In this document: positions 1-64,000 of the stretch, in pieces
Layout: every line of letters starts with the position of its first letter
How positions within the stretch are numbered: position 1 is the first letter of the stretch
DNA from: a bacterium
GTDB taxonomy: Bacteria; Babelota; Babeliae; Babelales; UBA12409
Assembly (NCBI GenBank): GCA_021823685.1
Contig: JAKANL010000005.1
Location: forward strand, 5,489-69,488
Length of the DNA stretch: 64,000 nucleotides
Reading direction: 5' to 3'
Program-made: the position numbers and the translations under genes
Notes under the pieces: model-generated
The model's input: the letters and a program-made list of their open reading frames with translations, nothing else
Databases searched by the model: none
What the model was told of the DNA's origin: nothing

Positions 1-871
1 CCGAAAGCGTACTTACCAGCTCAATAGCCGGCGCCAAAGAAAGCCCGCCCTGCACGAGCAGTGACACTGACTGGAAAAAAAACGACATCTGTAAAGACCA
101 ATATATCGTGCGAATGCCATACGCATGCGTTACGATCCAAGCGGTAACCCGCTGCCACCATGCCATACGCATAACCAACCACACACAAAGCGTTATAGCT
201 ATGGCAAAAAGACCAAACCACGCCAACCCCACAGCATGCAGCCAATTACTTACGGCAAAAAGACCTTGAAGACCCTCAGATTGCCTTTGGTTGGTCAGCG
301 CCACCACCTGCTGCAAACGCGGAACAATAACCGTAAAAATAATCAGTGCAATAGCGAAAAAGAAGCCAACCGTTATTAATGGCGCCGCCAGTGCCGCCCA
401 TATTTTTTTACGCACCTGCGAACGTAACCGCAAAAATCGCACAATACGCTCCAGCGAACTCACCAAGGAACCAGCATTTTGCCCGGCAGAAATCAGCGCG
501 ATAATCAGGGGGTCAAAATGTTCGGGATAATGCACAAGAATATCGGAAAGCATACTCCCCTGCGCGACACCACGTTCTAATTCGGTAGCAACGGCACGGC
601 GCGCAGCTGAGCCGTGCTGCGCCATTACCTTCAGTGCTGGCGAAAGCAACAAACCAACCGCCAAGAGTCGATGCAAATGTTCGAAAAAATATAACGCCTC
701 ATCCTGTGTCAGGCGTTTTCCACGAGGGAGCAGTGGTAGGCGCTGAATAAATGATGGCGTCATGGCATGTTTGCTGAGCAGTTCTTTAAGGGCCATTTCA
801 TTGCTCGCCCACGCCGTCCCTTCAAACTCCTCCCCCTGCCCATCAACGGCGTACCAATGATATTGTGGCAT
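1..871 (-). CDS. Type II secretion / type IV pilus platform protein (GspF/PilC family). Only the N-terminal part is present because the gene runs off the left edge.
   Basis: Absent from the ORF track because no stop codon is reached inside the window. My minus-strand translation from ATG (871..869) stays open to position 1: MPQYHWYAVDGQGEEFEGTAWASNEMALKELLSKH...LTQDEALYFFEHLHRLLAVGLLLSPALKVMAQHG...LISAGQNAGSLVSSLERIV. It is followed by the TM helix AALAAPLITVGFFFAIALIIFTVIVP, a layout typical of GspF/PilC. Confidence 0.75.
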   Translation of the reverse strand, partial: MPQYHWYAVDGQGEEFEGTAWASNEMALKELLSKHAMTPSFIQRLPLLPRGKRLTQDEALYFFEHLHRLLAVGLLLSPALKVMAQHGSAARRAVATELERGVAQGSMLSDILVHYPEHFDPLIIALISAGQNAGSLVSSLERIVRFLRLRSQVRKKIWAALAAPLITVGFFFAIALIIFTVIVPRLQQVVALTNQRQSEGLQGLFAVSNWLHAVGLAWFGLFAIAITLCVWLVMRMAWWQRVTAWIVTHAYGIRTIYWSLQMSFFFQSVSLLVQGGLSLAPAIELVSTLS

Positions 872-891
872 ACTCTTCCTTTGCACCAATA

Positions 892-1167
892 TTATGAATG
901 CCAAGCCAACAGTGCGTCAATAACAGCCTGTTGTGATAGATCGATTGTGATTTTAACGAACTTTTTACGATCGGTTAACCCTCCAACAAGGGCCACATCA
1001 AGAGTGCTTATATCGAGCGAATCAGCCAAAAAACGCACCAACTCACTATTAGCTTTATTTTTTTCTGGCGGATTTTTTAAATAGCATTTGAGCACGCCGG
1101 ATTTATCCAATTTCCACGCCTGACGGCCTGAGCTGGGAACAACTTTTATGGCTAATGTAACGGCCAC
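892..1167 (-). CDS. DUF167 (YggU-like) small protein
   Basis: 91-aa ORF. KVVPSSGRQAW...LKCYLKNPPEKNKANSELVRFLADSLDI...LVGGLTDRKKFVKI matches the YggU/DUF167 pattern (PP..GKAN..L..FLA, G.tsR.K.v.i). Confidence 0.7.
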   Translation of the reverse strand: MAVTLAIKVVPSSGRQAWKLDKSGVLKCYLKNPPEKNKANSELVRFLADSLDISTLDVALVGGLTDRKKFVKITIDLSQQAVIDALLAWHS

Positions 1168-1222
1168 ACCATTCCTTGCATTTCAACCAAAAATTCCCTT
1201 CGCTCAGTATATAAATGCCACG

Positions 1223-2488
1223 TTACTTTAACAACGCTCGTTGTTTATGCGCAAGAAATCGCTGCCGTAGCATCGCAGCTCGCGCCAAATCGTCCACCTG
1301 CGAACGCGATGCCAAATACTGCCTAATAAAAGAAACCCATTGGTTTGAAGAAGCAAACGGCGAATTGGCATACGATGGATACAAGACGTAGTATGGAAAA
1401 CAAATAGAAAGGCCCATGGCACGTGAATCTTCGTTGATCGCGGTGGTTGATATAACCGCGTTATGCAAAAGCACAAGCCCAGCTCTTAGTGCGGTTTCCA
1501 ATGATGTTACAATGGATGGATCGGTAACATTAAAATCGCCCAAATTTGCTATCACGGTCTGATACCAACGACCAAGATCAATGTACGAATAGAGGCTGAA
1601 ATGCAGACACGTATTGGAATACAAACAGTTTTGCAGCGTCGTCGAAACCGAGCTCCCAATTTGATTGCTCAAACACCGCTTCAAGAGCGTTGCAACAGTG
1701 TTTACATTACGCTCTAAAAGAAGCATTTTTGATAAGTTGATCGCTGAAAGAGTAACCGATTCCGAGCCATTTTTATAGAAAGCGTAGTAATCGCGCACCA
1801 AGCTTTTTGCAAAATTCACCGAAGACAATGTTCCTGTCCTAAATGGTCGCAACATGGCCGTATAGTTAAAACCATCATCGGGAACCGTCTCTTCAGAACC
1901 CACCATAATCGTGGCATATGGTGCCACCATTGCCCCAACTTCAATCATTTGCATCAAACATGCATCGTAGCCTAAAATGTCTATTTTACGATGTGTTGAT
2001 TGATACGCCGTCCTCAATGCATCGCGCAAATCAACGCTCCGCATCCAGGTTCGGTAGGTTTGGTCATAACAAATCGAACGATCGAGCGCAAAATCACCAG
2101 AGTTAACGTAACCACTGGCATGATCCCAAACATCGACAAAAATCTTTTTTGCTGAAAAATTTCTCATGCCATAAATCAAAAAATCGCTTAATGCTTTCTT
2201 GTTACTCGAATTTACCTTGCCCTGGTACACCAATCGTCGTGAACAATTTTTACAAATGGAGTAGCGCGACGTAGATCCACCAGGTTGCGTAATTTGCACG
2301 ATCACTTTGGCGTTATTATTAGAGCCGTACGTTTGGAGTTGCCGCATATTAAGCTGGGCGTATGGATACAAATTATTATTCGCCGCCATATAGATCAAAA
2401 TTAACCAATCAGAAGCTTCTACGGTAGCGCTTTGCGCAACGGCCAGTAACCCCCCAGCCAGAATCGATTGCCATAACTTCACATACAT
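1223..2488 (-). CDS. Secreted clostripain-like cysteine peptidase (peptidase C11 family)
   Basis: 421-aa ORF with an N-terminal signal-like segment (LAGGLLAVAQSATVEA). It carries WLILIYMAANNNL, VWDHASG and LGYDACLMQMIEV, which resemble the catalytic His/Cys blocks of C11 peptidases. Confidence 0.65.
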   Translation of the reverse strand: MYVKLWQSILAGGLLAVAQSATVEASDWLILIYMAANNNLYPYAQLNMRQLQTYGSNNNAKVIVQITQPGGSTSRYSICKNCSRRLVYQGKVNSSNKKALSDFLIYGMRNFSAKKIFVDVWDHASGYVNSGDFALDRSICYDQTYRTWMRSVDLRDALRTAYQSTHRKIDILGYDACLMQMIEVGAMVAPYATIMVGSEETVPDDGFNYTAMLRPFRTGTLSSVNFAKSLVRDYYAFYKNGSESVTLSAINLSKMLLLERNVNTVATLLKRCLSNQIGSSVSTTLQNCLYSNTCLHFSLYSYIDLGRWYQTVIANLGDFNVTDPSIVTSLETALRAGLVLLHNAVISTTAINEDSRAMGLSICFPYYVLYPSYANSPFASSNQWVSFIRQYLASRSQVDDLARAAMLRQRFLAHKQRALLK

Positions 2489-2615
2489 TCCTTGCGTTAA
2501 AAACTACCGCCAGCGTAGAAAAGAGCATAAATACTTGGCAAGAAATTCTCCAAATGGGTCTTTTTTCTTGATTAAATGGCCAATTCGGTTATCATAAAAG
2601 TATGTGGTTGGTTAG

Positions 2616-2704
2616 GGAGAGGTGGCTGAGCGGTCTAAAGCACTTGCCTGCTAAGCAAGGGTCACGTTAGTGGCGCGAGGGTTCAAATCCCTCCCTCTCC
2701 GCCA
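2616..2704 (+). tRNA. tRNA-Ser (anticodon GCT), CCA encoded
   Basis: Acceptor GGAGAGG pairs with CCTCTCC. Anticodon stem-loop is CTTGC-CTGCTAA-GCAAG. There is a long variable arm, a T-arm GAGGG-TTCAAAT-CCCTC, and a G-CCA end. Confidence 0.9.
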
Positions 2705-2718
2705 GTTGAAATATATAG

Positions 2719-2795
2719 GCGCCCATAGCTCAATTGGATAGAGCATTCGACTACGGATCGAAAGGTTGAAGGTTCGACTCCTTCTGGGCGCACCA
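2719..2795 (+). tRNA. tRNA-Arg (anticodon ACG), CCA encoded
   Basis: Acceptor GCGCCCA pairs with TGGGCGC. Anticodon stem-loop is TTCGA-CTACGGA-TCGAA, the T-arm is GAAGG-TTCGACT-CCTTC, and the end is A-CCA. Confidence 0.9.
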
Positions 2796-2960
2796 GGCTT
2801 CGCTTACGCAGGTATGTCTTCGAAGGCATGCTAAGCTACGCCCGGCTAGCGCCAGTCTCTAGAATTTCTCTGTCTGTACAACTTTAATCTTCGCCTCGTA
2901 GGCATTTCATTCTCCTTCGCTAAAGCAACGAAGAATCCCTCGAAGAATTTCTCGGCTACA
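2796..2960. repeat. GC-rich hairpin repeat element, copy A: two tandem units starting immediately after tRNA-Arg
   Basis: Positions 2798-2854 are 52/57 identical (my manual alignment) to the reverse complement of 38804-38860. A second, more diverged unit (CTTCGCCTCG...GGCTACACCCGCGCCAG) follows. Each unit ends in GCGCCAG. Confidence 0.65.
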
Positions 2961-3105
2961 CCCGCGCCAGTTTTCAAATTACAGCTTTTTTATACGTTTC
3001 GAAATCAAGCATAAAGTCAATATCGGTTTCTGTAGCCATTTTCAACACATTATCAATACGATTATTTGCATCTAACGCCGCTTGGCGGTATGCTAAAAGT
3101 GTATT

Positions 3106-3197
3106 GGAGAGATGGCAGAGTGGTCGAATGCGGCGGTCTTGAAAACCGTTATCCCGAGAGATCGGGATCGTGGGTTCGAATCCCACTCTCTCCTCCA
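3106..3197 (+). tRNA. tRNA-Ser (anticodon TGA), CCA encoded
   Basis: Acceptor GGAGAGA pairs with TCTCTCC. The anticodon loop is CTTGAAA, there is a long variable arm, the T-arm is GTGGG-TTCGAAT-CCCAC, and the end is T-CCA. Confidence 0.9.
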
Positions 3198-3286
3198 GTC
3201 TTTATGCTCGTATATAGCACGTTGGTTTTCGTCAGAGGTAGAATTTGGGACAACGCGAGCAGTTTTTTAGTCGTTTGGGGGAAAAT

Positions 3287-4909
3287 ATGGTTCTCAAAAA
3301 AATAAAAGATAACTGGAAAGCCGGCCTTACCGTAGCGCTCATTTCAATACCGCTTTCTATCTCATTGGCCGTCGCCTCGGGAACAACGCCAACTGTCGGC
3401 ATTATCACGGCCGTGTGGGCCGGTTTGATCGCATCACTTTTTGGCGGAAGTAATTTTAACGTTATTGGTCCTACAGGCGCGCTGGCTGGCATCATTGCCA
3501 CATTTGCATTCGCCAATGGCCCACAAGCGCTCCCTATGCTTACTATTCTTACGGGTCTTTTTATTCTCGCCGCATACACCCTCAAACTCGAACGCTATCT
3601 CATTTTGATTCCATCAAGCGTTATCCACGGTTTCACTTTAGGCGTTGCCTTTATTATCGGGCTAAACCAACTCAACTATGCTTTTGGCCTAAAAAACGTT
3701 CCACAGCATGATCACTTTTTTGCCAATGTGCTCGAATCGTTTAAGCACCTCCCCAACCTATCGCTGATAACATTTGCCATATTCCTGGCATTTTTTGGCG
3801 GACTGTTACTGCTGCGTTTTCTCCTACCGCGCGTCCCGGGAGCTATTGTTCTGGCACCGGTTGGCATAGCCCTGGGATACATGGGAAACGGTCAGCTAAT
3901 CCCATTTCGTCTAGAAACACTCGGCGATAAATTTACCGATCTTTCGTTCAAATTATTTCAAGCGCCAAGTATCACATTTTCAGCCCACATCTTACAAACG
4001 GCAGCAACAGTTGCTTTAATCGCCATTTTGGAAACCATGCTGTCGGCCAAAATAGCTGATGGCATGACGCACACCAAACACAACCCGCGCAAAGAAATGT
4101 TTGGGTTGGGATTAGCAAATCTTATATGCGGTTTTTTTGGCGGCATACCGGCGACAGCAGCATTGGCACGAACGTCGCTTAACATAAAAACGCAAGCCAA
4201 TGACAAAATGGCAGCCACAATTAATGCAATCTTTATCGCGCTCATATCGATTTTTTTACTGCCATTTTTTAAGTTTATTCCCCTCGCCGTTATCGCAGCA
4301 ATCTTGGTGTACGTATCAGTTCAAATGGTCGAAGCGGAACATTTCATTACGTTTTACAAATACGAACGACCCTACTTTTTTGTTTCCATGGCTGTAGCAA
4401 TGGTAACGATTTATAAAGACCCAATCATAGGCATTTTGCTCGGAGCAACCGTTTCGCTTATGCTTCTCGTCGATAAAATCGCGCAAGGTCACTACGATAT
4501 TAAATTGCGCAAACGCCGTGATGATAGCAATGCCACCATCGCCGGAGAACAAACAAAAGAAATAGCGCACACCGATGTCTTGCTCTATTCTATGAAGGGC
4601 AAACTCTGTTACATCAACGGCCGGGCTCATATCACACGCTTTGAAAATATTTTTAGAAAGTATAGATATGTTATTTTACGATTACGCGAAATCTATTTTA
4701 TTGATCTTGATGGCGTCGCCGCACTCAATGAAATCATTGAAATCGGACACGCACGCGGACAAACAATCGTTATCACAAGCGTTTCGCCAAGCACCGTTGA
4801 AATCTTGGAAAAAGCATCGAGCAGTTATCAAAAACTAAAACGCGACAATCTGGTATTCAAGACAACAAACGCTCCGCTTGATTACTTTTCAAAATTGAAC
4901 ATACACTGA
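3287..4909 (+). CDS. SulP-family anion (sulfate/bicarbonate) transporter with C-terminal STAS domain
   Basis: The track ORF is 3245..4909, but its first codon is TTG. ATG at 3287 is preceded by GGGGGA. The protein is polytopic with AGLTVALISIPLSISLAVASG and GLANLICGFFGGIPATAALARTS. The C-terminal block YVILRLREIYFIDLDGVAALNEII is STAS-like. Confidence 0.85.
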   Translation: MVLKKIKDNWKAGLTVALISIPLSISLAVASGTTPTVGIITAVWAGLIASLFGGSNFNVIGPTGALAGIIATFAFANGPQALPMLTILTGLFILAAYTLKLERYLILIPSSVIHGFTLGVAFIIGLNQLNYAFGLKNVPQHDHFFANVLESFKHLPNLSLITFAIFLAFFGGLLLLRFLLPRVPGAIVLAPVGIALGYMGNGQLIPFRLETLGDKFTDLSFKLFQAPSITFSAHILQTAATVALIAILETMLSAKIADGMTHTKHNPRKEMFGLGLANLICGFFGGIPATAALARTSLNIKTQANDKMAATINAIFIALISIFLLPFFKFIPLAVIAAILVYVSVQMVEAEHFITFYKYERPYFFVSMAVAMVTIYKDPIIGILLGATVSLMLLVDKIAQGHYDIKLRKRRDDSNATIAGEQTKEIAHTDVLLYSMKGKLCYINGRAHITRFENIFRKYRYVILRLREIYFIDLDGVAALNEIIEIGHARGQTIVITSVSPSTVEILEKASSSYQKLKRDNLVFKTTNAPLDYFSKLNIH

Positions 4910-4947
4910 TATCAAAAAAATCAGCGTCAATACCACTGCGAGTCATT

Positions 4948-5241
4948 ATGACCCTAAAACTTAATCGTCGCGATCCTCGATTAAAAGAGCTCCAGCAAAT
5001 CCCCGGCGTTGGCCCAAGTATCGCGCAAGATTTATACGATTTGGGAATTTATTCGATTAATGATTTGATTGGCAAATCCCCGGAAAAATTATACCTCGAT
5101 TCGTGCACCCTGCGCGGCATGCATATCGATCGCTGTCTCCTCTATGTTTTCCGCTGCGCAGTATATTATGCCAGCAACAAAAAGCACAATCCAGAATTGC
5201 TTAAATGGTGGCGATGGAAAGATGTGAAGCGCGTACCTTAA
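4948..5241 (+). CDS. Helix-hairpin-helix protein of the Cdd1 ('pathogenicity locus') family
   Basis: 97 aa. LQQIPGVGPSIAQDLYDLGIYSINDL...EKLY...DRCLLYVFRCAVYYA...LLKWWRWKD matches the HhH plus conserved C-terminal pattern of that family. Confidence 0.55.
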   Translation: MTLKLNRRDPRLKELQQIPGVGPSIAQDLYDLGIYSINDLIGKSPEKLYLDSCTLRGMHIDRCLLYVFRCAVYYASNKKHNPELLKWWRWKDVKRVP

Positions 5242-5244
5242 AAA

Positions 5245-5312
5245 CCGGCGTATCGCGCGGAATCTCGGCATAGCCTGGCGTAGCCCCCAAGGCGAAGACG
5301 GGCGACGACGGA
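5245..5312. repeat. GC-rich repeat element, copy B (short variant lacking the central hairpin)
   Basis: The reverse complement reads CTTCGCCTTGGGGGCTACGCCAGGCTATGCC. This is the CTTCGC and GCTACGCCNGGCT ends of the 57-nt unit seen at 2798 and 38804, joined directly. It shares GGCGAAGACGGGC exactly with 54716-54728. Confidence 0.45.
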
Positions 5313-5373
5313 TAAACCATTGAAAAAAGCGGTTTATTTTGCCTAGACTAAAAGCCTATAAAGAAGGGTTTTC

Positions 5374-6003
5374 ATGATAAACAGCCTCATATTCCTCAAA
5401 AGTATTGTTGTCGGTTTTGCCATGTGCGTACCTATTGGGCCAATTGGTATCCTGGTCATTCGCAAGACCATCACACAAAATAAATACAAAGCACTCGTTC
5501 CTGGTTTTGGCAGTTTGACGGCTGACATTTTTTATTCAACCGTAGCCGGATTTGGCATCGTGATTATTGGCGACTTCTTAGCATTCCATCAAAAATACTT
5601 TCAGTTGGGGGCCGCAACCGTTTTGCTCTTAATCGCCATTAATATGCTGCGCACCAAACCGCAACGCCTCCTTGAAAAATCAAAACACGTAACGGCATCA
5701 TTTATAAAAAATTATCTCATGGGCTTCTTTTTGGCATTATTTAACGCTGGAACATTATTTGTCATCACCACCTTAATGACGGCGCTCAAAATCACCACAC
5801 CCGAACATACGCTTAGTTTCGGCCTGGCAGTTACTACCGGCATCTTTTTAGGCGAATTATTGTGGTGGCTTTTCTTGAGCAACGCTGCAGCCATTGCCAA
5901 AAAGCGTATCGGACGCAACGCACCAATCACCATCAATACATTCTCAGGGCTCTTCTTACTTATTTTGAGCACGCTTTTAATTATTCGTATCGTCGCGTTT
6001 TAA
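5374..6003 (+). CDS. LysE/RhtB-family amino-acid efflux protein
   Basis: 209 aa with about 6 TM segments. The N-terminus GFAMCVPIGPIGILVIRKTI...GFGSLTADIFY is typical of the LysE translocator family. Confidence 0.75.
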   Translation: MINSLIFLKSIVVGFAMCVPIGPIGILVIRKTITQNKYKALVPGFGSLTADIFYSTVAGFGIVIIGDFLAFHQKYFQLGAATVLLLIAINMLRTKPQRLLEKSKHVTASFIKNYLMGFFLALFNAGTLFVITTLMTALKITTPEHTLSFGLAVTTGIFLGELLWWLFLSNAAAIAKKRIGRNAPITINTFSGLFLLILSTLLIIRIVAF

Positions 6004-6011
6004 GCGCAAAT

Positions 6012-6043
6012 AAAAAGAGCCGTTTTTTACACCGGCTCTTTTT
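6012..6043. terminator. Bidirectional intrinsic terminator hairpin
   Basis: AAAAAGAGCCG-loop-CGGCTCTTTTT lies between the convergent genes 5374..6003(+) and 6061..6753(-). Confidence 0.7.
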
Positions 6044-6060
6044 ACAATCTCAAAAACTAT

Positions 6061-6753
6061 TTAGTCGTTGCGACGTTGTCCTAAAAACCGCAAAAGATAC
6101 AGAAAAAGGTTGATAAAATCTAGGTAAAGCGAAAGCGCCGATATAATCGAAACTTTGGCCATATCATCGCCTTCACCCAGCATATGCATACCGGCTTGCT
6201 TGATTCGTTGCACATCATAAGCAACAAAAAGCGTGAAAATAATAACGCCAAAGATCGATGTAATAAAATCAAACTGTGCGCTGCGCAAAAACATGTTGAT
6301 CAGACCCGCAATGATCAAACCAACTAAGCCCATGATTAAAAACGTACCCAAACCACTCAAATCCGATTTGGTCATCATGCCGTAGAGTGCCATAGCGCCA
6401 AACATACCGGCGCATACAAAAAACGTCAGCGCCAACGATGCACCCGTGTATACCAGAAAAAGCGTTGAAAATGTCATGCCCGTAAGTAACGCATAAAAAA
6501 CAAAGCAAGCCATTGCGGCTTCCTTTGACATGCGCTGAATACCAAATGATAAAAATAAGACAACGCCCAACTGCATAAGAACAAGAACAAGAATCAAACC
6601 AGGATGTTGTTTAAGCGCCAACTGCATGCCCGGAATCATATTCATGGCAACGGCAGTTACGCCGGTCAGCGAAAGGCCCAGTGTCATCCAGCCAAATACG
6701 CGACGCAAGAGCGTGCTGCCCGCCGATTCCACAGGATATTCAGAATACATCAT
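6061..6753 (-). CDS. Bax-inhibitor-1/YccA family membrane protein
   Basis: 230 aa with 7 predicted TM segments. It has RRVFGWMTLGL, FVAYDVQRIKQ and a basic C-terminal tail, as in BI-1/YccA proteins. Confidence 0.85.
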   Translation of the reverse strand: MMYSEYPVESAGSTLLRRVFGWMTLGLSLTGVTAVAMNMIPGMQLALKQHPGLILVLVLMQLGVVLFLSFGIQRMSKEAAMACFVFYALLTGMTFSTLFLVYTGASLALTFFVCAGMFGAMALYGMMTKSDLSGLGTFLIMGLVGLIIAGLINMFLRSAQFDFITSIFGVIIFTLFVAYDVQRIKQAGMHMLGEGDDMAKVSIISALSLYLDFINLFLYLLRFLGQRRND

Positions 6754-6991
6754 AAATCAATACTCCTTAATGTACGTGTGATTTCCTCACTGTCTACAAG
6801 TATATATCAAATCGAATTTTTTTTACAGGGTCAACCACAACGCCAAAGAAATATAAAATACACGTCATTTGCAATTTTAGCCCAGCCGATTGAGCCATGC
6901 CTTAATCAAAAAGCTGTACCCTAGATTGTTAAAAGTTTTGAATTATTCTATACTGAATATGATATTGGAGAGAATAAAGAAGGGACATTCA

Positions 6992-7330
6992 ATGGCAATT
7001 CGTGACCTTACTCAAGAAAATCTTCAAAAAGATGTTTTAGAAAATGCACAGCCTGTTGTAATTAAAGCATATGCAACGTGGTGCGGGCCATGCATGTATA
7101 TGGCTCCGGTCTTTCAAGAAATTGCCAAAGAATATCAAGAAAAAGCAGTATTTTTCGAGCTTAACGTCGATCACGCGCGTGATTTGGCGATCCACTTTGG
7201 CATTTCGTCAATTCCGACACTTATTTTCGTCAAAAATGGACAAGTCGTCAGCAAAGAGACCGGCTACATGGACCGTGAGGATTTGTCGGCAAAAATTAAG
7301 CAATTTCTGGGCACAGCGCAGGCAAAGTGA
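6992..7330 (+). CDS. trxA: Thioredoxin
   Basis: WCGPC active site, and IPTLIFVKNGQ carries the cis-Pro motif. The track ORF begins at a TTG at 6890. The ATG at 6992 gives a normal protein of about 112 aa and has an AAGAAGGGA RBS. Confidence 0.9.
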   Translation: MAIRDLTQENLQKDVLENAQPVVIKAYATWCGPCMYMAPVFQEIAKEYQEKAVFFELNVDHARDLAIHFGISSIPTLIFVKNGQVVSKETGYMDREDLSAKIKQFLGTAQAK

Positions 7331-7348
7331 AGAAGTGCAATTAAAAAT

Positions 7349-8650
7349 TTACGGCGCCATTAATAATGTTTTATCAACACGCACAAAGATACCACGGTTA
7401 ACCGGACAGTTATGCCCAGCCGCCTGGAGTTGTGGCGCGATATCAACGACAAGATCACTTGTCAGATTATAACGCACGGGATTATATATTTTTGCGGTGG
7501 GGTTTTGAGCAAGCTGTGCTTCATACGCACGTAATGAAAGTCTCATAAGATTCAAGACATCGCCTGGAGCAAAGGCCAACACGCCCTCTCTACCATTTTC
7601 ATCAGTAAAATGTGCCAAATTAATCATGGGACTGGCAAGCGTAAATTGCACATACGAAAAGACCGGATACATGGTCACGCAAATATCTCTTTTTTCGACC
7701 ATTTCAGCGGCAATTTGAACCGAACTCCCCGGAATGCTGATAGTTCCCAAAACACGATAGCCGTCATCAACTCTTTCGCGACCAACCAGCCAATCGTCTC
7801 CCAAAGATTGAGCCCAATCAGCAATATGATCCGGCGTCGTCACAAAACGAGTACCATCAGACAATACCAATGTTCCATACGGAAACATTGTTTTTTGCTC
7901 ACACACCGGTTGTCCATCAATACCCGCATGATTCATCCACCCAACGATAATGCCGTTCGTACGGCTACAAATGAGCGGCTGCCCAACGGCACGCGTTGTC
8001 GCGACCATTTTCACATACGCATCATCATTAATAAGAATATGCCCGCCGCCCGTATCACCGCCCTTAATGTGGTCAAGAGCAACGAGCCGATGTATTCCGG
8101 GAACACCAGCGTGGCCGCGCAAAAGCTTTGTCGCATCAAGAAGAACGGCACAATCGGTGGTTTCACGATTGGAAACAAATAACGCATGGTCTTCTGCTGT
8201 TATACGGCGAGGGGTGGACAAACTTTGGCGTGGAGTCTGCTTCATTTGTAATAATTTACGAACAGCAACCCTCTGGGCCCGATCCGCAAGACCTAGACAT
8301 CGAGGACGCTTGCTCGGTGATTTTGCCAAAGCAACTAACCATGCCACCGCATTCTTCAAATGCGTAGAGGCACTGCTCCATTGCGATGGATTGGGCATAT
8401 CAAGCTTTTCTTCAGCGCGCGCAATAATTTTTTCTGGTCCTGAAGGAGAAAAAGGCATCTGCATTTTTAACGAGGCAAGTAATCGTGCAGGAGTTGATTT
8501 TGGCGCTTTTGGCGGACGTGCAACCGTATCTGCGGGCGTAAGCACCCCGGATGCAGGATGAGCCGCCGGAGCCAAGCCATCGGACGGTTCCATAGCAGAG
8601 AGCATGGCAAAACTCAAACAACATAACCAAACTTTAATGAGCACATTCAT
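7349..8650 (-). CDS. Secreted protein of unknown function with an EndoU-like HxxGGDxGGGH motif
   Basis: The track ORF starts at a TTG at 8692. The ATG at 8650 is preceded by AGGGGGA and gives the signal peptide MNVLIKVWLCCLSFAMLSA|MEP, followed by a Pro/Ala-rich linker. ALDHIKGGDTGGGHIL and the later KTMFPYG resemble the HIL.GD..GGGH ... K(S/T).FP blocks of bacterial EndoU nucleases, but the spacing between them is atypically long. Confidence 0.55.
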   Translation of the reverse strand: MNVLIKVWLCCLSFAMLSAMEPSDGLAPAAHPASGVLTPADTVARPPKAPKSTPARLLASLKMQMPFSPSGPEKIIARAEEKLDMPNPSQWSSASTHLKNAVAWLVALAKSPSKRPRCLGLADRAQRVAVRKLLQMKQTPRQSLSTPRRITAEDHALFVSNRETTDCAVLLDATKLLRGHAGVPGIHRLVALDHIKGGDTGGGHILINDDAYVKMVATTRAVGQPLICSRTNGIIVGWMNHAGIDGQPVCEQKTMFPYGTLVLSDGTRFVTTPDHIADWAQSLGDDWLVGRERVDDGYRVLGTISIPGSSVQIAAEMVEKRDICVTMYPVFSYVQFTLASPMINLAHFTDENGREGVLAFAPGDVLNLMRLSLRAYEAQLAQNPTAKIYNPVRYNLTSDLVVDIAPQLQAAGHNCPVNRGIFVRVDKTLLMAP

Positions 8651-8873
8651 ATGTCCCCCTGACAGCTCAAAATTTATTAAAAAAAGCTCCAAAACTATAC
8701 TCTTTTAGCATATCAGATTTTACAAAAAACGCAAGAAAAATTACTACTTGAAACATCCACCTGGCCAGGATCAAAAAGATGCCTTGGATCGCTCTCAACG
8801 CACATTTCAGAACCTCTCCAAAAGTGTTAGAATAAAGAGACGTAATAACGGGCTCATATTAAGCAAAAACATC

Positions 8874-10079
8874 ATGAAAAATAATACACAATCGTATATC
8901 CCGCTTGCCGAACGCATGCGGCCCACAAAACTTGAGCATTTTTTTGGACAGCAGCACCTTATGGGAATTGATGGTTTTCTGAGAAAGGCCATCGAAGCAG
9001 ATATCATTCCCTCAATGATTCTTTGGGGGCCTCCAGGAACGGGCAAGACAACGCTCGCCTCGATAATAGCAAGCGAAACAAAAGCGGTGTTTACCAGATT
9101 AAGCGGCGTTAACAGTGGCAAACAGGATCTATCTGCCGTAATTACTCGCGCAGGCGAAAATAAATTCTTCGGCAAAAAAACGATTTTATTTATCGATGAA
9201 ATTCACCGCTGGAACAAAGCACAACAAGATGCGCTGTTGCCCCACGTTGAACACGGAACGGTAACACTTATTGGTGCGACAACGGAAAATCCAAGTTTTG
9301 AAGTAATCTCCGCGCTCATTTCGCGCAGTAGGGTACTTGTTTTAAATAAACTTGATGCGCACGATATCCAAGAAATTCTCCGGCGAGCGCTCACCAATAA
9401 AGAAGTCGGCCTTGGCCAACAGCAGATACATATAAACGAAGATATCATCACACAGCTCTCAAAACTCGCCAATGGCGATGCACGCATGGCACTTAATACC
9501 CTTGAGGCTGCCGTTGAACATTCAGCAACGATTACCGAAGACATCATCAAAAAAGTGCTTCAAAAATCACATCTATATTACGATAAAACCGGTGAGGAGC
9601 ATTATAATATCATCTCTGCTCTCCACAAATCTATGCGCGGCGGCAACGCCAACGCAGCACTCTATTGGCTTGCCCGTATGCTTGAGGGCGGCGAAGATCC
9701 GGTATATGTTGCTCGTCGATTATTGCGTTTCGCCGCCGAAGACGTGGGCTTGGCCGATAATTTTGCACTCATACTCGCTAACGCAACGTTTGATGCCTGC
9801 CATAAGCTTGGTATGCCGGAATGCAACGTTCACCTAGCGCAACTGGTCGTTTATCTTGCGCGAACAAAAAAAAGCGTCAGCGCTTATTTTGCTTATGGAC
9901 GCGCAAAAAAGGACGTTGAAACATACGGCAACCTGCCAGTACCTATGCATTTGCGCAATGCTCCAACAAAGTTAATGCAAGAACTGGGCTATTCTAAGGG
10001 ATATAAATACACGCCTATTGAAGATAGCAGCGACCAAGAATATCTGCCCGAAGAGCTCAAAAAGCGAACGTATATCTGA
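8874..10079 (+). CDS. rarA: Replication-associated recombination protein A (AAA+ ATPase RarA/MgsA)
   Basis: PLAERMRP...LEHFFGQQHL, Walker A GPPGTGKTT, Walker B ILFIDEIHR, and the C-terminal MgsA block YYDKTGEEHYNIISALHKSMRG...ALYWLARML. ATG at 8874; the track start at 8748 is TTG. Confidence 0.9.
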   Translation: MKNNTQSYIPLAERMRPTKLEHFFGQQHLMGIDGFLRKAIEADIIPSMILWGPPGTGKTTLASIIASETKAVFTRLSGVNSGKQDLSAVITRAGENKFFGKKTILFIDEIHRWNKAQQDALLPHVEHGTVTLIGATTENPSFEVISALISRSRVLVLNKLDAHDIQEILRRALTNKEVGLGQQQIHINEDIITQLSKLANGDARMALNTLEAAVEHSATITEDIIKKVLQKSHLYYDKTGEEHYNIISALHKSMRGGNANAALYWLARMLEGGEDPVYVARRLLRFAAEDVGLADNFALILANATFDACHKLGMPECNVHLAQLVVYLARTKKSVSAYFAYGRAKKDVETYGNLPVPMHLRNAPTKLMQELGYSKGYKYTPIEDSSDQEYLPEELKKRTYI

Positions 10080-10131
10080 TCAGCAGTTTCATGGCAGACA
10101 CACCCCTGGCCGGCCAAGAGTTTGGCCGCTG

Positions 10132-10150
10132 AAATGGCGCGCCATTTTTT
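10132..10150 (+). terminator. Intrinsic terminator after rarA
   Basis: The perfect palindrome AAATGGCGCGCCATTT is followed by a T-run. Confidence 0.55.
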
Positions 10151-10226
10151 AATCACGGTTCATCGATTTTGATTGAGGCGAGAATATAGTCTATTCTATA
10201 GAAATAGAGATTGAGTTATCGATGCT

Positions 10227-11537
10227 ATGCGAAAACTTTTTATGAAAAAAACAATAAAACTGCTTTTTGGTTTTCTTTTGATCCAGCGTTCGTTGATGGC
10301 TATGGATCTTTTTGACGCTATTAAAACGGAAAAATTTGATTCTGTACGTGCGTTGGTGGGTGAACATCCAGATATGGTAAATTCTAAAGACCGTGATGGC
10401 CGCACCGCGCTTTTAGTATCCGCAAGTTTGGGCAGATTAGAAATGGCGCAGTTCCTGGTTGAACAACGTGCTGATGTAAATGCCAAGACTTTGGCGGGTG
10501 TTACGGCTTTGATGGAGGCATCGAGCGGGGGTTTTCTTCCTATAGTGCAACTATTGCTTAGAAATGGTGCTCATGTAGATTCGCGAAAAGGTCCAGGGGG
10601 TGAAACTGCACTGTTTGTGGCTATGGGCAAGGGAGATCTTTCCTGCGTACGTGAATTAGTTACAACCGGGCATGCTGATTTGCGCATTTGTGATTATCGG
10701 GGGCATTCACTTTGGGATGTTGCGCGTGGTAAATGCAGGCATTCTAAGAATCACTTTACTGCACTACCCAATAAAGTTGAGCTTATTCGCTACCTCAACA
10801 GAATCTTGTATGATCCGGTAGACAAAGGGGATGTTGCATTAGTACAACAACTGCTTGGCCAAGGCGCAAGCGCGGATCCCTTGGAAGAAGAATTTATAAC
10901 ACACGCATCGATTAGTTCTTTGCCCGAGGAGGCTCAAACAGGTGAAACGGTGCTTATGCAAGCAACGGCTGCCGGTAATATAGAAATGACAAAAACCTTG
11001 CTGGCATATGGTGCCAACGTTGATGCACGCCGTAAGGATAATGGTGAAACGGCCATTCGCATAGCAGCGCAAAAGGGACTGGTTGAGATTGCGCAAGAAC
11101 TTCTTGCGCATGGCGCGAATGTCGATATTCCTGATAATCACGGTTATACGCCACTCATGTTGGCATCTATTGATAATATAGTTGGAATAGTCAGGGCGCT
11201 TCTTCCTCATACGCAAGCCATTGATGCCAAAAATAAAGATGGCAAAACTGCGCTCATGCTTGCTGCTAATGAAGTAATTGCGCAATTGCTTATTGATGAA
11301 GGTCATGCAAATGTAAATCTGGCAGACAATGCGGGAAAAACAAATCTTGAATATGCTGCGCAACTTGGCAATGCGCAATTAGTCGCGCTTTTGCTTCAGC
11401 ATAAGGCACGAGCTGGCATGGTAAAGGCATTTCAGTCTGCCTTTGCACGGCAGTCTGCAGAAGGATTCATAGAAACAGCAAAAGAGCTTTCTTTGTATAT
11501 GGCGCTGGAATCACTGCGTGGTAAAAAATCTGCGTGA
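10227..11537 (+). CDS. Secreted ankyrin-repeat protein (about 9-10 ANK repeats)
   Basis: Signal-like N-terminus MKKTIKLLFGFLLIQRSLMA|MD. It contains repeated G.TAL..A...G....V..LL..GA.V(D/N) units, for example DGRTALLVSASLGRLEMAQFLVEQRADVNA and NGETAIRIAAQKGLVEIAQELLAHGANVDI. Confidence 0.9.
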   Translation: MRKLFMKKTIKLLFGFLLIQRSLMAMDLFDAIKTEKFDSVRALVGEHPDMVNSKDRDGRTALLVSASLGRLEMAQFLVEQRADVNAKTLAGVTALMEASSGGFLPIVQLLLRNGAHVDSRKGPGGETALFVAMGKGDLSCVRELVTTGHADLRICDYRGHSLWDVARGKCRHSKNHFTALPNKVELIRYLNRILYDPVDKGDVALVQQLLGQGASADPLEEEFITHASISSLPEEAQTGETVLMQATAAGNIEMTKTLLAYGANVDARRKDNGETAIRIAAQKGLVEIAQELLAHGANVDIPDNHGYTPLMLASIDNIVGIVRALLPHTQAIDAKNKDGKTALMLAANEVIAQLLIDEGHANVNLADNAGKTNLEYAAQLGNAQLVALLLQHKARAGMVKAFQSAFARQSAEGFIETAKELSLYMALESLRGKKSA

Positions 11538-11596
11538 TTTTCTATTCACCATCACCACGTCTCCCCCTTTTATTTAAACCTATCTTTAAAAACAAT

Positions 11597-12307
11597 TTAA
11601 TCTTTTGCCATCGCCTGCAAACGGAGGAAATCAGGCATTTTTTCTACTGAATAGCGCAAGGCCGTACGTGGCATAACCCCTTTATGTTTGACAACATAAT
11701 CAAAAACTTCTTGTTGATGTTCTCTGCTCGCTTCTTTGAGTAACCAGCCATACCCTTTTTGCACCATATCGTCGTTATCACACAAAAGTATGTCGGCAAT
11801 TTCAAAAATACTATCCAAAAATAACCCCTTCTTGGCCGGAATAATAAGTGAAACTGCAGCAGCGCGCCTGAACCACCGATTTGTAGATTTCCCCCACTGT
11901 TTTAATCGAGGCACATATTCTGGGTATCTTTGCATAAATGAACCGATCGCATGATTACATAAATGGTCGCACTTTGCCCAGGTATCTACATAAGCGCCAA
12001 CCCAATGCTCCAAACGATCAAAGTCATCCGGCGTAAATTGTTCATGGATGCGATCAGCCCAGAATCCAGCAATCCACGCATCTTCACCAAAGCCTGAAGC
12101 AAAAAAGTGCTCGCACAGCACAAAAATTTCTTTTTTGGGCAGTTTTTTTACTTCGACAAAATATTTTTTGGCAATACGAGCCACAACGGCAGATTTGACG
12201 CCATAAAACCGTGCATCTTCTTTGAAAAATTTTTGAAAACTATTTTTGATTTTTTCGTCAGCATTGGCGGCAAGTTCTTCACGTACCGCGCTAACAATTT
12301 CGTTCAT
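11597..12307 (-). CDS. DNA alkylation repair protein (AlkD-like HEAT-repeat family)
   Basis: 236 aa. ELAANADEKIKNSFQKFFKEDARFYGVKSAVVARIAKKY and the later W.RRAAAVSLI and GWLLKEASR blocks fit the PF08713-type DNA alkylation repair proteins. Confidence 0.7.
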   Translation of the reverse strand: MNEIVSAVREELAANADEKIKNSFQKFFKEDARFYGVKSAVVARIAKKYFVEVKKLPKKEIFVLCEHFFASGFGEDAWIAGFWADRIHEQFTPDDFDRLEHWVGAYVDTWAKCDHLCNHAIGSFMQRYPEYVPRLKQWGKSTNRWFRRAAAVSLIIPAKKGLFLDSIFEIADILLCDNDDMVQKGYGWLLKEASREHQQEVFDYVVKHKGVMPRTALRYSVEKMPDFLRLQAMAKD

Positions 12308-12453
12308 ATTGCCCCGTTAATTTTAAAAGCTTGTACGTCTTAATTTTACCATTTTTTATCTCACCCGTATCTGGACCAGGTCATCATTACCTGAATTGAA
12401 GCAATCTTCGCCCCCGGACATTTTCATGATATACTGAGTGTGTTGATATGAAC

Positions 12454-12528
12454 GCGGGAATAGCTCAGCGGTAGAGCATTGCCTTCCCAAGGCAAGGGTC
12501 GCGGGTTCAAATCCCGTTTCCCGCTCCA
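12454..12528 (+). tRNA. tRNA-Gly (anticodon CCC), CCA encoded
   Basis: Acceptor GCGGGAA pairs with TTCCCGC. Anticodon stem-loop is TTGCC-TTCCCAA-GGCAA, the T-loop is TTCAAAT, and the end is T-CCA. Confidence 0.9.
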
Positions 12529-12535
12529 AATTTTT

Positions 12536-12730
12536 TTAAGAATTAATCACAAAAATAAATTTAAATACAGTTTCCCAATTCCAACTGTAATAGCGCTTCC
12601 AATCTGGGATACTCGCCAATTTTTGATTAATCTACTTGTTTGTTTTAAAGTGCCACTTTAAAATAGGCAAGTCACGCTGATTTCCCGCAGCTAGAAAACT
12701 CTGCCAACTATGCGCAATCCCGGAAAACAT
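12536..12730 (-). pseudogene. Possible RelE/YafQ-like toxin remnant interrupted by one in-frame TAG
   Basis: My translation is MFSGIAHSWQSFLAAGNQRDLPILKWHFKTNK*INQKLASIPDWKRYYSWNWETVFKFIFVINS*. It starts 10 nt after the decayed antitoxin and ends 8 nt from tRNA-Gly. The DWKRYYS...FKFIFVI part weakly resembles the (G)DWKGY...LIY core of RelE/YafQ toxins. Confidence 0.3.
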
Positions 12731-12738
12731 CGAATCTC

Positions 12739-12934
12739 TTACTTTTTAGATTTTTTTCTCTTAGCCCTCAAAGAGTACTCGCTAAGCTTCCCACTCCGTG
12801 CCTCTTGTCGCGCCATAAGAACGTTTTTTATGAATTCAGGACTCAAGTCAGGATCTTCCGCTGCGGCTTGTTTTTGAGTAAGCTTTTTTAATGGCCAAAT
12901 GAAGTTGTCGTACAAGTTCGGCCTTTGCTAACAT
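12739..12934 (-). pseudogene. ParD-like antitoxin paralog, frameshifted at an A6 run
   Basis: An AAAGGAGAG RBS precedes the ATG at 12934, and frame 1 reads MLAKAELVRQLHLAIKK... before stopping early. A second frame after the A6 run (T-run 12884-12889 on the + strand) reads LTQKQAAAEDPDLSPEFIKNVLMARQEARSGKLSEYSLRAKRKKSKK*. That part is clearly homologous to the intact antitoxin tail AEENPDLTYDFIKNILIARQEAQSGKLGEYPLKVKRKI. Confidence 0.6.
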
Positions 12935-12984
12935 CTCTCCTTTGTTTAGATTGAGTTGTATACGTTGGCTAAAAGGAAGATTAA

Positions 12985-13188
12985 ATGGGCGCAGAAAAAT
13001 CAATAAGCCCCAAAAAAATCCATGTCGCGCCAAAAACTACCAGGCAAAGTATCTTCGGGAAAGCTGCCGATCGGCCTAACAAAAATCTTCTACTAACCGA
13101 AATTGATACCGCATTCAGAAAGTTTAGGCGCAATAAAAAGGCATGGAAACAAGAGCTTGATGAGCGCCGAGAATGGGGGGGGATTTAA
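12985..13188 (+). CDS. Small hypothetical protein (67 aa)
   Basis: An AAAGGAAG RBS lies 5 nt before the ATG, and the ORF ends right at the hairpin at 13189-13211. I recognise no family. Confidence 0.3.
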   Translation: MGAEKSISPKKIHVAPKTTRQSIFGKAADRPNKNLLLTEIDTAFRKFRRNKKAWKQELDERREWGGI

Positions 13189-13211
13189 CCAGAAATTTCT
13201 GCCCCCCTTTT
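13189..13211. terminator. Hairpin/terminator copy 1 (CAGAAATTTCTGCCCCCC+T-run)
   Basis: It shares CAGAAATTTCTGCCCCC-TTTT with 13858-13884. The two copies bracket the intact toxin-antitoxin pair. Confidence 0.5.
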
Positions 13212-13262
13212 TACTTTTGAAAAGATCTTTGATCAACCATTAACTCGTCAGATAGCCGAAAT

Positions 13263-13535
13263 TTATCTTTTTAGATCACGATAAAAATTTTCATGCGGAC
13301 CAACGGAAAGTAAAAAAAGCAACTCATCATCCTCATCAAATTCGTAGGCAAGCAGCGTTAATTGATTAACCATCTTGAACTTATATACCTGAACACCGCA
13401 AAGATCGCCTTTTTTCGCAACACCTATATGCGGATCACGAACAATCTTTTCTATGGCAACGTCTAAATCTTTTTTTTGGTTTTTATTTATCTTTTTTATC
13501 TGTCGAGCAAACGTCGGCGTTTGCAGAACCTTCAT
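13263..13535 (-). CDS. RelE/ParE-family type II toxin
   Basis: 90 aa. MKVLQTPTFARQIKKINKNQKKDLDVAIEKIVRDPHIG...LCGVQVYKFKMVNQLTLLAYEFDEDDELLFLLSVGPHENFYRDLKR follows the RelE/ParE pattern. It overlaps the upstream antitoxin by 4 nt (ATGA). Confidence 0.8.
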   Translation of the reverse strand: MKVLQTPTFARQIKKINKNQKKDLDVAIEKIVRDPHIGVAKKGDLCGVQVYKFKMVNQLTLLAYEFDEDDELLFLLSVGPHENFYRDLKR

Positions 13536-13765
13536 ATCTTTCTCTTAACCTTCAAAGGGTACTCGCCAAGTTTTCCGCTCTGCGCCTCTTGTCGAGCTAT
13601 AAGAATATTTTTTATGAAATCGTAGGTCAAATCCGGATTTTCCTCGGCGATTCTGCCTATTTTTGCCCAATGTTCTATTTGGCCGGCTATGGACCGATTA
13701 ACCGCTTTGGACATGACCTTTGCATCAGCAACGATAGTATCAGATAGTTTCACGGCAGTTGCCAT
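13532..13765 (-). CDS. ParD-like type II antitoxin
   Basis: From the ATG at 13765: MATAVKLSDTIVADAKVMSKAVNRSIAGQIEHWAKIGRIAEENPDLTYDFIKNILIARQEAQSG. This fits the ParD-like (PF11903-type) antitoxins, and the gene is translationally coupled to the toxin. The longer track ORF (to 13849) is probably an overextension. Confidence 0.7.
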   Translation of the reverse strand: MATAVKLSDTIVADAKVMSKAVNRSIAGQIEHWAKIGRIAEENPDLTYDFIKNILIARQEAQSGKLGEYPLKVKRKI

Positions 13766-13857
13766 AATATGCCTTTCTGTGTTCGACATCCCTAGGTAAA
13801 CTTTATGCCAAAATGCAACTTTTTGCAACCAGATACAACCGTAAACCAAGACAGAAA

Positions 13858-13884
13858 GGGGGCAGAAATTTCTGCCCCCTTTTA
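13858..13884. terminator. Hairpin/terminator copy 2, downstream of groEL
   Basis: GGGGGCAGAAATTTCTGCCCCC is a perfect hairpin with T/A runs on both sides, located 34 nt past the groEL stop. Confidence 0.7.
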
Positions 13885-13917
13885 TTAATTACAAATTCAG
13901 CAATCTGAGTTACCAGA

Positions 13918-15573
<1,656 letters not shown>

Positions 15574-15855
15574 CTATTCTACTATGCCCAAAATGTCTTC
15601 TTCGCGAATCACGAGCATGTCGTCGCCCGCATCAGTACCGGCAAACTTGGCAAAAAATACCTTATCACCGACTTTGACAGCCAATGGCAACACTTTGCCA
15701 TCTGCCATCACCCGGCCAGAACCAACGGCCAATACTTTGCCAATTTGAGCTTTTTCTTTCGCCGTTGTCGGTATGACAATCCCCCCGGCAGTCTTTTCAT
15801 CTTCTTCGAGGCGCTGTACCACAACGCGGTCGTATAATGGTCGTATTTTTTTCAT
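15574..15855 (-). CDS. groES: Co-chaperonin GroES (10 kDa)
   Basis: 93 aa. [26 protein letters not shown]...[10 protein letters not shown], located 18 nt upstream of groEL. Confidence 0.97.
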
Positions 15856-15905
15856 ACGATCACTCCCAATAAAAACATTGTTTTATGTAACCTTTAGCAA
15901 TACCT

Positions 15906-15933
15906 AGTATACGCCAAAATAAGGCGTTTGCAA
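15906..15933 (-). promoter_or_regulatory. Putative sigma70-type promoter of groES-groEL
   Basis: The minus strand reads TTGCAA-16 nt-TATACT about 50 nt upstream of groES. The spacer contains the inverted repeat ACGCC-N7-GGCGT. I found no canonical CIRCE (TTAGCACTC-N9-GAGTGCTAA). Confidence 0.3.
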
Positions 15934-15993
15934 GAATAACCTTTATAGAAGTTGACTCAAGTTTTATAACAGAATTAGCAGCAGATTCGAAGA

Positions 15994-16707
15994 TCAGAAA
16001 TTAGCCGACCAAACCGATTCATCAGCCGGCGGAATTTGATTTAAAACGTGGTGCCCAAAAGCCTTTATCCGTTGGCCTTGCACCTGTATTCCATCAAAAA
16101 GATTACTTGAGCGCGCGCACACCGATCGTAATGGACGCAGAAACAAATCGGCAATTTTTGCAGCCACCAAGGTCACTTTGGCAGCGATGGCCACCGGTTT
16201 TTGGATATGTAATTTTGCAAAACGCATTTGCCACCGCTTGATTTGTTCAGCAGCGTTAATGCCGTCATCGTGGCATTCCTGAATATCATTAATCTGTTGT
16301 TGCGGAATATCATTCCACCACTGCACAATCGGAAGCAGCAACCAACGCTTTAAAGGGCTACGCATAAGATCTTCCAGCTGCGCTAGATCGTCAATTTTGT
16401 CGTGAGGGAAACAGGCCACTGAATAAAGGCGCCCAGCGCCAACCAATGGCTGCGTGTGCGTAACAAGTCGGCTCGCTGCGCGGCCCGTTTTGGCTATGGC
16501 AGACATGCCCATACCCAAAACCATGGCGCCAACACCAACGCTCGGCGGCAAAACGTAAGATTGCGAGTGATAATCTCTGACCGGTTTTTGCTGATCGGAC
16601 GTGCTTGTACCGGCGTACCGCAAAACTCCTTGCGGATCGTTAAAAAAATCCGCCCGAATCTTGGTCACGAAAAAAAGGGTAAAAAAACACATCCATTTAA
16701 CGTTCAT
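15994..16707 (-). CDS. Hypothetical secreted/membrane protein
   Basis: 237 aa. Signal-like N-terminus MNVKWMCFFTLFFVTKIRA|DF and an internal hydrophobic segment VGVGAMVLGMGMSAIA. I recognise no family. Confidence 0.5.
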   Translation of the reverse strand: MNVKWMCFFTLFFVTKIRADFFNDPQGVLRYAGTSTSDQQKPVRDYHSQSYVLPPSVGVGAMVLGMGMSAIAKTGRAASRLVTHTQPLVGAGRLYSVACFPHDKIDDLAQLEDLMRSPLKRWLLLPIVQWWNDIPQQQINDIQECHDDGINAAEQIKRWQMRFAKLHIQKPVAIAAKVTLVAAKIADLFLRPLRSVCARSSNLFDGIQVQGQRIKAFGHHVLNQIPPADESVWSANF

Positions 16708-16866
16708 TAAGCATTCCGATCGATAGATTCCAGAAGAGCCATCCCCACGTTTTAAGCATACCTTTTTTGAACAAAAATGTCCAGCGAGAAATATTTTTCA
16801 GCATTTTACAAAAAGAACCTCCAAACGTATGTTGAGAGGGTATATTTTTAACCGAAAGGATATGCC

Positions 16867-17709
16867 ATGAAATTATTGGCTCCTATTATCATGTTTTCTT
16901 GCTGCTGCACTATGCATGTGCTTAAGCCAGTTTGCTGTTCAACGTGCCCCTGCAACAAAAAGGCGCGCGACACTAAAGAATTAGTCAGACAAGCCTACGG
17001 CAAAGTCGCTCAAACGGGCGATTGTTGCGCCTGCGTTGGCGGCTGCTGCGGCGGCGGCAAAGATCTCTCGAAATATATTGGCTATTCTGAAGAAGAGCTC
17101 AAAAGTATTCCAGAGGCAGCTAACTTGGGGCTCGGGTGCGGCAATCCAGTTATGCTCGGCGAAATCAAAAAAGGGGCTACGGTTCTTGACCTGGGCTCTG
17201 GCGCTGGTATCGATTGCTTTTTGGCAGCCAGAAAGGTTGGGCCAACGGGTAACGTGATCGGCGTTGATATGACGCCTGATATGATCAAAAAAGCACGGGA
17301 AAACGCCAGCAAGCACCATTTTACGAACGTTGAGTTCCGGCTGGGAGATATCGAGCAATTGCCCGTCAAAAGCGATTCGGTTGATATCATTATAAGCAAC
17401 TGCGTTATCAATCTGGCGCCGCATAAAGATAGGGTATTTAAAGAAGCATATCGTGTCTTGAAAAAAGGCGGTAGCATGTATGTTTCTGATGTCGTTTTAC
17501 TTGCCCCGCTCACGCGAGCCCAGCATGACGACGTTAAATTACTCTGCGCCTGCGTTTCTGGGGCACTTCCTAAAAACGAATGCATCAAACGGCTCCAAGA
17601 AACCGGATTTAGCGTTAAAGTCGTAGGCCTAGATACCAGCATCAATAAAAAGTGGTTCAACGACAGCAAGCTGCCAATTGCTAGCCTTAAATTCATTGCA
17701 ACAAAGTAA
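16867..17709 (+). CDS. arsM: Arsenite S-adenosylmethionine methyltransferase (ArsM-like) with an extra Cys-rich N-terminus
   Basis: GLGCGNP, VLDLGSGAGIDCF (SAM motif I), SNCVINL and LLCACVSGAL match the conserved cysteine-bearing blocks of ArsM. The N-terminus has CCC, CC, CPC and CCACVGGCCGGG clusters. Confidence 0.75.
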   Translation: MKLLAPIIMFSCCCTMHVLKPVCCSTCPCNKKARDTKELVRQAYGKVAQTGDCCACVGGCCGGGKDLSKYIGYSEEELKSIPEAANLGLGCGNPVMLGEIKKGATVLDLGSGAGIDCFLAARKVGPTGNVIGVDMTPDMIKKARENASKHHFTNVEFRLGDIEQLPVKSDSVDIIISNCVINLAPHKDRVFKEAYRVLKKGGSMYVSDVVLLAPLTRAQHDDVKLLCACVSGALPKNECIKRLQETGFSVKVVGLDTSINKKWFNDSKLPIASLKFIATK

Positions 17710-17716
17710 CCGTATA

Positions 17717-17751
17717 CTAAGGGCCCCGATTAAATCGGGGCCCTTAGATTT
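17717..17751. terminator. Bidirectional intrinsic terminator
   Basis: CTAAGGGCCCCGAT-TAA-ATCGGGGCCCTTAG is a perfect hairpin followed by a T-run. It lies between convergent arsM and the VOC gene. Confidence 0.8.
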
Positions 17752-18171
17752 TTAAGCTTCGTTTTTCTTTGCCGCGCCTTCTTGCTCTTTCATCTTTTTG
17801 ACCAGCTCTTCGACCTTTTCTGGTGTTGGCTGGTACAAATCGATCACATTGCCACCCGGGTCTTTGATGCTTGTCATGATGCCATGAACGGCCTGGAAGG
17901 GCTCGCGAACAAATTCAACGCCAGCGGCCTTAAAATCGTTGTAGGCACCCTGAACATCAGAAACCTCTAAAATGATACCCGTGTGCCGGTCAGGAAGCTC
18001 CTGGTCGGTTGGGCATAGCCCCAACTTAATATCGCCGATCATAAGCTCTGCCCATTTGCCCTGCAAGTGGAAAGCCAGCGTAAATCCCATCTTTTGGTAA
18101 AACGCGATAGCTTTTTCGATATCCCGCTCCATGACAATAAGCATGCCTACTTTGATTTGGTATGTGGCCAT
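17752..18171 (-). CDS. VOC (glyoxalase/bleomycin-resistance/dioxygenase) family protein
   Basis: 139 aa. VGMLIVMERDIEKAIAFYQKMGF...HTGIILEVSDVQGAYNDFKAAGVEFVREP...IKDPGGNVIDLYQP is a typical paired beta-alpha-beta-beta-beta VOC pattern. Confidence 0.75.
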   Translation of the reverse strand: MATYQIKVGMLIVMERDIEKAIAFYQKMGFTLAFHLQGKWAELMIGDIKLGLCPTDQELPDRHTGIILEVSDVQGAYNDFKAAGVEFVREPFQAVHGIMTSIKDPGGNVIDLYQPTPEKVEELVKKMKEQEGAAKKNEA

Positions 18172-18368
18172 TAAATCACCTCTTTATGCCTAGTTCATCG
18201 TATATTCTACCGTCTTATCACGTAAAAAACCATGCTTTAGTGAGCACCTGTCATAAATCTCAGTCTGATATAAAATTATACTTTACTTAGCAAAATATTG
18301 CTTTATATAAAAAAATAATATAGGCTTAATAGCGAAATGGGCCATTTGGTAAATTAGGGGTTTTAGCT

Positions 18369-19028
18369 ATGGTTAAAATATTTCCATCACTCATGTCGGC
18401 AAATATCTTAGAACTAAAAAAAGAAATAGAATTACTTGAGCCGCATTGTGATGGTTTCCATTTAGATGTCATGGACCTGCATTTCGTGCCCAATCTCACC
18501 TGGGGGCCCACCATTATCAACGCAATTGCCAAAGCGGTAACCAAGGAACTTTTTATCCACCTAATGGTTGAAGAACCAGAAAAAGTTATTGAGTACTTAC
18601 AGCTCCCAGAAAATTCAATTATCTCTTTTCATAAAATAAGCACGGCCAAACCAAGTTCCGTCATCAAAAACATCAATAAAAAAGGCTGGCGCGCAAGCTT
18701 AGCCATGAGCCCTGACGACCCAGCCGACGGCGTTATTCCGCTTATTGATCAAATACACCAGGTACTCGTTATGGCAGTCAGACCGGGATCTTCAGGACAA
18801 GAATTTATTCCGCAAACGCTCGATAAAGTTAAATTCTTGGATAAATACCGCAAAGAACACGATTTATCATTCCGCATCGCCATCGATGGCGGTATTAATG
18901 AAGATAATATTAAAAAGGTCGTTAAAGCTGGCGTTGATGACATTGCTATGGCCTCGGCGATTTTTAAAGCCGAAGATCGCATACAGGCCCTCAAAAAATT
19001 GAGAAAATTAGCTGGCGATAAAGAATAG
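18369..19028 (+). CDS. rpe: Ribulose-phosphate 3-epimerase
   Basis: 219 aa. IFPSLMSANILELKKEI...DGFHLDVMDLHFVPNLTWGP...VMAVRPGSSGQEFIP...IAIDGGIN. Confidence 0.9.
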   Translation: MVKIFPSLMSANILELKKEIELLEPHCDGFHLDVMDLHFVPNLTWGPTIINAIAKAVTKELFIHLMVEEPEKVIEYLQLPENSIISFHKISTAKPSSVIKNINKKGWRASLAMSPDDPADGVIPLIDQIHQVLVMAVRPGSSGQEFIPQTLDKVKFLDKYRKEHDLSFRIAIDGGINEDNIKKVVKAGVDDIAMASAIFKAEDRIQALKKLRKLAGDKE

Positions 19029-19066
19029 AGAACATTATCAAGCATGCCGGCGAGAGCCAAATAGAT

Positions 19067-19140
19067 TGCGCCTGGCTGGATTCGAACCAGCGACCTACGG
19101 ATTAGAAATCCGTTGCTCTATCCAACTGAGCTACAGGCGC
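19067..19140 (-). tRNA. tRNA-Arg (anticodon TCT), CCA not encoded
   Basis: The reverse complement is GCGCCTGTAGCTCAGTTGGATAGAGCAACGGATTTCTAATCCGTAGGTCGCTGGTTCGAATCCAGCCAGGCGCA. Acceptor GCGCCTG pairs with CAGGCGC, and the anticodon loop is TTTCTAA. Confidence 0.9.
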
Positions 19141-19198
19141 GTCACTCTATCAAAGTATATCGATAATACGCTCTGAAATCCAGGTTCAGCTCCTACCA

Positions 19199-19519
19199 TC
19201 ACACGTGCTCGTGAGTTTCGGCATATTCGTTCAAGCCATCTTGAATGATAAACATGCCAATCCACCCAACCAAAGCGATTACAAGCAGATACAACAGAGG
19301 CTCAGAACCTTTTTTGATGTACGTCGTATAGGCTTGCGCATATTTATACCAAAAATAGAAATTGGCTACGGGTATGATCAGTAAAAACGCTGTCGGAATC
19401 CGGCCTCCCATGCCGTTGAGTTCGTTTTTAGTTTTCACCGTCCAGTACAGATAATAGATACCAAAGGTAAAAATGCTCAAAAAAAACATCGCCACCAAAC
19501 TTCTTTTTTCTACAGGCAT
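19199..19519 (-). CDS. DUF4234-like small membrane protein
   Basis: 106 aa. LSIFTFGIYYLYWTVKTKNELN is the hallmark DUF4234 segment, and there are 3 TM helices. Confidence 0.65.
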   Translation of the reverse strand: MPVEKRSLVAMFFLSIFTFGIYYLYWTVKTKNELNGMGGRIPTAFLLIIPVANFYFWYKYAQAYTTYIKKGSEPLLYLLVIALVGWIGMFIIQDGLNEYAETHEHV

Positions 19520-19666
19520 ACGGTAACTCCGCCGTTAAAACTATCTTGGCCAGAAGATGGCACGATCAGCCAAAAATGTCACGCCTTTACTCGCTAAAAA
19601 ACCCTCGACAAACAACCACTTTTGTGCTATCTTAACATTGAATGTTAAAGTAGCACAGGATTCCGC

Positions 19667-20881
19667 ATGTATGCCCGTGAGATGAAAAAGATCATTAAAG
19701 AGTATGAAAACTTCCCCGTGATCGCCTTTCTCGGCCCTCGGCAATCCGGAAAAACGACCCTTGCTCAATTGGCTTTTCCTAAACACAAATTTGTTTCTTT
19801 GGAGCATCAGCCTACCCGGCAATTTGCCATGACCGAGCCGGAACGGTTTTTACAAACACACGAAAATGAACATGGAATTATTTTAGACGAGTTTCAAAAC
19901 GTCCCGGAAATCCTTTCATATATTCAGCTCGAAGTTGATGCAAAAAAGAGAAAGGGCTATTTCATCTTAACCGGCTCACAAAATTTTTTGATGAATCAAG
20001 CAATTACCCAATCGCTTGCCGGACGCGTCGGTATTCTCACGCTCATGCCGCTTTCACTGCAAGAACTCACCAGCAATCATTTATTGCCTAAAGACGTTCA
20101 TGAAATTGTTTTCAACGGTTTTTATCCGCGGCTTTACCAGGAAAAGCTTAAGCCTGATCGCTTTTACCCGTCATACCTTCAAACGTACGTCGAACGAGAT
20201 GTCCGCCAATTAATTAATGTTGGCGATTTGGCCACCTTTCAAAAATTTATCCAACTCTGCGCCGCGCGCATTGGCAATCTTCTTAATCTTTCAGACTTGG
20301 CAACCGTATGCGGTATAAGTGTTACCACGGCCCGCCGGTGGATATCGCTATTACAGGCTAGCTATATTATCTTTTTGCTCGAGCCGCATTTTAAAAATTT
20401 CAATAAACGCCTCACTAAAATGCCCAAGCTCTATTTTTATGACACCGGCCTGGCATGCGATTTATTGCGCATTGAGTCGCCCCAAGACCTCTTAATTAAC
20501 CCGTATTGGGGCGGTCTGTTTGAATGTTTTATGATTGCTGATATCGCAAAACAATACCTCAATCAGGGTAAACGTCCACCCATATACTTTTGGCGCGACA
20601 AAAACGGCCGAATTGAAATTGACTGTTTGATTGATCGCGGCGGCACATTAATTCCAATCGAAATCAAGGGAAGCCAACGAGTCACGCAAGAATTTCTTGA
20701 TGGATTGAAACAATGGAATGAGCTGGCTCATGGCTCAAAAACATCAACACCGGCAAGCAAGAAAAGTTTTCTTCTGTATGCCGGAATGGAGGCGCAATCG
20801 CGTAAAGATGCCATCGTTGTACCGTGGACAAAATGTGCGCAACTAATCAAACGCATAACCGCTAAAAAATCAGCAAACTAA
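19667..20881 (+). CDS. AAA-type ATPase with C-terminal DUF4143-like domain
   Basis: 404 aa. Walker A LGPRQSGKTTLA, Walker B GIILDEFQ, YLQTYVERDV, and the C-terminal YFWRDKNGRIEIDCLI...IPIEIK, which is typical of the ATPase/DUF4143 family. Confidence 0.8.
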   Translation: MYAREMKKIIKEYENFPVIAFLGPRQSGKTTLAQLAFPKHKFVSLEHQPTRQFAMTEPERFLQTHENEHGIILDEFQNVPEILSYIQLEVDAKKRKGYFILTGSQNFLMNQAITQSLAGRVGILTLMPLSLQELTSNHLLPKDVHEIVFNGFYPRLYQEKLKPDRFYPSYLQTYVERDVRQLINVGDLATFQKFIQLCAARIGNLLNLSDLATVCGISVTTARRWISLLQASYIIFLLEPHFKNFNKRLTKMPKLYFYDTGLACDLLRIESPQDLLINPYWGGLFECFMIADIAKQYLNQGKRPPIYFWRDKNGRIEIDCLIDRGGTLIPIEIKGSQRVTQEFLDGLKQWNELAHGSKTSTPASKKSFLLYAGMEAQSRKDAIVVPWTKCAQLIKRITAKKSAN

Positions 20882-20901
20882 ATATACTTGAAAGAATTAC
20901 T

Positions 20902-21528
20902 ATGCAGTCAAACTCATTAACGATTAAAACCATCGCCTGCACACTTTTGTTACTCTTATCCGGATGCGCCAGCCAGCAGCCCAAAAAGCCGCTTGTCCTA
21001 AGCGATCAAAACGGCGACACGAATGCCGCAGGAATGATCGTTCTCAAAAATGCCAACGTCAGACAACCGCTGGTCACCTACGGCGCAACAACGATTATTA
21101 ATAGCGCGTTATATAGCCCAGCTTCGATCACCGGAAATGCCATACTCCGCAAGGTCACCGCACATCAACCAATTATTATTATCGGCAGCGCCACATTGGA
21201 TAAAAGCACATTATACGCACCGGTAACCATCACCGGCGGATTTAATATCAATAATTGCACGTTGGGAGATCTTATCTTATACACAGCAGGTACCCAACGA
21301 CTCTTTCACACCACCATCCAAAATATTATTGTCGATCACAGCTCAAACGAACGGCCATTCACGCTGGAACTCATAGATAGCACCATTGATGGTATAGCCA
21401 CGTTTCATGGCCCAAATCAGGCAACGATCATATTAAAGGGGAATTCGGCTATTACCGGAGAAATTCTTGGCGCGACTATTAAGCAAAGCATGCAGGCAAC
21501 AACGGACTTGCGCATTGCACAATCATAA
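20902..21528 (+). CDS. Lipoprotein with beta-helix-like (bactofilin-like) repeats
   Basis: Lipobox LLLLSGC|AS. It has repetitive short beta-strand motifs (ITGNAIL, IIIIGSATL, VTITGGFNI, IILKGNSAITGEILG). Confidence 0.5.
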   Translation: MQSNSLTIKTIACTLLLLLSGCASQQPKKPLVLSDQNGDTNAAGMIVLKNANVRQPLVTYGATTIINSALYSPASITGNAILRKVTAHQPIIIIGSATLDKSTLYAPVTITGGFNINNCTLGDLILYTAGTQRLFHTTIQNIIVDHSSNERPFTLELIDSTIDGIATFHGPNQATIILKGNSAITGEILGATIKQSMQATTDLRIAQS

Positions 21529-21567
21529 GCTAGAATCGCCGTAGAAAGTTAATTTCAAAGGAATTGC

Positions 21568-22269
21568 ATGCGTGTTTTCGTGTTTCTCTTCGCATTTTTA
21601 TTTTTGATTACGCAAGCACAAGAAGTCACTGACAATAAGACACTCATCGACCGCGTTTATCAAAACATCAGCGGCTATCATATCGATGATCAAGAACGTC
21701 AACTCATTGAAAAAAGTGGTGGCAATCCAACGTATGGCGAAATTACCCACGCAGGTTCACAAAAATTGGCCGAAGTTATGGAGCTCACCAAAAAAGACGT
21801 TTTTTATGATTTGGGCAGCGGTGTCGGCGCAAATGTTATTAGAATTTACCTGGAAACACCGGTAAAAAAAGCAATTGGCGTGGAACTTGCTGCGTCTCGC
21901 CATGCTGGTGCACAAAAAGCCAAAGAAGAACTACTCAAACAAAAAAAGTTGAACAAAAAACGCAAACTCGAATTTCGTGAGGGCGATATCGCTTTGGCTA
22001 AAATTGATGACGCCACCGCAGTCTTTATGAATTCGCTTTGTTTTTCCAATGATTTTATGAAGGTACTCACAGAAAAACTTTCGCGCCTCAAACCGGGATT
22101 GCGCGTTGCCACGCTACGGCAAATTGAAGATCAAGAACATTTTAAACTCAAAGGAATTTATACCATTCCAATGTCCTGGTCAAAGAATTCAACGGTATAT
22201 GTTTACACGCTCGAAAAGCGTAATAAAGCCAAGAAAAAACACGTAAACAAACCATCAATAAAAGAATAA
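21568..22269 (+). CDS. DOT1-like SAM-dependent methyltransferase with N-terminal signal peptide
   Basis: Signal-like MRVFVFLFAFLFLITQAQ|E. The ordered blocks YGEI, DVFYDLGSGVGANV, IGVE, REGDI, AVFMNSLCF, LSRLKPGLRV and MSWSKNSTVYVYTL parallel DOT1L blocks YGET, DLFVDLGSGVGQVV, YGVE, ERGDF, VIFVNNFAF, FANMKEGGRIV and VSWTGKPVSYYLHT. Confidence 0.7.
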   Translation: MRVFVFLFAFLFLITQAQEVTDNKTLIDRVYQNISGYHIDDQERQLIEKSGGNPTYGEITHAGSQKLAEVMELTKKDVFYDLGSGVGANVIRIYLETPVKKAIGVELAASRHAGAQKAKEELLKQKKLNKKRKLEFREGDIALAKIDDATAVFMNSLCFSNDFMKVLTEKLSRLKPGLRVATLRQIEDQEHFKLKGIYTIPMSWSKNSTVYVYTLEKRNKAKKKHVNKPSIKE

Positions 22270-22279
22270 AGGAGTTACC

Positions 22280-22471
22280 ATGAAGATTCTTGACAACTTA
22301 ACGTCCATGCAAAAAGGGATTCTTTTTGTTGTCAGCGGACTTCTTATCGTGCTCGATGCTTTTAAAATTTTAAGCAATACCATCCATTATGTTTTTGCCC
22401 TTTTTGGCCTCGGGCTTATTTTTTACGGGATCTCGCTTACCAAGATCTTTGAAGGCTGGGGCAAAAAATAA
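22280..22471 (+). CDS. Small two-TM membrane protein
   Basis: 63 aa with two hydrophobic helices. It starts 10 nt after the preceding gene, and the RBS is AAGGAG. Confidence 0.4.
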   Translation: MKILDNLTSMQKGILFVVSGLLIVLDAFKILSNTIHYVFALFGLGLIFYGISLTKIFEGWGKK

Positions 22472-25400
22472 TCAAAGCGTTTCGTCAATAATTTCGGCGA
22501 TATCTTCGTCAGTTGTGTTGTCGACAGACTTTGTCGGATATGAAGTTCTGACATGCCGCGTTGGCACGGCAAATTCTATATTGCGTTTTTTGAATTCTTG
22601 AGCAAGCGCCAGGCGCACATCACTGCGCAAATCCCATTGCATCGAGACCTGCGATGCACTCAAAAAGCCACGTAGCATAAATTCAAAGCCGTCCTGCCCA
22701 AAATCGTTCACGCGAACGATAGGCGCGGGGTTTTTCAACACCATTGCATTATTTGCCAAAACCTCAAGTACGATCGTTTTTACTTTGACCGGGTCTGTGC
22801 GATAACTTACCGTAAAATAAATATCATCAAAAGCAATAACACCATGCGCATAGTTCCAGTTAGAAAATGGCGTATTGATTACTTTTGAATTGGGCACCAC
22901 AATGTAAAAACTGTTATCTTTACGCAACACAACCGAACGCGGCGTAATTTTACGAACGATGCCTGAAATTTCACGGTCTGAATCATTAAGCCGCACATAA
23001 TCGCCAATTTTGACCGATCGCTCAATGAGCAAAATAAAATACGCAAAGAAATCGCTTATCGAGTCTTTAAGCGCCCAACCAATGGCAAATACAACTACGG
23101 AAACCCACCATGGCACCCACGCACCCAATCCAATCTGCTGCAGACCAATAACCAAGGCAATCAAAAAGATAATATAGCCGCTGATGCGATTGACCGTATT
23201 TTGCACCCCTGAATCAACCTCTAAAAGCAGGAAAAGACGCTGTAAAATAAAACGGTTAAAAAGTAACGTTACAAAAAAACCACCGAAAATAATCGCCACA
23301 AACAAAAGAATTGCGCGAACGGTGATCGACGTAGATTGGCCTGGCAATTCGCCACGTAGCCGCACGAACTCAAGATTGAAAAATTCCCCAATCTGCTCAA
23401 ATGAAACTTTGTAACCCCAAATATTGGCAAAGAGGACAAAGGCTACAATACCCAAAAATACCATACCCAGAATCAAAAAGAGCACATACCAGGTCTTCGC
23501 GTGTGAAAAACGTTCACGCGGAGCCTCCCCAACCGAAGAAAAAAAGAGATGCGAAGAATGCTGCTTCATTACCTTGTGCACAAACCACAAACCAACGCCA
23601 AGAAGAATCGTGCATAAAGCACCCTGCACGATCGTTGAAACTAAATGACCATAGCCAACATATGGGTCACTTAAAATAATTAAAAGCGCAATGAGCAACC
23701 AAAAAACCGTATAAAAACGCTCAATAAATATACGAATCCCCGCCCACAGGCTCCCGCGTTTGGGAAAAAGCCCAAGTAACATTTCGTGATTGGCCAAGAG
23801 TATAATAAGAATAACCCGCACACTTAATGATTGCAGCGCACTGATTAATGTTGGCAATTCCGAATGGCCATACAGCGTAGCCAAAAATGCTTCTCTAAAA
23901 AACTGAAGCCCAATAAAAAGATATAAAAGAATTTGTCCCATCACCAATAACTGCCGCTGAAACGGCTTACTCAACCATAAAGCGACAAAATGTACGTACG
24001 TGCGTATAAACACGTTGGCCAAATAGCAAAAATACGGTATGGAAACCAGATAAAAAATCATTTTGAGTCGCCCACCAGCATCAAAAACAATATCATAACG
24101 CAAAACGACCAAGAGTGCGGTCCAGACCACCAAGCTGAGCATGTGCGCATACACAACGTTGGCCACAGCCTGCAGCGAACGTACAATAACTCGCGGGCCG
24201 TAACGCTGCTCAAATCCAGAAAGCACGCGGATTATAAGTGGCAAAGCAAGCAACAAAAAGAAATAGAACACAAAAATAATAACTATGGAAAAAATTCCGT
24301 TAAGCACGGCGATCGGATCGCCAAAAAATGCTTTGAACCAACCCGCAACTTCCGATACGCGCGTTTGCCAAAGTGTTGCCATCAAATCGTCCCAGAAAAA
24401 CTGCAAATCGGGTACCGTGCTTTTAATGCCATCCCACGTAAGCGCACCAACCGAGCGCTGCCAAATGCCGCCGCTATTTTCGAGCTTATTAACCGCAATT
24501 TCAGCCTGCAGCTTCATATCAACTAAGAGCGCCTCTATCGCAGAATATGCTTTGACCAATTGGCCACTCACATTGAGCTGGCGATTAATATTTTCTTGCG
24601 ATTTGGCTAACGCATTGCGCGCTTCATTAAAAGCTTTATCGCCATACTTTTTGATAAACGTTGATCGATTGGCAAGCAAATCGGCCCGTCGCTGTTTAAC
24701 TTGCGTCAACACACGAGATTGAACGCTGATAGCCGTCGCCGCAGCGGCACTTTTATTTTTTATATCTTGTACTTCGCGTTCAATTTCGGCTTTTTTGTCG
24801 TTAAAAAATCTGAGTTGAACGCCTTGGTCCATCTCATCGCCAATACGTTTCCGCCCCTTGGTCGCCCCCCACGCCTTCATTGCGTCGGCCTGTAATTCCT
24901 GCGATTGCAAACGCATTTTTTCCAGCTCTTGTTTGGCATCAAGAAGCGCTAACTCGCGATCGACCGTCTGTATAGCATCGTTGGTCCACGCAACGTGATA
25001 AAAAAGCGATTCATCGCCAACCGATTTGGGGTCGATGAGCCACTCGGTAAGCTGCCGCGCGTCAGTTATCGGCAATAATAATCGCTGATTAAGCGCAGAG
25101 AAGCTTTTTTGCAAGCGAGCACGCAGCTCAGTAAAATCGGCAATCCGTTTGGCATATTCGCCCATTTTTTTGGCAATTGTCTGCTTGGCTTCATCCAAAG
25201 TTGCCGCGACTTTGGTTAGGTCGCTTTCACCAATCCAAATCTTACGATCAACTTTGGCAAGCTCTTTGCGCAACGCATTACGCTTGGTCTTTGCCAAGGC
25301 AACTTGTAGATCAACCAATTCGAGCGTTTTCGCCAGCTCACTGCGTTTTTCTTGAGCAGCCTCTATTTTTAAACGATTTTGTTTGATCAATACATCGAGC

Positions 25401-26113
25401 AAATCGCTTTGTTGAAGAATGTCACCACGCCCATTTTTACGTTCATTTTCGGGCGAAAATTTGGCGCGCGCACTCTCATTTTGCCGCAGCTCCTGCTCGA
25501 ACTGTGCTATTTTTTGCGTAATTTTTTTAAGTTCATCTTCAAGACGCTTCTTTTCAGATTGATGGCCGTTTATTTCCTCTTGCGCACTCAGTAATTGTTT
25601 TGACAACGCTTGAAAATCTGCAAACTGATACGTGGATTTATCGCTGGTACGTGCCTGATCAGCCGGAGAAGATGCAATAGCGCCTTCAAGCGTTTTTATA
25701 CATTCTTTGAGCTGGTAAGTGCGTTGTATACGGCTTTGAGAAATACTGGCAAGCGATTGCTGCATATCGCGAAGCGCCGCCTCTTTTTTGCTGATCAGCT
25801 CATAGTTATGCCGCGAACCACGCGTTTTTTTGTCGGCAAGCAACGCAAGCTCTCGCTCAATTTCTGCGCTACGGTTTTTGATCTCTTGTACCTGCTCTTT
25901 TTCTTTGGATTCGCTCGCTGCAAGCTCGGTTTTAAAGGCCTCCAATCGCTGCACGCGCTCTTCTTGCTCGCTAATAAACAATGGCGTCTTTACATCGTTA
26001 TCAAATAACCTCAACCCAAACATACCCAAAGCGGTCGTTTGCAAACACAAGCCAACGGTAAGCATGAACACTATTGCGTATTTTTTTAACGTCTTCATCG
26101 CTTTTCGTCCCAC
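22472..26113 (-). CDS. MscK/KefA-like mechanosensitive channel (MscS family) with a long coiled-coil N-terminal domain
   Basis: 1213 aa with a signal peptide, about 550 aa of coiled coil and about 11 TM helices. The MscS core is IGDYVRLNDSDREISGIVRKITPRSVVLRKDNSFYIVVPNSKVINTPFSNWNY. Confidence 0.85.
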   Translation of the reverse strand: MGRKAMKTLKKYAIVFMLTVGLCLQTTALGMFGLRLFDNDVKTPLFISEQEERVQRLEAFKTELAASESKEKEQVQEIKNRSAEIERELALLADKKTRGSRHNYELISKKEAALRDMQQSLASISQSRIQRTYQLKECIKTLEGAIASSPADQARTSDKSTYQFADFQALSKQLLSAQEEINGHQSEKKRLEDELKKITQKIAQFEQELRQNESARAKFSPENERKNGRGDILQQSDLLDVLIKQNRLKIEAAQEKRSELAKTLELVDLQVALAKTKRNALRKELAKVDRKIWIGESDLTKVAATLDEAKQTIAKKMGEYAKRIADFTELRARLQKSFSALNQRLLLPITDARQLTEWLIDPKSVGDESLFYHVAWTNDAIQTVDRELALLDAKQELEKMRLQSQELQADAMKAWGATKGRKRIGDEMDQGVQLRFFNDKKAEIEREVQDIKNKSAAAATAISVQSRVLTQVKQRRADLLANRSTFIKKYGDKAFNEARNALAKSQENINRQLNVSGQLVKAYSAIEALLVDMKLQAEIAVNKLENSGGIWQRSVGALTWDGIKSTVPDLQFFWDDLMATLWQTRVSEVAGWFKAFFGDPIAVLNGIFSIVIIFVFYFFLLLALPLIIRVLSGFEQRYGPRVIVRSLQAVANVVYAHMLSLVVWTALLVVLRYDIVFDAGGRLKMIFYLVSIPYFCYLANVFIRTYVHFVALWLSKPFQRQLLVMGQILLYLFIGLQFFREAFLATLYGHSELPTLISALQSLSVRVILIILLANHEMLLGLFPKRGSLWAGIRIFIERFYTVFWLLIALLIILSDPYVGYGHLVSTIVQGALCTILLGVGLWFVHKVMKQHSSHLFFSSVGEAPRERFSHAKTWYVLFLILGMVFLGIVAFVLFANIWGYKVSFEQIGEFFNLEFVRLRGELPGQSTSITVRAILLFVAIIFGGFFVTLLFNRFILQRLFLLLEVDSGVQNTVNRISGYIIFLIALVIGLQQIGLGAWVPWWVSVVVFAIGWALKDSISDFFAYFILLIERSVKIGDYVRLNDSDREISGIVRKITPRSVVLRKDNSFYIVVPNSKVINTPFSNWNYAHGVIAFDDIYFTVSYRTDPVKVKTIVLEVLANNAMVLKNPAPIVRVNDFGQDGFEFMLRGFLSASQVSMQWDLRSDVRLALAQEFKKRNIEFAVPTRHVRTSYPTKSVDNTTDEDIAEIIDETL

Positions 26114-26712
26114 ACCAAAAAGTTAACTGTTTTTAACCATTTTTTCGCCGGATGTTGGCCGATACAATGATAAATAAAAAGCTCCAACTCACGGACCTGA
26201 TCAACATTCAAAACTGTTTTTTTTAATTGCTCATATGAATGATGAAGCACACAAGTCATACCTATCTGATCAATGCTATGTGGATATTGCCCACAAGCAA
26301 ATAAGAGTTTGGCCAACGCAATTTTTTGCTGAACATTATCAAGCGCAAGCATATCCAATTCGCTGATAATAGCGCTCACCAACGCAAAAACCTCGCCATT
26401 GCCTGCTTGAATAGGTAAACTTACAAAGCATAACTCTAAAACATGGTGCAAAAACCCCATAGCCGCGGCATTTTTGTATACTGGAAGCGCACATAGCTCA
26501 ATTGCCTCTATAAAGCACGTCCCGTCACAATCACGCAAATCATACGCTATAAACGCCCCTGGCGCAGCATAAGAAGCCCATCCCCAATTGGCGGGAATAA
26601 CGGTAATATGCCCACGACTCTTATCCAAAATGGACAATTTACATCGATGCGGAAAATGTTTGCGTAAAATAAACCCCGCGCTCGCCACTGATGCTATCGT
26701 CTTTTTCATCAA
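26095..26712 (-). CDS. Possible DNA repair protein RecO (tentative)
   Basis: 205 aa. The N-terminal OB-like pattern (GFILRKHFPHRCKLSILDKSRGHITVI), the central HHVLELCF...EVFALV and the later KIALAKLLFACGQYP loosely follow the RecO layout. It overlaps the mscK-like start by 19 nt. Confidence 0.35.
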   Translation of the reverse strand: MMKKTIASVASAGFILRKHFPHRCKLSILDKSRGHITVIPANWGWASYAAPGAFIAYDLRDCDGTCFIEAIELCALPVYKNAAAMGFLHHVLELCFVSLPIQAGNGEVFALVSAIISELDMLALDNVQQKIALAKLLFACGQYPHSIDQIGMTCVLHHSYEQLKKTVLNVDQVRELELFIYHCIGQHPAKKWLKTVNFLVWDEKR

Positions 26713-26868
26713 CTACTACCATATTTTTCAGTATACCATCTACGTTAGTTTTATACAAAAACCAAGCCACTTTTCTAGTGTTTATCACTTTATTCGGGGC
26801 AACCATTTACATTTCAAACAAAAATATGCAACTATTAAAATAGAAAGCCGTGGAAAAATGGAGCGATT

Positions 26869-28557
26869 ATGCTGAAGAAAACTTTCTCTCTTTTTGTGTC
26901 TTTTTTCTGTTTAACACTTTCGATTCAGGCTGTTGGCAAACCCAAAGTAGTCGTTGTTCTCGTTATTGACCAACTCGGAATATACTATCTTAATGAAACA
27001 CCATTTTTATCCCATGGATTCTATGATTTATTTCATAACGGCATCGTTTTCACGCAAGCCCACCAACCACATGCCATCACCTCAACAGCGGTCGGCCATG
27101 CAGGCATCGGCACTGGCGCTCTACCAGGACGCTCAACCACTGTGCCATTAGGGCATGGCATCGTTGCCAATAGTTGGTTCGATGCCCAAAATAACGAAAT
27201 AGAACCAAATAGCACTGACGCTCGCTTTATGAATCTTCCAACACTTAACAAGAGCTTTTTAGCGGCCAATCCACACAATAAAGCCGTCGCCATAACCGTC
27301 AAAACACGCTCGGTTTTGGGCATGGTTGGCGGTGATGCGCCATCCATTTGGCTGGGCAAAGATCAATTTATAACGAATTCTTCAGATCCAGCGATTAAAA
27401 AAATTCTTAGGCGGTTCAACACCAATTACCCGCTTATGCACCATCAAGCGCTCACGTGGATACCGGCTTATGAAGACCAACGCTTTTATCAGTTGCCGGA
27501 TATTGATAATTACGATTACGCTGGCGAGCCAAGCCTCATCAAACAATTATCAACCCGTGGTAAAAAAATGAAGCGCGATTCGTATTTCAGCACCCTATTC
27601 AAACTACCGCAATCGAACAAACTTCTTCTCGATCTAGCAACTAAATACATTAAAAAAACAGTGCCAACCCTTGATGACGGCACCTTACTCGTATGGATTA
27701 GCTTGGGAAGCTTGGATAAAATGGGGCACGTATACGGACCGCAAAGCCGCGAAGCAATCGACACGCTCTATCACCTGGACAAACAAATTCAGGAGTTTAT
27801 GCACAACCTGAAAACCATTCTTCCACCGCAAGAAACACTTCTTATCCTTACGGCTGATCATGGCATTATACCCATTCCCGAATTAGCCAAAAAACGCCAC
27901 CCAGAGGCAATGCGCCTGAGCGCCCCCACCATTACGCTGAACATCAATCAAGCCGTACAAAAAGCATTTGGCCTTCCAAACATCATCGCCAAAATTGAAT
28001 CGCCGTTTATTTATCTTGATATGGGCACATTGAATACGCTTGATAAAGCCAAACAGCAAGCAGTAGTAAACCGCGTAATCGAAGAATTCGCCAAAATTCC
28101 TGGCATCAATAACGTATACCGTTCAGACGAATTATCTAAAATCAAACCAATGGAGGGTTCCGTTGAATGGCTCATGCAAAACCAGCTCTTTCCCGGCCGC
28201 AACGGGCAGCTCATGCTCAGGTTGAAACCATATGTCATTTTAACGGAATACCGACGCGGCACCAAACACGTTTCACCATATGATACCACCACGCATGTTC
28301 CGCTCGTTTGGTACGAACCGGGCGTCTATGAACATAAAACAATTAATCAACGAGTATGGGTGCCTCAGTTTAACGCAACACTGGCTGCCGTGCTGGGTGT
28401 CCCGCCGGCATCAGTGCAATCGCTTAAACCGCTTCCGGGAATTTTAGATGCAACAAATGTTCGAGAACCAAGCGGCTCCAGGGCTCAAACGAAGAAGTTT
28501 GAGCAATTGCGCGTAAAGGCGTTAGCACTCCAGTCTTTAGCTCGGAACGTACCGTAA
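26869..28557 (+). CDS. Secreted alkaline-phosphatase-superfamily enzyme (phosphodiesterase/nucleotide pyrophosphatase-like)
   Basis: Signal peptide, VVVLVIDQLG, TSTAVGHAGIGTG (nucleophile region), LGSLDKMGHVYGP and LTADHG are metal-ligand blocks of the AlkP superfamily. The last approximately 40 codons overlap the convergent gene and may be an overextension. Confidence 0.75.
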   Translation: MLKKTFSLFVSFFCLTLSIQAVGKPKVVVVLVIDQLGIYYLNETPFLSHGFYDLFHNGIVFTQAHQPHAITSTAVGHAGIGTGALPGRSTTVPLGHGIVANSWFDAQNNEIEPNSTDARFMNLPTLNKSFLAANPHNKAVAITVKTRSVLGMVGGDAPSIWLGKDQFITNSSDPAIKKILRRFNTNYPLMHHQALTWIPAYEDQRFYQLPDIDNYDYAGEPSLIKQLSTRGKKMKRDSYFSTLFKLPQSNKLLLDLATKYIKKTVPTLDDGTLLVWISLGSLDKMGHVYGPQSREAIDTLYHLDKQIQEFMHNLKTILPPQETLLILTADHGIIPIPELAKKRHPEAMRLSAPTITLNINQAVQKAFGLPNIIAKIESPFIYLDMGTLNTLDKAKQQAVVNRVIEEFAKIPGINNVYRSDELSKIKPMEGSVEWLMQNQLFPGRNGQLMLRLKPYVILTEYRRGTKHVSPYDTTTHVPLVWYEPGVYEHKTINQRVWVPQFNATLAAVLGVPPASVQSLKPLPGILDATNVREPSGSRAQTKKFEQLRVKALALQSLARNVP

Positions 28558-29059
28558 TCATTGAACTCTCCAGCATAACCAGGTACACGACACCAAAATG
28601 CACACGTCCTACGGGGTTGCTATCGTCATTAATAAACCCCAAAAAAGCTGTTTGGCAATCGCCTTCGTAGCAAATTTCTTCGCGCCATTCACGGGCTGCC
28701 CAGGAAAAAATATCGCTCCCGCTCACATCGCTTGCACGAATATGGCCGCCGATTCCCACGCTCAGTAACCGCGCCAACCGCTGCTCACTGGCACTTGAAC
28801 GACGTTGGACCACAAAAATGTTTTCGCGATACATAACAACAATATAGGGAATAATTTGCTTGAAGTTTTCGTCTGTTTCAACCAAGCTTCGTGGCAAAAA
28901 CTGTTTGTGCCGCATGATTGTTTGGGCATACCAATCACAATTGGCTACGAAGAAACCCTGCCGCGCCCCCTCGCGCGCAAAAAGAAGATCGCGCGGAACG
29001 ACTAACACTTCTTCATGTACTTTTTGTTCTTGGCTGGAACGCGCACTCGTTATTTGCAT
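28424..29059 (-). CDS. Nudix-family hydrolase (divergent Nudix box)
   Basis: GIGGHIRASDVSGSDIFSWAAREWREEICYEG approximates GX5EX7REUXEEXGU. The ATG at 29059 is preferred because the track start at 29116 is TTG and lies within a hairpin. Confidence 0.55.
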   Translation of the reverse strand: MQITSARSSQEQKVHEEVLVVPRDLLFAREGARQGFFVANCDWYAQTIMRHKQFLPRSLVETDENFKQIIPYIVVMYRENIFVVQRRSSASEQRLARLLSVGIGGHIRASDVSGSDIFSWAAREWREEICYEGDCQTAFLGFINDDSNPVGRVHFGVVYLVMLESSMITVRSELKTGVLTPLRAIAQTSSFEPWSRLVLEHLLHLKFPEAV

Positions 29060-29349
29060 GTAACCCCTTATTAAACGCAAAAAGCGTTGGGCCTTGAAGG
29101 CAAGGCCAACGCTCAACTACTCATCTCCCATTCCATCGCAAAGCTCAATTTGATTGAGATCGCATTCACCTTAAAACAATTAGAAAAAAATAACAAGATA
29201 TCAAACGATCTGCCAACGTTTTACAAAAAAAGCTGCCATACTAGAAGGAGGACCAGAGAGTAATGGCGGGCAAGCTCGATCTCGTATCATCAAGAACGCT
29301 TTTTTATGCTAGAATGAAGAACAAATAACCGCCTGCGCAAAGGACCATT

Positions 29350-31791
29350 ATGGCTTATAACCCGCAAGAAATTGAAAAAAAATGGCAAAAACACTGGCAA
29401 ACCGAACCAGATGCCGTCACGCTTCCTGATCACACAAAAACCAAATTTTATTGTTTAGACATGTTTCCCTATCCATCAGGCGCGGGAATTCATATGGGGC
29501 ACGTCAAAAATTATGTTTTTTCGGATATGTATGCCCGTTGCAAATGGCTGCAGGGATATAATGTTCTTCACCCCATGGGCTGGGACGCCTTCGGATTACC
29601 GGCAGAAAACGCCGCTATCAAACAGGGTGTCCACCCACAAAAAAGCACACAACAAAGTATTGCGACGTTTACCAAGCAACTCAAAAGCCTTGGTCTTTTT
29701 TACGACTGGACCAAAGAAATAAATACCACGGATCCGGAATATTATAAGTGGACACAGTGGATTTTTTTGAAAATGTATAACGCCGATTTGGCCTATTGTG
29801 CCAATAAGCCAATCAACTGGTGCCCTTCATGCAAGACCGGCCTGGCCAATGAAGAAGTAGTTAACGGCGGCTGCGAACGCTGCGGCACGAAAGTGGAACA
29901 AAAACAAATTCCACAATGGGTGCTCAAAATTACCCAATATGCGCAAAAATTAATTGATGGGTTAGAAGAGCTTGATTGGTCGGATAAAGTTAAGCAAATG
30001 CAGCGTAATTGGATTGGCAAAAGTGAAGGCACGCTGGTTACTTTTACGGCTAAAGATCATCACGGCAAACCACTTAATATTGAAATATTTACTACGCGCC
30101 CGGATACCCTTTTTGGCGTGACCTATCTCGTGGTAGCGCCCGATGCGCCTATTGTCCAAGATATTATTGCGCCACAACACGTTGATGCCGTCCGCGCATA
30201 TCAAGAACACGTCAAAAAAATGTCGCCTTTCGAGCGCCAGCTTGACCGCGAAAAAACCGGCGTTTTTACCGGCACCTACGCGCAACATCCGATCACCGGC
30301 AAAGATATTCCGGTATGGCTTGCCAGCTACGTCTTAAGCGATTATGGCACCGGAGCGGTTATGGCCGTCCCTGCGCACGATACCCGTGATTTTGAATTTG
30401 CACAAAAATATGGTTTACCCGTTATACAAGTCATTGAAAGCCCGGAAGCTGCGCACGACGCCTCGGGGAAATTAACCGCTGCCTATGAAGGCGATGGGAT
30501 ACTCATTAATAGCGGACAATTTAATGGCGTCGAGTGCACAAAAGCTACTGCAGAAATCACCAAGTTACTCGCTAGCAAACGCATGGGCAATCATCACGTG
30601 CAATATAAACTGCGCGATTGGATTTTTTCGCGCCAGCGTTACTGGGGTGAGCCAATTCCGCTGATTCATTGCCCAACATGCGGTACTGTTCCCGTCCCGG
30701 AAAAAGATTTACCGGTGTTATTGCCCGATGTTGAACGGTATGAACCGACCGGCACGGGTCAATCGCCGCTTGCTGCTATTGATTCATGGGTAAATGTGTC
30801 CTGCCCACGCTGCAAAGGGCCGGCCAAACGCGAAACGAACACAATGCCACAATGGGCCGGTTCATGCTGGTATTTCTTGCGTTATCCAAATCCAGGGCTC
30901 AAAGACCGCGCATTTGATGTTGAAGACATGAGTTATTGGATGCCGGTCGATTTATATATTGGCGGCATCGAACACGCAATTTTGCACTTACTCTACGCGC
31001 GTTTTTACATCAAAGTATTGGCAGATTTGGGATATCTTTCATTTAACGAGCCATTCAAAAAACTTTATAACCAGGGCATGATCCTAAAATACTCAGAAAA
31101 GAGCGGCCAAGTTGAAAAGATGTCGAAATCCAAAGGTAATGTCGTCAACCCTGATGATATTGCCGCCGCCTACGGCGTTGATGCGCTTCGTTTATACATT
31201 ATGTTTATGGGCCCCGTTGAAATGGATTGCGAGTGGCAAGAAAACGGCCTTGAAGGCATGAAGCGTTTCCTCAATCGTTTGTGGACATATCTGACCACCC
31301 AAGGAACTATTTTAGCCGATAACGCCTCTGAAGATGCACAAGTTTCAGCGCGTATCCAGTTATTCTTAATCGAATTTCAAGATCGCGTTGCTCAATTCAA
31401 ACCCAATACTGCCATTTCAGCCATGATGGAATTGCTTAACGATTTAATGGCGCGTCAAGCTAAGATCAGCAGAAAAAGCGTAGAAAGCATGCTCGTTTCA
31501 CTTTCGATCATTGCACCGCATATTGCCAGCGAATTGCTCGAGCAATTATTACATAAAAAGCTTCGCGATTGTTCCTGGCCCGTTGGAGATAAAAGCGCCC
31601 TTCAAGCGCAGCCAGTAGTTATAGCCATTCAGATTAATGGCAAGACGCGCTGCACCATATCAGTGGCTCAGGGAACGGATAAAAAAACAATCGAAAACCA
31701 AGCACACATTGCAGCCAAAAAATGGCTCGCGCAGGCAATGATTAAAAAAGTTATTTTTGTCCCCGATCGATTAATTAATTTTGTGGTGTAA
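29350..31791 (+). CDS. leuS: Leucyl-tRNA synthetase
   Basis: 813 aa. HIGH-type GIHMGHVKNY, KMSKS (EKMSKSKGN), and a CP1 editing domain with TTRPDTLFGVTYLVVAP. Confidence 0.97.
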   Translation: MAYNPQEIEKKWQKHWQTEPDAVTLPDHTKTKFYCLDMFPYPSGAGIHMGHVKNYVFSDMYARCKWLQGYNVLHPMGWDAFGLPAENAAIKQGVHPQKSTQQSIATFTKQLKSLGLFYDWTKEINTTDPEYYKWTQWIFLKMYNADLAYCANKPINWCPSCKTGLANEEVVNGGCERCGTKVEQKQIPQWVLKITQYAQKLIDGLEELDWSDKVKQMQRNWIGKSEGTLVTFTAKDHHGKPLNIEIFTTRPDTLFGVTYLVVAPDAPIVQDIIAPQHVDAVRAYQEHVKKMSPFERQLDREKTGVFTGTYAQHPITGKDIPVWLASYVLSDYGTGAVMAVPAHDTRDFEFAQKYGLPVIQVIESPEAAHDASGKLTAAYEGDGILINSGQFNGVECTKATAEITKLLASKRMGNHHVQYKLRDWIFSRQRYWGEPIPLIHCPTCGTVPVPEKDLPVLLPDVERYEPTGTGQSPLAAIDSWVNVSCPRCKGPAKRETNTMPQWAGSCWYFLRYPNPGLKDRAFDVEDMSYWMPVDLYIGGIEHAILHLLYARFYIKVLADLGYLSFNEPFKKLYNQGMILKYSEKSGQVEKMSKSKGNVVNPDDIAAAYGVDALRLYIMFMGPVEMDCEWQENGLEGMKRFLNRLWTYLTTQGTILADNASEDAQVSARIQLFLIEFQDRVAQFKPNTAISAMMELLNDLMARQAKISRKSVESMLVSLSIIAPHIASELLEQLLHKKLRDCSWPVGDKSALQAQPVVIAIQINGKTRCTISVAQGTDKKTIENQAHIAAKKWLAQAMIKKVIFVPDRLINFVV

Positions 31792-31808
31792 CACGCATCC
31801 AAAGCAAC

Positions 31809-31847
31809 AAAAAGCGTCGCCATTTGGAATGGCGACGCTTTTTATTT
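31809..31847. terminator. Bidirectional intrinsic terminator
   Basis: AAAAAGCGTCGCCATT-TGG-AATGGCGACGCTTTTT lies between leuS(+) and the convergent gene 31847..33013(-). Confidence 0.8.
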
Positions 31848-33013
31848 TATGTGGCAGAATCCCCTTCGGAAACTGGTGATGGTGAACGAGCCGACCGCCC
31901 AAGCGCACCCTCGGGTAAACTCAAGTGCCATGTATCGGTAATCTCGGTCAAAAGCGCAGGGGCTACTGAGCGAATCGCGCAACTAAAATCACCCCAAAAA
32001 GCTTTGAGCGCAGCACGCTGAGTAAACCAATCGCTGGAGCCCACGGCGCGCCGTTGCGGCGTCGCATACACTTTGAATTTTTTAAGCGGATCAGCAGCAA
32101 GATCAGCAAGTGCGTCATACTGGTGTTCACCAAAGGCATTAAGCAATTGCTTGAGCTCGATAATTTTATCTTTCTGGTCAGGAAGTTTACCAATAAATTC
32201 TTTGCACGAGGCCAAAACTTCAGCACTATTTTCGGGTATTTTTTGATCGGCAGAATCAAGAATTTTGCTAATCACATAGACACGTGTACCCATTAACTTG
32301 ATCGTGCTCATAAATCGCTCAACAAGCACCCCATGTTGGATCTGCATTAATTGTGCCTGCATTGCCGCAACGCCTCTTGAGCACGCTTCTGCTTCTTCAG
32401 TTTGCGCACCAGCCGGATTTTGAACGATAGAAAGCGTACGCGATACTGCACCCCTCAGCGCATCGAGATCCTCACCGGCTGATTCGGACTTTTCCTCGGC
32501 TTTTGTTGTTACACTATCAGTCTGTATAAATTCATCCTGAAAGGCACGCATCGCAGGTGCCTCTGATTCCACAAGACCATCTGTCTGCGTACTTTTTTCT
32601 TGGCAATCAGCAGCCGATCGCTCAATAGAGAAAAGAGCATCCTGAGTCTGCGCACCAACTGATCTTCTTTCGCGCGTCTCAGCCGACGTTCGCATTCGTG
32701 GCGCCAAAAACAACCGCTGCAAGCGATCAAGTTCTGCGCGCTGCGATACCAGCGACTTTAATGCGTCCAACTCACCGGCAAGTTGCCACCAACTCCGATA
32801 TCTCCGCGACTCCGGCTGAAGGGAGGTGATAAGTGGTTGCGCCAAATCTTTTTTGCGCGCAGCAAAACCGACATGCAGTAATACGTTAATGCGCAGTTTT
32901 TCGGATAAAAATGTTTGTTGATTGTGAAGAACTTCACGTTTTTGTGCTGCAAAAAGAGAACCGATCGTCAATGATATCATCAGTACAAGATACCCAAACG
33001 TACGTTTGACCAT
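31847..33013 (-). CDS. Hypothetical secreted protein
   Basis: 388 aa with the signal peptide MVKRTFGYLVLMISLTIGSLFA|AQ. I recognise no family. The last approximately 40 codons lie in GC-rich, repeat-related sequence. Confidence 0.55.
   Translation of the reverse strand: MVKRTFGYLVLMISLTIGSLFAAQKREVLHNQQTFLSEKLRINVLLHVGFAARKKDLAQPLITSLQPESRRYRSWWQLAGELDALKSLVSQRAELDRLQRLFLAPRMRTSAETRERRSVGAQTQDALFSIERSAADCQEKSTQTDGLVESEAPAMRAFQDEFIQTDSVTTKAEEKSESAGEDLDALRGAVSRTLSIVQNPAGAQTEEAEACSRGVAAMQAQLMQIQHGVLVERFMSTIKLMGTRVYVISKILDSADQKIPENSAEVLASCKEFIGKLPDQKDKIIELKQLLNAFGEHQYDALADLAADPLKKFKVYATPQRRAVGSSDWFTQRAALKAFWGDFSCAIRSVAPALLTEITDTWHLSLPEGALGRSARSPSPVSEGDSAT
31855..31980. repeat. GC-rich repeat-related segment, copy C (weak)
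   Basis: ACCCTCGGGTAAACTCAAGTGCCATG resembles ACCCTTCGGTAAACTCAGGATGCATG at 38904-38929. By eye it is richer in GC than the flanks. Confidence 0.3.
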
Positions 33014-33038
33014 CGCGATTTAAATCCCCTGGTTGTTT

Positions 33039-34934
33039 TTAGCCCGGCAAGTAACCCGTCGCAACGCTAGCCGCTGAAGCAAGACCGCGAGCCAATTCTG
33101 CTGTTCTGGCTGCCGTTGACGCGCTTATCATGGGCGATTCAGGTGCGGTAACTTTCTCGGCAAGCATGCCCGTAAGTTTTGTCACGGCAGAAGGATCTTC
33201 CTGCGCCAACTGCTTAAACATAAGCCCAGCGATATCGGCTTCCGGCTGACTGGATGAGATTACCATTTTTGGCTCTGCAGCACCAGCTGGACTTGAAACG
33301 ATCGGTTCAAAAGATTCCTGAAAAGCCGTTGTCGGCTCACCAATAGAAAGTTCTATGGGGCCACGTACCGGTGCAACCGGTACATCCGTCGATTCGGCTG
33401 CCAAGCGCTCGCGCGCCTCTCTAGGATTAAACCATTCAAACATCGTTGAAAGCTTGTTGATGACGCGCTGGGTAACGCCCGCTTCTGGGGCCTTTTGTGC
33501 AGGTCTGGCTTGTGCGGGGAAAACAGCTGGGCCGGGAAGTTCAGCGTGCACAGTTGGACGTGTAAGATCGGTAATTTTTTGATTTAGCCCCTCGATAGCG
33601 CTTTTTTGCGCGCGAACAACGCTGGAAAGCTGCCCAATACGTACTTTGTCGGTTATGTTGGATGGGCGCTGCACAGCAGCAAGTTTCTGTTGAATGAGCC
33701 CGGGTTTTACAAACATCTCTTCTATTCTTGCGCGCATGGCAGATTGCCGTAAATTGCTCATCTCTTTATTTTTTGCGGTGACCGCTGCTTCAAGTTTGGC
33801 GCGATCACTTTCAATTTTAGCGGCAGCTTGCCGTTGATCAGCGAGCACCTTATCGGCATCTGCCAAACGCTGATCTTTGGTGCGCATCTCAGCAGTTACT
33901 TTATCGATTTCCTGCTCGTGGCGCTTAACGGCGATCTCGAGTTCTTCGGCGCGCTTTTGGGCGATATCACGCTCTTGAGCCGCTTTTGCAGCCTGCACGG
34001 TATCGAGCCGGTGCTGTTCTTGCGCCCTCGCCGCCGCATCCGTTATTTCTTTTTCATGGATTTCTTTTTGGGTAACAGCCTCTTGCTCATGACGTTTAAC
34101 GGCCGTCTCGAGTTCTTCAGCGCGCTTTTGGGCAATATCACGCTCTTGGGCCGCTTTTGCGGCCTGCGCGGTATCGAGCCGGTGCTGTTCTTGCGCCCTC
34201 GCCGCCGCATCAGTTATTTCTTTTTCATGGATTTCTTTTTGAGCAACAGCCTCTTGCTCATGACGTTTAACGGCCGTCTCGAGTTCTTCAGCGCGCCTTT
34301 GGGCAATATCACGCTCTTGGGCCGCTTTTGCAGCCTGCACGGTATCGAGCCGGTGCTGTTCTTGCGCCTTCGCCGCCGCATCAGTTGTTTCTTTTTCATG
34401 GATTTCTTTTTGGGTAACAGCCTCTTGCTCATGACGCTTAATGGCCGTATCGAGTACCTCAGCGCGCTTTTGGACAACAGCACGATCTTGGACAATTTGT
34501 TCTAAACGCTCTTTTAGATGCGCTGATTCTTGCGCGGTTTTGCTCATGGCATTTTTTGCTTCCTGGCAGCCTGTGCGTTCAGTCACAAGCAGCTTCTTAA
34601 TCGATTGAGCCCGTTGGCGCAAAAGCTCCATGTTGCTATTGTACGAAAATTGTTGCGATCTAATCCGCTTGGCAAGCGCATCCATCTCGCGCTGAATATT
34701 TTTACGCATGGAAACAGCCCCTTTGCCAAAACGATCCCCAAGCTTTCTACGCACACTCCCATGGATCACCTCAGGCTGAAGCTTGCCAAGCGCTAAAAGA
34801 CGCTCAACATCACTGCGCGCACTACGATAGGCATCGACGGCATCACCTGCCATCAAACCCGGTACGGAACAAAGGATAAAAAAGATACTGCGATATAATC
34901 GTGAAATAACCACCATTTCCCCTTTCAGGTCCAT
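33039..34934 (-). CDS. Secreted coiled-coil protein with 57-aa tandem repeats
   Basis: 631 aa with the signal-like segment SIFFILCSVPGLMA|GD. A long heptad-rich, charged region contains about 3.3 copies of RAEELETAVKRHEQEAV.QKEIHEKEITDAAARAQEQHRLDT.QAAKAAQERDIAQK. Confidence 0.8.
   Translation of the reverse strand: MDLKGEMVVISRLYRSIFFILCSVPGLMAGDAVDAYRSARSDVERLLALGKLQPEVIHGSVRRKLGDRFGKGAVSMRKNIQREMDALAKRIRSQQFSYNSNMELLRQRAQSIKKLLVTERTGCQEAKNAMSKTAQESAHLKERLEQIVQDRAVVQKRAEVLDTAIKRHEQEAVTQKEIHEKETTDAAAKAQEQHRLDTVQAAKAAQERDIAQRRAEELETAVKRHEQEAVAQKEIHEKEITDAAARAQEQHRLDTAQAAKAAQERDIAQKRAEELETAVKRHEQEAVTQKEIHEKEITDAAARAQEQHRLDTVQAAKAAQERDIAQKRAEELEIAVKRHEQEIDKVTAEMRTKDQRLADADKVLADQRQAAAKIESDRAKLEAAVTAKNKEMSNLRQSAMRARIEEMFVKPGLIQQKLAAVQRPSNITDKVRIGQLSSVVRAQKSAIEGLNQKITDLTRPTVHAELPGPAVFPAQARPAQKAPEAGVTQRVINKLSTMFEWFNPREARERLAAESTDVPVAPVRGPIELSIGEPTTAFQESFEPIVSSPAGAAEPKMVISSSQPEADIAGLMFKQLAQEDPSAVTKLTGMLAEKVTAPESPMISASTAARTAELARGLASAASVATGYLPG
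33936..34448. repeat. Tandem repeat, 171 bp x 3 full copies (plus partial copies on both sides), in-frame coding
   Basis: The unit start CTCGAGTTCTTC recurs at 33936, 34107 and 34278. The units differ at only a handful of positions. Confidence 0.9.
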
Positions 34935-35046
34935 TTATTACAGTATACGCCAAATACCCACAAAGGTCAAGGAAAAATGCTAATTGAAAATTAGATGCCG
35001 AGCGCCAACCGAAGCGTAATTAAGACGGATTGCTCTCAGAAAGCAC

Positions 35047-35083
35047 AAAAAAGAGGGGCCTCGCTTCCAGGCCCCTCTTTTTT
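35047..35083. terminator. Intrinsic terminator hairpin
   Basis: AAAAAAGAGGGGCC-loop-GGCCCCTCTTTTTT lies between 33039..34934 and 35099..36661, both on the minus strand. Confidence 0.75.
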
Positions 35084-35098
35084 AAACAAGCTACAAAT

Positions 35099-36661
35099 TT
35101 AAATAGAAACACCCAGCTTAATCCAGGCGAGCCAACGGTTAGTTACCGTATTTGCATGTCCTGATTCATACGAACCACCGATACTGATAAATGTTGGATA
35201 TTCAATATCTTTCCAGGCATATGACAATGCACCATAAATAATCTGCGACATACAGCCAGGATATGCTGCTGAATTTTCTTCGATATCGTCATTGGTGATA
35301 GCAATATACGTTGGAACTTTTGCGCCCTGCGTTTGGATATCAGGATTACCCAATGGGAAGTTATCAATATCAAAAACAGGAGAATTTGGTTTGGCAAGAC
35401 TACGCGTATACGGCGTATTGACTCCGTTAGCCCACGCAGCCATCGCCGGAATACCTACGCGCTTGCTGCACTTGCCACATAAACAAATATCTTCGGCGTG
35501 GCGCATGAGCAAATTGGCACCACCTTCAGCGCTAAAACCACCCTCGTTGTAACGCAATGCAATGTTAATATCAATATTGTAGTGTGGATGCACTTCAACG
35601 CACATCGTCGTGTAGTTGATCAAGTAATCGAGATAGTCTGAGTTGCCTATAACTGCGTCATCTGCGGTCCAATCGGGCAGGAGCGCATCGGTTTTATAGC
35701 AAACCATGTAACGACTCCACGGTTTACCCTTTAAATCAAATGAACGTTTTTGCTTGTTTGGCACAAGATAGCGCAAAACCGACTCGCACAAGCACGTAAC
35801 CGTACGCCCTTTTTTATCGTTCAACAATTCTAATTCGTTGTTGGAACCAAAAAGAAGCTCAACGTGCCCATTGTTGCCCAAAATTGGTTCAAATAAATAA
35901 CGCGAACATGGTTTATTGCCGGTTGGAATTGTAATACCTACAAACCATCCGTGTAGACACTCTTCACTTTTATGCACGTCATAACCGAAGCGAGCCTCAA
36001 CTTGCGGAACCCCGGTTTTACGCAGACATCTATTCGTCATACGGCCGTAGCAACGCTTGGTATTGCAATCGCCCATGGCGCTGATAAACGAACCAAACGC
36101 ACCATCAGGCACATTGCCATTACCGGCATGAAGAGGGGTCTCGCACATATTTAAGCGATTTTCGATACGAACGACGGGTAGCGAGATATCAAACCAAAAA
36201 TTGCGCGGCAAGCGTTGGAAGTAAGAAAAGCCAACGCCAAACGATCGCTGCTTAGGGCAAAAACGAACGCGGCTGGCATAGCTGAGTGGTGTCAGATTAT
36301 CGATATCAACGGGAGCCGTCTGAATACCCAGGTTGTAAGCATTGATATCAACCGGTTGGACAAACGATGAGGTTGGAGCGTCGTCTTCAGCAACGATAAT
36401 TTCGTAACCTTCATTGGGCAAGAAATACTTTGCAATTTTGTTTGCCTGTGTGGTTTCACCGCCAAAAACGGTGGCCTGCAATGATGCTCCGTGGCCATCC
36501 TCACGCACACTACGAAAATCTCTGAAGATTGATATCAGTTCAGGCCGTTCTACTTTATAGAGTGGTGGTATTGGTAAAAATGTAAGTCCATAAACGTCGG
36601 CAAAGAGCCGTGCCGCCGGCATTGAGATTAAAAGAACAAGCAGTAGCTTTCGCGCCATCAT
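35099..36661 (-). CDS. Cysteine-rich putative outer-membrane beta-barrel protein / porin
   Basis: ATG at 36661 (AAGGA RBS; the track start at 36688 is TTG). Signal peptide MMARKLLLVLLISMPAARLFA|DV. It has many alternating-polarity strands (FGVGFSYFQ, WFDISLPVV, EARFGYDV, INIALRYN, ISIGGSYE) and ends in an amphipathic strand, WLAWIKLGVSI. I count about 15 Cys. Confidence 0.5.
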   Translation of the reverse strand: MMARKLLLVLLISMPAARLFADVYGLTFLPIPPLYKVERPELISIFRDFRSVREDGHGASLQATVFGGETTQANKIAKYFLPNEGYEIIVAEDDAPTSSFVQPVDINAYNLGIQTAPVDIDNLTPLSYASRVRFCPKQRSFGVGFSYFQRLPRNFWFDISLPVVRIENRLNMCETPLHAGNGNVPDGAFGSFISAMGDCNTKRCYGRMTNRCLRKTGVPQVEARFGYDVHKSEECLHGWFVGITIPTGNKPCSRYLFEPILGNNGHVELLFGSNNELELLNDKKGRTVTCLCESVLRYLVPNKQKRSFDLKGKPWSRYMVCYKTDALLPDWTADDAVIGNSDYLDYLINYTTMCVEVHPHYNIDINIALRYNEGGFSAEGGANLLMRHAEDICLCGKCSKRVGIPAMAAWANGVNTPYTRSLAKPNSPVFDIDNFPLGNPDIQTQGAKVPTYIAITNDDIEENSAAYPGCMSQIIYGALSYAWKDIEYPTFISIGGSYESGHANTVTNRWLAWIKLGVSI

Positions 36662-36737
36662 AATTATCCTTTCTTGATTGGCCAACAAAAAACCTACTCC
36701 TGTTCTACTACACTGAACAATGTAATGTAAACAAAAA

Positions 36738-36765
36738 GAAGAGGCAGTTTTTTAACTGCCTCTTC
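36738..36765. terminator. Intrinsic terminator hairpin
   Basis: GAAGAGGCAGTT-TTTT-AACTGCCTCTTC lies just downstream of the gene 36785..38437(-). Confidence 0.7.
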
Positions 36766-36784
36766 AAGAATAATCTAAAAAGAG

Positions 36785-38437
36785 TTATTTCGCAGATGCT
36801 GGTTGTGCTGGTTTAGAAGCTTCAGAAGTTGGAGTTTTTGATCCACGCAACCAACCGAACCAACGACGAGCCTCCGGTTGCGCTTGAGGTGCTACCGGCG
36901 TTGCTACAACAGGTTTTGGTTGTTGAACTACCGGAGTTACTGCTTGTGGCGTTGTTTCTGGTTTTGCTACTGGACTAACATTTTTTGACCAACGAAGCCA
37001 GTTAAACCAACCACCAACGGCTGCTTGCGCTTGAGGCGCTACCGGTGTTGTTACAGCAGGTTTCGCTTCTGGTTGCACGGCATAGAGCTCTTGCAATTCT
37101 TGAGTGAGACCTTCCAAGCTAGCAAAGATTCTTTGCGAAGGAAGCGTCACTTTTTGTTCGACCAACTTACCATTGGCATCTTTTGCAAATACCTTGTTAC
37201 CATTGGCATCTCTAGCCGATACCTTGATAGCATCATACTGCTTTTCGCCATTTTCAGCCTTCTTCAGGTTGACCTTGAGGCCCGGTTCATAAACCATAAC
37301 ATCGGCATAGTCATCAACGAGCTCATTGAGTTTAGCAACAAGCCGGGCATTGTTGGCCATGAGAGTCGCATTGAGACGTTGCGATTCGGAAAGACGAGCA
37401 TTAACTTGTTCAACCTGATCATGGTTGGTACGTTGCAATTCAGCGAGACGAACGTTAGCCTGATCAAGCTGATTATGCAATGCACGGTCGCCGTTTTCTA
37501 AGCAAACGCCGCGATGCATGGCACGGCTAAACGAATCGTTAACATTTTGCAATTCAGCATTTTTAGCGTTCAACTCTTGAACTTTAGCATTCAACAAGCG
37601 GTCTTTTTCGCTGACGCTATTGGTCAACGCAGCCACTTGTTGCTCAGCATTCTGCAATTCGGCGGTTTTTACGTCCAATTCTTGAACTTTGGCATTCAGC
37701 AAGCCGTCTTTTTCGCTGACGCTATTGGTCAACGCAACCACTTGCCGTTCAGTATTCTGCAATTCGACGTTTTTCGCGTCCAATTCTTGAACTTTGGCAT
37801 TCAGCAAGCCGTCTTTTTCGCTGACGCTATTGGTCAACGCAGCCACTTGCCGCTCAGTATTCTGCAATTCGGCGTTTTTAGTGTCCAATTCTTGAACTTT
37901 AGCATTCAACGAGCAGTCTTTTTCGCTAACGTTATCGGTCAGCGTAGCCACTTGCCGCTCACTATTTTGCAATTCAGCGTCCTTTGCGCTCAACTCTTGG
38001 CCTTTAACGACCATGGCTCGGTTAACTTCAGCTAATTTGGCATTTTTGGCCGTCAATTCTTGCGTCTTGGCAACCAAAGCCTTATCAAATTTAGCCAACT
38101 CGGCCTTCTTGTGTTCATTTACTTTGCGCACGATAGCACCAACGCCACGTACACCCTTGAAAGAAAGGCCCTTCACGCGCTTATCTGACGATTTCTTCAA
38201 AGAGGCAAGCGTAGCTTGTAACTTTGAAACGGCACCTTCAAGCCCAGAAATATTTTTTTGAGCTATCAACGCCTTCACTTGCGCATTAAATTGCCCAATA
38301 GTCTTGGCAATTTGATCTACCTTTTTCACTTGTTTTGCTGGAGCTGGTTTTTTGACCGGCTTAACCGCTTTAGGTTGTGCCGCCGACAAACCAAATCCGC
38401 TCAACAAAAGAACAGGCAATAATATCTTCTTGTACAT
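36785..38437 (-). CDS. Secreted coiled-coil protein with 35-aa tandem repeats and a duplicated C-terminal WFxWLRxSK motif
   Basis: ATG at 38437 is preceded by GGAGG (the track start at 38485 is further upstream). Signal peptide MYKKILLPVLLLSGFGLSA|AQP. There are about 4.5 copies of NAKVQELD.KNAELQNTERQVAALTNSVSEKDGLL. Confidence 0.8.
   Translation of the reverse strand: MYKKILLPVLLLSGFGLSAAQPKAVKPVKKPAPAKQVKKVDQIAKTIGQFNAQVKALIAQKNISGLEGAVSKLQATLASLKKSSDKRVKGLSFKGVRGVGAIVRKVNEHKKAELAKFDKALVAKTQELTAKNAKLAEVNRAMVVKGQELSAKDAELQNSERQVATLTDNVSEKDCSLNAKVQELDTKNAELQNTERQVAALTNSVSEKDGLLNAKVQELDAKNVELQNTERQVVALTNSVSEKDGLLNAKVQELDVKTAELQNAEQQVAALTNSVSEKDRLLNAKVQELNAKNAELQNVNDSFSRAMHRGVCLENGDRALHNQLDQANVRLAELQRTNHDQVEQVNARLSESQRLNATLMANNARLVAKLNELVDDYADVMVYEPGLKVNLKKAENGEKQYDAIKVSARDANGNKVFAKDANGKLVEQKVTLPSQRIFASLEGLTQELQELYAVQPEAKPAVTTPVAPQAQAAVGGWFNWLRWSKNVSPVAKPETTPQAVTPVVQQPKPVVATPVAPQAQPEARRWFGWLRGSKTPTSEASKPAQPASAK
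37546..38010. repeat. Tandem repeat, 105 bp x about 4.5 copies, in-frame coding
   Basis: The (T)TGCAATTC phase marker recurs with its TGC ending at 37550, 37655, 37760, 37865 and 37970, an exact 105-bp period. Confidence 0.9.
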
Positions 38438-38619
38438 AAGAAACCTCCAGTTTGTACAATTAAACTTCGGAAACTTAAACCGCATTACTTTACCCCCCCA
38501 AAAGGGAGGCTTTTCACGCCTATTTAAAGGTTCCTGCCATTACAATATACAGAATATACTAATTAAAAAAAATTGCAAGTTTATTTTAACTGAAAATAAT
38601 TTTCCAACGAGAGGAAGTA

Positions 38620-39100
38620 TTCCTGCGCCAGATGGTTTTTGGGGAAATGCGGCCCCAAATAGCGCTGCCATTCGGCGCATCCGACCGCAACCTAAGGCAC
38701 CAGCGCCCCGTGGGCAGGCAGGACAAGCGAAAGTAAGATTGAGAGCCGGCAGGTAGGAATTTAGACTGCCCCCTTCGACAAGCTCCCGCCGCCGCCACGG
38801 CTATGGCGCCAGCCAGGCGTAGCTTAGCATTTCTTCGAAGAAATACCTGCGTAAGCGAAGACTGGCGCGCAGGCAGGGAGAGCGGGGGAAATTTAGCCTG
38901 TGTACCCTTCGGTAAACTCAGGATGCATGGGAAATAAGAGATTTTCGTAGGAAATGGTGGAGCGCTAGGCGTACGGAATATAACCATCACACAAACCGCT
39001 CACCATGGGCCATATCCCGCTCATTCTGCCCGATACCGTCCCCGCTCATTCTGAGCTTGTCGAAGAATGTCGTGCCCCGGCATGCGGGCCGTAGAAAACA
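38620..39100. repeat. Composite GC-rich repeat region, copy D, filling an intergenic gap
   Basis: It contains the 57-nt hairpin unit (38804-38860, inverted relative to 2798-2854). A 13-nt perfect inverted repeat is CTTCGACAAGCTC (38773-38785) paired with GAGCTTGTCGAAG (39053-39065). The direct repeat CCCGCTCATTCTG occurs at 39016 and 39041. ORFs predicted here read as low-complexity word salad (LSLPKG, AKLRLAG). Confidence 0.7.
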
Positions 39101-39102
39101 CC

Positions 39103-41181
39103 CTAATCAGCCAAACCGAACTGTTTTAAAAGGGCATCAACGGTAGGTTTGCGCCCCAAAAACCGCTCAAGCAACAATTCCGGATCAACAGCCCCGCCCT
39201 TGCCCAAAACTTGGTCAACAAACTTCTTGCCAACGGCTGGATTGATCAACCCCTGCTCTTTGATGGCCGAAAAGAGGTCCAAAGCAAACACCTTCGACCA
39301 TAAATAACTGTAATATTTGGCGGCATAGCCCGTCAGATGCCCAAAATTGGCCGGCAGATGCACGGCGTCATCCCAGGCGATATAAGGCTCATCGACCGAC
39401 CGCATGATATCGACATATACCCGCTGAATATCCTTCTTACCCTCAGCATGGAGCCGCAACGAAAGCAGCGTCTTGCCCAGTTGATCAAGCATAAACAAGC
39501 CCGCATCAAAACGGTCAATAGCGCCCAATGTCGCAATCATATCGTCGGACAACGGTTGACCGCTACGATAGTGCTTGGAAAGCTTTTTAAGAATACCCGG
39601 CTCTTTAACCCACTGCTCAAACATCTGAGAAGGCATTTCGACAAAATCACGCTTGACGCTTGTGCCAGAAAAACTAAACATGCGTGTCGCCCCAACCATA
39701 CCATGCATGGCATGGCCGAATTCGTGGAAAAACGTTTCCACATCGGCAAATTTGAGCAAGCCCGGCCTATCCGTCGTTGCGTGCGGAAAATTGGCAATAA
39801 TGGCAATAACAGCCGGACAAAGCACGTCACCCTCTTTTTGTGCTGATACCACATCAATCATACAGGCATGCGAATACTTGTTGGGGCGGGGGTATAAATC
39901 AAATAATAAATAACCGCGCAGGCGCCCCGCATCGGTATCGTAAACGGCAAAACAATACACAGATTCATGCCATAAGCCCGCACAGGTAACGCGCTCAAAG
40001 CGCAACCCTAAAAATTGCTGATAGATCGCACAAATAGCGTCGATAACGTGATCAACCGGAAAATACTCTGAAAGCAACTGGTCGTTAAGCTGCAAATGCT
40101 TTTGTTTGTAGTACTCTTTGACGTATGCAACATCCCACGGCTGTAAAACACCATCAGCGGCCAACGTAATGCCCTGCGGTAAATCGCCCAGCCACGCGTT
40201 GAATTCTTGGGCGCGCTTACGCTCTAATTTGGGCCGCAGTTCGCCTAAAAACGCCTCAACGGCCTGCGGTTGCTTGGCCATTTCGCTATCTAAATCGTAG
40301 GAGGCAAAATCAGGAAAACCAAGCATCTTTGCTTTTTGGTCACGCAACGTAATAATCTCATCAAGCAGCTTGTAATTTGCGGGATACGCACGATTATTAA
40401 ATGCTTCATGCACACGCTTGCGCGTTTGGCTATTGCGCGCGAATTTGATCACGGTTTTGGCCGTGGGATAATCCATCGTAACCAAAAAGTTACCCTGCCC
40501 GTCTTTTGCCAAATGCTCTAGAACGCTGGCCGGCACACCTTCAAGCTCGGCCTCCGAACAGGCAACACGCGTAGCATCCGAAGAAATATTTTTATCAAAT
40601 TGCAGCGAAAGCTCGCTTATTTTGTTGGTTAACGCAATAACCGCAGCAAGCCGATCATCGGGTAATAGCATACCATTGCGCTTGAAATCGCGCATGAGTT
40701 CCTGGTTAAAATACTGCTGCTCATCATCGAGCACTTCAGTTTTACTGTTACCATCGATGTACGTCTGAATGGCCTTAAAAAGATCTTTATTTTGGAGCAC
40801 GTGCTTTTGCACAAAGGGGTTAAGCTCGAGTAATGCATCAAAACAGGCCTGACGAACTGCCGCATCCGGACTTACTTCATTAAGCACCTCAAGCGGCGCC
40901 ATCAGGCGCTTGGCCGTACGTAAAAGCGTGTCATACGCCTGCATAGTATTAGCAAATGTGCGGCTTTCAGCGGAAATATCCAGTATCGTTTGAGTATCAT
41001 CCAGTATTTTTGTTTTAAGCACAGCAGTGCGCGTTTCCACCTGCTTCACCGTTGATGGAAAAAGCGTAACAACATCGGCAATATCGGCTATGGAACACAC
41101 AAAAATATCCTTCGGTTGATTGTTTTTGATACACGAACAAGAACAGAACAAAAAACTGATAACCACACAAAACTTTTTCAT
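39103..41181 (-). CDS. M3-family zinc metallopeptidase (oligopeptidase A / thimet-like), possibly a lipoprotein
   Basis: It has the HEFGH zinc motif (FFHEFGHAMHG), the downstream EMPSQMFEQW, and the N-terminus MKKFCVVISFLFCSCSC. ATG at 41181. Confidence 0.88.
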   Translation of the reverse strand: MKKFCVVISFLFCSCSCIKNNQPKDIFVCSIADIADVVTLFPSTVKQVETRTAVLKTKILDDTQTILDISAESRTFANTMQAYDTLLRTAKRLMAPLEVLNEVSPDAAVRQACFDALLELNPFVQKHVLQNKDLFKAIQTYIDGNSKTEVLDDEQQYFNQELMRDFKRNGMLLPDDRLAAVIALTNKISELSLQFDKNISSDATRVACSEAELEGVPASVLEHLAKDGQGNFLVTMDYPTAKTVIKFARNSQTRKRVHEAFNNRAYPANYKLLDEIITLRDQKAKMLGFPDFASYDLDSEMAKQPQAVEAFLGELRPKLERKRAQEFNAWLGDLPQGITLAADGVLQPWDVAYVKEYYKQKHLQLNDQLLSEYFPVDHVIDAICAIYQQFLGLRFERVTCAGLWHESVYCFAVYDTDAGRLRGYLLFDLYPRPNKYSHACMIDVVSAQKEGDVLCPAVIAIIANFPHATTDRPGLLKFADVETFFHEFGHAMHGMVGATRMFSFSGTSVKRDFVEMPSQMFEQWVKEPGILKKLSKHYRSGQPLSDDMIATLGAIDRFDAGLFMLDQLGKTLLSLRLHAEGKKDIQRVYVDIMRSVDEPYIAWDDAVHLPANFGHLTGYAAKYYSYLWSKVFALDLFSAIKEQGLINPAVGKKFVDQVLGKGGAVDPELLLERFLGRKPTVDALLKQFGLAD

Positions 41182-41262
41182 ATACAAAACTCCAAAATCT
41201 CGCCTTGTATATCGTAATCGCAACAATAGTTTTTGTAAAAAAATGGCGCGAAAACCGATGGA

Positions 41263-43218
41263 TTAATCCGTAGATTTTAATATCTGCAGTTCATTGCGTA
41301 GTTTAATCGCCAATTCAAAATCAAGATTTTCTGCAGCCTGGCGCATATTTTGCTCAAGCTCGACCATGCGTTTAATGCGCGCATTTTTATCCAGGCGCGT
41401 ACTGCGGCTGCCATGTTTTTTGTACGCTTTAGCGGCTGCAAGCGGTGAGCCGGTGATACTTTTAACGACTTCGCGGGTAACGGTGCGCGGTTGAATCCCG
41501 TGATCTTTGTTATAGGCTAGCTGCAAGTTACGCCGACGCGCTGTTTCATCCATAGCAACACGCATCGATTCGGTAATCTTATCGGCATACAAAAGCACTT
41601 TGGCCTCGCTATTGCGCGCAGCACGGCCGATCGTTTGTATTAATGAGCGGCGATCGCGCAAAAAACCTTCAATATCGGCGTCCATGATCGCCACGAGCGC
41701 AACCTCGGGCAGATCAAGGCCTTCGCGCAATAAGTTTACGCCGACCAAACAATCAAAAACGCCCAAACGCAATTTTTGCAAAATATCAGTTCGTTCTGGT
41801 GTTTTAATCTCGCTGTGCAGATAACACACTTTAATCTGGTTATTTTCAAGATGATCGGCCAATTCTTCGGCCATCTGCTTGGTCAAAACAGTTACTAAAC
41901 AGCGAAAGCCTCGCTTGGCCGTCTGACGAATATGCTCAATTAAATCGTTCACCTGGTTCACCCGGCTGCGCACCTCAACAACTGGATCAACCAATCCGGT
42001 TGGACGAATAACTTGTTCGACAACGCCTTGGCTCTGCGCAAGCTCATATTGGCCAGGGGTGGCTGATACAAAAATAACGTCACGCAAATACTTTTCAATT
42101 TCATCAAACTTGAGCGGACGGTTATCCAAAGCCGAAGGCAATCTAAAACCAAAATCAATCAGCGATTGTTTGCGTGAGCGATCGCCTGAATACATACCAC
42201 CAAGCTGCGGGACAGCAATATGCGATTCATCGATGATGCACAAAAAATCTTCCGGAAAAAAGTCAAATAAACAAAATGGCGCTTGTCCGCCGGCACGGCC
42301 GTCAAAGTGGCTGGAATAATTTTCGATGCCATTACAATAGCCATATTGCTCCAAAAGCTCTAAATCGTGCGCAACCCGGCGCCCAATACGATCTTGATAA
42401 AGCGGATTAGCCATTTTGGGCAACCACTCATTAAGTTCACGCTTAATGCTCATAATCGCTGAATTCTTTTTATCTTGCGTAGTTACAAAGTGTTTGGCAG
42501 GAAAAACAATCGTATGATCAACGCTCTCGATAACGGTATTATGCTGGCGATCGACCCAGGCCATATGTTCAATCGTATTGCCAAAAAACTCTATGCGCAG
42601 CTTATGCGCGGCGTAGGGCGCCTGGATTTCAACAGTATTACCCACAACCTGAAACGTTCCCGATGCTCGTTGGACATCGTTACGTTCGTATTGGATAAAA
42701 ATCAATTTGTGTAACAAATCGTTACGAGAAATCTTGTCACCAATATTAATCGGCAGCGCTAACTCACGATAAGCGGTTGGGTCACCCAACGAATAAATAC
42801 ACGAAACAGAAGCAATCATAATCACATCACGGCGGTTCATTAACGATGCCGTTGCTTCAACGCGCAAACGCTCAATCTCGCGGTTTACTTTGGTTTCCTT
42901 GGGAATATAAATATCCTGTGCCGGCAGGTACGATTCAGGCTGGTAAAAATCGTAATAGCTCACAAAATAACAAACTTTATTGTGCGGAAAGAATTGGTAA
43001 AACTCTTCGTATAACTGCGCGGCAAGCGTTTTATTAGGCGATAAAATAAGCACGGGCCGATCTTGCCCAGCAATCACATTAGCTAACGTAAACGTCTTGC
43101 CCGAACCGGTCACACCCATGAGCGTTGAGCGCCCGGGACGCTGGTCAGAGAGCTGGGCAATAGCGCCCGGCTGACTGCCAGCAGGCTGATACGGTGAAAC
43201 AAGTTTAAATAACGACAC
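41263..43218 (-). CDS. uvrB: Excinuclease ABC subunit B
   Basis: Walker A GVTGSGKTF, helicase motifs (DESH, TVLTKQMAEEL) and a C-terminal UVR domain. I prefer the GTG at 43218 (AAGGGGG RBS), which gives MSLFKLVSPYQPAGSQP, like E. coli MSKPFKLNSAFKPSGDQP. Confidence 0.95.
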   Translation of the reverse strand: MSLFKLVSPYQPAGSQPGAIAQLSDQRPGRSTLMGVTGSGKTFTLANVIAGQDRPVLILSPNKTLAAQLYEEFYQFFPHNKVCYFVSYYDFYQPESYLPAQDIYIPKETKVNREIERLRVEATASLMNRRDVIMIASVSCIYSLGDPTAYRELALPINIGDKISRNDLLHKLIFIQYERNDVQRASGTFQVVGNTVEIQAPYAAHKLRIEFFGNTIEHMAWVDRQHNTVIESVDHTIVFPAKHFVTTQDKKNSAIMSIKRELNEWLPKMANPLYQDRIGRRVAHDLELLEQYGYCNGIENYSSHFDGRAGGQAPFCLFDFFPEDFLCIIDESHIAVPQLGGMYSGDRSRKQSLIDFGFRLPSALDNRPLKFDEIEKYLRDVIFVSATPGQYELAQSQGVVEQVIRPTGLVDPVVEVRSRVNQVNDLIEHIRQTAKRGFRCLVTVLTKQMAEELADHLENNQIKVCYLHSEIKTPERTDILQKLRLGVFDCLVGVNLLREGLDLPEVALVAIMDADIEGFLRDRRSLIQTIGRAARNSEAKVLLYADKITESMRVAMDETARRRNLQLAYNKDHGIQPRTVTREVVKSITGSPLAAAKAYKKHGSRSTRLDKNARIKRMVELEQNMRQAAENLDFELAIKLRNELQILKSTD

Positions 43219-43385
43219 GTTTTTAACCCCCTTGGCAAGAACCAATCGCGCAATCGCAATATATGAACGGGCGAATACCAGTTCTTTTATTAGAGTATCA
43301 CAAATGGCTTATTTTGGCCAAAAAACCAGACTTTTGAGGTAAGCTTTAGAAGAACGCCAAAAGTTTTTAAAAGCAGGTAAAAAAT

Positions 43386-43703
43386 ATGAACAAAGGTAAA
43401 AGTTATAACAATTTACTCATTAAATCACTCAAAAAGCCTCAAGAAGCGGTTGCTTACTTAAATGCTGCTTTGGAGGAATGCAAAGATGGCAGCGTAGAAT
43501 CTCAAAAACTTCTCTTTATCGCCTTTAAAAATGTCGCGCTCGCACAGGGCGGTTTTTCAAATCTTGCAACCAAGACAGGTCTAGGCCGTGAAAGCCTCTA
43601 TAAAACGCTGTCAAAAAGGGGTAATCCAAAACTAACCACCTTAACAACATTGATCAGCGCAATGGGTTTTGACTTAAAAATAAGTTTGCCACAAAAACGC
43701 TAG
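43386..43703 (+). CDS. HigA-type addiction-module antidote protein (HTH), apparently orphan
   Basis: 105 aa. LKKPQEAVAYLNAALEE...FLIAFKNVALAQGGFSNLATKTGLGRESLYKTLSKRGNPKLTTLTTLISAMGF matches the TIGR02684-type antidote proteins. There is no intact toxin ORF upstream. Confidence 0.75.
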   Translation: MNKGKSYNNLLIKSLKKPQEAVAYLNAALEECKDGSVESQKLLFIAFKNVALAQGGFSNLATKTGLGRESLYKTLSKRGNPKLTTLTTLISAMGFDLKISLPQKR

Positions 43704-43757
43704 AGCTTTCCCAAATGCCACCATTTTGTTATAGAGCAAATCACGCCTATTGAGAAC

Positions 43758-43791
43758 AAAAAAAGGGAGCGGTAAACCGCTCCCTAAAAAA
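43758..43791. terminator. Bidirectional intrinsic terminator
   Basis: AAAAAGGGAGCGG-TAAA-CCGCTCCCTAAAAAA lies between convergent genes. Confidence 0.75.
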
Positions 43792-43806
43792 TTACTTTGA
43801 ACTGCG

Positions 43807-44451
43807 TTACTTAACTTTTGAAAGCAACGTCATTAATTCGCAGATCTGCGCTTCACTGAGCACGTTAACCACATTTGGATCAGCCAAAACATCTTTGCAT
43901 AGGCTATATGGATTAGAGGTTGCAACCACGCGGCTTAATGGCGTTTGGTTAAACCAACGAGCTAATTTAAGCAACCCGTAAGATGAACCGCCAAACACAG
44001 CACCCCTGAGCACATCGTACGGCAAAATGTACTTTGCAAAATTGGTTAAGTGAAGTTGGCCGGGAAGGAATGCGCCGCTCGTCAAGGACGAAACTTTTGC
44101 ATCATATGCACCTTTCAAGTAAGACGCATATCCTTCGTCCAATGCATTATGTGCAATGTAGACAGTGCACAAAGCAGCGCCTGCAGCGCACACCATTGCA
44201 GCTAGCGCGGCTTTTTTAAAACGAGGACGCTCCGCTTCAGCCAATTTGATAGCTAAACCAAAGTCGGAAGCGTTAGCAAAAGAACGACCGCCTGATAAAA
44301 CAGCCGGATGGCTGGCGACAAATGCACGAGCAAAATCAGCACAGTTTTGTGCGTTAATTTTAACAACATCCGCTCGCAGCGGCGCAAGCATCGCCACCAC
44401 AGCCAGCAATCCAAAGAAACACGACTTACGTACCATGAAAATCCCTTTCAC
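43807..44451 (-). CDS. Small secreted protein, array member 1
   Basis: 214 aa. Signal peptide FFGLLAVVAMLAPLRA|DV, N-terminal NCADFARAF motif, internal hydrophobic segments, and a C-terminal SLCKDVLADPNVVNVL motif. Confidence 0.6.
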   Translation of the reverse strand: MKGIFMVRKSCFFGLLAVVAMLAPLRADVVKINAQNCADFARAFVASHPAVLSGGRSFANASDFGLAIKLAEAERPRFKKAALAAMVCAAGAALCTVYIAHNALDEGYASYLKGAYDAKVSSLTSGAFLPGQLHLTNFAKYILPYDVLRGAVFGGSSYGLLKLARWFNQTPLSRVVATSNPYSLCKDVLADPNVVNVLSEAQICELMTLLSKVK

Positions 44452-44572
44452 TAAAAATTAACTCATTGCAGTATATGATGCCCTAATACCAAAAAATGTC
44501 TATCAAAAAGTAGGATTTTTGCCCGAAGTTAGGCGCATTTACACGTTCCGGCGTATTTTTTCGTTGGCAATA

Positions 44573-45277
44573 TCACAAAAACTTGGCAGCCAAAATCAAT
44601 ACGCCGGCACCGATTGCCAAATAATTCGGCTTGCGCGGCCATATACCGCTCCTGGCAATTCCAAGAACATTTATTCCATACCCTACCTCAATAAACGGCA
44701 TTTCTTGCGCCCATTTTACCCGCTTGGCAGCAGCCCACGCGCGCAATTCATCGAGAACCCGCGCATCAAAAAGTCCGGCCAACTCCGGGCAAACAAGCAC
44801 GCGTTCAACCAACAAAAAATCGTCAAAATTTTTCAGCGCCTGACGCACCATGATACGATCACTACGCTTGCCCTTCCCCGCGCGCAAAGCGCAACCAGAA
44901 GCCCGTTGCACCAAAAAACGTAACACCTCTCCCAAACAAGAAAAATCATCTTTGTTCTTTTCAATGGCTTCTTGACTTTTTGCAAGAGCTTCTAAATCTC
45001 CAGCAAGCGTTTTTTGAGCTTCTTCAAGACCTTTTCGTTCATCACCCAATGCCGAACAGCCTTTCCAGGCAAAAATGGCCATCACGGCATATGCAAGCGC
45101 TCCCTTCCAAGCCATTTGATAATCGGCATCTTCTTTGGCATAAATCTGCTTAATCTTTTTTGAAAGTTCTGCCGCGCGTGCTGATAAAAAATCAGCGCTA
45201 CACGATGGCGCAACTTTTTGCATGGCCAGGCAGCTACTCGTTACCACCAAAGAAGCAAAAAAAACGAGACAACGCAT
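44573..45277 (-). CDS. Small secreted/membrane protein, array member 2
   Basis: ATG at 45277 (the track start at 45304 is TTG). Signal peptide MRCLVFFASLVVTSSCLA|MQ, SCSADFLSARA motif, LVCPELAGLFDARVL motif, and a C-terminal TM segment, YLAIGAGVLILAAKFL. Confidence 0.6.
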   Translation of the reverse strand: MRCLVFFASLVVTSSCLAMQKVAPSCSADFLSARAAELSKKIKQIYAKEDADYQMAWKGALAYAVMAIFAWKGCSALGDERKGLEEAQKTLAGDLEALAKSQEAIEKNKDDFSCLGEVLRFLVQRASGCALRAGKGKRSDRIMVRQALKNFDDFLLVERVLVCPELAGLFDARVLDELRAWAAAKRVKWAQEMPFIEVGYGINVLGIARSGIWPRKPNYLAIGAGVLILAAKFL

Positions 45278-45290
45278 ATTAAAATTTTCT

Positions 45291-45977
45291 TTAAGAAGGC
45301 TCAACCGTTAACCCAGCAACGGCACACATACCATCAAGTACGGCATCACCGGGCATGGCAGCTTGGCACCACGTATCAATTAAGACCGGATTATCCAATA
45401 ATAACTGTTTTAAACATACCGGGCACAACCCTTTCCCAACGCGCTTGCCCGTTTGATAATCGGTTGCCTTAATTCCAAGACGCCAAGAACTGTACCCCAG
45501 GGCCGTTGCAGCGCACAGACGGGAGAATGCGCCACTCCGCCGAGCGAAGAAATTAAACATGCCTGAAGCGCCAAATTTGACCGCATAAATTGCACAAAAC
45601 GCGGCCGCCGGCAGATATAAATAGCGTTTTTCTTGTTCATCCTGCACCGTCTTTGCCAGCACGCTTGCATCATGCAAGCACTGCCCATGATGGGTCGCCT
45701 TGAAATATGGCAAAAGCCCTATTCTGGGAAAGCGCGGCACGGGCGAAACTTTTTGTTCTTGTGGTATGGGTTCTGGCTTGGCCGACTCACGGGCCACGGG
45801 CGCAACAGGTGCCGCTGGAGCTGGGGGCGTCACTTCTTTTTCAGAAACTGGCGGGACTTGTTGAACAACAGGAGCCTGAATAACCACGGATTGAGCAGTG
45901 GCCGGCTCCATCGCCAAACACCGGCATGTACCACTAATACCCAAAATGAACATCGTTATATGTGCACGCGTTGCCAT
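45291..45977 (-). CDS. Small secreted protein, array member 3 (Pro-rich linker)
   Basis: 228 aa. Signal peptide ...FILGISGTCRCLA|MEP, a Pro/Val/Ala-rich spacer, hydrophobic segments, and a C-terminal GLCPVCLKQLLLDNPVL. Confidence 0.6.
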   Translation of the reverse strand: MATRAHITMFILGISGTCRCLAMEPATAQSVVIQAPVVQQVPPVSEKEVTPPAPAAPVAPVARESAKPEPIPQEQKVSPVPRFPRIGLLPYFKATHHGQCLHDASVLAKTVQDEQEKRYLYLPAAAFCAIYAVKFGASGMFNFFARRSGAFSRLCAATALGYSSWRLGIKATDYQTGKRVGKGLCPVCLKQLLLDNPVLIDTWCQAAMPGDAVLDGMCAVAGLTVEPS

Positions 45978-46070
45978 ACTTTTCCTCGTATTTTTAAAGA
46001 TAAAATCTGGGTATCATTATGGACAAAGAACGAAAAAAATCAATCGATTTCAGCGTATATCACGTTACAA

Positions 46071-46340
46071 TCAGCCACTTATTTGCGCATCCAAAAACAA
46101 TTTTGTCCAATCAATACGCCATAACGGTCTAACCGACTTCATATCTGGCAAACACAAAGCGCACAACCACGGCACCGTCGTACGTCGCGGATCCGGCTTA
46201 TGTGCACGTTGCAAAACCGCACTCGTCATAACCGGACCAAGCGAATCAAAACTAGGTGAACGTTCAATCCGCCGCTTCTGCCCGCCGGCATTCAAGCTCA
46301 TAACCGTGGCGGCAATCAACACAAACATTATTTTTTTCAT
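46071..46340 (-). CDS. Small secreted protein, array member 4
   Basis: ATG at 46340 with a GAGGGG RBS. Signal peptide MKKIMFVLIAATVMSLNA|GG, and the motif WLCALCLPDM. Confidence 0.45.
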   Translation of the reverse strand: MKKIMFVLIAATVMSLNAGGQKRRIERSPSFDSLGPVMTSAVLQRAHKPDPRRTTVPWLCALCLPDMKSVRPLWRIDWTKLFLDAQISG

Positions 46341-46357
46341 AAATCCCCTCAACTTAA

Positions 46358-46864
46358 TTAAATATCTGCAAGTCCCTCACGCATGCCACGCAGCAATTCT
46401 GGATGCAAGCACGCGCAGGCTTCCTGGTTTACCACAATGTGTTTGGCGATGTGTGGCATCGCACGCGATACAAACGCTCCGCGGCTGTAAAGACTATGCC
46501 AAGCTGCCGTCATGAAAAAAGCGGTAAGTGCAGATATGAGCACGGCGCTATCCAGGTAGATCGGCCAATAGTTCGCCTTGGAAAATATATCGCTCTGAAC
46601 GTCTTGTATTTTTCTCAAGTCACACGCAACGGCGTATCCGGCTTTTGCTGCCGCTGCAGCAAAAAACAATTTGTAGAAAAATTTTGGTCCGAAATAACCC
46701 GTTTTTGCCTGACAAAAAGTATTGAGCTGCTGCGCAAAACCGACTATTGGTACCGATCGATTTTTATCAGAATTCACCGCACTCGATTTTGGCTCCATGG
46801 CACCAAGCCCGCCCCCACCAATGGTACTTGCTAAACAAAACACCGCAAATACTACGCTCTTCAT
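46358..46864 (-). CDS. Small secreted protein, array member 5 (clear paralog of member 6)
   Basis: 168 aa. Signal peptide ...ASTIGGGGLGA|MEP. FAQQLNTFCQAK and NQEACACLHPELLRGMREGLA align with LAEQLNAFCHRQ and DENACKSLDQDLLRGLREGFA of the next gene. Confidence 0.65.
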   Translation of the reverse strand: MKSVVFAVFCLASTIGGGGLGAMEPKSSAVNSDKNRSVPIVGFAQQLNTFCQAKTGYFGPKFFYKLFFAAAAAKAGYAVACDLRKIQDVQSDIFSKANYWPIYLDSAVLISALTAFFMTAAWHSLYSRGAFVSRAMPHIAKHIVVNQEACACLHPELLRGMREGLADI

Positions 46865-46877
46865 GAACTACTCCCCA

Positions 46878-47414
46878 TCACTTTGTTCTATCGCTTCCTG
46901 TACAAGCAAAGCCCTCACGCAACCCGCGCAATAAATCTTGATCTAACGATTTGCAGGCATTTTCGTCGGCAAGAATACGCACAACCATATCCGGCTCCTC
47001 GTGGGCAAAAAAACGCCCCAGCCTAGCGCGCTGTACCCCAGATGTCGCCAGCGCAAAACCAACCAAAGATGCCAGTATTAACGTGCCATCTATACCAATG
47101 GTCCAGTTACTCCTATCGTCTTTTTTTACTTCCTGCACAATATCACAGCCAAGTTTAACCATAAGCGCCGCCATGAATGTCTGGAAAAAACTGCCGGTTG
47201 AAACAGCAGAAACCTGCCTGTGGCAAAAAGCATTCAATTGTTCGGCCAACTCTACGGCCGTAGGCGCCGGTTTTTCTTGTTTTACGGTCTCTTTTGGCGC
47301 ATCGCCCTGTGGCACCTTAATTTGTACCGTTGACCCCAATTCTACGCGCATCATCGCATCAAGGCGACTGCCACCGCTTCCCAAAAGAAGCGCTACCCAT
47401 ACCAATTTCTTCAT
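46878..47414 (-). CDS. Small secreted protein, array member 6
   Basis: The ATG at 47414 gives MKKLVWVALLLGSGGSRLDA|MM. It is a paralog of 46358..46864. The longer track ORF (to 47573) adds an implausible N-terminus. Confidence 0.6.
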   Translation of the reverse strand: MKKLVWVALLLGSGGSRLDAMMRVELGSTVQIKVPQGDAPKETVKQEKPAPTAVELAEQLNAFCHRQVSAVSTGSFFQTFMAALMVKLGCDIVQEVKKDDRSNWTIGIDGTLILASLVGFALATSGVQRARLGRFFAHEEPDMVVRILADENACKSLDQDLLRGLREGFACTGSDRTK

Positions 47415-47566
47415 AAAGCACTCCCAACTAAAATTATTTGTATTATGGAAACAATAACGACAAAAAGCAAGCGCCCAAAGCCATTTTTTGGATAAAAAAC
47501 GCAATTCTTGCATTTTCATGAGCCAATCAAATAAAATTAACAATAGAAATAAAAAGGGGTTGCGCA

Positions 47567-48394
47567 ATGACACCTGTATTTAAGAAATATATAAGCTTTT
47601 TAGGCATTCTGACATGCATGGTGTGGCATACCAATCAAGCAATTATTGTTTTTACTTATAAACAACCAGAAACCGTAACCATCAATAAAGTAGATTTATC
47701 CCTGACCGCCGATAAAGTTGATGATTTCTTGGTTACCGACCTTGATTATTTTTCAACCAGTGGCCCCTTCGGAACAAAAACCCATGCTGAAAAATCCAAA
47801 AAGGGCGAAACAGAAAAAGAACCGCAAAAAATCGTAGAGCCACCCTGCACTGATTGGTATTGTACACCATACGCAAGAGAATCGTTCACTAAGCTTGAAA
47901 AACCTAAACCAGTCAAAAAAGACATATCAATCGACAACGAATTCGAGTACGGAAAATTATTTAATCAAACAGTTTCTGCACCAACCAACTACAAGTTCTT
48001 TGAAAAAGACTCATTTAACCTGCTTTCGCGCGCTAGCTTTGAGCTCACTTACCGACCATCAGATTTCTACACGACAACCGACTTGTTTAAAACCGACCCA
48101 CAACTCAATTCTATTATCGATTACTACGTCAATGGGCAAAAGATGGAACCGGGAGAAACGCTTTTTGCTTACCAGCAAACCGCTTACTTGGAAGTCGTGC
48201 GTAAAGATGAAGTCTCTTTTGGTGGTAGTTACTCTCAAACACCTTCTGTCTATCAGATTACCTGCCCGGCTGGTCGCCGCGTTGAATTTGACGTCTCTGA
48301 AATTGAAGGCCTGCCAACCTACCACATCACCACACGAACAAAAGGCTGCAATATCACCCTTACTGGATATGTTGGTGCCGCGTTTGCTGGATAA
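47567..48394 (+). CDS. Hypothetical secreted protein
   Basis: 275 aa with an AAAAGGGG RBS and an N-terminal hydrophobic segment ISFLGILTCMVW. I recognise no family. It is transcribed divergently from the array. Confidence 0.55.
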   Translation: MTPVFKKYISFLGILTCMVWHTNQAIIVFTYKQPETVTINKVDLSLTADKVDDFLVTDLDYFSTSGPFGTKTHAEKSKKGETEKEPQKIVEPPCTDWYCTPYARESFTKLEKPKPVKKDISIDNEFEYGKLFNQTVSAPTNYKFFEKDSFNLLSRASFELTYRPSDFYTTTDLFKTDPQLNSIIDYYVNGQKMEPGETLFAYQQTAYLEVVRKDEVSFGGSYSQTPSVYQITCPAGRRVEFDVSEIEGLPTYHITTRTKGCNITLTGYVGAAFAG

Positions 48395-48550
48395 ATGCGA
48401 ACGAACAAAATTTGACGATCAGTCAAAAAAACGCTACTATTAAAGCGATTATCGTGTATGTGTAACCTTGTAACCTCTTAGCTTTCTACAGCCGTTAAGA
48501 GCTTGTGCTTATTTTCAATAAGCACCGATCGGTTCAGGAGTTTTTTCTTT

Positions 48551-50335
48551 ATGCCTAAAAAAGTGCTTAAGCCAAGTCAATTTGGCAAAGCGTACGTACC
48601 ATTCGAAACGGACGTTGTACTCAGCGGTGAACAGTCGCAGGAACTCAACCAGTTATATGAAGCTGCCAGCGTTCATATCAGAGCAGGCAAACTGATTAAT
48701 GGCAAAGTTCTCGCCGTTGACCAAGGCGGCGTTCTTGTTGATATCGATTATAAATCAAACGGTTTGATCCCGGCCTATGAATTTGGAGAACATGAATTAC
48801 GCGCACTTAAACCGGGCGCCATCATTGATGTTATTATTTCTGAAATTGAAAATGCCGAAGGAACCGTAAGCCTTTCTTACGAACGCGCCAAGGCGCTTAA
48901 AGCGTGGGAAAAGATTACCAAACTTCACGAAGAGGGCAAACCGGTTGAAGGTATTGTTACCCAAACAGTTAAAGGCGGCTTGAGCGTTGATATCGGTGTC
49001 CCTGCATTCTTGCCAGGATCGCAGGTTGATATCCAACGCGTGGTCGACTTCGACCAATATATCGGTAAATCTATTATCGCTGAAATTATTAAAATTAATA
49101 AAAAACGCGGCAACGTAATTATTTCCCGCCGCAAGTATTTGTCTGAGGAACGCGCATCGGCTCGTAAAAAGGCCATGGAAACCTTACAAGAAGGCCAAGT
49201 TCTTCAGGGCGTCGTCAAAAACATCACCAATTACGGGGTGTTTATTGATATCGGCGGCGTCGATGGATTACTGCATATCACCGATATGACCTGGGGCCGC
49301 ATTGCTCACCCAAGTGAAGTTGTCAGAATCGGCGAAACCGTTACGGTTAAGGTTTTATCAATCGATAAAGATAACGGCAAAATTTCGTTGGGCATGAAGC
49401 AGCTCACCGACAATCCTTGGAGCACCCTCGATCCTAAAATCCAAATCGGCTCAAAAATCAAGGGACGTATTGCCAGCATTACGGATTACGGACTTTTCGT
49501 TGAAGTCAAAGAAGGCGTGGAAGGGCTTGTTCACATTTCTGAAATTTCGTGGACCAGCCGCGTTGATAACCTCAACGCTCTATACAAAGTCGGCGACATG
49601 ATCGATGTGTACGTGGTATCCCTCGATAAAGACAATCGCCGCATGTCATTGAGCGTTAAACAGCTGCAAGATGATCCATGGAAATCAGTTAATGAAAAAT
49701 TCAAGGTCGGCCAAGTAATTAAAGGCGCTATCTCCAACGTTACCGATTTCGGTATTTTTATCCAGCTGATTCCGGGCGTTGATGGCTTAGCACACGTTTC
49801 AGACTTGTCATGGACTGAACATATTGATCATCCATCACATCTGTATAAACGCGGGCAAGACGTAGAAGCCGTTATTTTAAATATCGACGAAGCCAATAAA
49901 AAAGTTTCATTGGGTATCAAACAATTAACGCCAGATCCACTCGAAGCATTTGCCAAAGAACATGCAATTGGGTCGCTGGTTGAAGGCGAAATCACCAAGT
50001 TCACCAACATTGGCGCTTTTGTCAAAATTGCCGACGGCATTGAAGGATTAATCCACAACAGTGAATTAGCAATAAAGAACGGCAAAAAAGAAACCAAGAC
50101 TGGCGAACCGCTTGAAATTGGCATGAAACGGCAGCTTCGTTTGATCAATATTAACTTGGAAGAACGCAAAGTCGATCTTTCAATCCATCTTGATGAACAA
50201 GCCGAACGTATTGCCAAAGAGCCTAAGATCCGCGCCAAGAAAAAAGAATCTGCGGCTCCTATGCCTAAGGCCAAGAACCAATTACAATTGGCTCTTGAAC
50301 GGCTTGAATCACGCGAAGATATTGAAGAACAATAA
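48551..50335 (+). CDS. rpsA: 30S ribosomal protein S1 (six S1 domains)
   Basis: It has repeated S1 OB-fold units (GKVLAVDQGGVLVDI, GIVTQTVKGGLSVDI, GVVKNITNYGVFIDIGGVDGLLHITDM, and others). ATG at 48551 is preceded by CAGGAG. Confidence 0.95.
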   Translation: MPKKVLKPSQFGKAYVPFETDVVLSGEQSQELNQLYEAASVHIRAGKLINGKVLAVDQGGVLVDIDYKSNGLIPAYEFGEHELRALKPGAIIDVIISEIENAEGTVSLSYERAKALKAWEKITKLHEEGKPVEGIVTQTVKGGLSVDIGVPAFLPGSQVDIQRVVDFDQYIGKSIIAEIIKINKKRGNVIISRRKYLSEERASARKKAMETLQEGQVLQGVVKNITNYGVFIDIGGVDGLLHITDMTWGRIAHPSEVVRIGETVTVKVLSIDKDNGKISLGMKQLTDNPWSTLDPKIQIGSKIKGRIASITDYGLFVEVKEGVEGLVHISEISWTSRVDNLNALYKVGDMIDVYVVSLDKDNRRMSLSVKQLQDDPWKSVNEKFKVGQVIKGAISNVTDFGIFIQLIPGVDGLAHVSDLSWTEHIDHPSHLYKRGQDVEAVILNIDEANKKVSLGIKQLTPDPLEAFAKEHAIGSLVEGEITKFTNIGAFVKIADGIEGLIHNSELAIKNGKKETKTGEPLEIGMKRQLRLININLEERKVDLSIHLDEQAERIAKEPKIRAKKKESAAPMPKAKNQLQLALERLESREDIEEQ

Positions 50336-50358
50336 TCAATCATCACTGAAAGTTAGTT

Positions 50359-50901
50359 ATGGCAAATAAAATGGAACACACACTCGGCATTATAAAGCCG
50401 GACGCGGTAGCTCAGGGACATACCGGCGATATCATTAGCATGCTCGAAAAACAAGGCTTCACCATAGACCGCATGGAAAAGGGGCTTATTGGCAAAGAAT
50501 ATGCCGCAATGTTTTACGATGTGCATAAAGATAAGCCATTTTTCAATGAGCTTGTCGATCACATTTCATCCGGCCCTATCGTAGTTATGGCGTTACGCAA
50601 AGAAAATGCCATTGCCGATTGGCGTAAACTTATGGGAAGCACCAATCCAGCAGGCGCCGAAGAGGGCACTATTCGCAAGAAATTTGGTACCAACATCGGC
50701 AAAAATGCCGTCCATGGTTCCGATTCTCCTGAAACGGCTGCGCGCGAACTGATGATTTTCTTTGGCGGTGAACAACACAAAGAATCCAAAGACGATTCTT
50801 GCGCATGCGGCTGCACCCAGGAGGGTGATGAGTGCCCAGAAGGCAAGGGTTGCGAAGATTGCCCATGCTGCCACGATTGTTCCGGTTGCCATAGGAAATA
50901 A
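50359..50901 (+). CDS. ndk: Nucleoside diphosphate kinase with a C-terminal Cys-rich extension
   Basis: The core is EHTLGIIKPDAV...GPIVVMAL...NAVHGSD (active-site His). Residues from about 139 to 180 form an extra tail, HKESKDDSCACGCTQEGDECPEGKGCEDCPCCHDCSGCHRK. Confidence 0.9.
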   Translation: MANKMEHTLGIIKPDAVAQGHTGDIISMLEKQGFTIDRMEKGLIGKEYAAMFYDVHKDKPFFNELVDHISSGPIVVMALRKENAIADWRKLMGSTNPAGAEEGTIRKKFGTNIGKNAVHGSDSPETAARELMIFFGGEQHKESKDDSCACGCTQEGDECPEGKGCEDCPCCHDCSGCHRK

Positions 50902-50917
50902 CTACTTTTATTAAAGC

Positions 50918-50959
50918 AAAAGTCCCCGTCATTTCGATCATGAAATGACGGGGACTTTT
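50918..50959. terminator. Bidirectional intrinsic terminator
   Basis: AAAAGTCCCCGTCATTTC-GATCAT-GAAATGACGGGGACTTTT lies between convergent ndk and nusB. Confidence 0.8.
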
Positions 50960-50981
50960 AGTTTTCTTACGCTATTATTTT

Positions 50982-51473
50982 TTAAGATTCTAAGGGCTCT
51001 GACGATTTCGATTTTAGTTCATCGCGTTTAGTGGCAACCTGATCGAGTACACCATTAATAAATTTGTAGGCATCTTTTTCAGCAAAATCTTTGGCCAATT
51101 CAATAGCCTCATTGATCACAATATTTGACGGGGTATCGGTGAAGAGCAATTCCCAAACGCCGATGCGCAAAATAAGCCGCGTACAAATACCCAGGCGGCT
51201 TAAGCGCCAGTTTTCAAGCACTGATTGGATGCTCGCATCTAAATATTCGCGCTTATCAATAATTTCTTGGGTCACGTGTGCGATATGCCCATCGGCAGGA
51301 ACTTTTTGGTCGTAGCCACGATTAAGATTTTCAATAGCAGTCGATAATGGCTGATCGTATTCGTAGCCCTCAATAATATAAAGCAAATGAAAAATCAGAG
51401 AGCGCATCTGGGTGCGCGTATAGCCACCTTCAACAATTTCTGATAATCCGAGCGTTTCGTTTTCACCGGCCAT
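50982..51473 (-). CDS. nusB: Transcription antitermination factor NusB
   Basis: 163 aa. RTQMRSLIFHLLY..., RLSRLGICTRLILRIGVWELLF..TP..IVINEAIELAK.F and KFINGVLD are NusB hallmarks. Confidence 0.85.
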   Translation of the reverse strand: MAGENETLGLSEIVEGGYTRTQMRSLIFHLLYIIEGYEYDQPLSTAIENLNRGYDQKVPADGHIAHVTQEIIDKREYLDASIQSVLENWRLSRLGICTRLILRIGVWELLFTDTPSNIVINEAIELAKDFAEKDAYKFINGVLDQVATKRDELKSKSSEPLES

Positions 51474-51498
51474 AAAAACCTCCCCCTAACATACCCAT

Positions 51499-52065
51499 CT
51501 ATTTTTTCACGCGTTCAACGTACTTGCCGTCGCGCGTATCGATTTTAATCACATCTTCTTCGTTAACAAAGAGCGGAACCTGTAGAATCATCCCTGACTC
51601 AAGTGTTGCCGGCTTAGTCGCTGCCCCTTGAGCAGTGTCGCCTCGCACCCCTGGTGGAGCTTCGACTACTTTAAGCTCCATGAAAATCGGCGGCGTAACT
51701 TCAATAGGCCGATCGTTAAAATATAAGATTGAATAAGCCGAACTTTCTTTTAAGTATGGCAACACATCTTCAAGATATTTTTTGGATATAACGATTTGAT
51801 CGTAAGTCTCTTGATCCATGAAGTGATAATCATCGCCTTCATGATAGAGATATTGCATGTCTTTGTGCTGTAAATCGGGAACTTCAAACTTTTCTTCAGT
51901 ACGGAACGTTTCCTCATACGTAGAACCCGTGATCATGTTACGCATTTTGGTGCGCATAAAGGCGCCACCTTTTCCTGGTTTTACGTGTTGATAGCCCACC
52001 ACGATGTGTGGCTCGTTTTTATAGAGAAACTTTGAACCTTTACGAAAATCGCCAGCACTTATCAA
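51499..52065 (-). CDS. efp: Elongation factor P
   Basis: HVKPGKGGAFMRTKMRN carries the conserved modified-Lys loop. I prefer the TTG start at 52065 (AAGGAAG RBS 4 nt upstream), giving (M)ISAGDFRKG and 188 aa. The track ORF start (ATG 52161) adds a hydrophobic 32-aa extension and lies upstream of a near-consensus promoter. Confidence 0.9.
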   Translation of the reverse strand: MISAGDFRKGSKFLYKNEPHIVVGYQHVKPGKGGAFMRTKMRNMITGSTYEETFRTEEKFEVPDLQHKDMQYLYHEGDDYHFMDQETYDQIVISKKYLEDVLPYLKESSAYSILYFNDRPIEVTPPIFMELKVVEAPPGVRGDTAQGAATKPATLESGMILQVPLFVNEEDVIKIDTRDGKYVERVKK

Positions 52066-52123
52066 GAAACTTCCTTTACTTGCAGACACCAAACCGCTTG
52101 CCCAAACCCCCAGCACTATTTTA

Positions 52124-52152
52124 AGTATAAAAAATAGTGCCAAAAGCGTCAA
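52124..52152 (-). promoter_or_regulatory. Putative sigma70 promoter of efp-nusB
   Basis: The minus strand reads TTGACG-17 nt-TATACT, located between the ATG at 52161 and the TTG at 52065. Confidence 0.5.
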
Positions 52153-52205
52153 ATTGGGCATCCAACACGGCTATTTTTTGGTATACTAAATATTAGGTAA
52201 ACGAT

Positions 52206-53360
52206 ATGTATGATAAAGAGCTTTACTCCCTGATATCGCAAGAAAATGACCGACAAAAGCGGGCGATTAATTTGATCGCCTCAGAAAATATCGCTCCATA
52301 CGAAGTGCGCCGCGCGCTCAGTTCAGTTTTAACGAATAAATACGCTGAAGGGTACCCGGGAAAACGGTACTACGCCGGGTGCGAAGTAATCGATCGCATT
52401 GAGCAAGTGGCCATCGATCGGGCAAAACAACTTTTTGGTGCCGAACATGCCAATGTCCAGCCGCACTCAGGAACACAAGCCAATATGGCTGTATACCAGG
52501 CAATGCTCAAGCCTGGCGATACTATTTTGGCCATGCATATGCTGAGCGGCGGGCACCTTTCTCACGGCTCTCCGGCCAATTTTTCAGGCAATCTCTATCG
52601 CTTTATATTTTACGGCGTTGACCAGGCAACCGAACGGCTTGATTATGAAGCGATTGAAAAGCTTGCACTCGAACATCGCCCAAAGCTTATCGTCGCCGGC
52701 GCTTCAGCGTATTCACGCGCCATAGATTTTGAACGTTTTGCGCATATCGCCCAAAAAGTTAGCGCCTATCTGATGGCAGATATGGCCCACATCGTCGGAT
52801 TAGTAGCCGTAGGATTGCACCAAAACCCCACCCCCTACGCTGATTTTGTGACGAGTAGCACGCAAAAAACGTTGCGCGGCCCACGTGGTGGGTTTATTTT
52901 ATGCAAAAAACAGCATGCTTGCGCTATCGATAAAGCTGTCATGCCCGGCATTCAGGGCGGCCCATGCATGAACGTTATCGCGGCAAAAGCCATCGCTTTT
53001 GAACTGGCCAAATCGCCAGCTTTTAAAAAATATCAAGAGCGCGTTATCGCCAATGCCCAGGCGATGGCTGACGAACTATCCAAGCGCGGCTATCGTATCG
53101 TCAGTGGGGGGACGGATAATCACCTCTTTCTCGTTGATCTACGCCCACAGGGGCTGACCGGCAAACAAGCCGAAGAAATTTTGCAAAAAGCCGGTATTTT
53201 AGTTAACCGCAACGCAATCCCCGGCGATCAGTTATCGCCGCTCGTCGCCAGCGGCATCAGGATTGGCACGCCAGCTGTGACTTCACGCGGCATGACCGAG
53301 AAACAAGCGCGCCGCATCGCCAGACGCATTGCTCAAATATTGACGAACGCCCGTGTTTAA
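52206..53360 (+). CDS. glyA: Serine hydroxymethyltransferase (short C-terminus, atypical PLP-lysine motif)
   Basis: [35 protein letters not shown] and GGHLSHG are present. The PLP site reads [14 protein letters not shown] instead of the usual TTTTHKTL. The protein is 384 aa. Confidence 0.9.
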
Positions 53361-54630
53361 AACGCATTACCCCATTATCAAAAACATAGTCATGTATTCC
53401 ATCGGCGCCGTTGTTTTGCGCAGCATGACTGCTGTCACGGCCCTTTTGGTACTTCATGTGCTCACACCGGCAGAATTTGGTTTGTTAGCGCTCGTCAACA
53501 CGGCGTTGCGCATTGTTCCCGTTTTTTTGGGGCTTGGGCTGCGCCAGGCATTCTGGCTTGAGTATTTCCACAAAACTCCTCACGAACGCAAACACGTGCT
53601 CAATACGATCATGGTTATTTATCTATGCGTTGCCATTCCGCTTCTTGCGCTGGGATTTTTACACGCGGACACGATTAGTCACTATCTCTTTATCAATCAA
53701 GCAAATCGCACTATTATTGCGCTTGCGCTCGGTTATTGTTTTTTACAATTTTTTTCAGAACTTTTTTTGCAAGTTTTACGCTACCAAATGCGCGCGCTGT
53801 TCCTGGCAAGCATACAGCTGGGTGCAGCAGCGGTGACCATTATCGCTAATCTACTTTTTGTTTTTTATTTTAACTGGGGCGTTACCGGCGTTATTGGCGC
53901 CAACACGCTGGGTATTTTTAGCATCGTCGTCATCGCAGCAACCAAATACTTCATCAATGGCGCTCATCGTTTGATCAAGCTGCAAGACATGCCTACAAAC
54001 GCCAAAAGGCTTCTTATTTTGGGATTTCCGTTTATTCCCAATATTGCCCTTTCCTGGCTTCTTTCGGCCGGCAACCGCTGGATACTGGCATATTTTACCT
54101 CGATGGAGCTGGTGGGTATTTACGCACTTGCCGATATGGCTGGACAAATATTTGTTATGTGTGCGTTAGAACCAGTAGCCAACGCCTATGTCCCTTACAT
54201 GCTCGAGCAATACGCGGCACACAAAGAGCCCATAAACACCATTGAACACAGAAATACGCGCACCATGTGGTGGGCCATGGTTGGGGCGGGAGTACTGATC
54301 ACCCTAGGAACATGCATGGCATTTATGATTGGTCCATATATCTTGCCTGCAGCCTACCAACAGGCGCTGCGCTACGTCTGGTTTATTTTGTTCGCCAACA
54401 TTTTCCTGTTGGGAACGTATTTCAGTTCGTGTTCGCTCGTTTTTGCTAAAAAATCGTGGACTATTTTATGGCTTAATGCCGTCGCCGCCGGAACTAATAT
54501 TGGACTCAATATTTTACTCGTGCCCATTTTTGGTATCAGTGGCTGCGTAGCCGCACTTATCGGATCATACGGACTCTTTTTCTACCTCAATCGGCAAGCA
54601 ACTAAAAAACTGGTCACGAGCGCCGGATAA
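53353..54630 (+). CDS. Polysaccharide flippase (Wzx / MOP superfamily)
   Basis: 425 aa with about 12 TM helices. The N-terminus [36 protein letters not shown] is typical of oligosaccharide flippases. The GTG start overlaps the glyA stop by 8 nt. Confidence 0.75.
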
Positions 54631-54632
54631 AA

Positions 54633-54735
54633 AGCGCATACGCAAGTGCGGCGACTCAGCGAAACCCGAGCGTAGCCACACCCAGCCGTCGCCCAAATGG
54701 GCTATGGAGGGCACGGGGCGAAGACGGGCAGCGCT
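54633..54735. repeat. GC-rich repeat element, copy E
   Basis: GGCGAAGACGGGC is identical to 5290-5302. It shares GGCTATGG, GCGTAGCC and CGCAAGTGCGGCGACTCAGCG-type words with copies B and D. It overlaps the last approximately 27 codons of 54656..55639(-). Confidence 0.45.
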
Positions 54736-55639
54736 TAATAAATTCAAAATCGTGTTCTTCGTGCGGTGATCGGTTATTGACGTGTAAAAATCTATCAATA
54801 TTGATCTCGTAACCTTCATTAAATTTATCAAGCAGCGTTTGAGGTGAATACCCATTTTTTGCATGACGATTTTTGCCATACTGTGTCACAATATTGGTCG
54901 GAATATTAATAATCTGTGAATGGTCAAAACATAAACCACGCCGTTTGCAATCTGATGCACGACCATTCCACGCCGCTTCAAAATGGGGATTCCTGAAAGG
55001 CGTTTTATTAAAAAATTCATACACATCAGCTTTGCGATAAATGGCCATATCCATACTATTTTGATATCTCCAATCGCCGCGCCCGCTACCAAAGCGCCAT
55101 GAATACATCCCCTCGCCAATATCTTTGAGCAGAGGAACGGGCGTAGCAAGCGAACGGTTAGAACGCGTTGCATAGCAATGATCAATATTTCTACCTAAAC
55201 GTAGATGAATACAATATGTTTTCGTTTCCTCTAATTTACGCAAACATAACCCTAAATTTACGTCATGCGTCACAATAATGTCATCAACGCTAAACATGAG
55301 ATATCCATCTCGACGCGCAAACGCACATTGCATGGTTAACGGTTTATAATCCTGCGACGGACTGACACCCTGCTTATAAAATCTTATTTCAGGAAAAGCC
55401 GTTTTAACAATTTCGTAGGCCGCGTCATATTCTTTGTCAGCACGATAAATCACATTAATATCCGCAAGTTCGGGGATATGCCGTCGCACAGATTTTAAAT
55501 GTGCGTAAAGCTGCATGGGACGATTAAACGAATTACAAACGCAGGTCAATAATCCGGGATCAACAACCAACGGTTTTTTTGAAGGCTCAGTGCACAAACT
55601 TCCCAAGATAACCAACATCAACCACAATAACCTTTTCAT
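54656..55639 (-). CDS. Signal-anchored putative glycosyltransferase (family uncertain)
   Basis: The ATG at 55639 overlaps the stop of the upstream GT2 gene (TGATG). The N-terminal anchor is MKRLLWLMLVILGSL. CNSFNRPMQL resembles the GT-A start (..NR..). It sits within a glycosyltransferase operon. Confidence 0.4.
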   Translation of the reverse strand: MKRLLWLMLVILGSLCTEPSKKPLVVDPGLLTCVCNSFNRPMQLYAHLKSVRRHIPELADINVIYRADKEYDAAYEIVKTAFPEIRFYKQGVSPSQDYKPLTMQCAFARRDGYLMFSVDDIIVTHDVNLGLCLRKLEETKTYCIHLRLGRNIDHCYATRSNRSLATPVPLLKDIGEGMYSWRFGSGRGDWRYQNSMDMAIYRKADVYEFFNKTPFRNPHFEAAWNGRASDCKRRGLCFDHSQIINIPTNIVTQYGKNRHAKNGYSPQTLLDKFNEGYEINIDRFLHVNNRSPHEEHDFEFIKRCPSSPRALHSPFGRRLGVATLGFR

Positions 55640-56550
55640 CAAGCATCCTTTCGATACCAAGCATCACTCAAACCATCCCAATAACCCAAAATAGCCAGTT
55701 TATTTCTTCCGACAACGGCTTCTACAAATAATCCTATAACACTCCACCAGTAACCGATAATTTTTAGCTTATTATGCGGATAAAAATTTTTAAAAAATAA
55801 ATACGTATAATTACGCAGATATAATGCACGATTTTTTCTAAGCGCATCACGATTGTGCGGACTCTGGCGATGATCAAGCACCGCCAATGGATTATAAAAA
55901 AGTTTATAATTTCCTGAAATGCGCTTAGAAATATCAGCATCTTCCATATATGAATACGCCCCCAAAAATTCATCAAATAAAAACTTTCGCGCGACATCTG
56001 CGCGCAAGCACATGCAGCACCCGCCTAAAACGGTTACGGGTAAAAACCTACAACGACCGTACGCATGAGTTGGCATCCCTGAAAACGTGAATTTTCCATC
56101 TGCGTTTTCACGCTGGAGCAAAAAAATACAACGTATTAAACGGCTCACGCACCACCCGGTTTTTGGTTTGCTAACCGTTCCCATGCCACCAACATAATCT
56201 GGAAAAGCTACAAATGCTTCGTGCATACACCGGCAGTAATCGGGCTCTAAAACAACGTCGTCATCTAAAAAATGGATCACATCCCCGCGGCATAGCGTAA
56301 TACCAACATTACGCTGATACGCAGCACCTCGTCGTAAAACATGCTGGTATTGGATGGCTATGCCAGCATGTTCGCAAGCTGAACGCGCGCCAACAAAAAA
56401 CAAGTCATGCTCGATCGGCTGGTCACTGCCATCAACAATAACAAGCTCTAATGGTTTTTCAGTTTGCGTGCACAGACTGCTCATCATGATCGCCACATCG
56501 CGCACACGATTGCGCGTCGGCACTATCACACTGGCGCGTATATTGGTCAT
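55639..56550 (-). CDS. Family 2 glycosyltransferase
   Basis: 303 aa. ASVIVPTRNRVRDVAIMMSSLCTQT...ELVIVDGSD and the later FLDDDV (DxD) are GT2 hallmarks. Confidence 0.85.
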   Translation of the reverse strand: MTNIRASVIVPTRNRVRDVAIMMSSLCTQTEKPLELVIVDGSDQPIEHDLFFVGARSACEHAGIAIQYQHVLRRGAAYQRNVGITLCRGDVIHFLDDDVVLEPDYCRCMHEAFVAFPDYVGGMGTVSKPKTGWCVSRLIRCIFLLQRENADGKFTFSGMPTHAYGRCRFLPVTVLGGCCMCLRADVARKFLFDEFLGAYSYMEDADISKRISGNYKLFYNPLAVLDHRQSPHNRDALRKNRALYLRNYTYLFFKNFYPHNKLKIIGYWWSVIGLFVEAVVGRNKLAILGYWDGLSDAWYRKDA

Positions 56551-57541
56551 AAACGGTTTTTACTTTCGCTAAAAAATCTTCGTAATTGCCCGACTCAAAA
56601 AGCACGCACGGCTCGGGCCGAACACACGCGTTACTAGCAATAACAGGTTTGCCCAAAAAAAGCGCTTCTTGGATACTCACACTCGCCGTATCCCAACGCG
56701 TTGGCCGCAGTAAACAATCGGCTCGTTTGATCAGCGGCCACAGCTCTGCGTGGCAACCGGTCATAACATAAACTTTTTCTGACCAACGATCTAACGCGCT
56801 CATCACGCTATCATGATACCGTTGATTGTTTATTGCGCCAACCACACAAATCAAACCGCAATCTTCGGGTAAATCAGCCAATAACGTGATAGCCAAATCA
56901 AAACCATATAAATCCTGGTTTTGCCACAGCGAAATACTCGAAGCGTTTAAAATAAACAACATATTTTTTGTGCGCATAAATTGCCATAGTACGTCAGGGT
57001 ATTGCTGTATATGCGTAAATTCTTCGCTGGAGTCTGGCTCAATAAATGCCTGTGCCATGCACATCGATGGCAATAACACCATGTCATTATCACGATATGC
57101 CTGTACCATGGGCTGCCCCATAAGGATTTGTTCATCAACGCCAACGCAAATACACATGTTAAGTATTTTTTTATATAACCACGAACGCGCATACAGGAAA
57201 CGCCCGCTGTGCTCTACGATAACAAGTTTCGAGCCACGGCACCACTTAAGCATGATCAGTAAGATAAGCTCTACAAAGTTGCTGCGCAACGAAAGCGTGT
57301 GATAATACACAACGTGTGGCTGGAAAGAAAGTACCCGACGCATCAAAGACCATGCATACCCAATTTTTGAGCGCACTGCTGATTCTTTGCAGACATCAAT
57401 CACATATACCTGTGCCCCATGCGCACGCAAAAAAGCACATTTGCGTTTGATGTGCACACCAATACCGCCAAGCGGCGGAGGCAACATCCCGACAATCAGA
57501 ACGCGCTGCTTAACACATTGTTCAAAATAATACATTGCCAT
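56459..57541 (-). CDS. GT-B fold glycosyltransferase (GT4/GT1-like)
   Basis: 360 aa. The N-terminus VLIVGMLPPPLGGIGVHI, and the C-terminal half with LRPTRWDTASVSIQEALFLGKPVIASN (an E-x7-E-like region). Its 3' end overlaps the next gene by 92 nt. Confidence 0.7.
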   Translation of the reverse strand: MAMYYFEQCVKQRVLIVGMLPPPLGGIGVHIKRKCAFLRAHGAQVYVIDVCKESAVRSKIGYAWSLMRRVLSFQPHVVYYHTLSLRSNFVELILLIMLKWCRGSKLVIVEHSGRFLYARSWLYKKILNMCICVGVDEQILMGQPMVQAYRDNDMVLLPSMCMAQAFIEPDSSEEFTHIQQYPDVLWQFMRTKNMLFILNASSISLWQNQDLYGFDLAITLLADLPEDCGLICVVGAINNQRYHDSVMSALDRWSEKVYVMTGCHAELWPLIKRADCLLRPTRWDTASVSIQEALFLGKPVIASNACVRPEPCVLFESGNYEDFLAKVKTVYDQYTRQCDSADAQSCARCGDHDEQSVHAN

Positions 57542-57558
57542 GTAATCGCAGATCCCGG

Positions 57559-58890
57559 CTATGCTTTGCGATCCTGCACTTCAATACCTAATTGGCGAAG
57601 TTGATCACGCAACTCATCCGATTTTTTCCAATCCCTTTCTTGGCGTGCTTTTTCGCGTGCATCAAGAAGTGCCTGAATTTCAGGCGTAATCTCTACCTGC
57701 TGCTCAGGCAATGGCAAAAGCGTAAGCCCCATCAAATCTTGAAAGAGCGCTTTGACCGCAGAGCGTTCTTGCTCGTTATTTTTGAGCTCATCCCATTTTT
57801 CAAATAAAACACCAAATAATGCTGCGCCGTTCAGATCATCACACAGCTTATCGATCATAAGCGAGGCTGTTGGCGATTGATTAAACTCATCGGCTGAGCA
57901 CGTTTCGTCAAAGAACGCACATAAACGGCGATAATTTTTTTCAGCAACCTGTAATCCCTCAAATGAAAAATCGAGTGGGTTGGTATAGTTATGATTTAAA
58001 TAATAATAACGAACAACCATCGGATCAAATTGCTCAAAAACCTGCTTTAACGTAAAAAAATTATTGAGCGACTTGGACATTTTTTCTTTATTGACCTGCA
58101 CAAAAGCATTATGCACCCAACAGCGCGCAAAACGCGGACCGAAAAGCCCTTCTGATTGTGCAATTTCGTTTTCATGGTGGGGGAAAATAAGATCCATCCC
58201 GCCACCATGAATATCGATATGCGCACCTAAAAATTTTGATGCCATTGCCGAACATTCGATGTGCCAACCAGGACGGCCGTAGCCCCAAGGACTATGCCAA
58301 AAAGATCCCGCAGGCTCACCCTTCCATAAGGCAAAATCAAGCGGATCATGCTTTTTATCATTTACTTCAACGCGCGCGCCAACCTGTAAATCATCAAGCG
58401 TCCTACGTGATAATTTGCCGTAATCAGGAAAGCTACGTACCGCATAATAAACGTCGCCATCAACGGCGTAGGCGTGTCCCTTATCGATCAAACCCTGCAC
58501 AAAACGGATAATATCTGGGATAACCTGCGTTACCCGCGGCTCGACGGTTGGTTTCATGCAGTTAAGTTTTTCCATGTCATCAGTAAACGAATCAATATAA
58601 TGCTGAGCAACTTCGCCAAAACGCATACGATCGCCTAATTCTTTTTCGGCGCGATTGAGGAGTTTATCATCAACGTCAGTAAAATTACGCGCGTATGTCA
58701 CTTCGTATTCAAGCTGTTGCAATAAACGAAACAAAACATCAAAGGTAACGTAACAACGACCATGACCAATATGAGCTTCATCGTATGGTGTTACACCGCA
58801 TACGTACATAAGAACGCTGTTGGGGTTGCGCGGTTCAAATAGTTCTTTTTTACCGCTCAAGGTATTAGTCAGCATTAACGGCTTTTTCAT
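57559..58890 (-). CDS. cysS: Cysteinyl-tRNA synthetase
   Basis: 443 aa. HIGH-type DEAHIGHGRCY, KMSKS (EKMSKSLNN), and the zinc-binding-region pattern WHIECSAM. Confidence 0.96.
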   Translation of the reverse strand: MKKPLMLTNTLSGKKELFEPRNPNSVLMYVCGVTPYDEAHIGHGRCYVTFDVLFRLLQQLEYEVTYARNFTDVDDKLLNRAEKELGDRMRFGEVAQHYIDSFTDDMEKLNCMKPTVEPRVTQVIPDIIRFVQGLIDKGHAYAVDGDVYYAVRSFPDYGKLSRRTLDDLQVGARVEVNDKKHDPLDFALWKGEPAGSFWHSPWGYGRPGWHIECSAMASKFLGAHIDIHGGGMDLIFPHHENEIAQSEGLFGPRFARCWVHNAFVQVNKEKMSKSLNNFFTLKQVFEQFDPMVVRYYYLNHNYTNPLDFSFEGLQVAEKNYRRLCAFFDETCSADEFNQSPTASLMIDKLCDDLNGAALFGVLFEKWDELKNNEQERSAVKALFQDLMGLTLLPLPEQQVEITPEIQALLDAREKARQERDWKKSDELRDQLRQLGIEVQDRKA

Positions 58891-59204
58891 AGGTCATTTC
58901 CATTTTACGCTGGTAATAAAATTAACGTGGTTGCCGTAGATTGTATCACTGTACACGTAAAAAGCCATCCCCATAACCTATGAGATGGAGATCTTATGGG
59001 GCTTGTGGCCCCCACGGCGCTTGGAGTATTGTCCGAAAAACTCAGGGGGAGCGGCTGACATGCGGAGTATTAACATCCGCCGAAATCTATTGTGCTGGCG
59101 TATTCATCAAAAACTTAGTATCATGAAAGGCGATTTACATACCATATAGGTGACTGCAGGCGCGCACATTGCGCCTACTTGCGTGAACAATCCGGAGAGA
59201 ATCA

Positions 59205-61703
59205 ATGCTCAGTACATGCATAGGTAAGAATTTTCGCTGTATATTGTTTTTGGCAATTATCGCTATCGTTTCACGTGCGCATGCCGACGAAGAACCTGCA
59301 ACAACGTCAAAAACTCTTATCGCAGCGCCTCAAGAACGTATCGTTAATAAGATTTCTATCGTACGAAAAAATCCGAACAAATATTTGACCCAAGAATCAA
59401 TCGCCAGCTTTATCCCCTTCAAAGAGGGTGAGCCGTTTGATCGCACAAAGACAAATGCATTCATAAAAAAATTATATCAAACAGGATACTTCGAACATGT
59501 CGCCGTTCGCGCCACTGATATTGAGCCAGGTAAGATTGATCTTTTTATTGTGCTCAAGGAACTTCCCGAGGTTGTTGATATTGAATTAACCGGTAATAGC
59601 CAAATAAGCGATACTAAAATCGAACAAACACTTAAATTAAGCGAATTGCGCGCCATTAACCAAGCACGCTTAAACAGCATCATTAAAAAATTGAAAAAAT
59701 TATACCAGGAAAAAGATTATCACCTCGTTGATATCGATGGGCAGATAAAAATAACGCCAGATAATAAAGCAACGATTATTATAACGATCAAAGAAGGTGG
59801 CAAGTCGTTAATTAAGCGTATTTACTTCAAAGGCAATACGCACGTTTCAGAAAAAATGCTCAAAAAATCAATCTTCACCCGCGAAGATTGGCTGTTTGGT
59901 TTCATGAGCAAAGCGGGAAGCTTTCAGCCCGATAAATTTGAGAAGGATAAACGTTATTTAGAAAATTATTATAAAACGCTGGGTTATTTAACCGCAAAAG
60001 TCACCGATGCAACCGTCACACAAGATCCGACAACCAAACAATACTCCGTCACCTTTACTATTCAAGAAGGAGACCTATACCACATCAAAGATATCCACGT
60101 TCAAGGAACCGAACAATTGAGCGAACAAGAACTCCTCAGATATTTACCTATAAAAACAGGCATGCTCTATTCAATCAAAGATATCATGGACTGCATGGAA
60201 AAATTAAAAGATATCTTCGGCGATTACGGATATCTTTTTATTGATGTGCAGCCCAACATTGTACCCGACGAAGTAACTAAAACAGTAAATGTATCTTTCG
60301 ATATCGAACTTGGTAAAAAAGTTCATTTGGGGCGCCTCACAATCAAGGGCAATAAAAAAACGCGCGAACATGTTATTCGTCGCAAAATTAATATCGCCGA
60401 AGGGGAATTGATATCCCATCGAGCCATGGAAGCAAGTAAAGAGCGCGTTGAAGCCCTTTCGTTTTGGGAGCATGAAAATGGCGTTACGTGGAAAACAAAT
60501 CGCGTAAACGACGAAACGGCAGATCTTGAACTGCTGCTCAAGGAAGCCAAAACGGGTAAAATTTATGGCACGATTGGTTACGGCGGTAACCAAAGTAACC
60601 CAAATTTCCCATCGTCAGGTTTCAATGGATCGCTCAACATTCATGATATTAACTTTTTGGGCAAGGGACTCCAGGCAAGCTTGGGCATTTCTGGATCAGT
60701 AGGCGCGTGGGCAACCGCTCTTGATTTCACTGAACCATATTTTATGGATTACCCAGTCGCCCTAGGGTTTAACTTCCACTTTAATAACATCAACCGTAGC
60801 CAAGAACTCGATAAAATTAATGATCTTTCTGAACGATTTGTGGGAAGTTCCCTGCATGCTGGCTACATAACGTCACGCTGGACGATCGACACTATCTTCC
60901 GTAGCTTACTCGGCTTTGAAAACATTAGTCTCAACCGCCCACCAAGCCTTTCTAATAATGCTCAGGGTGCCGGAAGACTCGCGTATCAAAAATTAATTTG
61001 CGATGAATTCCGCAGCGGAACTATTTACTACCTTACGCAAGAAATTGGGCAAGACTGCCGCAACCATATTATTCACCCATCAGGTGGTTTTCAGTGGGGG
61101 TTTGTTGGTAAATTGGGCGCCCCAATCGGCACCTTTGGTTTTTTCAAACTCGATGCTGATTACAGCTGGTATACTTCACTCATCGATGAATACGGCTTAA
61201 CGCTTGGATTCCATACGCATGCCGGCTATGTCCGCGCTTTATCACGGAAATGCATTCCATACAACGAATTGTATAATATCGGTGGGCCGGCTACCGTACG
61301 CGGCTTTGAATGGGGCGAGATTAGCCCAACATTTAATTTGAATCCAGGGTTTGTTCGCCCTGAGGACGATAGCAGTGAATACCGCTGTGGTGAACCTATT
61401 GGCGGACGAAAGGCATTTTACATCAACCTTGAATTGAGCTTCCCTATTAAACGCGATTATTCTATCAAGGGGGCGCTCTTTTATGATGGCGGCTCGGGAT
61501 GGTGCCCACCGGCATTAAACCTCACGCAACGTGAATTCAATCGCTACGTATGCAATAGCTGCTTTGATTATCGCCAATCAATCGGCATTGGTATTCGCAT
61601 GGTTCAACCGCAACCATTGACCATCGACTGGGGCTTCAAACTCGATCGACGTCCCGGCGAAAGCCCATACGCTGTTCACTTTGGCATGTATCGCGAATTT
61701 TAA
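59205..61703 (+). CDS. bamA: Outer membrane protein assembly factor BamA
   Basis: 832 aa. Signal peptide ...AIVSRAHA|DE, five POTRA-like repeats (for example IKRIYFKGNTHVSEKML and LGRLTIKGNKKTREHVIRR), and a C-terminal Omp85 barrel ending in ...FGMYREF. Confidence 0.9.
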   Translation: MLSTCIGKNFRCILFLAIIAIVSRAHADEEPATTSKTLIAAPQERIVNKISIVRKNPNKYLTQESIASFIPFKEGEPFDRTKTNAFIKKLYQTGYFEHVAVRATDIEPGKIDLFIVLKELPEVVDIELTGNSQISDTKIEQTLKLSELRAINQARLNSIIKKLKKLYQEKDYHLVDIDGQIKITPDNKATIIITIKEGGKSLIKRIYFKGNTHVSEKMLKKSIFTREDWLFGFMSKAGSFQPDKFEKDKRYLENYYKTLGYLTAKVTDATVTQDPTTKQYSVTFTIQEGDLYHIKDIHVQGTEQLSEQELLRYLPIKTGMLYSIKDIMDCMEKLKDIFGDYGYLFIDVQPNIVPDEVTKTVNVSFDIELGKKVHLGRLTIKGNKKTREHVIRRKINIAEGELISHRAMEASKERVEALSFWEHENGVTWKTNRVNDETADLELLLKEAKTGKIYGTIGYGGNQSNPNFPSSGFNGSLNIHDINFLGKGLQASLGISGSVGAWATALDFTEPYFMDYPVALGFNFHFNNINRSQELDKINDLSERFVGSSLHAGYITSRWTIDTIFRSLLGFENISLNRPPSLSNNAQGAGRLAYQKLICDEFRSGTIYYLTQEIGQDCRNHIIHPSGGFQWGFVGKLGAPIGTFGFFKLDADYSWYTSLIDEYGLTLGFHTHAGYVRALSRKCIPYNELYNIGGPATVRGFEWGEISPTFNLNPGFVRPEDDSSEYRCGEPIGGRKAFYINLELSFPIKRDYSIKGALFYDGGSGWCPPALNLTQREFNRYVCNSCFDYRQSIGIGIRMVQPQPLTIDWGFKLDRRPGESPYAVHFGMYREF

Positions 61704-61781
61704 TCACTTGGCCATCGTATAGATCTCTTCCCTTCTCTATTGCACCGGCGTTAGACTGCTGACAGAGAAGGGTTATGAGTC

Positions 61782-62060
61782 ATGAAAAAAAATCGCGCCA
61801 TGCTTATTATTGCGCTATTGGCAATTGCGGCTATTTTTCTACTTATCTATAAACAAACGTGGATTACGCAGCTTGTTTATGAACAGCAACGGCTTACCAT
61901 TAAGCGCACTGAACTCAAAAAAGAGCTTGAAGAACGTTCGCGACAGTTATATCAGCTCAAAGATCCTCAACGCGTTTATCAGTACGCCACCACAACGCTA
62001 GGCATGAAAAAAATGTCGCTCAACCAGGCTAAAGCAATCAAGCAAGAAAGTAAGCAATGA
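61782..62060 (+). CDS. ftsL: Cell division protein FtsL-like
   Basis: 92 aa, a single N-terminal TM helix followed by a coiled coil. It lies immediately upstream of ftsI and overlaps it by 4 nt. Confidence 0.65.
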   Translation: MKKNRAMLIIALLAIAAIFLLIYKQTWITQLVYEQQRLTIKRTELKKELEERSRQLYQLKDPQRVYQYATTTLGMKKMSLNQAKAIKQESKQ

Positions 62061-63694
62061 TTGCCGCACGCAAACTACGCTCAACCATCATATTTTTAAT
62101 TCTTTTTGGTGCATATTGCATTATCATCGTTATGCTTTTTTATTTGCAAATTTTTAACAGTTCATTTTTTTTACACCTGGGTAAACAACAATACACCGTC
62201 TCGGCGACCGTCAATCCCCCGCGAGCGCCCATTTATGATCGCAATAACAAGCCCGTCGCCATGAACGCCGAGTGCCTTTCAGCCTTTTTATTACCCCGCC
62301 AACTCGAGCAGGCGCAGCGGACAGCCAGCTTTTTGCAAAAAAATTTTCCAGCAGCATATCGACGCTTACAAACACATCACGATCGACACTTTTTATACAT
62401 AAAAAGACGTTTGGCACCGTATGAAATTGCGCTCATTGAAAAAAACGGTACCGACGACATAAAAATCGTCAAAGAGCCGTGCCGCTTCTATCCTTTTCAA
62501 ACGATGGGGACACTTATTGGAATAACTGATATCGATAACGATGGATTATCGGGACTTGAGCTGATGTTTAACCAACAGCTCAAGGGTAAAACAACCACCT
62601 GCAGCCTGGAACGCGACGCCCGTTCGGGTCACTTTTATTTCAATAAAATACTTCACCAGCAAGGATCCCAGGGAACCCCGATCCAATTAACCATCGATAG
62701 CGATTTACAATTCTTAGCGTATACCGAACTCAAAGACAGCATGGAACGTTTCAAAGCACGTGAGGGCGGTGTTGTCATCATAGATCCGACAACTGGCGAA
62801 CTTATCGTCAGTGTATCGGCACCTGACTTTAACCCGAATAGCAGCAAGATTCCCGACCCAAACACCATGAAAAATTTTCCGTTCACACAGGCTTTTGAAG
62901 CCGGCTCGGTTATTAAGACATTTGCAGCAATGGCTGCCCTGGAAGCCGGTGTGGTAACCCCCGACGAGCTCATCGATTGCCAAAACACCAAAACGGGTTA
63001 CGTAAACGGCATGAAGATTAATACGGTGCACGAAGACGGCGTGGTGACGTTTAGCAAGGTTATTGAAGACTCTAATAACATCGGAACCGTTAAAGTTATT
63101 TTACGCGTTGGGCCAAAACTCTACGATTATTACCGCCGCTTTGGTTTTGCACAAAAAACGCCAATCAACTTCCCCGGCCAGCAAGCCGGATTCATTAATC
63201 ACCCTCATAATTGGACGAAACGATCTATTGTTTCGCTTTCATTTGGATACGAAATTCGCGTTACGCTCATTCAATTGGCGCAAGCCTTTGGACTCATCGC
63301 CAATAATGGCCGCCCGGTCACGCTTCATATTTTAAAAAATGAACAGCCAAAACAACATAAACAGCCCGTATTTAGCCCAAAAGTACTTGCACAAATGCGT
63401 GAAATTTTAACCAAAACGGTACTCGAAGGAACGGCACAACATGCGCGCATCAAGGGATACACCGTCATGGGGAAAACCGGCACGGCTAATCTCATAGAGC
63501 ATGGGCGTTATAACGAAAATAAGAACGTATACACATTTGCCGGCATCATAGAAAAGGGCCCGTATAAACGCGTTATCGTTACCTATATCAACGACGTAAC
63601 TATACCGCACTATCATCTTTACGCGTCAAACGTCACCGTACCTCTTTTTGAGCGCGTAGCCGAAAAAATGCTCATTCATGATCATATGGTCTAA
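62057..63694 (+). CDS. ftsI: Peptidoglycan D,D-transpeptidase FtsI (class B PBP)
   Basis: 545 aa. N-terminal TM helix, then SxxK (AGSVIKTF), SxN (DSNNIG) and KTG (GKTGTA) motifs in the correct order. Confidence 0.9.
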   Translation: MIAARKLRSTIIFLILFGAYCIIIVMLFYLQIFNSSFFLHLGKQQYTVSATVNPPRAPIYDRNNKPVAMNAECLSAFLLPRQLEQAQRTASFLQKNFPAAYRRLQTHHDRHFLYIKRRLAPYEIALIEKNGTDDIKIVKEPCRFYPFQTMGTLIGITDIDNDGLSGLELMFNQQLKGKTTTCSLERDARSGHFYFNKILHQQGSQGTPIQLTIDSDLQFLAYTELKDSMERFKAREGGVVIIDPTTGELIVSVSAPDFNPNSSKIPDPNTMKNFPFTQAFEAGSVIKTFAAMAALEAGVVTPDELIDCQNTKTGYVNGMKINTVHEDGVVTFSKVIEDSNNIGTVKVILRVGPKLYDYYRRFGFAQKTPINFPGQQAGFINHPHNWTKRSIVSLSFGYEIRVTLIQLAQAFGLIANNGRPVTLHILKNEQPKQHKQPVFSPKVLAQMREILTKTVLEGTAQHARIKGYTVMGKTGTANLIEHGRYNENKNVYTFAGIIEKGPYKRVIVTYINDVTIPHYHLYASNVTVPLFERVAEKMLIHDHMV

Positions 63695-63776
63695 GAGCCG
63701 AATTCCCCGTTTTCGCCCTTGCAAAAAACCATAATTTTGCTATACTAATAGAAATAAACAAAATGGGGGCGTTTTT

Positions 63777-64000
63777 ATGTTTTTGTTATTCAAATTCCTA
63801 CTTTTTATTGGATATCTCGCCGGATCGATTCCGACGGCGATCAGCGATTTGCTGTTCAAAAAAAGTCAGCAAAACGTCACGATTTCCGGCATAAACAAGA
63901 CGTATGCAAAACCCGTCGTAGCGCACGTATTTATCCATGGAACGCGGCTTCCTGGGTTTATTTTTCTTGATCCGCAGGCAGCGTTCAAACACCGCATTAC
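63777..64000 (+). CDS. Hypothetical membrane-anchored protein, 5' part only (runs off the right edge)
   Basis: My translation from the ATG at 63777 is MFLLFKFLLFIGYLAGSIPTAISDLLFKKSQQNVTISGINKTYAKPVVAHVFIHGTRLPGFIFLD..., open to the end of the window. VFIHGT hints at an alpha/beta-hydrolase fold. Confidence 0.35.
   Translation, partial: MFLLFKFLLFIGYLAGSIPTAISDLLFKKSQQNVTISGINKTYAKPVVAHVFIHGTRLPGFIFLDPQAAFKHRI

Follow-up and report, generated by a model that had tools for sequence, protein, structure and literature searches.

The 64,000-nt stretch of bacterial DNA analysed here (the window) carries a gene whose 233-aa product resembles DOT1, and the question it raises is whether this protein is delivered to a host and, if so, what it methylates there. 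The initial annotation proposed a secreted DOT1-like effector acting on host chromatin. The ORF starts with ATG and its translation is the one reported initially (Table 1). LeuRS encoded in the window shares 60–63% identity with proteins of TM6, Dependentiae and Babeliales, and we place the window in a Dependentiae (TM6) genome on this basis. Members of this widespread phylum are obligate parasites that live on protists, and the lifestyle that had been surmised for the organism fits this obligate host dependence, the presumed effectors of the phylum being exported via Sec.

We began with family membership, for which four lines of evidence agree. Against Pfam, the protein scores 74.1 bits with DOT1 (PF08123; E = 1.4e-20; gathering score 23), and the next-best family, Methyltransf_2, reaches 23.5 bits. 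The top phmmer matches in the PDB are DOT1-type enzymes only, with 9ne1 at 4.6e-16 and DOT1L at ∼9e-9. A family profile gave E values of 1.4e-37 for 9ne1, 4.5e-23 for DOT1L and ∼1e-15 for both Dot1p and aKMT. The AF2 model (pLDDT 93.8, pTM 0.87) has the secondary structure of a class I methyltransferase, and all 50 of the 50 PDB matches listed by Foldseek are DOT1 enzymes or aKMT; the best is 9ne1 (TM 0.70/0.79, 28% identity), with Dot1p and DOT1L among the top. The profile search and the structure prediction, both proposed initially as checks, thus bear out the assignment to DOT1 as opposed to a generic methyltransferase. Judged by sequence and model, the product is a true class I methyltransferase of the DOT1 family, with predicted catalytic activity.

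Table 1. Features of the DOT1-like gene and its product (window coordinates)
Feature	Position	Strand	Basis
CDS, 233-aa DOT1-like SAM-dependent methyltransferase	21568..22269	+	Stop codon included; ORF, PF08123, AF2, Foldseek
Shine-Dalgarno-like AAAGGA	21557..21562	+	5 nt upstream of ATG; read from sequence
Predicted Sec signal peptide, residues 1-17 (MRVFVFLFAFLFLITQA↓QE)	21568..21618	+	n/h/c layout by inspection, hydropathy
DOT1-type catalytic core, residues ~25-215, seven-strand Rossmann fold	21640..22212	+	phmmer, family profile, AF2
YGE motif, Y56 G57 E58 (DOT1L Y136 G137 E138)	21733..21741	+	Invariant in 115 sequences
Motif I DLGSGVG (D81-G87), SAM-binding DxGxGxG	21808..21828	+	Aligns to DOT1L D161, G163, G165
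N155 (DOT1L N241)	22030..22032	+	Alignment
C-terminal SW...Y.Y block (W204 to Y213)	22177..22206	+	W204 and Y213 invariant in 115 sequences
Basic, NLS-like tail EKRNKAKKKHVNKPSIKE	22213..22266	+	Contains KRNK, fitting K-K/R-x-K/R; putative function

Every motif string initially listed for the query is present in the protein: YGEI (residues 56–59), DVFYDLGSGVGANV (77–90), IGVE (103–106) and REGDI (137–141), and, in the C-terminal half, AVFMNSLCF (151–159), LSRLKPGLRV (171–180) and MSWSKNSTVYVYTL (202–215). The DOT1L strings set against them agree with the HMMER alignment as far as residue 270; the DOT1L VSWTGKPVSYYLHT block lies outside that alignment and presumably matches the corresponding segment. 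The phmmer alignment to 9ne1 spans query residues 27–205; with the family profile, 9ne1 is covered from residue 26 to 216. Across the 115-sequence family alignment, D81, L82, G83, G85 and G87 are invariant, as is E106, the post-I acidic residue. D140 aligns with DOT1L D222. W204 and Y211/Y213 presumably correspond to W305 and Y312/Y313 of the DOT1L lysine channel. The N155 column has no majority residue in the family consensus, with C, A or S in 14 aligned close relatives, and the neighbouring S156 is nearly invariant. The family has conserved gate loops of its own, GGxPTYGE and xSxCFS; the GGxPT element precedes YGE, and G51, nearly invariant in the family, occupies the position of DOT1L F131. 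By sequence comparison, the protein keeps the SAM-site and predicted lysine-channel residues, as does LpDot1, the Legionella enzyme represented by 9ne1.

LpDot1 (lpp3025, L. pneumophila) methylates the host nuclear protein SFPQ at K518, does not methylate histones, acts as a virulence factor and is placed among the Dot/Icm type IV secreted nuclear effectors in a 2026 preprint, in the text of which we found no translocation assay (10.64898/2026.01.11.698932). The same preprint links differences from DOT1L (N-terminal domain, loop 273–286, helix 319–331, F131) to the histone inactivity of LpDot1, and cites DOT1L F131A as abolishing H3 methylation (10.64898/2026.01.11.698932). By sequence, profile and fold, LpDot1 is the nearest solved relative of the window protein, ahead of DOT1L. 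Both are single-domain proteins of ∼230 aa, colinear from the pre-YGE helix to the SW motif; both lack the DOT1L loop, helix and F131; and the bacteria that encode them both multiply within protists. However, they are just ∼28% identical and belong to separate clades. The window protein bears a Sec-type signal, whereas none is mentioned for LpDot1 in its preprint, and it alone of the two has a basic C-terminal tail. The gate loops also differ (GGNPTYGE and MNSLCF versus RDAIEYVYGE and INSSTL in LpDot1), and the substrate may therefore differ as well.

In its minimal form, then, the LpDot1 type (a single-domain DOT1 core of ∼200–250 aa, no nucleosome-binding elements, 9ne1 as nearest solved relative) is what we find in the window protein, but its mode of delivery (type IV repertoire, no Sec signal) is not, as the window clade bears a Sec-type signal. 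We group the protein by its predicted architecture with LpDot1-type bacterial and giant-virus enzymes and not with nucleosome-specific H3K79 writers, and on this basis a non-histone or non-nucleosomal protein is the likelier substrate. The initial annotation was not aware of any characterised secreted DOT1-type bacterial effector. This is outdated: LpDot1 has been characterised, its structure is available, and it is presented as a secreted effector. In addition, DOT1 homologues of Dependentiae had been assigned to the Legionella/protist/giant-virus clade in a review of 2022 (PMC10117894). On both counts the premise of novelty is unsupported. The finding alone reveals no new kind of system.

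Small DOT1-like proteins form a large family in bacteria associated with protists, with 981 cluster representatives at E ≤ 1e-10. The window protein is one of its members, of which we used 115 sequences for the family alignment, 121 relatives for a survey of N-termini and 127 members for comparison of the tails. When species-representative genomes were scanned with a 15-sequence alignment as query (best match 47–48% identical), relatives came mostly from intracellular or protist-associated lineages. A relative was also found in a giant virus: the Hyperionvirus protein A0A3G5AC17 (218 aa) has the same minimal size (E = 2.8e-16, TM 0.70/0.74, 28% identity) and matches the fold as well as LpDot1 does, although it is viral and uncharacterised. 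DOT1-domain proteins of giant viruses have been assigned to a common amoeba-associated gene pool (PMC10117894).

Is the protein exported? By inspection and hydropathy, its N-terminus has the attributes of a Sec (SPase I) signal: a positive n-region (M-R), an h-region of 12 residues (VFVFLFAFLFLI), within the 7–15 range, and a c-region (TQAQ) with small residues at −3/−1, followed by acidic residues. The Sec-type signal claimed initially therefore stands in its n/h/c layout, but not in its cleavage site: the −3/−1 rule makes cleavage after A17 (T-Q-A↓Q) likelier than the AQ↓E site, one residue later. Rule-based scoring of cleavage sites over the family was abandoned, since AxA-like patterns arise so often by chance that they do not discriminate. 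The AAAGGA element backs the annotated ATG, which argues that the hydrophobic N-terminus is translated, and we found no plausible downstream start that would bypass it, the sole internal option being a TTG at codon 13 that lacks a Shine-Dalgarno element.

A hydrophobic N-terminal segment is present in ∼110 of the 121 relatives retrieved (∼90%), and long multi-domain relatives have one as well. Its distribution follows clade: Dependentiae and Finniella-type alphaproteobacteria have the signal, whereas the 200–234-aa forms of Gammaproteobacteria, Francisellaceae and Legionellaceae are without it. A few relatives (P0031, P0034 and P0067) lack the segment. In one subclade it is longer (∼17–20 residues), has no obvious cleavage site and looks anchor-like, suggesting that some family members may remain bound to the bacterium. 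In a Legionella clade of 249-aa proteins, an N-terminal helix is followed by a KKK cluster, from which the domain is predicted to face inward.

The signal had also been taken to set this protein apart from housekeeping enzymes, but as a distinguishing mark it carries less weight than was then given to it. By a crude measure, 26 of the 45 ORFs in the window have a signal-like N-terminus. In the cultured Dependentiae bacterium C. destructans, signal peptides are found on 44% of CDS, a share that rises to 78% among ankyrin proteins; the signal-bearing proteins are regarded as its effector set, and outer-membrane vesicles have been observed (PMC6561590). Given how common signals are in both phylum and window, a signal alone is weak evidence for an effector. 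Type II secretion, for which gspD is present in two copies, belongs to the TM6 core genome (PMC4776705).

Genomic context was examined next. The gene is flanked by a lipoprotein-like ORF on one side and a small membrane ORF on the other. Six flanking proteins were compared by tblastn with 80–83 related loci, and only one, an AAA_14/DUF4143 ATPase, recurs near DOT1-like genes (at L013, L015 and L016, on either side); the lipoprotein-like and 63-aa flanking ORFs have no homologues at these loci. With the flanking genes not kept across the related loci, we rejected a conserved operon, and the lack of a conserved neighbour means that gene context offers no functional pointer. A weaker copy of the ATPase gene (33% identity) lies ∼4 kb from the DOT1-like gene at L031. 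Ankyrin-repeat and orphan secreted neighbours had been cited initially in favour of host manipulation. An ankyrin-repeat protein does exist, and many ORFs without Pfam matches have signal-like N-termini, but the ankyrin gene (10227–11537) is 10 kb from the DOT1-like gene. No other DOT1-like paralogue was found in the window. The only other match there is an unrelated class I methyltransferase (16867–17709, E = 0.008), which lies near the DOT1-like gene and also has a hydrophobic N-terminus. Promoter and terminator counts between 19400 and 22700 did not stand out from those obtained with shuffled sequence. The composition of the gene (GC 0.40, GC3 0.38) compares with a GC of 0.45 for the window and 0.41–0.46 for its other genes, and is indecisive as to recent horizontal acquisition.

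The C-terminal tail is the most basic among the 127 family members compared and is retained in P0121, a sister protein of 92% identity. AF2 gives it a pLDDT of ∼70 and no regular structure. Tails of this NLS-like kind are missing from most relatives, and similar ones appear sporadically in separate clades. The basic residues may hint at nuclear targeting.

We conclude, with a probability of about 0.6, that the gene encodes a minimal, single-domain protein lysine methyltransferase of the DOT1 family from Dependentiae, exported and host-directed, and of the LpDot1 type as opposed to an H3K79 writer. To this extent the secreted DOT1-like effector proposed initially is plausible. Synthesised with a Sec signal peptide that is then cleaved off, the protein would enter the periplasm. 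Its route from there to the host protist would most likely be the type II secretion system of the TM6 core genome, or else outer-membrane vesicles. The mature enzyme of ∼216 aa would then methylate one or more lysines of at least one host protein, using host SAM, and its basic tail may bring it to the nucleus or to substrates bound to nucleic acid.

A wider and more tentative reading, which we think possible but on balance doubtful, extends to the whole clade. Here, Dependentiae and Finniella-type alphaproteobacterial endosymbionts would share a large DOT1-like clade delivered by Sec and then type II secretion or vesicles, with no type III or type IV injection. The window protein would have gained its NLS-like tail independently, and would enter the protist nucleus as a true nucleomodulin and methylate a chromatin-associated protein, possibly a non-nucleosomal histone. 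RomA/LegAS4, NUE and Rv2067c embody the same concept of an exported methyltransferase acting on host nuclear proteins, but none is homologous to the window protein. RomA of Legionella and NUE of Chlamydia have SET domains, unlike the DOT1-fold window protein, and reach the host by type IV and type III secretion, respectively. Rv2067c of Mtb, which targets H3K79 in a non-nucleosomal context (PMC10739865), is absent among the PDB and Pfam relatives of the protein.

Could the enzyme instead stay in the bacterial envelope? A periplasmic or membrane-bound form might methylate proteins of the bacterium itself, in its periplasm, in its outer membrane or at its surface, with host-derived SAM, which could enter the periplasm of an intracellular bacterium. 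A Sec signal by itself reaches only the periplasm, the N-termini of some family members resemble anchors, and the gene sits between ORFs for a lipoprotein-like and a small membrane protein, with the second methyltransferase and its hydrophobic N-terminus nearby. There is also precedent in obligate intracellular bacteria for lysine methylation of a surface protein, OmpB of Rickettsia. However, no SAM-dependent protein methyltransferase established as periplasmic is known to us, and the flanking genes are not conserved. Moreover, the family extends to giant viruses and Legionella, the characterised Legionella member acts on a host protein, and NLS-like tails would make no sense in the periplasm. 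We therefore regard an envelope role as unlikely.

Also considered was the target named initially, host chromatin, with the protein entering the host nucleus and methylating H3K79 of nucleosomes, or an equivalent lysine, as Dot1/DOT1L do. Several observations favour it. DOT1 is the top Pfam family, and the window protein shares both PF08123 and the class I fold with Dot1p/DOT1L (1nw3, 1u2z, 6nj9). It keeps YGE, DxGxGxG, the GVE glutamate, equivalents of D222, N241 and F245, and residues of the W305/Y312 type, so that the presumed lysine channel (W204, Y211/Y213, N155) is retained. Its tail is similar in character to the lysine-rich 390–407 region of DOT1L, which is reportedly needed for nucleosome binding (Min et al. 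2003). Trypanosome DOT1A (E = 3e-11 to the window protein) is compact, at 257 aa, and is nonetheless an H3K76 enzyme.

Identity to Dot1p/DOT1L is 20–22%, and the window protein differs from them in its bacterial signal peptide and in having no long C-terminal region. Against an H3K79 target, the N-terminal helical domain of DOT1L is absent, with ∼30 residues between signal peptide and YGE. DOT1L residues 269–280, 287–293 and 320 onward are unpaired in the alignment, in which ∼15–19 residues of 269–293 are missing from the window protein, including most of loop 273–286. HMMER alignments to DOT1L end at ∼270–275, whereas those to LpDot1 run through, and the AF2 model has no helix beyond residue 215, hence no counterpart of helix 319–331. 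In DOT1L, this loop and helix contact H2A/H2B and ubiquitin, and F131, replaced here by G51, positions H3K79. None of the elements expected of a nucleosomal H3K79 enzyme (loop and helix, F131, N-terminal domain) was found, and these departures from DOT1L are those of LpDot1, the closest characterised homologue, which is inactive on histones (10.64898/2026.01.11.698932). The family's own conserved gate loops likewise suggest a substrate other than H3K79. The H3K79 target is thus unsupported, and we consider it quite unlikely.

Least probable of all is a cytoplasmic or inward-facing housekeeping methyltransferase like aKMT/aKMT4 of Sulfolobus (5fa8, 5jwj), with the hydrophobic N-terminus a mere tether or an annotation artefact: weak aKMT matches (archaeal family NF041081, 37.9 bits; 5fa8, 5jwj), the few relatives without the segment and the Legionella clade predicted to face inward speak for it, but NF041081 demands 200 bits by its curated cut-off, far more than was scored here, the h-region is too short to span a membrane, the charges around it (positive before, acidic after) predict that the C-terminal domain is translocated, the Shine-Dalgarno element is good at the ATG and wanting at codon 13, the segment is kept in most relatives, and these are mostly host-associated. 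The aKMT enzymes do share the DOT1-related minimal lysine methyltransferase core (the basis of their profile match), although they are ∼160 aa, cytoplasmic and of broad specificity, and lack both the N-terminal helix/YGE region and the C-terminal SW block.

If the wider, nucleomodulin reading is right, this would be the first Sec-dependent effector of the DOT1 type and an entry to how TM6 bacteria reprogram their hosts. As far as we know, no Dependentiae effector has been characterised biochemically, and a small, well-folded, single-domain enzyme whose catalytic site is clear and whose relative LpDot1 has a solved structure is an unusually tractable place to start. The identity of its substrate would reveal a host process targeted by Dependentiae, and its signal peptide gives a handle on how Sec-exported proteins of this phylum get to the host. 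More widely, the finding extends the picture of a pool of DOT1-like genes that circulates between protists, giant viruses, Legionella and further endosymbionts, and shows that one catalytic module is joined to delivery signals that vary from lineage to lineage.

The DOT1-like gene, preceded by an AAAGGA element 5 nt 5′ of its ATG, comprises 233 codons, and its translation is identical to that in the initial annotation, with all seven motif blocks listed there found in the same order. The resemblance to DOT1 was confirmed by a search with PF08123 (74.1 bits, E = 1.4e-20; gathering score, 23), while the Pfam runner-up, Methyltransf_2, reached only 23.5 bits. No NCBIfam model scored above its cut-off against this protein, the best being NF041081, the archaeal protein-lysine methyltransferase (37.9 versus a cut-off of 200). 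An AlphaFold2 model built from 115 relatives (mean pLDDT 93.8, pTM 0.87) arranges its strands and helices in the order typical of class I methyltransferases, and every one of the 50 PDB hits listed by Foldseek is either a DOT1 enzyme or the DOT1-related archaeal aKMT. These include 9ne1 ("bacterial DOT1L methyl-transferase"; E = 5e-16, TM 0.70/0.79, 28% identity), as well as yeast Dot1p and human DOT1L (TM about 0.65–0.68, 20–22% identity). Membership of the DOT1 family is virtually certain.

In the alignment of 115 sequences, Y56, G57, E58, D81, L82, G83, G85, G87, G104, E106, R111, W204 and Y213 are invariant. DOT1L equivalents are Y136, G137, E138, D161, G163, G165, E186, W305 and Y312 or Y313, where W305 and Y312/Y313 lie beyond the part of the DOT1L segment verified by HMMER alignment (residues 105–270). 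R111 is specific to the family, neither DOT1L nor LpDot1 having a counterpart. D140 aligns with DOT1L D222 and N155 with N241; N155 falls outside the conserved columns, and close relatives have C, A or S there. Because the catalytic residues of DOT1L are matched, the protein is equipped to bind SAM and to form a DOT1-type lysine channel. The organism that encodes this DOT1-family fold, with its SAM and lysine site intact, is host-dependent.

By inspection and hydropathy, residues 1–17 look like a signal peptide: the n-region (M-R) is positive, the hydrophobic core (VFVFLFAFLFLI) is 12 residues long, and the polar c-region, T-Q-A, precedes Q-E-V-T-D. A Sec signal had been proposed initially, and the signal-type N-terminus is indeed present, but the −3/−1 rule favors cleavage after A17, one residue earlier than proposed. 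The core is not a membrane span, as 12 residues are too short for the bilayer, and the charge distribution of the N-terminus predicts that the C-terminal part is translocated. The sole in-frame alternative start 5′ of the conserved domain, a TTG at codon 13, lacks a ribosome-binding site, and bypass of the hydrophobic segment by a downstream start does not seem plausible. This signal-like segment is conserved: a strongly hydrophobic N-terminal 10-mer occurs in 109–113 of the 121 relatives retrieved, those lacking it are mostly N-terminally truncated, and long multi-domain or multi-DOT1 members have signal-like starts too. Two forms can be distinguished, one (including the window protein) with a short h-region and an AxA-like site, the other a subclade with hydrophobic segments of 17–20 residues, which look more like uncleaved anchors. 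Export of the window protein is quite likely, and its action in the host somewhat less so. We consider it unlikely that the enzyme instead acts on the envelope, drawing on host SAM in the periplasm.

LpDot1 (lpp3025 of Legionella pneumophila) was characterized in a January 2026 preprint (bioRxiv 10.64898/2026.01.11.698932), and its structure, 9ne1, followed in February 2026. LpDot1 is active, yet it does not methylate histones in vitro; its substrates are nuclear non-histone proteins, notably SFPQ K518, and during infection it alters paraspeckles and splicing (bioRxiv 10.64898/2026.01.11.698932). No explicit translocation assay for LpDot1 was found in the text of the preprint. LpDot1 lacks loop 273–286 and helix 319–331 of DOT1L, and A72 replaces F131 (same preprint). 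Against our family profile, LpDot1 scored E = 1.4e-37, colinear between residue 26 and the SW motif (216), compared to E = 4.5e-23 for DOT1L, whose alignment ends at about residue 274. In a pairwise alignment with a DOT1L segment (residues 105–270 verified by HMMER alignment; numbering agrees with the preprint), DOT1L 269–280, 287–293 and 320 onward are unpartnered in the window protein, and F131 aligns with G51, which is nearly invariant in the family. With these segments unpartnered and F131 aligned with glycine, the window protein has exactly the features that the preprint ties to loss of nucleosome recognition. Hence the host-chromatin H3K79 role envisaged initially does not follow from the evidence, the nucleosome-binding elements being missing as in LpDot1, and a true H3K79 or other histone writer is unlikely. 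The gate loops (GGNPTYGE and MNSLCF; family consensus, GGxPTYGE and xSxCFS) are unlike those of LpDot1 (RDAIEYVYGE and INSSTL), and so the substrate need not be SFPQ.

After its last strand, the window protein ends in EKRNKAKKKHVNKPSIKE. Its last 20 residues (this tail plus the preceding TL) contain 8 K/R, making it the most basic tail among 127 family members, and KRNK fits the monopartite pattern K-K/R-x-K/R. The tail is kept in the 92%-identical sister protein, P0121. Similar tails are sporadic (11/127 in all), including IKPRKRKKR and KLDRKRKRRV in alphaproteobacterial members, RLVRKKR in several others, and a histone-H1-like AKKTPAKKAVKPRSP at the C-terminus of the double-DOT1 protein P0242. 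Such tails may hint at nuclear or nucleic-acid targeting.

The LeuRS of the window shares 60–63% identity with proteins named TM6, Dependentiae or Babeliales, with only metagenomic sequences closer, and the nearest named relatives of the DOT1-like protein (45–54% identity) belong to the same phylum. Scanning 185,579 species representatives, which do not include the window's species, yielded 175 relatives (best match, 47–48% identity), with titles spanning Dependentiae, TM6 and Babeliales; Finniella and other Alphaproteobacteria; Amoebophilus; Francisellaceae, Legionella, Berkiella and Coxiellaceae; and Sericytochromatia, Vulcanimicrobiota and Myxococcota. Intracellular or protist-associated lineages make up the majority of the titled groups. 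When a library of 1.84 billion cluster representatives was scanned in full, there were 3082 matches at E ≤ 1e-3, of which 981 passed E ≤ 1e-10 and 116 passed E ≤ 1e-30; a 218-aa protein of Hyperionvirus, a giant virus, matches the model of the window protein as well as LpDot1 does. The signal tracks clade, being present in Dependentiae and Finniella-type alphaproteobacterial proteins (e.g. MKRFLFFFLVFSLICDPSLA|EPADP) and absent from the 200–234-aa forms of Gammaproteobacteria, Francisellaceae and Legionellaceae. A 249-aa Legionella clade (loci L059–L075) has a hydrophobic N-terminal helix, MFYFIITIPFLLVILKLLLTN, with a KKK-rich stretch after it; membrane anchoring is predicted for this form, which is separate from the 227-aa LpDot1 type. 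Several relatives (P0242, P0243, P0257, P0288, P0300; 480–930 aa) carry two or three DOT1 domains, and in P0273 (1035 aa) a DOT1 domain is joined to another methyltransferase domain; signal peptides start P0242, P0273 and P0299, the ones whose sequences were read.

DOT1-like genes occur in every Legionella species according to a 2022 review, which places "Candidatus dependentiae", Amoebophilus, Berkiella, Megaviridae and protist homologues in one clade and infers that horizontal transfer recurred between organisms associated with amoebae (PMC10117894). In the literature searched, a single paper mentions Dependentiae together with DOT1. The premise that no secreted bacterial DOT1-type effector had been characterized is now out of date, given LpDot1 and this earlier note of Dependentiae homologues.

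Features of the window, by position
Feature	Position	Strand	Remarks
Clostripain-type C11 peptidase	1223-2488	-	signal-like N-terminus
Bax inhibitor-1 family membrane protein	6061-6753	-	PF01027 at 1e-54
Ankyrin-repeat protein, 436 aa	10227-11537	+	Ank_2 E 2e-59; signal-like N-terminus MRKLFMKKTIKLLFGFLLIQRSLMA
Second class I SAM methyltransferase, 280 aa	16867-17709	+	Methyltransf_31 E 1e-41
AAA_14/DUF4143 ATPase	19667-20881	+	just upstream of DOT1-like gene
Lipoprotein-like ORF, 208 aa	20902-21528	+	LLLLLSGC lipobox, repetitive beta-rich sequence, no Pfam hit
DOT1-like gene	21568-22269	+	ATG start
Membrane ORF, 63 aa	22280-22471	+	no Pfam hit
MscS-type mechanosensitive channel, 1213 aa	22472-26113	-	unusually large
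ORF run: 388, 631, 529, 566 aa	31847-38485	-	signal-like N-termini, no significant Pfam family
ORF run: 214, 243, 228, 231 aa	43807-47573	-	signal-like N-termini, no significant Pfam family

The gene's surroundings are housekeeping (ribulose-phosphate epimerase, LeuRS, GroEL, UvrB, S1, EF-P, SHMT). That the enzyme itself is a cytoplasmic or inward-facing housekeeping one is very unlikely. No conserved operon was found in the related loci, where immediate neighbors vary except for the ATPase, homologues of which (58% identical) lie within 2 kb of DOT1-like genes, on either side, in three other Dependentiae-type loci (L013, L015, L016). This could be chance landing of a multicopy gene or mobile linkage. 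Neither the 208-aa nor the 63-aa flanking ORF has homologues in 80 related loci. The neighboring ankyrin-repeat protein invoked initially is real but lies 10 kb away; with its signal-like start, it is typical of presumed Dependentiae effectors. Many window ORFs have signal-like N-termini and no Pfam hit, in line with the orphan secreted neighbors noted initially, and the two ORF runs are candidate orphan secreted protein clusters. The second methyltransferase has a hydrophobic, cysteine-rich N-terminus (MKLLAPIIMFSCCCTMHVLKPVCCSTCPC) and could likewise be exported, or else lipid-anchored. The MscS-type channel has a coiled-coil-like N-terminal region of about 560 aa after its signal-like start.

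In C. destructans, 44% of CDS encode a signal peptide, as do 78% of those for ankyrin-repeat proteins, these proteins are regarded as host-manipulation apparatus, C11 peptidases are among the secreted hydrolases listed, and outer-membrane vesicles were observed (PMC6561590). Type II secretion, with gspD present in two copies, is among the functions encoded by TM6 core genes (PMC4776705). We propose that the window protein is an exported DOT1-type enzyme that methylates one or more host proteins, and put the probability of this mechanism as a whole at roughly 0.6. The protein would be exported by Sec and cleaved by signal peptidase near A17, would cross the outer membrane via the phylum's type II system or vesicles, and would methylate lysines of its host targets where SAM is available, with the basic tail possibly directing it to the nucleus. 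A secreted DOT1-like effector, as first suggested, therefore stands as a candidate on the basis of the DOT1 fold, the signal-like N-terminus and the host-dependent organism. The novelty is modest and lies in a signal peptide that is clade-wide in the Dependentiae and Finniella-type branch of the family, in the lack of nucleosome-binding elements in this branch, and in the NLS-like tail on the window protein itself.

Follow-up and report, generated by a model that had tools for sequence, protein, structure and literature searches.

We analysed a locus of four consecutive minus-strand open reading frames, g1 to g4, in a 64,000-nucleotide stretch of DNA (the window) from a member of Dependentiae (TM6), a phylum whose members live as intracellular parasites in protists; the named homologues of g3 are from TM6/Babeliales. 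The genes, their repeats and transcription signals, and the genes that bound the locus are as follows.

29350-31791, plus strand: leuS, downstream anchor of the island, convergent with g1
31809-31843, both strands: bidirectional terminator hairpin 3′ of g1, common to the convergent leuS (-27.9 kcal/mol, z -6.6)
31847-33013, minus strand: g1, 388 aa, predicted exported, all-helical near-orphan
33039-34934, minus strand: g2, 631 aa (possible alternative start Met7 at 34916), predicted exported coiled-coil protein
33913-34491, minus strand: tandem repeat in g2, 171 nt (57 aa) x 3.4 (TRF score 983, 92% matches)
34942-34970, minus strand: best sigma-70-like promoter match, TTGACC-17-TATACT, just upstream of g2 (10/12 consensus matches; a consensus match only)
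35046-35084, minus strand: terminator hairpin between g3 and g2, 16-bp stem and T-run (-29.7 kcal/mol, z -5.0)
35099-36661, minus strand: g3, 520 aa from the MMARK ATG at 36661, predicted outer-membrane 12-stranded beta-barrel
36738-36765, minus strand: terminator hairpin between g4 and g3, 12-bp stem and T-run (-20.2 kcal/mol, z -5.5)
36785-38437, minus strand: g4, 550 aa from the MYKK ATG at 38437, predicted exported coiled-coil protein
37544-37980, minus strand: tandem repeat in g4, 105 nt (35 aa, five heptads) x 4.2 (TRF score 662, 89% matches)
39103-41226, minus strand: exported M3 peptidase (PF01432, E 7e-109), upstream anchor of the island
41263-43245: uvrB, beyond the M3 peptidase at the upstream end of the island

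An earlier note on this DNA had described four consecutive minus-strand genes for proteins of 388, 631, 520 and 550 aa, and the open reading frames (31847-38485) agree with it on both counts when g3 and g4 are taken from their ATG starts. The longest reading frame of g3 (35099-36688, starting at TTG 36688) would give 529 aa, and that of g4 (36785-38485) 566 aa. Two plus-strand reading frames within the repeats, at 33828-34505 and 37514-38035, were discarded as artefacts antisense to the coiled-coil repeats; the sister strain conserves the minus-strand frames. g1, g2 and g4 are real genes, with dN/dS of about 0.2-0.3.

Each of the four N-termini shows a basic n-region, a hydrophobic core and an AxA-like site, judged both by inspection and with a hydrophobicity heuristic (Kyte-Doolittle mean of 2.2-2.7 over 10 aa), the putative cleavage sites being LFA/AQ, LMAG/DA, LFA/DV and LSA/AQ; signal peptides on all four proteins, as first proposed, thus hold up at the level of this heuristic. 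Such a run is unremarkable. The Dependentiae isolate Chromulinavorax destructans has signal peptides on 44% of its CDS and a secretome enriched in ORFans (PMC6561590). By eye, about 20 of about 55 ORFs in our window look exported; other products encoded there are an ankyrin protein with a signal peptide, an exported C11 peptidase, the M3 peptidase and BamA. At these rates four exported genes in a row are expected many times per genome.

A hairpin terminator had been claimed for every junction, and was found at two of the three, g4/g3 and g3/g2. The 25-nt gap between g2 and g1 has no hairpin and folds like shuffled sequence (z -0.04), so that these two genes are probably co-transcribed. Strong hairpins thus bracket g3 alone, a third one closing the locus, and the g3 orthologue of two relatives (L001 and L008) has equivalent hairpins on either side. 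g3 is a monocistronic, independently transcribed gene with predicted terminators on both sides. The GC-rich intergenic stretch had no match in Rfam.

The AF2 model of g3 has high confidence (pLDDT 92.4, pTM 0.89) and 12 long strands, in line with the original description of a beta-barrel-like protein. The layout comprises a signal peptide, a conserved N-terminal segment of about 37 aa ahead of strand 1 (pLDDT 91-95 over residues 21-50), large extracellular loops and a beta-signal-like C-terminal end; the C-terminal residue of the family consensus is F. Foldseek with this model placed FapF first (E 7e-11, target-normalised TM 0.64-0.75) and the COG4313 entry 4rl8 next (E 2e-7), the query-normalised TM of these structural matches being only 0.4. 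The sequence PTGNKP lies at residues 246-251, immediately following predicted strand 5 (residues 235-246), at the strand 5-6 loop, and P246, T247, G248, N249 and P251 are at least 90% conserved in columns computed over 70 sequences.

We found g3 homologues in 77 clusters and, with an alignment of 15 sequences, at 36 genomic loci, often as two copies per genome. Pfam and NCBIfam scans gave no family match for g3 (or for g1 and g2), and g3 does not match PF13557 at E<=1. Three of the 70 family members do match PF13557 weakly, below the model's threshold (best E 0.0086), as does one member of a distant subset of the family. The family profile has no match among PDB sequences; a copper amine oxidase hit of the distant-subset profile was dismissed as chance. 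That the barrel belongs to no known family, as first stated, therefore holds for Pfam and NCBIfam; by its fold and by one motif, however, it groups with the COG4313/FapF 12-stranded channels. On the strength of the model, g3 represents an undescribed, unannotated, phylum-wide family of the COG4313/FapF fold class. Dependentiae are widespread protist parasites, almost uncultured, with an envelope described as degenerate; a family tied to this class is a concrete candidate for exchange of material between cell and host, and its protein might be used as a marker in proteomic or antibody-based studies of the few strains in culture.

The COG4313 channels (Pfam PF13557, Phenol_MetA_deg), which include Pput2725 (PDB 4rl8) and SphA, share with g3 the 12-stranded barrel, the N-terminal segment before strand 1, the stand-alone gene, the PTG motif at the base of the strand 5-6 loop and, in few members of the g3 family, the faint PF13557 signal. 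They differ in their size, about 270-300 aa; the roughly twofold length of g3 comes from long extracellular loops, many with cysteines. Also unlike them, g3 itself has no PF13557 match and its family profile no PDB sequence match. The other comparison is with FapF, the functional-amyloid secretion pore of Pseudomonas (PDB 5o65), which is the best Foldseek match and shares with g3 the 12-stranded plugged-barrel fold class, the PTG motif and adjoining genes for Sec-exported proteins. The first PTG of FapF, which Pput2725 also has, is at the base of the beta5-beta6 loop (PMC5557850), and the N-terminal segment of COG4313 channels is folded into the barrel lumen (PMC4493636).

We picture the g3 barrel as one that the window's own BamA would insert and that would act as a plugged channel. 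Its most likely role would be to take up compounds from the host, probably hydrophobic or amphipathic ones, as has been proposed for COG4313 channels. Such a role would suit a parasite unable to synthesise lipids of its own. Dependentiae are described as lacking lipid synthesis, and Babeliales as lacking LPS genes (PMC4776705); the latter counts against uptake, since a cell without LPS has less need of a channel specialised for hydrophobic uptake.

The sequence of g3 does not reveal which way it transports: among its counterparts, COG4313 channels are importers and FapF is an exporter.

g3 is the slowest-evolving gene nearby, with 97.5% aa identity to the sister strain (dN 0.012) compared with 94.7% for MscK and 91.6% for leuS, and it is under strong purifying selection. 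The amino acid divergence of g4, g2 and g1 is 10-40x that of g3 (47-74% identity). For g1 identity is 51.9% (dN 0.37) and for the C-terminal part of g4 47.1% (dN 0.47), both with a dN/dS of 0.29 that is rough because dS is saturated (1.3-1.6). Identity in g2 is 73.9% in the N-terminal part (dN 0.15) and 88.5% in the C-terminal part.

The frame uvrB-M3 peptidase...leuS is kept in seven relatives (L001, L004, L006, L008, L010, L011 and L013), and between its ends they carry 1-7 unrelated, exported, helical proteins of 132-1777 aa, with local duplications among them. A BLAST comparison of g1, g2 and g4 with the proteins in the slot of these seven relatives gave no significant match except a weak coiled-coil alignment between g4 and an L001 protein (E 8e-4). 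The check on synteny proposed with the original claim thus found the slot kept and the neighbours of g3 not conserved. The idea of a four-gene surface apparatus fails on this point and on the barrel gene itself, which is phylum-wide, stand-alone and terminator-bracketed. We consider it somewhat better than an even chance that g3 is a conserved stand-alone outer-membrane channel within a hypervariable island of Sec-exported helical proteins. The island would consist of g4 upstream of g3 and the g2-g1 pair downstream, in a slot fixed within one Dependentiae clade. A channel in such an island is unsurprising in kind for an intracellular bacterium. The island illustrates how exported near-orphans originate and diversify, through the expansion of repeats, through duplication and through replacement at one fixed site, and their turnover is raw material of host adaptation.

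The resemblance to FapF allows another reading, in which the flanking coiled-coil proteins, unfolded after Sec export, are threaded through the plugged g3 barrel, and the island is a channel with changing cargo. FapF is the top structural match and shares the PTG motif (PMC5557850), and every flanking gene has a signal-peptide-like N-terminus. Moreover, a g3 homologue adjoins an exported coiled-coil gene not only within the syntenic clade but in at least one further context (L021/L025, L019). Exported coiled-coil proteins make up 17 of 75 neighbours of g3 homologues compared with 35 of 363 (Fisher p 0.003, for loci that are phylogenetically non-independent), an enrichment that leaves room for a functional link between g3 and these neighbours, but many g3 homologues have none. 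The 12-stranded barrels all look alike, and the low query-normalised TM weakens the structural match. FapF secretion needs a periplasmic trimeric coiled coil and linker (PMC5557850), which g3 lacks, having only about 37 mature residues before strand 1 and no long helix. No FapA-E operon partners lie beside g3, and the transcription units are separate, g3 being outside any operon. Pfam and NCBIfam found neither amyloid subunits (FapB/C/E) nor a C39-type peptidase FapD among the neighbours of g3, which are helical coiled coils rather than amyloid repeats; no amyloid-like substrate is present. A common N- or C-terminal sorting motif was not found among 34 island proteins. We consider this threading of cargo unlikely.

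The cysteines of g3 suggest a third reading, a disulfide-cross-linked, Cys-rich envelope like that of chlamydial MOMP/OmcB, with g3 mainly a structural shell protein. The Cys-rich character noted earlier is real for this protein, which has 15 cysteines, 11 of them in predicted extracellular loops, and the intracellular lifestyle and degenerate envelope (PMC4776705) would fit. It is not a trait of the family, whose members have from 2 to 21 cysteines and no family-wide conserved Cys column; that range rules out a chlamydia-like Cys-rich complex as a family trait. There is also no Pfam match to chlamydial outer-membrane protein families, and we regard a shell role of g3 as most improbable.

The preferred reading, a conserved channel in a hypervariable island, leaves the flanking proteins to be described. 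g1, g2 and g4 appear as near-orphans, with no detectable relatives beyond the immediate lineage. Among 1.84 billion representatives g1 has two clusters, itself and a 405-aa sister-strain protein at the same position with 52% identity; its single-sequence AF2 model is unusable (pLDDT 44.5). The homologue search with g2 returned only itself and a 574-aa copy-number variant, shorter by exactly one repeat unit, in an assembly where all other genes are 100% identical. For g4 no homologue was found at E<=0.001 among 5.8 billion proteins. The claim of two repeat-expanded coiled-coil proteins is confirmed by the 57-aa units of g2 and the 35-aa units of g4, which have expanded recently and in frame, and by a crude heptad score that covers 0.27 of the length of g2 and 0.30 of g4, compared with about 0 for most window ORFs. 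g4 also matches coiled-coil models such as SMC, and no others (noise as to family).

In g4 the signal peptide is followed by a basic Lys/Pro/Ala-rich stretch, the coiled coil with the 35-aa repeats and a Pro/Ala/Gln-rich tail with two WF-x-WLR-x-SK motifs; its counterpart by position in L001 shares the signal peptide, the K/P/A stretch and an AKLNE(L/M) motif. g2 consists of a signal peptide, a VDAY motif, the coiled coil with the 57-aa repeats and a well-conserved, Pro-rich C-terminal region of about 240 aa, and shares signal peptide and VDAY motif with its positional counterpart in L001.

Some of these features could belong to an envelope scaffold or tether, with g4 and g2 as periplasmic coiled-coil struts, Lpp-/OmpM-like in principle, linking the outer membrane or g3 to peptidoglycan. 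Homologues of Lpp, Pal, OmpA and OmpM were found in none of ten Dependentiae genomes, leaving the four known tether systems undetected in the phylum (bioRxiv 10.1101/2021.05.31.446380). The basic K/P/A-rich stretch right behind the signal peptide in g4 and its L001 counterpart, the conserved C-terminal region of g2 and the position of both genes beside the most conserved outer-membrane protein gene would fit such struts. A tether would however be expected to be conserved, and g4 is 47% identical between strains where g3 is 97.5% identical, and has no homologue elsewhere. The lengths of proteins at the equivalent upstream position (242 to 1777 aa) and the varying repeat number misfit a defined periplasmic spacing, and Pfam and NCBIfam found no OmpA_C, SLH, Lpp or other peptidoglycan-binding domain in g1-g4. 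We judge a tether very unlikely. Joining g3 and its changing coiled-coil neighbours into one module, whether a FapF-like, Sec-dependent pathway that secretes or displays fibrillar host-interaction proteins at the outer membrane or the missing outer-membrane anchoring system, is likewise quite unlikely.

More plausibly, g1, g2 and g4 are host-interaction or surface proteins, which we consider probable. They would engage host components, with gain and loss of repeats altering protein length. The suggestion of surface or secreted coiled-coil proteins in the sense of Legionella and Coxiella survives in so far as the three are predicted to be exported, helical, near-orphan and very fast-evolving, but not as parts of one apparatus with the barrel. 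The island resembles the Sec-dependent ORFan/ankyrin secretome of Dependentiae (Chromulinavorax, Babela) in its signal peptides, absence of known domains, lineage specificity and local duplications; it differs in that its genes, within a fixed slot, are clustered about a conserved gene for an outer-membrane protein and code for coiled-coil/repeat rather than ankyrin proteins.

Streptococcal M proteins offer a functional analogy to g2 and g4, with a signal peptide, a faster-evolving N-terminal coiled coil and in-frame tandem repeats of varying number. In g2 the Pro-rich C-terminal part is also the better conserved, as in M proteins. Unlike the latter, g2 and g4 belong to a diderm and show no sequence similarity to them; Pfam and NCBIfam found no YadA-anchor or other anchor domain in either, and there is no LPXTG or wall anchor. 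The M-protein-like layout of g2, with its variable N-terminal half, repeats and conserved Pro-rich C-terminal part, suggests that this protein may be anchored via its C-terminal region. A cysteine lies inside the h-region of g2 (FFILC) and of its L001 counterpart (STIGC), and lipoprotein processing is possible.

Four minus-strand ORFs, located by ORF calling, fill 31847-38485, and their consecutive arrangement is as the earlier note described:

g1, minus strand, 388 aa
g2, minus strand, 631 aa
g3, minus strand, 529 aa from a TTG start; the MMARK ATG at 36661 is the likelier start and gives 520 aa
g4, minus strand, 566 aa; the MYKK ATG at 38437, the end coordinate of the earlier note, is the likelier start and gives 550 aa

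All four have signal-peptide-like N-termini by heuristic judgement (one or two basic residues, a hydrophobic core and an AxA-like site). Tandem Repeats Finder confirmed the repeats ascribed to g2 (3.4 copies of a 171-nt unit, a 57-aa protein repeat) and g4 (4.2 copies of a 105-nt unit, 35 aa), at 89-92% identity. Coiled-coil-like sequence covers 0.27 of g2 and 0.30 of g4 by a crude heptad score, against ~0 in most ORFs of the window, and the only Pfam/NCBIfam models matching g4 are those of coiled coils such as SMC, each scoring far below threshold. Long antisense ORFs lie exactly over both repeat regions, at 33828-34505 (+, 225 aa) and 37514-38035 (+, 173 aa); these were rejected as genes, being repeat artefacts.

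The initial description was thus largely correct, except that not every gene has its own terminator. Strong hairpins with T-runs (-20 to -30 kcal/mol, z -5 to -6.6) stand at the g4/g3 and g3/g2 junctions and after g1, the last common to the convergent leuS; the g2-g1 gap is only 25 nt and shows no structure (folding z -0.04), so these two genes probably form one transcription unit. Strong hairpins also flank the g3 orthologues in two compared loci, L001 and L008, by which independent transcription appears conserved for the barrel gene itself.

The barrel-like g3 had been matched to no known family by eye, and indeed has no Pfam or NCBIfam match, yet its fold points to a known class. The unannotated family comprises 77 clusters in a 5.8-billion-protein collection; among GTDB representative genomes it has 36 loci, at least five of the genomes carrying it twice. 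Named homologues are from candidate division TM6 / Babeliales (Dependentiae). An AlphaFold model from a 70-sequence alignment (pLDDT 92.4, pTM 0.89) has twelve long strands, joined by long loops on one side and by tight turns on the other; strand 1 is preceded by a conserved segment of 37 residues. Foldseek search of PDB ranked FapF, the Pseudomonas amyloid secretion pore, first (E 7e-11, TM 0.64-0.75 normalised to FapF) and the COG4313 channel Pput2725 second (E 2e-7), followed by FadL and autotransporter barrels. The COG4313 Pfam model, PF13557, matched 3 of the 70 family members weakly (best E 0.0086). The family's most conserved motif (at least 90%), PTGNKP at g3 residues 246-251, immediately follows predicted strand 5. 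In FapF the first PTG, which Pput2725 shares, marks the base of loop beta5-beta6, and a role as lateral gate has been discussed for it (PMC5557850, PMC4493636). Model, Foldseek ranking, PF13557 matches and motif position together place g3 as a putative divergent, loop-expanded branch of the COG4313/FapF class of plugged 12-stranded channels, at a sequence similarity short of the threshold for membership. The Cys-rich label suits g3 itself, with 11 of its 15 cysteines in predicted extracellular loops; since family members have anywhere between 2 and 21 and share no conserved Cys column, Cys-richness is a feature of the lineage and not of the family, and a chlamydia-like disulfide-linked shell lacks support as a property of the family.

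We examined synteny in relatives. The order uvrB, M3 peptidase, variable part, g3 homologue, variable part, convergent leuS, NUDIX-like gene, phosphodiesterase recurs in seven loci (L001, L004, L006, L008, L010, L011 and L013), whose g3 homologues are 34-55% identical to g3. Their variable parts hold 1-7 genes (132-1777 aa), nearly all with signal-peptide-like N-termini and rich in charged residues. None has detectable similarity to g1, g2 or g4. Orthology among variable genes is detectable for the closest pair only, L011-L013. The nearest relative, L001, keeps positional counterparts in the same layout: a 441-aa protein with signal peptide, Lys/Pro/Ala-rich stretch and coiled coil, as in g4, and a 687-aa protein with signal peptide, VDAY motif, repeat-bearing coiled coil and long C-terminal region, as in g2. 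Local paralogue expansions occur in the variable parts of L004 and L013; downstream of the barrel gene are duplicated small exported proteins in L004 (9750-16499; for example 383/132 aa, N-terminally 65% identical) and L013 (11754-17144; for example 647/451 aa, 55% identity). Homologues of g3 in Dependentiae further away have other contexts, often without exported coiled-coil neighbours; such neighbours are still about twice as frequent as in the background (17/75 against 35/363, Fisher p 0.003), among phylogenetically non-independent loci.

The four-gene surface apparatus once suggested is therefore not borne out: the barrel gene is stand-alone and hairpin-bracketed, and its neighbours differ between relatives. 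A FapF-like secretion module made of g3 and its neighbours is attractive, the fold matching FapF and the neighbours being exported, but is weakened by the lack of a periplasmic coiled coil in g3, its terminator bracketing, the many homologues without such neighbours, and the absence of any motif common to the island proteins. In the best-supported picture g3 would be a conserved outer-membrane channel that stands alone, and the fixed chromosomal slot holding its gene may accumulate and turn over exported helical proteins. In one respect g3 looks like import-type COG4313 channels. The analogy with those channels, and the fact that Dependentiae are reported to lack lipid biosynthesis (PMC4776705), lead us to favour uptake of host-derived hydrophobic or amphipathic compounds as its putative role. 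What is new is a phylum-wide, unannotated, putative COG4313/FapF-class member and a well-delimited hypervariable exported-protein island, a result ordinary in kind and useful to the small Dependentiae field.

Rates of change were obtained by comparing the window with a sister strain (sample SRR22387874, contigs L042 and L045).

Table. Divergence from the sister strain (gene or part: amino acid identity; dN; dN/dS)
g3: 97.5%; 0.012; 0.05
MscK-like channel: 94.7%; 0.025; 0.08
204-aa protein: 94.1%; 0.027; 0.08
Phosphodiesterase: 92.2%; 0.038; 0.12
leuS: 91.6%; 0.042; 0.05
g2, C-terminal 287 aa: 88.5%; 0.060; 0.19
g2, N-terminal 253 aa: 73.9%; 0.149; 0.34
g1: 51.9%; 0.374; 0.29
g4, C-terminal 223 aa: 47.1%; 0.469; 0.29

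Protein-level change in g1, g2 and g4 is 10-40 times that of g3, in agreement with their near-orphan status: database searches found no g4 homologue at E<=0.001, only itself and a 574-aa form for g2, and one relative of g1 among 1.84 billion representatives. Judged by substitution pattern, dN/dS of ~0.2-0.3 shows all three to be real coding genes. Over its last 240 residues g2 is ~93% identical between strains. The 574-aa form (GCA_027347085.1, locus L043, 1265-2989) has exactly one 57-aa unit fewer than the 631-aa form of the window (repeat region 33913-34491), and the other compared genes of that assembly are all 100% identical to the window; either the copy number is truly polymorphic or the repeat collapsed in short-read assembly. 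For leuS (29350-31791 vs L045 2148-4622) dS is 0.92, against 0.27-0.33 for its neighbours g3, MscK, phosphodiesterase and the 204-aa protein, a hint of recombination at the border of the island or close to it.

Because g4, g2 and g1 are apparently exported and lineage-specific, with expanding repeats and very fast change beside slow housekeeping genes, we favour them as surface-associated or released host-interaction proteins; the proposal of secreted or surface coiled-coil proteins in an intracellular bacterium stays plausible, though not as parts of an apparatus. The layout of g2 (variable N-terminal half, repeats, conserved Pro-rich C-terminal part) is like that of M proteins, which are fibrillar surface proteins, and suggests anchoring through the C-terminal region; the likeness is one of analogy only, as neither LPXTG motif, barrel anchor nor known domain was found in g2 by Pfam/NCBIfam or in its sequence. 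A novel outer-membrane tether is also worth stating, as homologues of Lpp, Pal, OmpA or OmpM were not found in ten Dependentiae genomes (bioRxiv 10.1101/2021.05.31.446380). A structural spacer, however, would fit poorly with g4 being 47% identical in near-identical strains, and with proteins in the equivalent position spanning 242-1777 aa.

An ankyrin protein with signal peptide, an exported C11 peptidase and BamA are hallmarks of a diderm intracellular protist parasite. The window encodes each:

10227-11537 (+), signal-peptide-bearing ankyrin-repeat protein
1223-2488 (-), exported C11 (clostripain-family) peptidase
59205-61703 (+), BamA with five POTRA domains

With the exported M3 peptidase also encoded, this is gene content described for cultured Dependentiae. 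Since signal peptides mark 44% of all CDS in Chromulinavorax destructans, whose secretome is ORFan-enriched (PMC6561590), and roughly 20 of ~55 ORFs in the window look exported by eye, a run of four exported genes, taken alone, is not remarkable. A second run, 43807-45977 (-), consists of three adjacent small ORFs (214, 243 and 228 aa) with signal-peptide-like N-termini, without Pfam match and one partly coiled-coil.

The non-coding stretch 38601-39102, which separates the stop of the M3 peptidase gene from the promoter region of g4, is richer in GC than the window as a whole (56.6% vs 45.1%) and has no convincing ORF and no Rfam match. Two 13-nt repeats lie in it, one direct (39016-39028 and 39041-39053) and one inverted (38773-38785 and 39053-39065). 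A ~67-nt imperfect hairpin at 38804-38870 recurs on the opposite strand at 2788-2854, directly after tRNA-Arg(acg), with 89.6% identity; it was not called as a tRNA or any Rfam family. The apical stem differs between the two copies by change on both sides, and the hairpin could be a small repeat element or ncRNA.

Follow-up and report, generated by a model that had tools for sequence, protein, structure and literature searches.

Between two minus-strand genes of the window, by which we mean the whole 64-kb stretch of DNA that was analysed and that comes from an uncultured Dependentiae bacterium, lies a block of about 480 bp that differs in composition from its surroundings. The following features define the locus.

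36785-38437, minus strand: gene for a repeat-rich, coiled-coil secreted protein (downstream flank)
38620-39100, no strand assigned: G+C-rich intergenic composite between an AT-rich spacer and the M3 peptidase stop codon (39103)
39103-41181, minus strand: gene for an M3-family oligopeptidase (upstream flank; Pfam PF01432, E = 6e-109)

The coiled-coil gene likely starts at the ATG at 38437, which is preceded by GGAGG, and its AT-rich promoter spacer adjoins the block. The G+C content of the block is 57.0%, compared to 45.1% for the window, 32.1% for the adjacent spacer (38486 to 38619) and 46 to 47% for the flanking genes, in agreement with the first-pass annotation, which had called the block visibly richer in G+C than its flanks. 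An identical block sequence is present in a public MAG contig (GCA_027347085.1), for which the exact M3 peptidase protein is recorded as well, and a Logan contig matches the block up to 38848, where it ends at the centre of a 67-nt palindrome described below. Separate assemblies, which may have reads in common, contain the same sequence, so the block did not arise as an error of one assembly.

Searches for conventional genes in the block were negative. A minus-strand open reading frame (ORF) of 133 to 134 amino acids (38586 to 38990) matched only itself among 5.8 billion proteins and had no Pfam match; a real protein gene in the block was rejected on these grounds, and the earlier suspicion that the ORFs called here are spurious agrees with this result. 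At gathering score, Rfam recognized five tRNAs only in the whole window, which removes RNase P RNA, tmRNA, riboswitches, and other known RNA genes as candidates. For the block region (38400 to 39250), Rfam 15 returned only chance matches far under threshold, even at permissive E values of up to 10. A hammerhead-like core in CUGAG...CGAAG was discarded by inspection, since C and U occupy the places of the invariant G8 and A9. Terminator or promoter function was likewise rejected: a consensus scan of the block detected no intrinsic terminator and placed promoter-like sites on the plus strand only. No Pfam transposase match was obtained among the called genes of the 15-kb L001 or in ten scanned ORFs, as expected from the previous remark that no transposase is nearby. 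Two segments of the block, 38620 to 38712 and 38935 to 38995, match nothing at all.

The block harbors two conspicuous repeats of 13 nt, both of which had been noted before: a perfect inverted repeat (38773 to 38785 and 39053 to 39065, spaced 267 nt apart) and a direct repeat, CCCGCTCATTCTG, that occurs twice (39016 to 39028 and 39041 to 39053). In 1,000 first-order Markov simulations of the block, inverted repeats of at least 13 nt arose in 0.3% of the runs, and the simulated frequency for the direct repeat was 0.7%; both repeats are thus unlikely to have arisen by chance. Direct-repeat families D1 and D2, also inside the block, have copies that lie 134 to 155 nt apart.

A longer palindrome is present in two copies in the window.

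38804-38870, no strand assigned: 67-nt imperfect palindrome with arms of ~33 nt around TTCGAA, an extension of the 57-nt unit of the first-pass annotation
2788-2854, no strand assigned: second 67-nt copy, overlapping the 3' end of tRNA-Arg(ACG) (2719-2795) by its first 8 nt, GCGCACCA

The inverted match proposed earlier (38804 to 38860 with 2798 to 2854) is real and extends over 67 nt, with 60 of 67 positions identical (89.6%; in a blastn comparison inside the window, E = 1e-16). At the centre, one copy has the 16-nt palindrome ATTTCTTCGAAGAAAT where the other has ATGTCTTCGAAGGCAT. As described previously, two pairs differ: a T-A has become G-C by a double change, and another T-A has become T-G; the claim drawn from these differences, that the hairpin itself is under selection, comes down to one compensatory pair, and a single compensatory event between two copies is weak evidence. 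The minus strand of the 67-nt unit folds at -31.0 kcal/mol (z = -2.3), its ends are palindromic (TGGCGC...GCGCCA), and a GTAG is located internally, away from the ends. No target-site duplication is common to the flanks of the two copies. A degenerate tRNA beside copy A was considered and dismissed, as the upstream alignment is unlike tRNA-Arg and ARAGORN finds no tRNA there.

A two-arm pattern for the 67-nt unit gave no match in 185,579 species genomes, JGI metagenomes, or IMG/VR, and this species was likewise without a match in the species-genome collection. Plasmids yielded chance-level matches only, the 511-nt region containing the unit had no phage match, and no match was found in 750 kb of retrieved loci. 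The palindrome, seen only in this genome, appears to be lineage-specific, and with two known copies the label "repeat element" is given to it by analogy. The proposal that the 57-nt unit represents a repeat family was not borne out, since both of its copies lie in the window and the collections searched gave no relative.

A repeat family is nevertheless present in the block, as had been suggested, but its words are the 13-nt repeats, which are parts of a hairpin of ~35 nt and not of the 57-nt unit. We defined this family as CCGCTC-NNNN-TGAGCYTGTCGAA-NNNN-GAGCGG (covariance model R1) and assigned the following elements to it, the two on the minus strand as putative copies judged from their context.

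38769-38790, minus strand: relic with the loop word only, GGGAGCTTGTCGAAGGGGG, without complementary stem
38903-38925, minus strand: degenerate copy, CATCCTGAGTTTACCGAAGGGTA, with three mismatches to the 16-nt core
38996-39028, plus strand: two truncated 5'-arm heads, CCGCTCACCATG (38996-39007) and CCCGCTCATTCTG (39016-39028), forming direct-repeat family D3
39039-39077, plus strand: intact family hairpin (R1 41.9 bits, E = 1e-8)

The intact hairpin is separated from the peptidase stop codon by 26 nt. It consists of the 5' arm CCGCTCATTC (39042 to 39051), the loop TGAGCTTGTCGAA (39052 to 39064), which fits the conserved 13-nt loop TGAGCYTGTCGAA exactly, and the 3' arm GAATG (39065 to 39069), with which the 5' arm pairs over 5 bp, or 6 bp counting the closing T-A. 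In the stem, TC/GA stands in place of the common CC/GG, a compensatory change, and the outer 3' arm, GAGCGG in the consensus, is degraded to TCGTGC. A copy in the low-GC contig L126 shares 96% identity with the hairpin over 27 nt, and one in a Novosphingobium plasmid shares 91% over 33 nt. Furthermore, L126 shows the same head-head-hairpin layout downstream of gatB (32-nt alignment, 72%, E = 0.045).

The relic at 38769 to 38790 forms the 13-nt inverted repeat with 39053 to 39065; R1 matches its loop alone (11.8 bits, E = 0.65), which is not significant by itself. The degenerate copy at 38903 to 38925 was undetected by R1 and has weak matches to copies in L013 and L040 (E = 0.1 to 0.3). R1 scores both relics no better than a chance match inside a coding region, and 39039 to 39077 is the only statistically supported family member in the window. 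The two relics are in direct orientation, and each is followed by CTAAATT and a GCAGGCAGG-type spacer word.

The intact hairpin at 39039 to 39077 belongs to a family that crosses phyla. The hairpin was found in at least 120 metagenome contigs, in 96 IMG/VR viral contigs, and at 85 places in 35 plasmid records, nearly all of them outside annotated features. The G+C content across the metagenome and viral loci ranges from 34 to 74%, and the plasmid hosts include Sphingobium, Novosphingobium, Methylobacterium, Sinorhizobium, Comamonas, and cyanobacteria. Three loop-adjacent stem pairs had been left free in the search pattern; they are paired in 146, 141, and 141 of 147 copies, with exchanges among C-G, G-C, and T-A. 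An alignment of 100 copies contains 119 double-change cells versus 48 expected, a value reached in 0 of 500 shuffles. The stem therefore covaries around a constant 13-nt loop, which indicates that the hairpin fold is selected. Among the matches listed, about 15% of the copies lie inside predicted genes, against a coding background of ~81%, and 63 copies have the same orientation as the neighbouring gene while 62 have the opposite one. Hairpins less than 200 nt apart are mostly inverted to each other (66 inverted, 8 direct), and the genes beside them are housekeeping genes that are mutually unrelated. No Rfam family fits the hairpin, the canonical copies in a Novosphingobium plasmid matching only generic microRNA-precursor hairpin models, below threshold. 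In the literature outside subscription journals, we found no description of this hairpin and no link between GIY-YIG proteins and REP-like repeats.

The gap downstream of the peptidase gene varies among relatives: in L003 it has 112 nt and lacks any element, in L004 it has 314 nt and contains one hairpin, and in the window it reaches about 620 to 665 nt. In a distant Dependentiae relative with a 49% identical peptidase, R1 found a match (34.8 bits, E = 7e-7) 57 nt past the orthologous gene. Relative to the peptidase gene, the hairpins of the window and of L004 are oppositely oriented. Large syntenic proteins come after the peptidase gene in relatives. A protein-pattern search of the species-genome collection yielded no orthologous loci.

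Clustering of the ORFs of 120 listed hairpin loci gave housekeeping families and one gene for a GIY-YIG protein; a recurrent transposase beside the hairpins, including a Y1-like neighbour, was not found among them. With a spurious cluster member removed, the GIY-YIG family is the most recurrent one (four loci), tying with common families such as SDR, and it is the sole recurrent family with a nuclease domain. The gene encodes a UPF0213-type protein of ~95 amino acids with a Pfam GIY-YIG domain, closest to the UPF0213 structures 1ZG2 and 1YWL, and in 9 of 11 loci examined it is bracketed by inverted copies or variants of the hairpin; L124 and L129 carry the gene without hairpins. The bracketed genes belong to Sphingomonadales, Rhizobiales, and Methylobacterium. 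In six contexts (L034, L045, L079, L131, L141, and L142), of which three were reached by searching for the hairpin and three as homologues sharing 79% or more identity with one of those, a hairpin lies 13 to 26 nt ahead of the ORF, and all five that reach beyond the ORF have an inverted hairpin 0 to 36 nt after it. Distances between hairpin and nuclease gene are near constant in loci of the Sphingomonadales type. Homologues at 46 to 58% identity have matching variant hairpins (L127, L128, and L130), and the Methylobacterium variants are in reverse orientation around the gene. Among the 96 viral contigs with a hairpin, only 1 codes for a protein related to the nuclease (a weak match, E = 2e-7), and that gene does not adjoin a hairpin. 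The window itself contains no GIY-YIG gene or remnant in its 64 kb; a decayed gene between the window hairpins was rejected, as a six-frame profile search was negative and the copies are oriented in reverse of the cassette. The link between nuclease and hairpin is an association.

Taken together, we consider it likely that the block is a cluster of REP/BIME type, made up of degenerate palindromic elements that are non-autonomous and lack a mobility gene. Small palindromic elements would have been inserted, in part duplicated, and in part decayed 3' of the M3 peptidase gene. They would be of at least two kinds, the ~35-nt cross-phylum hairpin, represented by an intact copy, by a pair of truncated heads, and by the two relics, and the 67-nt palindrome known from this genome alone, whose other copy abuts tRNA-Arg. 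This supports the first-pass view of the block as a composite of reusable hairpin-forming words and of the elements as non-autonomous and of REP/MITE type in behaviour. More tentatively, the TGAGCYTGTCGAA hairpin and its loop variants may be the non-autonomous partner of the ~95-aa UPF0213 GIY-YIG clade and thus part of a second, mechanistically different and cross-phylum REP/RAYT-like system, which we regard as a serious possibility rather than as the expected outcome. The nuclease would recognize the hairpin, probably in an extruded or single-stranded DNA form, and might spread hairpins in trans, both singly and in pairs, as is thought for RAYT transposases acting on REPs. As no GIY-YIG gene lies within 64 kb, the window hairpins would then be orphans or relics. 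In the 3' region of the peptidase transcript the hairpins may fold and possibly stop read-through or protect the 3' end.

REP sequences and the hairpin family are both short, G+C-rich, gene-less extragenic palindromes in many copies, clustered, of alternating orientation, and mostly intergenic, and both come with a single small nuclease-type gene per genome between inverted copies. The elements of the window are, like REPs and BIMEs, short imperfect palindromes outside genes; the order of the family copies, (-), (-), (+), fits alternating orientation only in part. REPs typically exceed 100 copies within a genome, and the 64-kb window holds one intact hairpin and two copies of the 67-nt unit. 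The RAYTs flanked by REP, BIME, and REPIN sequences are Y1/HUH, IS200/IS605-like transposases (PMC2817692, PMC3116915, PMC3184786); the REP-associated gene encodes a tyrosine HUH transposase, whereas that of the hairpin encodes a GIY-YIG protein. At one end, REPs carry a conserved 5' GTAG or CGTC tag (Di Nocera et al. 2013, PMC3733652), which is absent from the hairpin consensus; there, the 13-nt loop and the stem base CCGCTC/GAGCGG are conserved instead. Furthermore, a given REP sequence is usually restricted to one species or genus, in contrast to the hairpin, which is near-identical in Dependentiae, Alpha- and Betaproteobacteria, cyanobacteria, and viral contigs, and no copy of the hairpin occurs in 5,426 genomes of Escherichia coli, the model organism for REPs.

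Other known elements resemble the family in part. MITEs are likewise small, non-coding, and intergenic, and the inverted hairpin pairs 30 to 100 nt apart resemble internal-deletion derivatives of the hairpin-gene-hairpin cassette; however, MITEs end in simple terminal inverted repeats and the elements here in hairpins, no target-site duplication was found at either 67-nt copy, and a DDE transposase is not the parent here. Genes for free-standing GIY-YIG homing endonucleases are similar in that a small GIY-YIG gene sits between unrelated housekeeping genes in related genomes (ribE/aminotransferase, ccmB/peptidase M24, nadB/nrd, and nrdR/methyltransferase in our loci). Homing endonucleases, however, have an added DNA-binding domain and one long gene or intron target, as opposed to the bare catalytic domain and dispersed hairpin seen here. 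In Bacillus subtilis, yazA of the same family is operonic, overlaps trmNF and rsmI, and lacks hairpins. Rickettsia palindromic elements also persist in the reduced genome of an intracellular lineage, but they are genus-specific, in-frame insertions in coding genes, and nothing similar was seen here.

We weighed three other explanations against a cluster of palindromic elements. The block could be or contain a dedicated structured RNA of the minus strand, i.e., a long 3' untranslated region of the peptidase mRNA, a 5' leader of the coiled-coil gene, or an independent small RNA, with the hairpins as modules under RNA-level selection. The folding energy of the minus strand is -204.4 kcal/mol (z = -2.58), which none of 100 shuffles equals, whereas the plus strand reaches -180.4 kcal/mol (z = -0.83); only the former clearly beats its shuffles, and this asymmetry would also fit RNA-level selection. 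A domain of ~280 nt in the fold of the minus strand is closed by the 13-nt inverted repeat; moreover, both flanking genes are on the minus strand, and a family hairpin occupies the same place in the distant relative. This explanation is nonetheless unlikely, given the lack of even a permissive Rfam match, the absence of the block from L003 and its reduction to one hairpin in L004, the opposite orientations of the window and L004 hairpins, the absence of orientation bias relative to transcription in the 125 copies elsewhere, and a block content that amounts to a mosaic of truncated and decayed repeat copies.

Alternatively, the 67-nt copies could be att-like scars of site-specific recombination at tRNA-Arg, left by an integrated or inverted 36-kb segment, with the rest of the block incidental. 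The 3' ends of tRNAs are classical integration sites; one copy has the last 8 nt of tRNA-Arg(ACG), and the other keeps 7 of these 8 bases (GCGCGCCA). The copies are inverted rather than direct, though, and they share 59 nt from downstream of the tRNA but only 8 nt of the tRNA itself. The 8 tRNA nucleotides also make up the outer stem of the palindrome, which accounts for their being kept. The scanned ORFs of the intervening 36 kb are ordinary cellular genes (among them leucyl-tRNA synthetase, a mechanosensitive channel, a sulfate permease, and, by sequence, GroEL) with no integrase or phage domain among them, and we regard this scenario as improbable. Least probable is a decayed gene remnant or horizontally acquired G+C-rich DNA with coincidental repeats: a G+C content foreign to the genome and the two segments without any match speak for it, but the called frames have no protein homology, the repeats are far beyond chance, the sequence is identical in separate assemblies, and an intact hairpin with AT-adapted compensatory stem changes is expected of a resident element and not of contaminating DNA.

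For this genome, reading the block as a cluster of palindromic elements has modest consequences: a spurious gene call of 133 to 134 amino acids and a 480-bp G+C island would be repeat debris. It also means that hairpin elements of this type, nearly base-for-base alike in unrelated bacteria, plasmids, and viral contigs, reach Dependentiae. If the hairpins and the nuclease are indeed partners, the system would span phyla, viral contigs, plasmids, and even the reduced genomes of intracellular Dependentiae. If the nuclease moves the hairpins, REP-like "genomic dust" would have arisen at least twice, with different enzymes, and the UPF0213 proteins (relatives of YhbQ and YazA), whose structures are solved with no depositor-assigned function, would gain a testable role. 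Many "hypothetical proteins" that consist of translated hairpin could then be removed from annotations. Translated-hairpin words met in the hairpin loci include SLSK, FDKL, ELVE, and LRQAQ.

The G+C-rich block fills most of a gap between two minus-strand genes, laid out as follows.

Features of the gap and its flanks
likely start 38437, minus strand: gene for a repeat-rich coiled-coil protein
38486-38619: AT-rich spacer, 32% G+C
38620-39100: G+C-rich block, 57% G+C versus a window average of 45%
39103-41181, minus strand: M3 oligopeptidase gene (Pfam PF01432, E = 6e-109)

The window comes from an uncultured bacterium of the Dependentiae (TM6), and over positions 36180-51181 it matches a contig of MAG GCA_027347085.1 exactly. 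Among named relatives, the best matches to the M3 peptidase carry the annotation Candidatus Dependentiae or Babeliales, and its closest relative of all is only 52% identical. The ORF over the block, 134 amino acids long and called as a gene in public annotation, is spurious, as the first-pass annotation had suspected: it has no homologue except itself among 5.8 billion proteins.

The repeats on which that annotation had built its description were recovered. Its 57-nt inverted match grew to 67 nt (38804-38870 versus 2788-2854; 60/67 identity, E = 1e-16), and the reported pairing changes in the central palindrome were confirmed: between copies, one pair changed on both sides, from T-A to G-C, and another on one side, from T-A to T-G. 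A perfect 13-nt inverted repeat (38773-38785/39053-39065) and a 13-nt direct repeat (39016-39028/39041-39053) are likewise present; of 1000 Markov simulations, 0.3% and 0.7%, respectively, gave a repeat of that length. The 67-nt unit is a long imperfect hairpin (minus strand, -31 kcal/mol, z = -2.3), and its match is the sole significant long-range repeat of the block inside the 64 kb; the third match, at 2915-2962 in the spacer between tRNA genes, was not significant (E = 6.8). The copy at 2788-2854 starts within tRNA-Arg(ACG), the 3' end of which forms its first 8 nt (GCGCACCA), and the copy at 38804-38870 retains GCGCGCCA in their place. Since similarity ends upstream of the shared 8 nt, a tRNA remnant is absent at 38870.

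Searches with the two-arm pattern of the 67-nt unit gave no match in 185,579 species (one genome each), the JGI metagenomes or IMG/VR; plasmids yielded chance matches only, and the 511-nt region holding the unit had no phage match. The unit is a lineage-specific palindrome with two copies. It is real, palindromic and duplicated, as had been claimed, but with a family of two known copies the argument for selection from covariation is not sustainable. Logan contig L002 (run SRR13300764) terminates exactly at the centre of the unit (38848); extra copies within the sample could explain this, as could a break that the palindrome caused in assembly. Between tRNA-Arg(ACG) and tRNA-Ser(TGA), the 310-nt spacer (window 2855-3105) contains more hairpin-like words, e.g., CATTCTCCTTCGCTAAAGCAACGAAGAAT at 2918-2946.

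The true family in the block is a cross-phylum hairpin that is seemingly undescribed; Rfam has no model of it, and full-text literature searches turned up no description. The window has two occurrences of the 12-mer GAGCTTGTCGAA, each inside the block, and the word recurs 57 nt past the orthologous peptidase gene (protein 49% identical) of the Dependentiae relative L004. Comparison of the block with plasmids revealed a match of 91% over 33 nt to a Novosphingobium plasmid, which carries two inverted copies of the hairpin between parA and parB. In the copies compared, a 5' arm (CCGCTC-NNNN) and a 3' arm (NNNN-GAGCGG) enclose the loop TGAGCYTGTCGAA. When metagenomes were scanned with CCGCTC and the loop as the sole fixed positions, leaving the other stem positions free, at least 120 contigs were returned, and the three loop-proximal stem pairs left unfixed were paired in 146/147, 141/147 and 141/147 cases, with C-G, G-C and T-A interchanging. 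In 100 aligned copies, 119 double-change cells were counted versus 48 expected (0 of 500 shuffles as high), and sliding the partner columns led to a collapse of pairing. The hairpin fold is under selection.

A covariance model (R1) built from the metagenome copies scored 41.9 bits (E = 1e-8) at window 39039-39077 and 34.8 bits (E = 7e-7) at the L004 site. Elsewhere in the window nothing significant was found; the word at 38775-38785 reached 11.8 bits, equal to a chance match within a gene at 50548. The one intact member, located 26 nt beyond the peptidase stop codon, has the stem CATTC/GAATG in place of CATCC/GGATG, which is a compensatory pair, AT-ward as expected for the window genome.

On plasmids, the hairpin was found in 35 records at 85 places, almost all of them lacking an annotated feature. 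Hosts include Sphingobium, Novosphingobium, Methylobacterium, Sinorhizobium, Comamonas, Nitratireductor and two cyanobacteria, and one Novosphingobium megaplasmid has 21 places. A further 96 contigs of IMG/VR carry the hairpin, which is alike throughout contigs of 34% to 74% G+C and absent from 5,426 genomes of E. coli. By rough gene prediction, about 15% of the copies lie inside genes versus a coding background of about 81%. Copies point the same way as the neighbouring gene in 63 cases and the opposite way in 62, with a mild preference for gaps between convergent genes and an avoidance of those between divergent ones; the flanking genes are unrelated housekeeping genes. Adjacent copies at most 200 nt apart were inverted in 66 cases and direct in 8. 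The family is scattered between genes in alternating orientation, and its properties are those of repetitive extragenic palindromes (REPs) and their clusters (BIMEs).

In two pairs of related metagenome contigs, the hairpin occupies the same intergenic position (between nuoJ and nuoK in L013 and L066; next to gatC in L043 and L072), so copies can survive speciation. In another locus (L015, 4100-4160), a different hairpin word, GTCATTGCGAGCGAAGCGTGGCAATC, with a GCGAAGC mini-hairpin motif directly adjoins a family hairpin. Sites or machinery may be common to several hairpin families. On the 1-kb contig L060 (41-960), three hairpins surround a toxin-antitoxin pair resembling YefM/YoeB.

Read on the minus strand from the peptidase stop codon downstream, the block is built as follows.

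Elements of the block in minus-strand order
1: intact hairpin, reverse orientation
2: two more GAGCGG-type tails, forming the 13-nt direct repeat
3: about 60 nt without any match
4: degenerate hairpin word CTGAGTTTACCGAAGG, then CTAAATT and CGCTCTCCCTGCCTGC
5: 67-nt palindrome
6: loop-only word GGGAGCTTGTCGAAGG, then CTAAATT again and CGCTTGTCCTGCCTGC
7: about 90 nt without any match

The orthologous gap measures 112 nt with no element in the relative L003 and 314 nt with one hairpin in L004, where the hairpin is sense to the peptidase gene versus antisense in the window. A closely similar pile with the same head-head-hairpin layout lies downstream of gatB on a metagenome contig of 39% G+C (L126, 2270-2788). 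The block is most simply explained by elements that kept inserting, duplicating and decaying at a permissive site, rather than by an RNA gene passed down by descent. The block is best read as a REP/BIME-like mosaic of non-autonomous palindromic elements; this part of the first-pass interpretation stands, with the cross-phylum hairpin as the family instead of the unit chosen there. The L126 array consists of units of about 62 nt that use the hairpin words and CCGCTCA heads also seen in the block, and the contig stops within it.

Clustering of ORFs over the 120 hairpin loci listed ranked a GIY-YIG protein of about 95 amino acids as the top recurrent family, present in four of these loci once a fused-ORF member was dropped. 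Hairpins lie within 50 nt of the GIY-YIG gene in three loci (L034, L045 and L079), on both sides in L034 and L079; the L045 contig ends at the gene. Close homologues occur mostly in Novosphingobium and other Sphingomonadales, plus Shinella, flanked by housekeeping genes that differ from genome to genome (ribE/aminotransferase, ccmB/peptidase M24 and nadB/nrd). In these ribE, ccmB and nadB contexts, the ORF follows a gene-oriented hairpin by 15 to 20 nt and is itself followed, 19 to 36 nt on, by an inverted one.

Loci combining GIY-YIG genes and hairpins
L131 1159-1530: UPF0213-type GIY-YIG gene with inverted hairpins
L141 1160-1530: the same
L142 1087-1530: the same
L079 640-1333: the same
L034 2752-3165: the same
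L127 1380-1815 (Sphingomonas parapaucimobilis plasmid): variant hairpin, loop TGAGCGAAGTCGAA
L128 and L130 1400-1950 (two Methylobacterium plasmids): variant hairpins, longer form CCTCATCCTGAGG-inner stem-CCTCGAAGGAGG, reversed orientation

Bracketing distances are near-constant over L131, L141, L142, L079 and L034 (13 to 26 nt before and 0 to 36 nt after the ORF), in a sample of hairpin-nuclease loci that is partly non-independent. Plasmid homologues of 46 to 58% identity have matching variant hairpins, and these sequences suggest that hairpin subtype and nuclease clade co-vary. Two GIY-YIG loci (L124 and L129) are without hairpins, as is the family member yazA of Bacillus subtilis, which overlaps its neighbours. 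Among the 96 viral contigs with a hairpin, only one encodes a relative of the nuclease, a weak one (E = 2e-7) that does not adjoin a hairpin, and neither a GIY-YIG gene nor a remnant was found in the 64-kb window. The protein is a bare catalytic domain, with 1ZG2 and 1YWL ("hypothetical UPF0213") as closest structures. The hairpin family may be a partner of the UPF0213 GIY-YIG nuclease; a gene bracketed by inverted repeats parallels the arrangement of REPs and their RAYT transposases, and the link here is one of association.

As a mechanism, the GIY-YIG protein would recognise the loop when the hairpin is extruded or single-stranded and promote copying of hairpins to new sites, and the copies in the window would be orphans or relics. 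Once transcribed, the hairpins together with the 67-nt palindrome would form a stable 3' structure, which may protect the 3' end or limit read-through to the gene that follows. Folding of the block was better than that of shuffled sequence on the minus strand (z = -2.58) but not on the plus strand (z = -0.83), and this minus-strand-only excess leaves a reading at the RNA level standing as a rival. The block showed no signature of an intrinsic terminator.

Other repeats were observed in the window. The coiled-coil gene beside the block has internal tandem repeats (105 nt x4, 37544-38068), and so does a 631-amino-acid ORF at 33039-34934 (171 nt x3, 33910-34491). The region 12529-13918, after tRNA-Gly, contains two small toxin-antitoxin-like gene pairs, a direct repeat of 116 nt (12750-12865/13534-13649, 78% identical) and two occurrences of the palindrome GGGGGCAGAAATTTCTGCCCCC, at 13190-13216 and 13848-13882.
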